A model generated the notes under the pieces. The model worked only from the letters and a program-made list of their open reading frames with translations, was not told where the DNA came from and made no database searches. This document shows, one piece after another, positions 1 to 19,224 of a stretch of 19,224 nucleotides of DNA. This stretch comes from Promethearchaeota archaeon (lineage in GTDB: Archaea > Asgardarchaeota > Lokiarchaeia > Sigyniarchaeales > SOKP01). Each line of letters begins with the position of its first letter. Positions within the stretch are counted from its first letter, which is position 1. The position numbers and the translations under genes were made by a program. The stretch covers positions 1-19,224 of the forward strand of contig JBHLNZ010000058.1 of assembly GCA_048941015.1 (NCBI GenBank), in the 5' to 3' direction.

Positions 1-1317
1 CTCTCCAGCCTCAACCATTTTTCTTTTTAAGATATTAGATAATTCAGCTCTAATTTTAGAATAATTTGGATCTTTTACTAAATTGTTTTTTTCATAAGGA
101 TCATTCTCTAAATCATAAAGATATTCTTCTTCGTAGGTATCAGCTTGGGAATATAAAATGCCATCTTTATTCAGTACCTTTACTGAGTATTTCCACTCTT
201 TTGTTCTGATTGCTCTTCCAACTTGGGTTTCACTAATCTGAATAAAAATCTCTTCTGGCCAGTTTTTAACAGGATCACCAACTAAATCTTGTAAAGGTCG
301 CCCTTTCATATAATTAGGAACCTTAATTCCTGCACATTTTACCAATGTTGGTGGAATATCAATTAAACTAACAAGCTCAGTTATTTTTTTTCCACCCTCG
401 AATCCTGGTCCTTTAATGATTAATGGAATTCTTACTGACGATTCATGACAATCTCGTTTATATTCCCAAGTTCTCGTTCTAAAATGGCACCCATGATCAC
501 TACAATAGAAAATGATGGTATTTTCTTCTAGATCCAACTCTCTTAATTTTTCTAAGATTCTTATAACATTCTTATCTATACTATTACAACAACCAAGATA
601 ATCAGGGAAATTTTCACGCCAATCTCCTTCTGTATTCTCAAGATCTCCTGGAACTTTATAATTTTTAAAATATTCTTTACTTCCATCTGGTCCTTGAAAA
701 ATATTTAAATCATTCTGTTGATGAGGTTCAAGAAAAGACAGAAATAAAAAGAAAGGTTTAACCCTGTTTCGTAAAGTCAAATATTTGAGTGCAAAATCAG
801 TTAAACAATCAACTCTGTAGCCTTGAAATTCAACTTTATTCATATTACCATCAAAGAGATGCCCTTCATAAGCATGAGAAGTGAATTCAAGAAGATCGGA
901 AGCAAGCCAATAATCTTTATACCCTCCCCTAAGTTCAAATGGAATAGGTTTCGTCATATAATTCATTTTTTTTAATTTTAAATCTTTTGATCTACCGATA
1001 TTACTAGCAAGATGCCATTTTCCAATGTAAGCAACATCATAGCCATTTTTTGAGAAATAATTAGCGATGTTTTTATCACTTATAGGAAGAGAGATACCAT
1101 TTCGATAACAAGATGTCTCCGTTGAATAGAGTCCCGTTTGTAGTATTGCTCGTGCAGGGCCACATAAAGGTTGATTTGTAAATGCATATTCAAAAAGTAC
1201 TCCTTCTTTAGCTAATTTATCCAAATTTGGCGTAATATTTAATTCCTGGCCATAACATCCTAAAGTATCAAATCTTTGTTGGTCAGAGAAGATAAATATA
1301 ATATTGGGCTGTTCCAC
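1..1317 (-). CDS. Sulfatase (Cys-type formylglycine-dependent, arylsulfatase/choline-sulfatase-like); 3' end runs off the window
   Basis: Not in the ORF track. Manual translation from GTG at 1317: MEQPNIIFIFSDQQRFDTLGCYG...TPNLDKLAKEG...NQPLCGPARAILQTG, containing the sulfatase CxPxR motif (Cys52). Also has YIGKWHL and SDHG motifs. The same frame reads ...LKRKMVEAGE at base 1. Confidence 0.93.
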   Translation of the reverse strand, partial: MEQPNIIFIFSDQQRFDTLGCYGQELNITPNLDKLAKEGVLFEYAFTNQPLCGPARAILQTGLYSTETSCYRNGISLPISDKNIANYFSKNGYDVAYIGKWHLASNIGRSKDLKLKKMNYMTKPIPFELRGGYKDYWLASDLLEFTSHAYEGHLFDGNMNKVEFQGYRVDCLTDFALKYLTLRNRVKPFFLFLSFLEPHQQNDLNIFQGPDGSKEYFKNYKVPGDLENTEGDWRENFPDYLGCCNSIDKNVIRILEKLRELDLEENTIIFYCSDHGCHFRTRTWEYKRDCHESSVRIPLIIKGPGFEGGKKITELVSLIDIPPTLVKCAGIKVPNYMKGRPLQDLVGDPVKNWPEEIFIQISETQVGRAIRTKEWKYSVKVLNKDGILYSQADTYEEEYLYDLENDPYEKNNLVKDPNYSKIRAELSNILKRKMVEAGE

Positions 1318-1383
1318 GCTGCAAATTAATATTTTAAATATAATAAGGTTTTATATATTTAATATTAGAAAAGATGATTTATT
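1318..1383. promoter_or_regulatory. Compact divergent promoter shared by sulfatase and MFS genes
   Basis: 66-bp AT-rich spacer with back-to-back TATA-like boxes forming the inverted repeat TTAAATATA(1334-1342)/TATATTTAA(1354-1362). Confidence 0.5.
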
Positions 1384-2652
1384 ATGTCAGGAAAAACTCA
1401 AATTGCGCGACCAATCATCTTAAGTATAGCATTGTTTTCGCTTGCCGGTCAGATAGCATGGGCTGTTGAGAACCAATATTATAACATTTTTATGTATAAT
1501 GTAATTACGCCAATACCTATTTATGTTTCGATTATGGTGGCACTCTCTACGACCGTGGGAACAATTGCGACTATAATAATGGGAGCATTTAGCGATGTTA
1601 AAGGGAAGCGAAAACCGTTATTATTATATGGTTTTATTTTCTGGTCTATTACCACAGCTATGTTTCCGCTAAGCGCTGGATTTATACCAATTAGTACAGA
1701 ATTTGCAATCTTCATAGCAATATTATTTGATGCAATTATGACTTTTTTCGGGGCTATGGCTCTCAATGCAGGATTAAACGCTTATATTACCGACGTTACT
1801 AATTTAAATAACCGTGGAAAAGTAACGAGTATCGCACAAATGATGGTTATGGTTGCATTATTGATAGTAAATGGTGTTGGAGGCTTATTGATAACTCTAA
1901 TAGGATATTATTGTTTCTTTTTCATTGTAGGAGGACTTGTTTTTGTATTAGGATTAATAGGAAATTTTTTAATACAAGAATCACCAGATTTGAATGCGTT
2001 AGAGATTGGAACTTTTTCACAAATACGAAAAACATTCCGAAAAGAAAATTTGAGAGGATATAAGGATTTTTTTATCGTCCTACTAGTAATCACAACTTGG
2101 CAAATAGGTTTGAATATTTTTTACCCTTTTCTTATGATATATCTACAACATAATATTGGGATGTCTATTTTTACTGCATCGATCCTAATTTTTATTGCTC
2201 TATTAAGTTCCATTATTTTAGCTTATCCTTTAGGAATCCTTACAGATAAAGTAGGAAGGAAACGAATGACCCTTATTTCAGCTATTTTTTTCGGCTTATC
2301 ATTATTCACTTTTGGATTTTTTACTGATATCGTCATGCTTTTAATTCTTGGAAGTATTTGGGCTACTTTTTATCTAGGAATAACCATTTCAACATTTTCA
2401 TGGGCAAAAGATTTATATCCTGAAGAAAATAGGGGAGAATTTAGCGGTTATTGGAATCTATTCTCAGGCACCATTCCAATGGTTATCGGTCCTTTGATTG
2501 GTGGATGGTTGGCTACAGCATTCGGGATTTATAAGCTAATAGATGCTAATTGGGGGTATGTACCTACATCTATTATCTTTTTCGTTAGTGGAATCGTCGT
2601 TTTATTAACGATCATTCCCTTATATTTTGCGAAAGAAGCTAGAACCAATTAA
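1384..2652 (+). CDS. MFS transporter (about 12 TM; sugar/glycoside-type)
   Basis: MFS motif A in both halves (GAFSDVKGKRK; GILTDKVGRKR), NLNNRGK/EENRGE loop motifs and about 12 hydrophobic segments. Confidence 0.92.
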   Translation: MSGKTQIARPIILSIALFSLAGQIAWAVENQYYNIFMYNVITPIPIYVSIMVALSTTVGTIATIIMGAFSDVKGKRKPLLLYGFIFWSITTAMFPLSAGFIPISTEFAIFIAILFDAIMTFFGAMALNAGLNAYITDVTNLNNRGKVTSIAQMMVMVALLIVNGVGGLLITLIGYYCFFFIVGGLVFVLGLIGNFLIQESPDLNALEIGTFSQIRKTFRKENLRGYKDFFIVLLVITTWQIGLNIFYPFLMIYLQHNIGMSIFTASILIFIALLSSIILAYPLGILTDKVGRKRMTLISAIFFGLSLFTFGFFTDIVMLLILGSIWATFYLGITISTFSWAKDLYPEENRGEFSGYWNLFSGTIPMVIGPLIGGWLATAFGIYKLIDANWGYVPTSIIFFVSGIVVLLTIIPLYFAKEARTN

Positions 2653-2794
2653 TACCTATAAAAATTTTATTTTTTTATTAGTTAGATATTAAGAAATTAA
2701 TTATTTTGGCAAAATCAAAATAGATTTATTATTATTTGAAAACACCTAGAAAAAGTTGTTTATAAGGCTTCTAGAATATGATATCGTGGTAATA

Positions 2795-2811
2795 TACTTA
2801 TTTTATAAGTA
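2795..2811 (+). promoter_or_regulatory. Palindrome overlapping a TATA-like box upstream of the RHH gene; candidate operator
   Basis: TACTTAT-TTT-ATAAGTA is a perfect 7-bp inverted repeat containing TTTTATAA. Confidence 0.4.
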
Positions 2812-2857
2812 GACTTGGCTCCTAAATATTAAAAAAAACGATTTAATCTCTCCCAAG

Positions 2858-3025
2858 GTGGTTTTAATAAAGCTCATAACATGTCATATTCCTGAAATGT
2901 ATCTCCAGGGGATCGAAGAACTCGTAAATATGAACTTATACCCTAATCGCTCTGAAGTAATAAGAGTTGCAATACGCGACTTGCTTAAGAGTGAATTAAG
3001 TTCAATAATTAGAAAAAAGGAATAA
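2858..3025 (+). CDS. Small ribbon-helix-helix (CopG/Arc/MetJ family) regulator, CdrS-like
   Basis: Missed by the ORF track. (M)VLIKLITCHIPEMYLQGIEELVNMNLYPNRSEVIRVAIRDLLKSELSSIIRKKE*: beta-strand LITCHIP plus the YPNRSEVIRVAIRDLL signature. Start is GTG 2858 or ATA 2867. Confidence 0.88.
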   Translation: MVLIKLITCHIPEMYLQGIEELVNMNLYPNRSEVIRVAIRDLLKSELSSIIRKKE

Positions 3026-3072
3026 TTTCATTTCCTTTTTATTCTTTTGTCTAGTAGTTCTTTAATTTTTTT
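3014..3072 (+). terminator. Putative terminator after the RHH gene
   Basis: AAAAAGGAA(3014-3022)/TTCCTTTTT(3032-3040) hairpin followed by several oligo-T tracts. Confidence 0.45.
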
Positions 3073-3189
3073 TGTGCAGGATCTTAGACTTTTTTCCTTT
3101 ATGCTTAAATAACAAAACTAATGAGTCTATTTAGTATAAATCATATTCACTAACATTGTTTATATAAATAAAAAAATAATACTCATTAT

Positions 3190-4164
3190 ATGCTCGAGAT
3201 ATTAATTTGGATATCTTTATTTTTAGGAGGATATCTTGTTATATATTTTGCTGCAGATATTTTTTTAGATAATTTAAAGAGTTTATGCTTAATTTACAAA
3301 TTATCTCCATTTATAATAGGCCTTCTAGTTCTTGGAATTGATCCAGAAGAATCCATAGCTTCGATTATCGCAGCTACAAATCAGCTTCCTTATATATCAA
3401 TCGGAAATGTAATAGGGAATTCAATTTTATCTTTATCTTTATGTTTTGCACTTCCAACTTTTTTTTATAAAATAAATTTGAAATCAATTTCTCATTTCTA
3501 CTTCATTATATTATACTCTTGTGCTATAATGATTTTATGTAGTTTCTTATTTAAATTAGGATTATTAATACTTGGTTCTGGAGCATTATTATTATACTTT
3601 ATTTACATTTTTAAGTCTTTAAAAGATATTTCTAAAAAAGGGAAATTAGAAACGATTAAAATGGAGGAAATAAGTGAACTAAATAAAGACGAGACAATCA
3701 TTGAGAGTTCAAAATACAAAAAAATCATTTTAATTATTTTTAGTTTCTCTTTTATAGTTATCGGAGGTGAATTATTGATTCTTTCAGCTGAAAATTTAAT
3801 TATTTTAACTGGTCTAAGCGAAGAATTTTTTGGATTCATAATAATTGCCTTTGTAACTAACGTTGAAGAATTAACTTTAGTTTTTAAATCAATAAAAAAA
3901 AGAAGTACAGAAATTGGTATAGGGGGAATGATTGGTAAGGTGATCTGGAACTTATCATTTACCTTTGGAGTTAGTGGAATGATTGCCTTAAATATAGAAT
4001 TTAATTATTTACTCTTTTTTAATTGGCTTATTTTAGTAATTATTATTGCTTTTTACCATTTTAGAGCAGGATATGAATCAACAACGATGATAGATCCTAT
4101 TATATTAAGCAGTTTTCTTATTATCTTCATTGTATTTAACTTAATGACCATTGTTCTGATTTGA
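3190..4164 (+). CDS. Ca2+/cation antiporter (CaCA, YrbG-like) with divergent alpha-repeats
   Basis: Two 5-TM repeats with a central hydrophilic loop; alpha-1 region GIDPEE...SIGNVIGNSI and alpha-2 region VTNVEE...GIGGMIGKVIWN. Confidence 0.82.
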   Translation: MLEILIWISLFLGGYLVIYFAADIFLDNLKSLCLIYKLSPFIIGLLVLGIDPEESIASIIAATNQLPYISIGNVIGNSILSLSLCFALPTFFYKINLKSISHFYFIILYSCAIMILCSFLFKLGLLILGSGALLLYFIYIFKSLKDISKKGKLETIKMEEISELNKDETIIESSKYKKIILIIFSFSFIVIGGELLILSAENLIILTGLSEEFFGFIIIAFVTNVEELTLVFKSIKKRSTEIGIGGMIGKVIWNLSFTFGVSGMIALNIEFNYLLFFNWLILVIIIAFYHFRAGYESTTMIDPIILSSFLIIFIVFNLMTIVLI

Positions 4165-4215
4165 ACTTCGCTGACTGAATTATTCAATTTTTTATTATTT
4201 GTATAATTATTTTAA

Positions 4216-5079
4216 ATGATGACTTTTACTCACTACGATTTTGAGTACTTTGATGTCCATACTCATTTTTTCCCCCCTCAAATATTTGAAGCAATTTGGG
4301 CTTTTTTTGAACAAAGAGACGAAAATGATCATGTTACAGGATGGCCTGTTAATTATAAGCTGACAACTAATGATTTAGTAAAAGTTTTAAAAAGAAACAA
4401 TGTAAAATATTTTGCAACTCATAATTATGCTCATAAAGTTGGTGTGGCTGAATATATAAACAATTGGACCAAAGAATTTGCATTATCGAATAAAAATATC
4501 ATTCCTTTTGGATGTGTGTGGCCAGAAGACAATAATAGATTAGAGTATACAAAAAAAATCTTTGATGAGTTTAATTTTTATGGTATAAAGATTCAACCGT
4601 TAGTACAAAAATTCTTTCTTGATGATGCTAGGATGTATGAAATCTACGATTTAATTTTTGATAAAGGAAAGTGGTTAATGGTTCATATAGGTACAGCACC
4701 ATATCGAAATCAATATGTTGGATACAAAAATTTCATAAATTTTCTAGAAAAATATCCGGATATGAATATTATTGTTGCGCATATGGGAGCCTTTGAATAT
4801 ACCAGATTTTTAAAGCTACTGGATAAGCATCCGAATCTTTATTTAGATACAGCAATGATTTATATCCCAAATAATATTTTTCCCGAAAGAGGCCCAAAAC
4901 GACCTAAACCTAAAGAGTTAATATCTTACCAAGATCGGATCCTTTTCGGTTCTGATTTTCCAAACATACCTTATGATTATGAAAATTCTACCAGGGGTTT
5001 GTTAGAATTTAATCTTCATAGAAGCTTTTATGAAAATATCTTTTTAAATAATGCTAAGCGAATTTTTAATGTGAAGTGA
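4216..5079 (+). CDS. Amidohydrolase_2 family metal-dependent TIM-barrel hydrolase
   Basis: DVHTH (HxH), GIKIQP, VHIG, AHMG, LYLDTA and ILFGSDFP motifs; C-terminal NAKRIF. Confidence 0.9.
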   Translation: MMTFTHYDFEYFDVHTHFFPPQIFEAIWAFFEQRDENDHVTGWPVNYKLTTNDLVKVLKRNNVKYFATHNYAHKVGVAEYINNWTKEFALSNKNIIPFGCVWPEDNNRLEYTKKIFDEFNFYGIKIQPLVQKFFLDDARMYEIYDLIFDKGKWLMVHIGTAPYRNQYVGYKNFINFLEKYPDMNIIVAHMGAFEYTRFLKLLDKHPNLYLDTAMIYIPNNIFPERGPKRPKPKELISYQDRILFGSDFPNIPYDYENSTRGLLEFNLHRSFYENIFLNNAKRIFNVK

Positions 5080-5105
5080 TATTTTCTAATTAAAGAGAAG
5101 TTTAA

Positions 5106-5939
5106 TTATATGATAACTAGACTCATTGACATAATAAACATCCCGGTCATAATCCCTAATATAGAATAATGCTCTTTAGCCAATGAACGAGCAACTGGTA
5201 ATAACTCATCTAATGAAATATATACCATTATACCCCCTACGACTCCTAACATGGCCCCCAACACAAAATCGTTGATGAATGGGAAAAGAATTAACCAAGT
5301 AATAATTGCCCCTAAAGGTTCGCTCATACCAGATATAAAAGACCATTTAAAAGCCTTTTTCTTGTTTCCAGTACAAGCATAAATTGGAACGGCTACAGCA
5401 ATTCCTTCAGGGATATTATGTAATGCAATAGCAACAGCCAGCAGAACCCCTAATTGAATTTCAGTAATCGCCCCAATAAAGGTTGCCATACCCTCAGGAA
5501 AGTTATGGATAAAAACACCAAAAAAGATGAAAATTGAGGTTTTCACTAAATTTACTTTCGGTTTTTCTCCTTCTTGTTTATATCTACGTCGATGACGATG
5601 TCCATAATGTAGATGTGGTTTGCATTCACCATTATTATTAGTAAGCATTTCTATAGAATCTTCAAATTCATATTCATGAGAGACTAAAACATCAATGCAA
5701 AACATAATCATCATTCCTAAAAAGAAAAAGATTAGACCCATAAATAACCCGTTTGTTACAATGCTCTCTTGTAATAATTCTACAAATGATATTAGTACCA
5801 TAACTCCCGCTGAAAATCCCATAATGAATGAAATGAATTTAGGACTCGGTTTGTGCATAAAGACTGCTATAAGACTCCCAATTGAGGTTGAAAGACCAGC
5901 GATTAAACTTAATAAAATTCCAAGTAAAAATGTCTCCAT
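5106..5939 (-). CDS. zupT: ZIP-family zinc/divalent metal transporter ZupT
   Basis: FSAGVM, HNFPEG and ALHNIPEG metal-site motifs, SGMSEPLG, SLDELLP, and a His-rich TM3-TM4 loop. Confidence 0.92.
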   Translation of the reverse strand: METFLLGILLSLIAGLSTSIGSLIAVFMHKPSPKFISFIMGFSAGVMVLISFVELLQESIVTNGLFMGLIFFFLGMMIMFCIDVLVSHEYEFEDSIEMLTNNNGECKPHLHYGHRHRRRYKQEGEKPKVNLVKTSIFIFFGVFIHNFPEGMATFIGAITEIQLGVLLAVAIALHNIPEGIAVAVPIYACTGNKKKAFKWSFISGMSEPLGAIITWLILFPFINDFVLGAMLGVVGGIMVYISLDELLPVARSLAKEHYSILGIMTGMFIMSMSLVII

Positions 5940-6073
5940 TTTTATTATCCGTCTTTTAAATTGTTTATTAGTATAATTTTATTATTATTATTGAATATTT
6001 ATAATAGAGGTTACAATATTAATTTAAACCTAATGAATAGCTATTTAATTTTTTTTAGTTAAAAATTTAAATA

Positions 6074-6091
6074 ATTTAGTTGTCCCTAAAT
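6074..6091. promoter_or_regulatory. Candidate DtxR/MntR-family metal-regulator box upstream of zupT
   Basis: ATTTAG-TTGTCC-CTAAAT inverted repeat. The minus strand reads TTAGG-GACA-ACTAA, close to TTAGG-N4-CCTAA-type boxes. Confidence 0.4.
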
Positions 6092-6323
6092 AGTTATATA
6101 GTAACTTCCTATTTAAACATTATCAAATTGAGAAAGCTTATAAAATAAACTAGATCATTTAAATTAAATAGGAGATAAAACTTATATATAATTAATTTTA
6201 ATTTAAAAAAAAAAAATCCAATTTACGTTTGAATAATCAACTTTTAATTTTTTTGTTGATACTATAAATAAGATAGATACTTTTCTTTATTAAAATTTTT
6301 TAACTGATAATATGTAATTACTA

Positions 6324-7349
6324 ATGAAACAAATAACATCCGCTGATAAACTTTTTTTTTTTGAAAGAAATTTCTTCACATTAGACGGCTTGTGGATGAT
6401 TGAGGCTGAGAAAGAATTAAATTGGCAAACAGCATTAAAAATCGATCTTGAGGTATGGAAAAACCTACTAAAAATTATAATACGAAGAATAAAAGGATAT
6501 TTACATTTAAAGGAAAACAGTTTAGCAAATTTAGTAAATATTCTTACTTTCCGGTGGTCGGTAGAAGGATGGAAATATAATGTTATAAATCTTAAGAGTA
6601 ATAAGGCAGAAATAAGAGTGAGTGCATGTCCTTATAAATTGGCTATGGATAGAAATCCTGAGCGGCATGATAAGATTGATTTAATTTGTAAAGATATGTG
6701 CATTCCATTTTATGATGCAATTGTGAAAGAATTTAATCAAGAGATTACGTTAAATAGAACCTGTTATATGGGTTTAGGAGATTCTTTCTGTGACTTTAAA
6801 TTTATGTCAAAGGAGTCAATATCAGAAGAGAATAATTTTAATTGGATTGAAGAAAGTCACAGAAAACTGACTATAGAGGATAAGTTATTTTATTTTGAAA
6901 AAAACTTTCGTACCCTTGATGGGTTATGGGTTATAGAGACTGAAAGTGAATTTAATTGGCAAACTGCTTTAAAGTTAGATATAATTGTTTGGCAGGAACT
7001 CTATAAAATAATTTTTCGAAGGGTTAAGAAGTATTTAAATTTAGAAGATAATTCGCTTTTAGATTTAGTTAAAATAATCTCATTTGTATGGAATTGTGAA
7101 GGGAATTTTCATGAAATTGTTAAAGTAAATGATAATGAGATAATTATAAATATTAATACTTGTCCATATATAGAAGCTATGCAACGTAATCCAAAAAGAC
7201 ATAATCGTATTGCTTCTATTTGTAAAGAAATGTGCATTCCTTATTTTGAACCAGTCGTAAAAGAATTTAATCCTAAAATTAAGATAGTTAGAAATAAATT
7301 TATTGGATTAGGGGATAATGTTTGTAATTTTCATTTTAAAATAGAATAA
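6324..7349 (+). CDS. Tandem-duplicated DUF6125-like (V4R/ATC-hydrolase-like) Cys-rich protein
   Basis: Two ~155-aa repeats, each DKLFxFExNFxTLDGLW...CPY...C-x3-C...GLGD-x2-C-x-F. The family name is from motif recall. Confidence 0.7.
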   Translation: MKQITSADKLFFFERNFFTLDGLWMIEAEKELNWQTALKIDLEVWKNLLKIIIRRIKGYLHLKENSLANLVNILTFRWSVEGWKYNVINLKSNKAEIRVSACPYKLAMDRNPERHDKIDLICKDMCIPFYDAIVKEFNQEITLNRTCYMGLGDSFCDFKFMSKESISEENNFNWIEESHRKLTIEDKLFYFEKNFRTLDGLWVIETESEFNWQTALKLDIIVWQELYKIIFRRVKKYLNLEDNSLLDLVKIISFVWNCEGNFHEIVKVNDNEIIININTCPYIEAMQRNPKRHNRIASICKEMCIPYFEPVVKEFNPKIKIVRNKFIGLGDNVCNFHFKIE

Positions 7350-9214
7350 ATTAGCTTAAAAAATGTGATATTTTTTTTAACTTCAGATATGATAATTTTT
7401 TGTTCTCCTTCTGAAATTTCATAAGCTTCAAAAATCCATTTATCTAATTCTCTTAAATTATGTAGATTTTGCTGGTTAATAATTCCTTCAGCTTGGAGAA
7501 GATTTTCAATAATATCATCCACTTTTTGGCTAATCTTAATCTTTAGTTCTTCATTTTCATTAATAATAGGGAGATGTCTGATCATATATTGATTTAAATT
7601 TATGGTTGTGTTATTCTGGTTATTTATTCCAAAAAGGCAATAAAATTGCATTAATGCAGAATTTAAAATGGCACATATATATTTCAATTCTAAATTATTA
7701 TCACAAGAAAGCGAATATACCGATGATGTAAAACATACATTATCTTCTGTAAAAGTAGCTTGAGGAACTATACTATTATGTTTAATCAGTAACTTTGGAC
7801 CAATGTAGTATTCATAATTTTCCCCCTTTAATACTTTTGGATCAATAAGTTCAATATTAAATGATTTATTTTTTTTAAAATAATAATAGTTAAAATCATC
7901 TTTAGCATACAAGAATAAACATGAGCCCAGTATATTATGTTTAATATGTTGCTTTATTTGCCTTAATCCTTTGCTTTCTTCGCCTCTAATCATTCTGGGA
8001 AAGCATTTTATATTTAAATAATTCAAATCTCCAATAAGTTCGATTTTATTTATGATATCATTTATTTCCAAGCTACTTTTAATTCTAATTCTATTTAGTG
8101 GAATTGTATTAGAATTACAATAAGGACATTCATTTTTAAATGTATAAGCAAAAACCTTTTTAGTTTTATCACAAAAAGGACAAGAAGAATTAATACAAAC
8201 TTTTAACTTGTCAAAATTTTGATTTTTAAATACAATAATTTCTTTATCAGGGTATTCATAGATTTTTAATTTATCTTCTTCTTTTATTCTTTTTTGATAA
8301 AAAATTATTTGAACTTCGTTTGTTGCCCTTTTAAATAAATTTGGGCCAACATCAATTATTTTTAAAAGATTAGCATTTGATAAAAAATTATTTCTAAAAT
8401 TTATATAACTTTGCCTTAAGAGAAAGCTTTTTGGTACTAAAAAACCAACAATTCCATTACACCAATTGATTGCTTTTAAGATATATGCGCAATAAATATC
8501 CTTATAAAAAATATTTTCGTTCTTTAAGAAAAATTTTTGATTTTTTGTTAAAATGTTTCCGTATGGAGGGTTTCCAACAACAATTTCAAACTTTTTTTTA
8601 ATTTTGGAAGTAAGACTATCTTCTTTTTTAATATTTGAACATAATATAGTAAAAATTTGATTTATATCGGATTTAGAGTTTAAATAATACCATCGACATA
8701 ATTTTAAAATTGTTAATTTAACTGCGGCATCATTAATATCGTATCCAAAAATATTTTCTATGAGTTTATGTCCTATTGTTGATAATTGACTTTTAAAATC
8801 TATTTTCTTAATTATATGATATAAAAGGTCAATTGCACTGACTAAAAAGACTCCTGAACCACAAGCAGGGTCGCAAATCTTAATTTTTAATAAAAGAGTA
8901 GCAATTCTATTTTGTAAATCTTCACTTAATTTAAAAAGATCTTTCACCTTATGGACAGTATTTAACTTAAAACGTTCCTTTAAATATAAAATAAATGTTT
9001 CAGAGCAAATAAAATTGGAAATAACACTTTTAGTAAAATATACTCCTTCTTTTTTTTTATTAGTATAATCTTCTAAGAATTCATTTTCAAGACTCTGAAT
9101 TGATTCTAATATCTTATGTAAAGTTTCTCTCTTATTTGATTTAAGAGCTTTCTGAAATTTTTCAAATAAATGATTTATTTTTGGAATATAATTTAGATTT
9201 TTCATACAATTCAT
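7331..9214 (-). CDS. Amino (N6-adenine) DNA methyltransferase, gamma class (TaqI/Eco57I-like), with C-terminal target recognition domain
   Basis: GVYFT (motif X), ICDPACGSGVFL (motif I), GYDIN, VVGNPPY (motif IV), and C-terminal LKYICAILNS...LPI typical of TaqI_C-like TRDs. Overlaps the convergent ORF by 19 bp. Confidence 0.9.
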   Translation of the reverse strand: MNCMKNLNYIPKINHLFEKFQKALKSNKRETLHKILESIQSLENEFLEDYTNKKKEGVYFTKSVISNFICSETFILYLKERFKLNTVHKVKDLFKLSEDLQNRIATLLLKIKICDPACGSGVFLVSAIDLLYHIIKKIDFKSQLSTIGHKLIENIFGYDINDAAVKLTILKLCRWYYLNSKSDINQIFTILCSNIKKEDSLTSKIKKKFEIVVGNPPYGNILTKNQKFFLKNENIFYKDIYCAYILKAINWCNGIVGFLVPKSFLLRQSYINFRNNFLSNANLLKIIDVGPNLFKRATNEVQIIFYQKRIKEEDKLKIYEYPDKEIIVFKNQNFDKLKVCINSSCPFCDKTKKVFAYTFKNECPYCNSNTIPLNRIRIKSSLEINDIINKIELIGDLNYLNIKCFPRMIRGEESKGLRQIKQHIKHNILGSCLFLYAKDDFNYYYFKKNKSFNIELIDPKVLKGENYEYYIGPKLLIKHNSIVPQATFTEDNVCFTSSVYSLSCDNNLELKYICAILNSALMQFYCLFGINNQNNTTINLNQYMIRHLPIINENEELKIKISQKVDDIIENLLQAEGIINQQNLHNLRELDKWIFEAYEISEGEQKIIISEVKKNITFFKLIYSILK

Positions 9215-9343
9215 TAACTTAGAACTTCTATTTCCAACGATCTTTAATAAATTTATTGAAATTTTTATATATATGAATCTTTCTTCTTATATAGTATATT
9301 CTTTATCTTTTTATAGTTAAAATTACTTTATATAATAGGGAAT

Positions 9344-9844
9344 ATGACGAATAAGGATGAAGAGAAAGATTATCACGGAGTAGCTCCAATCAAACCTATT
9401 ATTAAAAAAATGAAAAAACACTATGATAAAGACCCAAAAGATTGGAGAATCATCGGTTCTAAGGATAAAGAAGGAAATTATGATACTTTTATTACAAAAA
9501 AACCCGATGCTTATTGGTTAAAATCAAAAATGTTAAATCCTTATTCTTCATTGACTATGGGGTCAATAATTCGCAATATTGACAAAGAAATCGATGAAAA
9601 AATAGACAAAGGAAAAACTTTATCACCCGACGAGATGTATCGTCTTTTTGGAATGATTGTTCCAATTAAAAAGGATCAAAATATCATGGCTGCGGGTATT
9701 GAAAAATATTCACAACAACATGGAGATCATTTAAAAAAAGTAATTCATGATGAAAAAGATCCAAATTTAGGTTATCAGATGGCAAGAAGGATTGATGAAG
9801 AATTTACAAAAAAACATCCTCAAAGAAAGAACTTGTATATTTAA
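9344..9844 (+). CDS. Hypothetical protein (166 aa, Lys/Asp-rich, soluble)
   Basis: Long ORF with natural composition, upstream TATA (TTTATATA ~9326) and AGGGA before the ATG; no family recognised. Confidence 0.75.
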   Translation: MTNKDEEKDYHGVAPIKPIIKKMKKHYDKDPKDWRIIGSKDKEGNYDTFITKKPDAYWLKSKMLNPYSSLTMGSIIRNIDKEIDEKIDKGKTLSPDEMYRLFGMIVPIKKDQNIMAAGIEKYSQQHGDHLKKVIHDEKDPNLGYQMARRIDEEFTKKHPQRKNLYI

Positions 9845-9883
9845 AGATCGATAATTAAAAAAAGAAATTTAATACCATAGAAA

Positions 9884-10300
9884 TTATACCTTACTTTTTA
9901 TCATTTCTAGATCTTCTTTTCTTTTTATGATAGGAAAATTACTGGAATAATTACTTGTATTATTTATAAGTTCTGATATTAATGCATTTATCTTTTCTGG
10001 GCCTGATTTTCCTTCAATAGTTTTTGTAAACTCTTTTAATGAGAGAACATTTAAATCCTCAACATAAAAAGATATGCCTTTTTCTACCTCTTCAAGGAGA
10101 AATTGATAAGATAATTCTGCATCTCTTTCAGTTTTTAGCAATGGTTCATCAGGATCATCAAAAGTATAAGATATTTCAGTCCAACGATTTCCACTGGAAT
10201 CTACAGGCACCATACCAAAGATGTAATCAGAAGTATAGAGCCAAATAGGAGTGCCGTTATCATATGATGTGTCAACAATACTTTTAAATTCGTCGCTCAT
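9884..10300 (-). CDS. Hypothetical protein (138 aa, acidic)
   Basis: ORF with globular-looking sequence and an upstream TATA-like tract; no family recognised. Confidence 0.75.
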   Translation of the reverse strand: MSDEFKSIVDTSYDNGTPIWLYTSDYIFGMVPVDSSGNRWTEISYTFDDPDEPLLKTERDAELSYQFLLEEVEKGISFYVEDLNVLSLKEFTKTIEGKSGPEKINALISELINNTSNYSSNFPIIKRKEDLEMIKSKV

Positions 10301-10453
10301 ACTAAATCATTTTTTAGGTACTATTTTTATTTCTTTTTAGTATATATATTAAGAAAGTACTTTTACTATTATAATTTTAGAAAAATTATTTGAATCTTAT
10401 CTTTTCGATAAAGTTATAGAAGCTTTTTTAATAATAAGAAAATAATTATAAAT

Positions 10454-11215
10454 ATGCGCCAACTTGATTATGCAAACTTAAGCCTCAAGATTCAAAATTG
10501 GATAAAAAGTTATATCAGTTCTGCGAACGCTGATGGAGTAATCATTGGTTTAAGTGGAGGGATTGATAGTGCTGTCACTGCTTCTTTATGTATTAGAGCT
10601 CTTGGAAGTGAGTGTGTTATAGCTTTATGTTTACCTTGCGAATCAATTTTACAAGATATAGAAGATGCAAATTTGGTTGCTGATTCTTTAGGATTAGAAC
10701 TTGAGACAATAGACTTAAGTTCAGTTTATCATGAATTTTTAAGAGTGGCTGATACAATAACTCAACCTAACCAGATCGCAAAAGCTAATTTAAAACCAAG
10801 GTTAAGGATGATGACTTTATATTTTGTAGGTCAATCGAGAGGTAAATATTTGGTGGTTGGAACAGGTAATCGAGCTGAACTGGCAATCGGTTATTTTACA
10901 AAATATGGAGATGGTGGAGTGGATTTTGAACCATTGGGAGGAGTATATAAATGTGAAGTTAGAAAAATCGCCAAAGTTTTAAAGATTCCCGAAAAAATAA
11001 TTAATAAGCCCCCTTCTCCCGGATTATGGATTGGTCAAACAGATGAGGGAGAAATAGGATTAAAGTACGATATAATTGATGAAATTTTGTACAGAATTGA
11101 CTATAATCTGAGTCTCGAAGGCTTAGATCAAATAAGTGTACAAAAAGTTAAAATGTTGATGAAATCAGCGGAACATAAGATAAAATTGGCCCCAATATAT
11201 CAATTAAAGAAATAA
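10454..11215 (+). CDS. nadE: NH3-dependent NAD+ synthetase
   Basis: GLSGGIDS PP-loop, NLKPRLRM, GTGNRAE, GYFTKYGDG, KPPSPGLW and QTDE motifs; no glutaminase domain. Confidence 0.96.
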   Translation: MRQLDYANLSLKIQNWIKSYISSANADGVIIGLSGGIDSAVTASLCIRALGSECVIALCLPCESILQDIEDANLVADSLGLELETIDLSSVYHEFLRVADTITQPNQIAKANLKPRLRMMTLYFVGQSRGKYLVVGTGNRAELAIGYFTKYGDGGVDFEPLGGVYKCEVRKIAKVLKIPEKIINKPPSPGLWIGQTDEGEIGLKYDIIDEILYRIDYNLSLEGLDQISVQKVKMLMKSAEHKIKLAPIYQLKK

Positions 11216-11231
11216 GAGTACTCAAAAGCTG

Positions 11232-12617
11232 TTACATGCTTGAAATAATTCTTCTTATATTGTTAATTCTTGTAGTTATTTCATCTAATTTTTTCTTAAG
11301 AATTCCACTTTGCCTGTTGTATTCTGAATCTGCAATAGATCCCTTATTATAGCTTGCATCTATCTCTTTAAAGTTCCTCTCAATTGAATATCTTCTTCCT
11401 TCAAGAGCAATTAATTCTTGATATAATGAATCTTTATCATTAGGTAATTTGTCAGCATCATAGGTTTCAATATCGCTAATATTAGGTTCATTTGCAGAGT
11501 TAAAATCAACAAAAGGGCTTGCTTTAGTTTCATCTTGCATAATTCCTTTTTGTTTAATTTTAATTTCATCCTCTTCAATATTAGTTATTTCTTGTTTAAT
11601 TTCCGCTTTTGGTTTTGACTTATCTGATGATTTTTCTCCAACAGATGCGAAAACATTAAATAAATCGGTAGTACTTGATTGAATTGACTCCGATTCTATT
11701 TCTTCTATTCTAACGGAAGTAATTTTCGGTTTTTCCATTGATATTTTGCCTTTTTCTTTTCTTTCTGGCACTTCTTTAGGTTCGAATACACTAAGCGGTT
11801 TTTCTGGAATAACTGATGTTACTTTTCGCTTTCCTGCTGTTAATGGTCGATCTTTTGATTCTTCAATAACCATAGGAGTAATTTTAGGTACCTTTTTCGG
11901 AATAGGAGTTAGCTTTTGTTCTTCCATTTTTTTTGTTTCAGGTTTAGATATTTGAGGAATAGGAGCTAATTTCTTTTTTACTGGTTCTTGAAACTCTGTA
12001 GGCTTTTTTTCTATTGATTTTGATTTGCTATCTATTTTGGGGCCAATTATTGGCTTTTTAATAACAGGGATTTTGATCTTGGGAGGAGGTAATCTGCTTT
12101 CTTTTTTAAGAATAATTTTCTCAACTTTTTTCTTTTGACTCATCTTCGCAAGAGTCTCATCTTTTTTCTCTAATTCTTTTTTAAGTTCTTCAATCTTTCC
12201 TCTTAATCCATTAATTTCTCCTTTAAACTGTTCTGATACTTTATCAACAATTTCGGTTAAATCTATTTCAGTTTTTTCAATCACCTTTTTAGATGCCACA
12301 TCTTCTATTTCAGCTTCAGGTTCTTGAACTTCTTTTTTATGTGTGGGAATATTTAGCATACTTCCGATTAACTTAGGGATTGAAGTCTCTGAAAACCATA
12401 GATCAAGGGGATCCCAATCTTCTAATTCTTTTAAAATATGTTCAATTTCATACCTATACTCTGGTTGTGAATTATTATTTTTTAAATCACGAAAAAGATC
12501 AATTAGTGTTTCTCTTGCTTCAATTTCATCATCGGGAGACGGTTCTCCCTCCATTAAAAACAAATAAAGGTCCTTTACTTCTTTAAGCATCGATTCAAAC
12601 TTTTTTTCTTCGCTCAT
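11232..12617 (-). CDS. Hypothetical protein: N-terminal helical domain, coiled coil, Pro/Lys/Glu-rich linker and C-terminal steadiness-box/SHOCT-like helical hairpin
   Basis: Heptad region at about aa 120-165, low-complexity aa 170-390, and C-terminal 65 aa SLYQELIALE...NKGSIADSEY. Confidence 0.75.
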   Translation of the reverse strand: MSEEKKFESMLKEVKDLYLFLMEGEPSPDDEIEARETLIDLFRDLKNNNSQPEYRYEIEHILKELEDWDPLDLWFSETSIPKLIGSMLNIPTHKKEVQEPEAEIEDVASKKVIEKTEIDLTEIVDKVSEQFKGEINGLRGKIEELKKELEKKDETLAKMSQKKKVEKIILKKESRLPPPKIKIPVIKKPIIGPKIDSKSKSIEKKPTEFQEPVKKKLAPIPQISKPETKKMEEQKLTPIPKKVPKITPMVIEESKDRPLTAGKRKVTSVIPEKPLSVFEPKEVPERKEKGKISMEKPKITSVRIEEIESESIQSSTTDLFNVFASVGEKSSDKSKPKAEIKQEITNIEEDEIKIKQKGIMQDETKASPFVDFNSANEPNISDIETYDADKLPNDKDSLYQELIALEGRRYSIERNFKEIDASYNKGSIADSEYNRQSGILKKKLDEITTRINNIRRIISSM

Positions 12618-12772
12618 ACAGATTTCTATGTTGATTTATTGTTAATTCTTAGCTATTAATTTCTCTTTAAGTATTAAATAACTTTTCATTAATTTATTTT
12701 TTTGTAATATTTTAAGACTATAGTTTTAAAAGATATAAATAGCGCTTTTTTTAACATTCATGTCAAAATTTC

Positions 12773-12864
12773 AATCTCAAGATATATGGCATTTTTAAGA
12801 ATTGTTATATCTTAAGATTCTCAAAGGATTTTTTCAAGAAGGTTAGGAAACTAGGAAATCCTTT
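12773..12864. repeat. Two adjacent inverted repeats in the divergent intergenic region
   Basis: AATCTCAAGATATA(12773-12786)/TATATCTTAAGATT(12806-12819), 13/14 match; AAAGGATTT(12823-12831)/AAATCCTTT(12856-12864), abutting TTTATATA. Confidence 0.55.
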
Positions 12865-12951
12865 ATATACTAATATGACAATAATAGGATTATAATATTT
12901 TTTTCTTTAGTTGGGATATAAGATAGCAATAATGAATAATGAGTTTTAATA

Positions 12952-14187
12952 GTGATTTTATTTATGCAAACAAGAAATAAGATTGGTTTGGTTGTTTTAA
13001 TTAACTTTATTCTCCCTTTACATGTTTTATTATATTTTGGAGCCGTCAATATGTATTTCGATTACGCAATGAATTTATGCTACCTATCTTTTTTAGTACT
13101 AGGAAGTAAAGATTTAGAGACGGATAAAAGGGAATTCAAACGATTAACCCTTTTGAAGATTTTTCCCGTGATACTCTACTTTTATTATATTATAACTCAA
13201 GTAGGATATCCTTTTATTAATATGATATTGGGGTATAGCCTAGATTTTTTCTTTCTCAATTTCATATTATCTAACGCCCCAGATTTATATTGGGTAATAC
13301 GAATTATATCCTATACTGCTACATTTCTTTTAATTTTTGGCTTAATGTTGTTTGGATTTAATAACAGAAAATACTATGGAAATTACATGATCGCATTCGC
13401 AGTTTTGTATTTAGTAGACAGGGTATTTAGTTTAATTAACGCTATTACTTTATCATATAACGCTACATTTTATCTCCTCTTTCTTTATGCCACTTTTATT
13501 TTAGTGTCAATTTCAGCTAGTTATTTGGTATTTTTTGGACAGAGAATAAGAAATATTTATTTCACTTTAAGTGGAATTATGTTCTTTGGAGCTATTTTTA
13601 TTAGGTGGATATTTACTTTTATAATTTTTGTCGTTAGCCAAATAGAAATTTATTCTGTCATAGCGCTTATACTTTCTTTAATTGGAGTGGTGATTTCAGG
13701 GCGTTTTATAGAATTAGGCGGTACTTTCAGGCGAGGGATCCGTATCTTTATCAGTCATGCTGTTGCGGACTATAATAGATACAGGATTAATGACATTGCA
13801 CAATTCTTAGAAAACCAAAAAGGAATACGCTATGTATTTTACTGTGAAAATGATTTAACAGGAAATATTGATGCTTGGATGCAAAAAACGGTACCACGTT
13901 GTCATTTGCTAATATTCATTTCGACTGAAAAATCATTAAATTCGGCTGACTGCACTACTGAATTAGGCCTTGCTCGAGATAGAGGGCTGACAATCATTCC
14001 CATATTGGGAGTTGGGCTAAGTTGGGATGATTTGAAAAAGCTAGATGTTCATAGAGAAATTGGCGCGAGTTTCGATCCAATGGAATTTGAAGATTTTTGC
14101 AATAAATTGTACCAACAAATCCAAATATATAAGAAATCATTCAATCAAATATCTGACAACGACCAACACCAGAATAAGGAGAGTTAA
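12952..14187 (+). CDS. Multipass membrane protein (about 8 TM) with C-terminal TIR domain
   Basis: Hydrophobic aa 10-252, then TIR motifs RIFISHA...LLIFISTEKSLNSADCTTELGLA...IIPI. Start may be ATG 12964. Confidence 0.85.
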   Translation: MILFMQTRNKIGLVVLINFILPLHVLLYFGAVNMYFDYAMNLCYLSFLVLGSKDLETDKREFKRLTLLKIFPVILYFYYIITQVGYPFINMILGYSLDFFFLNFILSNAPDLYWVIRIISYTATFLLIFGLMLFGFNNRKYYGNYMIAFAVLYLVDRVFSLINAITLSYNATFYLLFLYATFILVSISASYLVFFGQRIRNIYFTLSGIMFFGAIFIRWIFTFIIFVVSQIEIYSVIALILSLIGVVISGRFIELGGTFRRGIRIFISHAVADYNRYRINDIAQFLENQKGIRYVFYCENDLTGNIDAWMQKTVPRCHLLIFISTEKSLNSADCTTELGLARDRGLTIIPILGVGLSWDDLKKLDVHREIGASFDPMEFEDFCNKLYQQIQIYKKSFNQISDNDQHQNKES

Positions 14188-14273
14188 TTTATTATTCTTT
14201 ATGTTATAAATGAATTGATCTTTTTCGTCAAATGAGCATGTCAAAAATGTAAGAATCTTTTAAATCTGGGGGT

Positions 14274-14305
14274 AAAAGTTTAAATATTAGATAAAGATCT
14301 TATCT
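14274..14305 (+). promoter_or_regulatory. BRE-TATA promoter followed by a palindromic operator-like site
   Basis: AAAAG + TTTAAATA (14279-14286), then AGATAA-N5-TTATCT (14289-14305). Predicted TSS is about 14308-14312. Confidence 0.6.
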
Positions 14306-14306
14306 T

Positions 14307-14555
14307 ATAACAATGATCTCGAATAATACTGCTACAAGAACATTGGGAAGGGTATTAATATCCCTAAGTATTATTATCGTAGTAGTATTAATTATCTAAG
14401 CAAAACAAATCCAACTTCTCTTTTTCTTATAAGCTTTTCATGGATTTGTTTGCTTCGAGCATGTTATTTATTTGAAAAAGGGATTGGTGGGTTCGTTTCG
14501 CTTTTAAGAAGTATACAATAAAAAGTATTAGAATAAACAAAGAAAAGGAAGTAAA
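14307..14555 (+). promoter_or_regulatory. Structured 5' leader RNA with mutually exclusive helices (attenuator-like)
   Basis: Helices 14307-14323/14454-14467, 14324-14335/14379-14390 and 14398-14413/14441-14455; alternatives 14398-14426/14474-14503 and 14414-14427/14541-14552. Confidence 0.65.
14313..14399 (+). CDS. 28-aa Ile/Leu/Val-rich leader peptide (uORF) MISNNTATRTLGRVLISLSIIIVVVLII
   Basis: ATG about 27 nt after the TATA box (near-leaderless). 13 of the last 15 codons are Ile/Leu/Val; TAA at 14397-14399. Confidence 0.62.
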   Translation: MISNNTATRTLGRVLISLSIIIVVVLII

Positions 14556-16007
14556 ATGAAATATAAAAATAGTGAAACGAAACATCAGGTAATTGAATAC
14601 TTACAATCATATTTTCTTGGTATTGGTTTTAAAGAACTAAACGACCTTGTAATAAAAAAAAACAATTGTGTTTTTTGTGGTACTTGTACCTCGTTATGTC
14701 CTCGTATTGGGATGAATGGAAAAGAACCCACACTATTAGAATATGATCCGGAATGTTCCACCTGTTTTAGGTATTGTCCAAGAACATACTTTCCTGAAGA
14801 AATGTTTAAAAAAGAATTATTTCATGATGGGGCAAACAATAGTTATGCATTAGGATATTACCAAAAATCTCTTGCTGCTAAAAGCAATGATGATAATATA
14901 ATGAGACTTGCTCAAAATGGAGGCGTTGTTTCTACATTACTCATACATGCTTTGGATACTGGTTTAATAGATGGAGTTATTCTTACCGATAGAGATGAAA
15001 ATTGGTATCCAAAACCTATAATAGCACGAACTTCCAAAGAAATCTTGTCATGTACAGGTTCTAAATATACAATTGCCCCAACCCTAAATACTTATAAGGA
15101 CGCAATAAATGAATTAAAACTAGAAAAATTAGCATTTGTTGGGATGCCCTGTCAAATCAAAGCTGTAAGGAAATTACAATTGTTTTCTCCCCTCTCAGAA
15201 GAATATGGAAAATTTTCATTAATTATAGGACTTTATTGTTTCTCAAATTATTCGTATGATTTGATGAAGTTACTTGTTCAAGGAGAACTTGGAATTCCAC
15301 TCAGCAATGTTAAGAAAATCGATATTTCACAGGGTAGATTTTATGTATATACATATGATGGATTAATTAAAGAAGTTCCAATAAAGGAAACTAAGGAATA
15401 TAGTTGGTCAAGTTGCCAATATTGTAAAGATTATTGTGCTGAATTTGCAGATATTTCTATTGGTAGTGTGGGAGCTCCCGAGAATGATTGGAATAGCGTA
15501 TTATTACGGACGGATAGAGGTGTAAAATTATTTAATGATGCAGTAGAAGCTAAGAAAATAGTATCTTCCAATAGTATTGATCTATTTAAAATCGAGAAAG
15601 AAGCAATAAGAAAGAAAACAAGAGTAACTCAAATAGATAAACAAATATTAAGCGCTATGCAGTTCTTAAATATTTCTGATTTCGAAATAAAGACTTATAC
15701 AACTCTAATGTCATTAGGAAATGCAAGTGAAACGATATTAAGTAAAATTATGAACACAGAAGAAATTTTTGTTAGAAACGCACTTCAAAAGCTGAAGAGA
15801 CGAGAATGGGTTATAGCTGCTAATGGATCATACAGTACTGTTAATCCCAGTATAGTTATTGAAAATGAAATATATAAGTTAAAGAACAATTTCTTTAAAA
15901 ATATTGAGAAGCTAAAAACTGAAGTTCTTACTAATTTAGAAGCTCTATATGTACAAAATAATTTTAATAATGTACGATTTGATGAAAATCTGGATTTAAT
16001 CAAATGA
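14556..16007 (+). CDS. FrhB/FdhB-family F420-binding Fe-S flavoprotein with N-terminal ferredoxin and C-terminal TrmB-like winged HTH
   Basis: CVFCGTCTSLCP and CSTCFRYCP ferredoxin motifs; AQNGGVVS, GSKY, VGMPCQ, IGLYC, CQYCKD and ADISIGSVG FrhB motifs. From about aa 368, LNISDFEIKTYTTLMSLG...VRNALQKLKRREWV resembles TrmB HTH. Confidence 0.88.
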   Translation: MKYKNSETKHQVIEYLQSYFLGIGFKELNDLVIKKNNCVFCGTCTSLCPRIGMNGKEPTLLEYDPECSTCFRYCPRTYFPEEMFKKELFHDGANNSYALGYYQKSLAAKSNDDNIMRLAQNGGVVSTLLIHALDTGLIDGVILTDRDENWYPKPIIARTSKEILSCTGSKYTIAPTLNTYKDAINELKLEKLAFVGMPCQIKAVRKLQLFSPLSEEYGKFSLIIGLYCFSNYSYDLMKLLVQGELGIPLSNVKKIDISQGRFYVYTYDGLIKEVPIKETKEYSWSSCQYCKDYCAEFADISIGSVGAPENDWNSVLLRTDRGVKLFNDAVEAKKIVSSNSIDLFKIEKEAIRKKTRVTQIDKQILSAMQFLNISDFEIKTYTTLMSLGNASETILSKIMNTEEIFVRNALQKLKRREWVIAANGSYSTVNPSIVIENEIYKLKNNFFKNIEKLKTEVLTNLEALYVQNNFNNVRFDENLDLIK

Positions 16008-16085
16008 TAATCTTAAAAACGATTATTTAGCACTCTTTCAAGAAGTTGTGAATGACAAAAATCAACCCCAGGGAAAAATGGTTAA

Positions 16086-16727
16086 CTAAAATTGTTGACT
16101 TGGTTTTCTTAACATACACCAAAGGGGAACATCGGTTTCAGGGATTATTGTATATTCAAGTATTTCGAATCCGTATTTCTGGTAAATTGACACACTCTTT
16201 TCTGTATTAGTTTCCACATAAATCGGTAATCCGTCGCTTTCAACTGTTTTTATCATAGTACGTATTAATAAGCCCCCATATCCTTTTCCTTGTTCTTCTG
16301 GTTTAACAGCAATATTTTGAAAATACCAATGGTCATAAGGCGCAAGCTCTTTATGTTTTTCTTCCTCATACTTAAAAACGGTCATAGTTCTTTTCAATGC
16401 TTTTAATTTTAAACCTACTTTACGCATTGCATAAAAACCTCCATATCTCATCATAGTCCAAGTAGATGGATAAGTTTTTTTAGGAGGAAGCCATATTGTA
16501 ATTCCTTCTAAGTTCTTAGAAGTTGCATAAGCTAATCCATGTTTTATTCCGTAATTATAGATCATATAAAATCCATATTGGAGCTTTTCCTTTCTTTCTT
16601 TCTCATCGGGATATGTAAAGATCGTGATGGGATCGTTTTGAAAAGCATTACCTGCCACTATACACGCCTCTTTAACATCATTCGGCGTTAATTTATAAAG
16701 ATTGTCCAAATTAATATTTGTATTCAT
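16086..16727 (-). CDS. GNAT family N-acetyltransferase
   Basis: HWYFQNIAVKPEEQGKGYG acetyl-CoA motif A, YVET, and YQKYGFE motif B. Start is more likely ATG 16727 than 16772. Confidence 0.9.
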   Translation of the reverse strand: MNTNINLDNLYKLTPNDVKEACIVAGNAFQNDPITIFTYPDEKERKEKLQYGFYMIYNYGIKHGLAYATSKNLEGITIWLPPKKTYPSTWTMMRYGGFYAMRKVGLKLKALKRTMTVFKYEEEKHKELAPYDHWYFQNIAVKPEEQGKGYGGLLIRTMIKTVESDGLPIYVETNTEKSVSIYQKYGFEILEYTIIPETDVPLWCMLRKPSQQF

Positions 16728-16836
16728 ATTAGAATTTAGAAAAAAGTCGATTATAAAAAATCTGTAGTCCAATAATTGTTGGATCTACATAGTGAAAAAT
16801 GGGGATTTTAGAGCTTTATCTTAATATTTTCATTTC

Positions 16837-17679
16837 TTAAGGAATCTCAACACCTGGTACTTCAACTTTTAAAAATTCAATTCTTCCACTTGATCTTTTA
16901 CCCTCTAAATATTGAGTGGTGCAAAGAAAAAGAGTTCTTCCATCATCTCCACCCAGAGCGCAAGCATAAACATTTGTACCTTTTACTTTAATAGTAGAAG
17001 TGATTTCACCTCCTTCCAAAACACGTAAGACTTCTGCTTTGGATGGATTTGCGACCCAAATGGCACCTTCTTCATCAAGACATATACCATCTGGGGAAAA
17101 GTCTTTAAATTTCGCCCAAATTCTTCGATTTATTAGATTTCCTGAATTTTCAATATCAAAAGCAGTCAATTTACTTCCAAAAGTTTCTGCTACAATAAAA
17201 GTTTTGCAATCGGGAGTCACAATACATCCATTGGGAAAAATAAGATTTTCTGCAACTATTCTTGCATCCCCCTCTTTTGTTACCAGAATGATGCATGTGG
17301 GTTCAGCTGGGGAATCAAGGGATTTAGTACCCCAATTTCCTATGTAAGTTCGTCCATGAATATCGGTTACGGAATCATTGCAGTTATATTCTGTAAAGTT
17401 GCTTAAATCCGCATGAATCTTCAATCCTTTTGGATCTAAAAGCATTAGGTAACGTCTTTGCATTGAAACTATAAGCATCCTACCATCATTCAAAAAACCC
17501 AATCCCGAAGGAGAATCCTGCAGTTCTACGATAATTTCTGATTTGCCTTTTTCATCAACGACGATGACTTTTTTTCCAGTGAAATCTGAAAAGAACAACT
17601 TTCCGTTTCGCCAACGAGGGGCCTCTGGAAATCCAAGACCAGATAATAATATTTTGGTTTCCATTTTCATATTTATCAT
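16837..17679 (-). CDS. SMP-30/gluconolactonase/LRE family beta-propeller
   Basis: FPEAPRW, NCND, FPNG and PDGICLDEEGAIWVA motifs. Start could be one of three Met codons. Confidence 0.92.
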   Translation of the reverse strand: MINMKMETKILLSGLGFPEAPRWRNGKLFFSDFTGKKVIVVDEKGKSEIIVELQDSPSGLGFLNDGRMLIVSMQRRYLMLLDPKGLKIHADLSNFTEYNCNDSVTDIHGRTYIGNWGTKSLDSPAEPTCIILVTKEGDARIVAENLIFPNGCIVTPDCKTFIVAETFGSKLTAFDIENSGNLINRRIWAKFKDFSPDGICLDEEGAIWVANPSKAEVLRVLEGGEITSTIKVKGTNVYACALGGDDGRTLFLCTTQYLEGKRSSGRIEFLKVEVPGVEIP

Positions 17680-17855
17680 TTTGATTTTTATTTTAATAAA
17701 GTTACCTTTCTATTTATTCTCCAAAACGATAATCTGCACACTGGAAGGTAATAATAATATTAATAAATTGTAAATAAATTTTTATATGAGATTTTCAATA
17801 CTATTAACTAATCCAGAAGTATATTAATAAATCGATACTATAAAAGGGAATAAGG

Positions 17856-18311
17856 ATGATTTGTTCTAAATGTGGAGTTAAATTAAGTGATTCCGATCAT
17901 AGATATTGTCAAAATTGCGGAGCTGAAATTATAACTCATGCTAAAACAACTAATCTTACTGATAAGCCTCAAATTGAGCCTGAGAAACCAAAGGAAGTTG
18001 AAGCTAATAATTTATGGATTGGATTTATCTTGATTGCTATTGGAATCCTTATCATCGGAATGGGTATAGTTGGATATTACATAGAAAAAGTAAATTGTTA
18101 TAACCCAGCGGTGGGTTGTGGTATCTTGACGGGTGGGGGGGGCATGGGTCTTTTTGGAGTTAACTTTTTAGGCTTGTTTGTTATTATAGGAGGTATCCTA
18201 TTTCCATATAGGAAACATAGAATAGCCAAAAGGATTTTGCCTCTTTTGTTTATTATTGTTCCAACACTAGCTTTTTTTCTGTCATTTATAATTGTTAGCT
18301 TTAATTTCTAA
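17856..18311 (+). CDS. Zinc-ribbon domain membrane protein
   Basis: N-terminal CSKCG-x9-CQNCG, charged linker and three hydrophobic segments; purine-rich RBS-like AAGGGAATAAGG. Confidence 0.85.
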   Translation: MICSKCGVKLSDSDHRYCQNCGAEIITHAKTTNLTDKPQIEPEKPKEVEANNLWIGFILIAIGILIIGMGIVGYYIEKVNCYNPAVGCGILTGGGGMGLFGVNFLGLFVIIGGILFPYRKHRIAKRILPLLFIIVPTLAFFLSFIIVSFNF

Positions 18312-18366
18312 TAATTAAAAACTTCGATTTTATAAAAATTCTTCATTAAGTTAGAATTATGAGCTA

Positions 18367-18786
18367 TTATTCAATTTTCCTTGAAATTCTTGATAAGGGA
18401 TGCCCTTTTGCTTTTATCTCTAATTCATTAAACCAACCAAAAGGAGGTCTAAGAACAGTGTATCGCTCTTTCAAGAGCACTTCTAAATCTTTTAAAATCC
18501 TTAAACTGAATTCTGGACTACTTAAATCACCAAAAAGATGAGCAAATGATAAGAGTACAATATTTGAAACTTTAATCTGCTTTATAATTTTTTCAATTTC
18601 TATTACTGCTTTCTCCAAAAGTTTCGAATTAGTTTCGTCTTTCTTCTCTGTACTAATAAAAAGCAAGATGAGATTGTCAAGAGCATTTTCTTTGTTGATA
18701 TCTGTTAATTCCTCGAAAACTTTTGAACGACTTCTCTTAGTGGTTTTATATTTAAAATAATCACAATGAAAAGATAAAAATCTCAT
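18367..18786 (-). CDS. Free-standing archaeal threonyl-tRNA synthetase editing domain (ThrRS-ed, DTD-like fold)
   Basis: MRFLSFHCDYFKY, FAHL, RPPFGW and KGHPLSRISR match the archaeal ThrRS editing motifs (YAHL, RAPFG, KGHPL). Confidence 0.9.
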   Translation of the reverse strand: MRFLSFHCDYFKYKTTKRSRSKVFEELTDINKENALDNLILLFISTEKKDETNSKLLEKAVIEIEKIIKQIKVSNIVLLSFAHLFGDLSSPEFSLRILKDLEVLLKERYTVLRPPFGWFNELEIKAKGHPLSRISRKIE

Positions 18787-18940
18787 AGTTAGGACTTTAT
18801 ATGATCTTATTTAATAATATTTTAATTATTAAAACTCTAATATTCTAAGAAAATCTAGTTTCTTCATATAGAAAGCAACTTTTATTGAAATTGATTTTTT
18901 AAAATTTAACAATTAGCTTATTATACGCTAGATGGAATTT

Positions 18941-19224
18941 TTAAGTCAAAATAAAACTCAAAGAGGGCCAACTATTATCTCCATCTGTTAAATTCATATC
19001 AATTCTGGGTTGCGTTCTATTAAAAATGTCTGTTGCTCTCACGTATATAGTGTTGATTGCTGTTTTCATTTTAAAAAAAGTGAGTTTTATTTCCCAAAAA
19101 ACCCAAACGTTGTCAAAATCAACGCTTTTAATTATATTTGCTTGATGCCAATCCAGTCCATCATTAATGGTATATTCTACTTTTGATATTCTAGTTCCCC
19201 CATATGCTGCACCCCCAATTAAAA
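18941..19224 (-). CDS. C-terminus of a sulfite-oxidase-family molybdoenzyme (Mo-co dimerisation Ig-like domain); 5' part outside window
   Basis: Not in the ORF track. Manual translation: LIGGAAYGGTRISKVEYTINDGLDWHQA...VWVFWEI...IYVRATDIFNRTQP...WPSLSFILT*; TAA at 18943-18941. Confidence 0.75.
   Translation of the reverse strand, partial: LIGGAAYGGTRISKVEYTINDGLDWHQANIIKSVDFDNVWVFWEIKLTFFKMKTAINTIYVRATDIFNRTQPRIDMNLTDGDNSWPSLSFILT

Follow-up and report, generated by a model that had tools for sequence, protein, structure and literature searches.

Transcription attenuators that act through a leader peptide are familiar from the enterobacteria, where they include ilvL of the ilvGMEDA operon, ivbL, leuL and pheM, the last of which lies before pheST. 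Leader-peptide attenuation requires coupled transcription and translation. The T-box riboswitches of Firmicutes bind tRNA directly via one specifier codon, and translation is not needed.

In mycobacteria, leaderless short ORFs with poly-Cys runs act as attenuators, and loci that share one amino-acid signal have been called a 'ribulon' (Canestrari et al., 10.1101/834739); stalled ribosomes there block a duplex that hides the ribosome-binding site (RBS) of the next gene (10.1101/834739). In Actinobacteria, including Streptomyces, classical attenuators were predicted before leuS and trpS and a LEU element before leuA (Seliverstov et al. 2005, PMC1262725). Codon mutations in the ilvB and leuA leaders of S. 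coelicolor did not behave as classical attenuation, a result that counsels caution for the leader described here as well (PMC1262725). In the literature that we searched, we found leader-peptide attenuation described in bacteria and no description of it in archaea.

Here, we analyze a leader ORF within a 19,224-nucleotide stretch of DNA (the window) from a Promethearchaeota archaeon (assembly GCA_048941015.1, contig JBHLNZ010000058.1, positions 1–19,224). Judging from comparative sequence analysis, we put at about 60% the probability that this ORF acts as the sensor of an attenuator-type switch, read by the ribosome, that governs the FrhB-TrmB gene after it.

A hydrophobic-tailed leader ORF precedes the FrhB-TrmB gene

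The leader ORF occupies positions 14313–14399 of the + strand, where a frame of 28 codons plus TAA runs from an ATG and translates into a 28-residue peptide. In this copy, a basic N-terminal half is followed by a 15-residue uncharged hydrophobic tail that ends in SIIIVVVLII, and the ORF as a whole contains seven Ile, four Val and four Leu codons. A sequence-only reading of this DNA had quoted the same 28-residue ORF, with Ile, Leu or Val at 13 of the 15 terminal positions, the codon series ATT-ATT-ATC-GTA-GTA-GTA and three Thr residues in the peptide, all of which translation of the + strand bears out. It had also described the hydrophobic run as free of Phe, Tyr, Met, Ala and Gly. That description is accurate for this copy but does not extend to the orthologous peptides, which carry Ala at position 24 and an occasional Phe, Pro, Cys, Gly or Met.

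The gene downstream, at 14556–16007 on the + strand, starts 156 nt past the leader stop on the same strand. It encodes a 483-residue fusion of a ferredoxin domain, FrhB_N/FrhB_C and a TrmB-type HTH, as assigned with Pfam and NCBIfam. Directly 5′ of the leader promoter lies a gene for a 411-residue membrane protein with a TIR domain (12952–14187, + strand), in which the C-terminal TIR_2 match covers residues 265–353. Further upstream, the window holds a 627-residue restriction-modification methylase of the Eco57I/N6_Mtase/TaqI_C type (7331–9214, − strand) in a region of 23–25% local G+C, below the rest of the window, as well as ORFs of 461, 166 and 138 residues without a Pfam match (11232–12617, − strand; 9344–9844, + strand; 9884–10300, − strand).

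A search of 40 related genomes with the FrhB-TrmB protein returned five close loci (65–73% identity) and a more distant clade (57–59%). The 28-codon ORF is kept, at identical length and at positions −243 to −157, before five of the seven related FrhB-TrmB loci, and it is absent from two loci of 57–59% identity. The sequence-only reading had looked to the leaders of orthologous FrhB-TrmB genes for such upstream ORFs, and all of the close orthologues carry one. In addition, the five close loci share a promoter-like block, a segment after the stop codon and a further block about 80 nt beyond it. The orthologous peptides are conserved at 77% mean column identity.

The leader module forms a family with distinct codon-run classes

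The leader is one copy of a module composed of a BRE/TATA promoter, an ORF of 20–32 codons, a hairpin based on the stop codon (P1) and a second pairing with a distal block. A profile search with the peptide recovered copies in a second genus, together with a subfamily that has the same N terminus but a Leu-rich tail and stands about 150 nt ahead of genes annotated by NCBIfam as archaeal leucine–tRNA ligase. A covariance model of the post-ORF part of the switch (R1), with which we scanned genomes, gave about 125 matches in 98 of the 135 genomes of one Asgard family and none in 126 genomes that represent 28 further families of this phylum. The genome studied here has a single R1 match, at 14394–14512 on the + strand (117.8 bits, E = 1.4e-24), and a regular-expression search of this genome for the N-terminal motif returned this copy only.

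From these matches we fetched and tabulated 121 distinct modules. An ORF starting with ATG ends at a common position of the model in 111 of them, and most of the other ten, when inspected manually, also have one, which begins with GTG or has its stop shifted. Two individual leaders depart from the usual form: in a Leu-type leader of genome G010 (L139), the usual stop is lost and the frame enters the 5′ arm of P1 for three codons before it meets a TAA, and in an Ile-type leader before FrhB-TrmB in genome G059 (L123), the start is apparently GTG rather than ATG. Distances from the stop codon to the downstream start are 123–160 nt in nearly all modules that precede leucyl-tRNA synthetase (LeuRS) or FrhB-TrmB genes.

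The make-up of the codon run follows the downstream gene. In the LeuRS class (73 modules), the last ten residues are 60% Leu, 13% Val, 8% Ala and less than 1% Ile, with Leu dominant in 70/70 distinct peptides. In the FrhB-TrmB class, to which this window belongs (18 modules), they are 47% Ile, 20% Val and 17% Leu, with Ile dominant in 18/18. The sequence-only reading had proposed a sensor of Ile/Leu/Val-tRNA charging; the tails of this class are dominated by Ile and are not generically I/L/V. The third class, in front of small proteins of 45–80 residues without a Pfam match (28 modules), is mixed, with 36% Val and 29% Leu. The proteins of this class (behind L047, L143, L161, L165, L150, L186 and others) are acidic and have a strong GGAGG RBS; those after Val-type modules include some with a C-terminal ...IAW and others in which LDYYKDW occurs, and a Pfam search with nine of the small downstream proteins found no match. 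An Ile-type module occurs together with a Leu-type module in ten genomes, so the difference between the tails does not stem from genome composition.

Leu is preserved at the same tail positions by codons of both the TTR and the CTN boxes. The Ile class uses ATT and ATC, and ATA accounts for 3/79 of its Ile codons as opposed to 34% genome-wide.

Paralogous modules with a run of Leu codons stand before LeuRS genes, the arrangement that a gauge of aminoacyl-tRNA predicts. Most of these genes encode the archaeal-type enzyme (NF008957, TIGR00395) and, in one other genus, the bacterial-type enzyme (TIGR00396, 549 bits over the first 406 residues). In several relatives, the leader-controlled archaeal-type LeuRS is a second copy beside a bacterial-type LeuRS. 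The sole detectable LeuRS of the genome studied here is of the bacterial type and lies outside the window, on contig C64 at about 122515–122760; the 140-nt region upstream of it contains no leader module, and no archaeal-type LeuRS behind a Leu-type leader was found in this 95%-complete assembly.

Taken alone, the agreement between LeuRS and Leu has about a 1-in-3 chance of arising, and membership of a class is mostly inherited. In a rough tree of the post-ORF RNA, built from a short alignment without branch supports, the class label changes 7 times, compared with 41 times for shuffled labels, and the leaders of the bacterial-type LeuRS genes nest among the Val-type leaders of their own genus. 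A cognate amino acid is known for one of the three target classes (LeuRS) and none for FrhB-TrmB.

Promoter geometry and signs that the frame is read

Alignment of 110 modules at their ATG codons reveals information peaks at −39 to −35, corresponding to an A-rich BRE, and at −34 to −27, corresponding to a TATA box. In the window, these elements are the BRE at 14273–14278 and the TATA box TTTAAATA at 14279–14286, 27–34 nt 5′ of the ATG; the promoter element is also kept in the orthologue alignment. Positions −7 to −1 are conserved at 62–90% across the 110 modules, with TATAAYA as the family consensus right before the ATG. The corresponding TTATAACA abuts the ATG in this copy (14305–14312, + strand) and is probably the initiator region. 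The distance from the BRE/TATA elements together with the initiator-like motif predicts that transcription begins at about −4 to −1. A near-leaderless mRNA is therefore a reasonable inference from TATA geometry.

Several features of the family indicate that the frame is maintained. The stop codon falls at one fixed position in 110 modules, where all three kinds occur (TAA 49, TAG 9, TGA 52), and across the same modules the leader frame is open, with the other two frames averaging 4.4 and 1.8 stops. These observations bear on another alternative, that the ORF is an open frame arisen by chance in AT-rich DNA between genes. At a G+C content of about 30% for window and genome alike, chance frames are to be reckoned with, and 3 of the 12,725 ATG-initiated ORFs of 20–45 codons in this genome reach the same 13/15 terminal I/L/V; composition by itself is thus not decisive, and it is conservation that sets the ORF beyond chance. 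Across 98 genomes, more than 110 modules keep the start, the length, the frame and the stop position, which excludes a chance frame.

The peptide itself could instead be the product that matters. The ORF would then encode a trans-acting peptide, such as a type I toxin, a peptide that sits in the membrane or is tail-anchored to it, or a leader-peptide regulator of the peTrpL kind known from Sinorhizobium, and its position before FrhB-TrmB would be synteny only. Leader peptides with functions in trans exist (PMC7298713), and the basic N-terminal half and uncharged tail of this copy as well as the conservation of the orthologous peptides would suit such a role. However, the longest stretch without charged or strongly polar residues has a median of 8 residues in the LeuRS class, 9 in the small-protein class and 15 in the FrhB-TrmB class, too short for a membrane helix. 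Charged residues flank the hydrophobic run, and in most copies acidic ones come directly before it. Apart from the kind of codon in the tail, the sequence varies freely across the family, a same-strand gene always lies about 150 nt 3′ of the module and no antisense partner is apparent. We consider a trans-acting peptide very improbable, and the small membrane peptide or type I toxin that the sequence-only reading had offered as its alternative is, for the family, rejected on the length of these uncharged stretches.

The leader RNA contains conserved and possibly competing pairings

The 204-nt leader of this copy folds at −48.1 kcal/mol, with a z score of −3.0 relative to shuffled sequences. 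RNAalifold applied to the whole 238-column alignment returned no structure, and the helices described here came from sub-alignments.

Two helices lie within the ORF. In the first (P0), the strand TAATACTGCT at 14324–14333 (+ strand, codons 4–7) pairs with the tail codons, AGTAGTATTA, at 14381–14390 (+ strand), as RNAalifold shows. The second (P0a) is a central hairpin at 14348–14365 (+ strand) in which AAGGGTA pairs with TATCCCT. It shows GC/AU exchanges at pairs 46–59 and 47–58, and six of its seven pairs form in this copy. Together, P0 and P0a are paired in 84.6% of alignment cells, compared with 29–57% in slid controls. The duplex between the N-terminal region and its own tail has a mean energy of −14.0 kcal/mol, as opposed to −9.1 kcal/mol with tails of other classes and −8.5 kcal/mol with codon-shuffled tails. 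The pairing of codons 4–8 with the tail codons means that the conservation of the peptide lies partly at the RNA level.

A third helix (P1) begins in the stop codon. Its 5′ arm extends from the last two bases of the stop to position 14413 (14398–14413, + strand), and its 3′ arm lies at 14441–14455 (+ strand). P1 is paired at 90.8% in 26 sequences and at 90.5% in 100, compared with at most 51% in slid controls; the 100-row alignment was fitted to P1 and thereby favors it, and independent MAFFT alignments agree. Compensatory changes occur in 14 of the 15 pairs, including the second base of the stop codon (TAA/TGA) with its partner.

The same strand has a second partner. A conserved distal block at 14474–14501 (+ strand) can pair with 14400–14425 as an alternative to P1 or as a pseudoknot, and over 24 pairs this distal pairing is 85.3% paired in 26 sequences and 72.6% paired in 100. 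Its core, GAT...CTTTTT with GAAAAG...ATC, is 74–92% paired and covaries in 100 sequences. Part of this pairing is the helix between a T5 tract in the P1 loop (14421–14425, + strand) and GAAAAA at 14474–14479, equivalent to A5 alignment columns 38–43 with 108–114, which is 91.8% paired and has UA/UG/CG exchanges. Just 5′ of the T tract, a 5-bp hairpin involving the stop region and columns 19–23 can be discerned by eye in some groups; this copy does not form it.

The alternative pairings meet at a place relevant to a ribosome: P1 starts in the stop codon, its strand also pairs distally and both pairings covary. In this copy, the more stable of the two is the long-range fold, calculated at −30.1 kcal/mol as opposed to −17.3 kcal/mol for P1, and P1 would be the first to form during transcription. 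The core of the distal pairing also fits a pseudoknot on P1, so that in parts of the family both folds might coexist. Because the distal block covaries with the strand that follows the stop, the transcript from the leader promoter must reach about 75–100 nt downstream, at least sometimes. A second promoter, which we also considered, might lie in the AT-rich spacer that separates P1 from this block.

The extent of this structure makes an RNA-only sensor the serious rival to ribosome reading. A structured cis-regulatory RNA might bind a protein, a small ligand or a tRNA, the last reading the codon run directly as in a T-box, with the ORF merely tolerated or needed just for a single opening of the structure. 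Almost the whole leader is taken up by conserved helices, four in number (P0, P0a, P1 and the distal pairing or pseudoknot), and the pairing of the tail accounts for the N-terminal conservation of the peptide. The distal block contains UGGU, presumably comparable to the tRNA-end-binding bulge of T-boxes, a likeness that we treat as a lead only. In four variants (L177, L178, L181 and L183), the tail nucleotides GTAGTATTATT are kept in a different frame, so that the peptide ends in IIKRE, which is not hydrophobic, rather than in Val and Leu. RNA conservation here outlasts the peptide tail, a finding that favors an RNA sensor and counts against an attenuator. A precedent is the Streptomyces LEU element, which combines an upstream ORF of Leu codons with a pseudoknot and shows non-attenuator behavior (PMC1262725).

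Other observations are at odds with a sensor made of RNA only. The start codon is at the predicted transcript start, the frame stays open in more than 110 diverged AT-rich copies and three kinds of stop codon share a single fixed position within P1. Moreover, the modules carry runs of three to eight codons for the same amino acid rather than a single specifier; Leu persists through changes of codon box; and the T-box and leader families of Rfam give no match. On balance, we regard an RNA-only sensor as unlikely, though with a clearly greater claim than a trans-acting peptide.

At gathering score, Rfam returned no match for the leader, and the best matches at E values up to 10 are unrelated families scoring 11–19 bits, the T-box family not being among them. 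Without a match to an Rfam leader, the likeness to ilvL to which the sequence-only reading had drawn attention is one of composition and function and does not amount to homology.

A proposed ribosome-read switch and its output step

In the attenuator-type switch that we favor, transcription would start at or just 5′ of the AUG, so that a ribosome would load on the 5′ end of the RNA. This ribosome would translate the 28 codons, with Ile (ATT/ATC) predominating in the final ten alongside Val (GTA) and Leu (TTA). The tail codons would be held in P0 with codons 4–8, the stop codon would supply the first base pairs of P1 and the 5′ strand and loop of P1 could pair alternatively with the conserved block about 75 nt further on. 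If charged tRNA-Ile were scarce, the ribosome would be held in the Ile run and the strand after the stop would be left free or stay partly covered for longer, whereas a ribosome that reached the stop would cover the 5′ arm of P1. The position of the ribosome would thereby pick the fold of the RNA that follows and set how strongly the gene 156 nt further on is expressed. What is inferred in this scheme is translation, ribosome stalling, the selection of a fold and the output step, be it transcript end, processing or translation, as well as the sign of the response.

The leader-peptide reading draws comparative support from the upstream ORFs of the orthologues, the Leu runs before LeuRS genes and the stop codon within a covarying P1, and it has bacterial precedents in the mycobacterial poly-Cys ORFs and the predicted leuS attenuators of Streptomyces. 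Against it stands the constraint that P0 places on much of the tail as RNA, since U/A-rich stems yield Ile, Leu and Val codons unaided. Nor did our searches for an output by terminator or RBS masking find one.

No bacterial-type terminator, in the form of a hairpin with a U-run, was found in the leader. After the long-range fold, this copy has TTTT at 14502–14505, which is not conserved across the family, and no U-run lies consistently 3′ of either fold. We also considered the T5 tract as a simple oligo-T terminator and rejected it: the tract is one strand of a highly paired helix in which CG replacements occur, and helix pairing explains its conservation, so that termination is unneeded, though possible. 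Masking of the RBS by the leader was likewise rejected, as minimum free energy folds of 83 leaders pair the RBS mostly with local sequence.

Taken as a family, the modules make it slightly better than an even bet that this group of Asgard archaea runs a ribosome-directed regulon. A single leaderless scaffold, joining a leader ORF to an RNA switch, would have been copied and re-specified to runs of Ile, Leu or Val codons, and would control FrhB-TrmB, LeuRS genes and small acidic proteins through an output other than a hairpin plus U-run. Such a regulon would be the first archaeal case of leader-peptide attenuation that senses amino acids.

Comparison with known systems

A conserved archaeal version with three specificities, if true, would show that the closest prokaryotic relatives of eukaryotes gauge tRNA charging by means of the ribosome. 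The roughly 125 natural variants would provide concrete RNA on which to consider the interplay of archaeal RNA polymerase, ribosome and RNA folding. The Ile-type copy, if so read, would tie FrhB-TrmB, an otherwise unexplained regulator with redox domains, to isoleucine status, which suggests what this regulator may control.

Like the T-box riboswitches, which report tRNA charging, the Asgard module is a cis-acting RNA before aminoacyl-tRNA synthetase genes, with amino-acid-specific variants of a single scaffold. It differs from them in that its conserved ORF can be translated and carries a codon run, and in giving no Rfam match.

The actinobacterial elements resemble it in placing a leader ORF with Leu codons before a leucyl-tRNA synthetase gene, and the LEU element further combines a Leu-run upstream ORF with a pseudoknot. 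The actinobacterial leuS leaders, however, are bacterial and have hairpin and poly-U terminators, which the Asgard module lacks.

With the mycobacterial short ORFs, the module shares a leaderless first cistron (here predicted from the TATA box and initiator), a codon run proposed to be read by the ribosome and several loci per amino-acid signal. Unlike in mycobacteria, no RBS duplex was found, the downstream start is about 150 nt away and the two systems differ in domain of life and in RNA family.

The likeness to the enterobacterial attenuators consists of a short ORF upstream of a gene, a codon run for one or a few amino acids and folds among which a ribosome could select; pheM–pheST applies a similar logic to an aminoacyl-tRNA synthetase gene. 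The Asgard leader departs from these in its archaeal host, its predicted leaderless mRNA and the absence of a terminator formed by a GC hairpin and U-run. Its architecture is also its own: the codon run closes the ORF and is paired with the ORF start, and the stop codon lies inside the first helix. Finally, its proposed target in this window is no biosynthetic operon but an FrhB-TrmB fusion that resembles a regulator.

Follow-up and report, generated by a model that had tools for sequence, protein, structure and literature searches.

A candidate leader-peptide attenuator with competing RNA helices upstream of an FrhB-TrmB gene in Asgard archaea

Textbooks present leader-peptide attenuation as an example of how transcription and translation are coupled. 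Ribosome-mediated attenuators of bacteria include ilvL/ivbL, leuL, trpL and pheM-pheST of E. coli, and leader peptides likewise govern the translational attenuation of ermC and cat, in which a sequestered RBS gets freed. To our knowledge leader-peptide attenuation is known only from bacteria; a full-text literature search, incomplete in its coverage, found no archaeal leader-peptide attenuator. Attenuators have further been predicted for amino-acid genes of Actinobacteria (PMC1262725).

The element described here lies in a window of 19,224 nucleotides, the whole stretch of DNA analysed, from an Asgard archaeon. Like the bacterial attenuators it combines a short leader ORF carrying a codon run for the amino acid presumed to be sensed, a stop bordering the RNA segment that the folds share (S2), and mutually exclusive helices with covariation support; in sister copies the target is an aaRS, as in pheM-pheST, and the leader tail is similar to that of ilvL. 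It differs from them in its Asgard archaeal host, in a leader mRNA predicted to be leaderless, and in lacking both a Rfam match and a hairpin-plus-U, the oligo-U being placed in the loop of one helix and paired in the other. Moreover, S2 picks either S3 or S4 instead of taking part in a chain of 1:2, 2:3 and 3:4 pairings, and the sensing codons fall within a further helix, P2, on its 3' side; P2 has no alternative partner.

Other described systems share single features with the locus. The conserved U5 and U4, 22-40 nt past the stop as at the ordinary gene ends of this genome, recall archaeal oligo-U/FttA termination, but in the present element conserved arms able to show or hide the U's flank the tract, and it sits between a mini-ORF and the following gene. 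Regulated read-through of this kind is not described in the archaeal oligo-U/FttA papers found (PMC8716108, PMC11616081). As in ermC and cat, the position of the ribosome on the leader ORF would reshape the downstream RNA, but no conserved helix involves the main RBS. Amino-acid-specific aaRS control from the 5' leader, including that of leuS, is also known from T-box riboswitches, from which the element differs in having no T-box fold and in a specificity that would reside in translated codons and not in a tRNA-reading specifier loop.

We interpret the element as a ribosome-mediated attenuator, and in this general form the interpretation is probably correct. We give even chances to the more specific statement that it represents the first ribosome-mediated attenuation described in archaea and Asgard, in which the arrival time of the pioneer ribosome at the S2-abutting stop picks the fold that shows or hides an oligo-U for FttA-type or intrinsic termination. 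Exchange of the codon run (Leu, Ile/Val or Val/Leu) would have re-aimed such a device, whose targets would be two unknown small proteins, LeuRS genes of three origins and FrhB-TrmB, a redox/DNA-binding fusion. If true, Asgard relatives of eukaryotes use ribosome-polymerase coupling in gene control, and the element would provide a natural test bed for the regulation of archaeal oligo-U or FttA termination.

The leader ORF and its promoter

The leader ORF of the window copy (MISNNTATRTLGRVLISLSIIIVVVLII) comprises 28 codons and UAA at 14313-14399 of the + strand. An ATG ORF of 20-32 codons occupies the same position in 104 of 105 loci, and its length varies by whole codons. The distance from ATG to S2 spans 64 to 96 nt, yet it is a multiple of three in 90 of 100 loci, and the leader stop codon adjoins S2 in 88 of 100. 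The ORF is presumed to be translated. The last nine codons, I20-I28 (14370-14396, + strand), encode Ile, Val and Leu and are presumably the sensing codons.

Upstream of the ORF, a BRE/TATA box (AAAAG TTTAAATA; 14274-14286, + strand) is conserved by position over 101 loci, its TATA box starting at -34 relative to the leader ATG in 50 of them and at -31 in 14; that of the source copy begins 34 nt upstream of the ATG. With the usual archaeal TATA-to-start spacing, the leader transcript is predicted to start near 14308-14311, about 4 nt before the ORF, so that a leaderless or nearly leaderless mRNA is predicted. The predicted start falls inside the 5' arm of P1 (14307-14323 / 14454-14467), a helix that the earlier note had suggested to bury the AUG, and this arm is probably at or upstream of the transcript start. 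P1 finds no support among the relatives, with 54% of cells paired in 101 sequences compared to 55.5% in shuffles.

A separate promoter for the main gene was also considered. No TATA box conserved in position is present between the switch and the main gene; a start site may nonetheless exist there.

Four co-evolving pairings

An all-against-all co-evolution test of 45 segment pairs in 101 related loci of one Asgard family returned P2, S2:S3, U:A and S2:S4 as the only co-evolving pairings; the control pair S3:S4 gave no such signal in these loci. P2 joins a 5' arm at 14324-14335 (UAAUACUGCUAC; codons 4-8, N-N-T-A-T) to a 3' arm at 14379-14390 (GUAGUAGUAUUA; Val-Val-Val-Leu codons), both on the + strand. 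It is part of the MFE structure of the window copy, and over the 101 loci it has a mean of -15.0 kcal/mol (z -3.6 versus shuffles). The cognate arms reach -15.05, a value matched in 0 of 2000 permutations, compared to -10.65 for permuted partners, and co-evolve with z -14.8; compensatory variants such as AAAACUACUACU/AGUAGUAGUUUU are present. In most loci the 3' arm ends 2-10 nt upstream of the leader stop. The conserved peptide start S-N-N-T-A is a consequence of the pairing between the P2 arms.

Of the remaining pairings, all on the + strand, two share the arm S2 (14398-14413; AAGCAAAACAAAUCCA), whose first two bases are the final two of the stop codon. The first partner of S2 is S3 (14441-14455; UGGAUUUGUUUGCUU; co-evolution z -16.3), the 3' arm of the P3 hairpin. 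In P3 82% of cells are paired and both sides change in 13 of the 15 pairs, and the helix outscores 500 of 500 shuffles as well as every slid control (maximum 55%). RNAalifold, run on 15 sequences, returned only 7 pairs of P3. The loop of the hairpin displays, as had been proposed, a U-rich tract of near-invariant columns (14414-14438; ACUUCUCUUUUUCUUAUAAGCUUUU) with U5 at 14421-14425 and U4 at 14435-14438.

The other partner of S2 is S4 (14488-14503; UGGGUUCGUUUCGCUU; z -9.5), which bears a Shine-Dalgarno-like GGUGG motif, and the U tract is the partner of the anti-U segment A (14470-14483; AUUUGAAAAAGGGA; z -11.5), the core pairs of U:A being retained in 80-99% of sequences. Since S2 cannot hold both partners at once, S2:S3 and S2:S4 are mutually exclusive. 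Column counting gives the alternative fold (U:A and S2:S4) 57% of cells paired versus 65% at slide -1, the S4 region aligning poorly; it was therefore judged by per-sequence duplex energies and by cognate versus permuted partners. Per sequence the alternative fold averages -22.8 compared to -10.8 for shuffles, and it is stabler than P3 in 85 of 101 loci. The earlier proposal that 14398-14426 can pair with 14474-14503 is in accordance with these results, as this pairing is the MFE of the window copy and both of its parts co-evolve.

All stretches quoted in the earlier note are present at their positions, and the G-U wobbles, together with the leader ORF, fix the RNA as that of the + strand. The sequence of the window copy by itself does not fold better than shuffles (z -1.54 for the + strand, -2.77 for the - strand), so that the support for a switch derives from the comparison with relatives and not from the shuffles.

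A further pairing, between the U tract and the RBS region of the main gene, had likewise been proposed, but shows no cognate signal across loci. It bears on the possibility of a post-transcriptional switch, which would affect how the main mRNA is translated or how stable it is, through pairing of the U tract with the purine-rich RBS or through free S4 GGUGG as a standby site. We consider this improbable. The U:RBS pairing amounts to -10.6 kcal/mol in the window, a value equalled by 4% of the other start regions of the source genome, and across loci the tract's pairing with its own RBS is slightly above background (-6.5 versus -4.7; better in 64 of 89 loci); S4 is only about 42 nt upstream of the main start, and most LeuRS starts have no SD of their own. 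However, the comparison across loci reveals no cognate-specific pairing of any segment with the RBS region or with the region past S4 (U:post z -1.7). RBS regions vary whereas the U tract is invariant, and a pyrimidine tract would pair with any purine-rich RBS.

Distribution, downstream genes and leader codons

The gene that follows the element in the window (14556-16007, + strand; 483 aa) is a fusion of ferredoxin, FrhB_N/FrhB_C and TrmB winged-helix domains according to Pfam and NCBIfam, and its orthologues in relatives retain the element upstream. Within the genus 33 of 42 genomes carry the element, within the family 86 of 131, and it invariably stands upstream of a same-strand gene. It is not a MITE, which the earlier note had raised as a possibility: BLAST and a covariance model find one copy in the source genome, and relatives hold one or two each at the same kinds of locus.

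The amino-acid bias of the leader tail tracks the downstream gene. Leu-rich sister leaders, the key evidence and absent from the earlier note, precede three kinds of LeuRS, namely archaeal, a divergent archaeal type and bacterial type, and the last 12 residues of these leaders are 56-58% Leu with at most 4% Ile. Tails of leaders before FrhB-TrmB contain 40% Ile, 22% Leu and 17% Val, and those before the small ORFs, which are uncharacterised, 39% Val and 39% Leu, against 10%, 10.5% and 5% for Ile, Leu and Val in the genome background. In the LeuRS sister copies the Leu codons match the downstream gene, and the window copy places Ile, Val and Leu before FrhB-TrmB. We know of no link between Ile/Val and FrhB-TrmB; if the attenuator reading is true, the fusion and the two unknown small proteins would be tied to branched-chain amino-acid supply, which would provide a functional lead.

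A shift of frame within UUA/AUU repeats was considered as a source of the Leu/Ile specificity and rejected, as the alignment displays codon replacement and no clean shift. Of LeuRS genes the source genome possesses only one of bacterial type (C64:122668), upstream of which no leader was found. When the same genome was scanned in a simple way for other leaderless mini-ORFs, with one residue dominating the tail, 140 candidates emerged, most of them noise; none of the three that were inspected is attenuator-like.

Rfam was likewise searched with the whole window, as the earlier note had proposed, and returned no match at gathering score, the T-box and the leader families (Leu, Thr, His, Trp, Phe) included; the best hits up to E 10 are unrelated and far below threshold. 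Both the leader mini-ORFs and the RNA are absent from Rfam and from gene calls, so that their description would aid annotation.

It is conceivable, though quite improbable in our view, that the RNA senses something other than a ribosome, be it a protein such as LeuRS or a tRNA as in T-boxes, and that the small ORF is a by-product of P2. The conserved S-N-N-T-A start is explained by P2 pairing and not by the peptide, Leu, Ile and Val codons readily arise from A/U-rich arms where the genome has 30% GC, and UGGU/GGUGG of S4 is a candidate for pairing with a tRNA 3' end. Against this, start codon, frame, whole-codon changes and a fixed stop have been retained over 100 loci, the U/A repeats are not read in their Tyr frame (UAU), three independent types of LeuRS gene are each associated with Leu, and Rfam yields neither a T-box nor any other match.

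In the window copy the hydrophobic tail of the peptide has the length required to form a membrane helix, and the T5 run, 22-28 nt past the stop, resembles an ordinary gene end of the source genome. Both features would suit an independent small gene for a membrane peptide, of the type I toxin kind to which the earlier note had likened the fold-back or of another kind, with its own oligo-U terminator and an unrelated gene downstream. Such a gene is very improbable. One LeuRS subgroup has charged, amphipathic peptides (...VKEFLRKRVLLQALLQLLL) that are not membrane-like, amino-acid bias goes with the gene downstream, conserved competing helices are located beyond the supposed terminator, and the P1 fold-back is unconserved; one or two copies per genome in constant orientation before a gene likewise speak against it, and the toxin analogy is not upheld.

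Ribosome position and the oligo-U tract

A ribosome on the leader stop codon would cover the shared arm S2. In equilibrium folding with a ribosome mask at the stop or last codon, P3 falls to 0.02-0.40, compared to 0.87, and U:A reaches 0.97-0.99; with the ribosome absent or stalled early, P3 remains in the footprint-masked folding. These values accord with a choice of structure set by ribosome position. The full-length equilibrium structure is the alternative fold. T5 runs of the source genome cluster 0-30 nt past the stop codons of long ORFs, and a terminator scan of 13900-14900 found no bacterial hairpin-plus-U terminator; no conserved U run lies downstream of S3 or S4. The U tract is treated here as a candidate archaeal oligo-U termination or FttA signal.

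The version that we prefer, and hold tentatively, is an archaeal leader-peptide attenuator that gates an oligo-U terminator and is ON when the amino acid is plentiful. Transcription would begin a few bases 5' of the leader AUG, and one ribosome would translate the 28-codon leader as RNA polymerase advances, P2 then closing the completed leader and limiting later initiation. The S2:S3 hairpin would expose the oligo-U tract in its loop, and S2:S4 with U:A would form a longer helix that conceals it. A timely ribosome would cover S2 as S3 emerges, so that no hairpin forms, U pairs with A, S2:S4 follows, and polymerase continues as far as the FrhB-TrmB gene. With the ribosome delayed on hungry Ile/Val/Leu codons, or absent, S2:S3 would form first and leave the U tract single-stranded, and the transcript would be ended or cut by intrinsic termination or FttA/aCPSF1. 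The polarity proposed here would be the reverse of bacterial aaRS control, and it fits poorly with a leader placed on an apparent second copy of LeuRS.

Alternatively, the same attenuator might operate with bacterial polarity, which we regard as somewhat unlikely. A ribosome stalled on the final Ile/Val/Leu codons, just before the stop, would keep the base of S2 covered for long and so block S2:S3, and U:A and S2:S4 would turn the gene ON; with charged tRNA plentiful, the ribosome would leave quickly while polymerase pauses on the U tract, S2:S3 would form and the transcript would be ended. This is supported by sensing codons that extend up to the stop, past what P2 requires, by the last-codon mask, which already cuts P3 to 0.40 with U:A at 0.97, and by a homeostatic logic comparable to that of pheM-pheST. 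In addition, there are genomes that combine an archaeal-type LeuRS that has the element with a bacterial-type LeuRS that has none, a pattern resembling the starvation-induced spare aaRS copies of bacteria, such as thrZ and tyrZ under T-box control. However, several sensing codons lie 5-12 codons upstream of the stop, and a stall there frees S2 (P3 0.87), which would turn the gene OFF in severe starvation; a long, hypothetical pause of polymerase on the U tract is also required.

FttA is reported to bind single-stranded U-rich nascent RNA, and FttA/aCPSF1 termination to depend on U-rich RNA (PMC11616081, PMC8716108). The terminator site of FttA, as defined by structure, takes in only the last 36 nt of the nascent RNA (PMC11616081), so that FttA may act before either fold exists. 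We also have to consider that U:A is compatible with either S2 partner, forming a pseudoknot on S2:S3, and masking of the U tract may consequently not depend on the choice between S3 and S4.

The earlier note had suggested that ribosome position on the leader selects the helix and thereby exposes or masks an oligo-U terminator and/or the RBS. The conserved ORF, the exclusive helices exposing or masking the oligo-U and the stop at S2 are consistent with the former part, whereas masking of the RBS is not borne out.

A related copy of the Val type was encountered in metatranscriptome run X20. This single contig of 151 nt, the only hit in RNA libraries, runs from the end of the leader through the U tract and S3 to A; it gives no ends or strand and may stem from DNA carry-over, and is thus neutral as evidence.

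Relatives of the leader element

The element lies in the stretch 14188-14555, between a TIR-domain gene (12952-14187, + strand) and the FrhB-TrmB gene (14556-16007, + strand), whose 483 aa product joins a ferredoxin motif, FrhB_N, FrhB_C and a TrmB winged helix. The genome, G000, comprises 3.59 Mb in 144 contigs with a G+C content of ~30%, the window being contig C134. A small ORF (14313-14399) encodes MISNNTATRTLGRVLISLSIIIVVVLII, and all strings quoted in the earlier note are present where it placed them. The minimum free energy structure of 14300-14560 (+ strand) contains two of the pairings proposed there, the P2 helix within the ORF (14324-14335/14379-14390) and the long-range alternative pairing, and lacks P3 (14398-14413/14441-14455). 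Folding better than shuffles is not clear for this strand (z -1.54, with 16 of 200 shuffles equally good); the - strand of the same region gives z -2.77. Rfam yielded no match at gathering score across the window; for 14150-14650, hits with E values as high as 10 included nothing meaningful. Scans found neither a tRNA gene nor a bacterial-type terminator. The window copy by itself would leave the finding undecided; relatives of the element settle it.

BLAST within the genus recovered the stretch at 67-78% identity upstream of FrhB-TrmB orthologues, and a second version upstream of a different gene. An identity as a MITE was ruled out because the stretch is single-copy in G000. A covariance model of the element (R1, 135 positions) matched 33 of 42 genomes at the genus level and 86 of 131 at the family level, with one or two copies per genome, and had no match in 19 genomes drawn from three further families of this order. 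Among 105 loci fetched for comparison, 104 have an ATG ORF of 20-32 codons at the same place. The sole exception, L084 (G125:C48), located before an FrhB-TrmB orthologue, has an RNA element score of 79 bits; this copy may have decayed or may use a different start codon.

The loci fall into three classes. About 70 precede a leucyl-tRNA synthetase gene (LeuRS), which NCBIfam splits into an archaeal, a divergent archaeal and a bacterial type; 18, window included, precede FrhB-TrmB genes; and in 11 the element is followed by a strong Shine-Dalgarno (SD) sequence and a pair of small ORFs of unknown family. MAGs whose deposited names are Candidatus Hodarchaeota and Promethearchaeota carry near orthologues of the window's FrhB-TrmB gene, which identifies the host as an Asgard archaeon. 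G000 has at least seven more FrhB-like paralogues (contigs C85, C27, C131, C137, C77 and C3; 27-32% identity to this gene), none of them preceded by the leader element. The small-ORF pair is exemplified by L083:1310-1477:- and L083:878-1060:-, which follow a Val/Leu-rich leader with no enzyme gene there; the same arrangement is found in L103, L105, L113, L114, L115, L108 and L120. The first ORF (41-56 aa, strong SD) ends in ...F(I/P)PAE...E(K)IAW, the second (52-68 aa) in ...GE(L/I)EIEDEI(K/R)MGYLWKKY..., neither matches NCBIfam, and a convergent aminotransferase-like gene lies beyond the pair.

Co-evolving and mutually exclusive helices

In an alignment of 101 sequences (A3), 82% of the P3 cells are paired, both sides change in 13 of 15 pairs, and the helix beats 500 of 500 shuffles and all slid controls. 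The ORF and the S4 segment (14488-14503) align poorly by column, and each locus was therefore cut into ten segments. For all 45 pairs, the duplex energy of cognate partners was set against the energy obtained when partners were permuted among loci. Four pairs stand out: the two sides of P3, S2 and S3 (z -16.3), the arms of P2 (z -14.8), the U tract (14414-14438) with the anti-U segment A (14470-14483; z -11.5), and S2 with S4 (z -9.5). The next best pair reaches z -2.4, and the control S3:S4 z -0.1. Both parts of the alternative fold suggested by the earlier note are thereby recovered; stacked, S2:S4 and U:A make one long helix.

S3 and S4 are mutually exclusive partners of S2. U:A fits either, forming a pseudoknot on P3 or extending S2:S4. 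The alternative fold has a mean energy of -22.8 kcal/mol, versus -18.3 kcal/mol for P3, and is the more stable in 85 of 101 loci. P2 joins codons 4-8 to Ala/Val/Leu codons near the ORF end, with clear compensatory variants and G-U pairs compatible with the + strand only; this pairing accounts for the conserved S-N-N-T-A start of the peptide.

Masking of the ribosome-binding site (RBS) by the U tract is not borne out, as the main RBS region shows co-evolution with none of the segments; the helix drawn for it in the window (-10.6 kcal/mol) is matched by 4% of other G000 start regions. S4 carries in most loci a conserved SD-like motif, AGGUGG, or AGGUGAU in some (14488-14494 in the window), ~42 nt 5' of the main start. 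An SD of their own is present at 17 of 71 LeuRS starts, most being without. A few loci have an open frame running from the S4 motif into LeuRS, which we take as chance.

Predicted transcription and reading of the leader

A BRE/TATA box, AAAAG TTTAAATA (14274-14286, + strand), is conserved in position across loci, starting 34 nt 5' of the ATG in half of them and 31 nt in 14 more. The usual archaeal TATA spacing predicts a transcription start 2-5 nt 5' of the AUG, and we infer a leaderless mRNA. The proposed P1 fold-back (14307-14323/14454-14467), which would bury this AUG, needs bases from 14307 and is unlikely given the predicted start alone; on the 101-sequence alignment it is equal to shuffles. 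No TATA box between switch and main gene is conserved in position among the loci, so the main gene is probably transcribed through the element. The one RNA-library match, a 151-nt contig of a Val-type relative covering the leader end through segment A, is not usable as expression evidence.

Codon bias was counted over the last 12 residues of the leader. Leu makes up 56-58% in all three kinds of the LeuRS class (Ile at most 4%, Val 8-14%), 22% in the FrhB-TrmB class (Ile 40%, Val 17%) and 39% in the small-ORF class (Ile 2%, Val 39%), against a genome background of 10% Leu, 10.5% Ile and 5% Val. Of the arguments that the leader codons are read and matter, the strongest is that LeuRS genes of three separate origins are preceded by Leu leaders. 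ATG and S2 lie 64-96 nt apart, a spacing that is nevertheless divisible by three in 90 of 100 loci, and the stop codon (TAA 47, TGA 44, TAG 9) falls exactly at the S2 foot in 88 of 100. The leader reading frame is constrained.

Ribosome position and the regulated step

The element would work like a bacterial leader-peptide attenuator, but lacks the hairpin-plus-U terminator, one of the defining features of those; full-text literature searches found no leader-peptide attenuator described from archaea. P2 has no alternative partner, and the leader should therefore act on the switch only via ribosome occupancy of S2, whose start lies inside the stop codon. We folded growing transcripts at equilibrium with a 28-nt ribosome footprint masked. 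With no ribosome, or a stall at codons 20-24, P3 reaches 0.87 once S3 is out; it drops to 0.40 when the ribosome occupies the last codon and to 0.02 when it occupies the stop, and in both cases U:A attains 0.97-0.99 once A is out. After S4 is out the alternative fold prevails at equilibrium in all cases. On these outcomes P3 is modelled as a transient state, the first to form, and only with a late or absent ribosome.

The U tract (U5 14421-14425, U4 14435-14438) is near-invariant despite being loop in one fold. Archaeal oligo-T terminators are expected to place T5 runs shortly after stop codons. In G000 the first T5 run after stop codons of long ORFs clusters within 0-30 nt, and 63% of 3' flanks have one within 100 nt, compared with 29% inside genes, consistent with such terminators in this lineage. 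FttA/aCPSF1 is reported to bind nascent RNA that is U-rich and single-stranded (PMC11616081; PMC8716108). From these observations we infer that the U tract is a candidate termination or cleavage signal, its exposure set by the switch.

Geometry and masked folding lead us to prefer the version in which a late ribosome would allow P3, expose the U tract and end the transcript early, and an on-time ribosome would favour the alternative fold and read-through. The reverse polarity is a serious rival, as the sensing codons extend up to the stop codon. Under either polarity FttA could act before any fold exists, because its structure-defined terminator site covers no more than the final 36 nt of the nascent transcript (PMC11616081), a weakness common to both. 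The reverse is also favoured by the genomes checked, in which bacterial-type LeuRS is without the element and archaeal-type LeuRS with it, the latter looking like a conditionally induced second copy. Relatives of G000 have both types; G000 itself (assembly 95% complete) has only the bacterial type, without leader, at C64:122668-124779. Its open frame of 717 aa, versus 927-935 aa in four relatives, may be truncated, either by a frameshift or through an error in the assembly.
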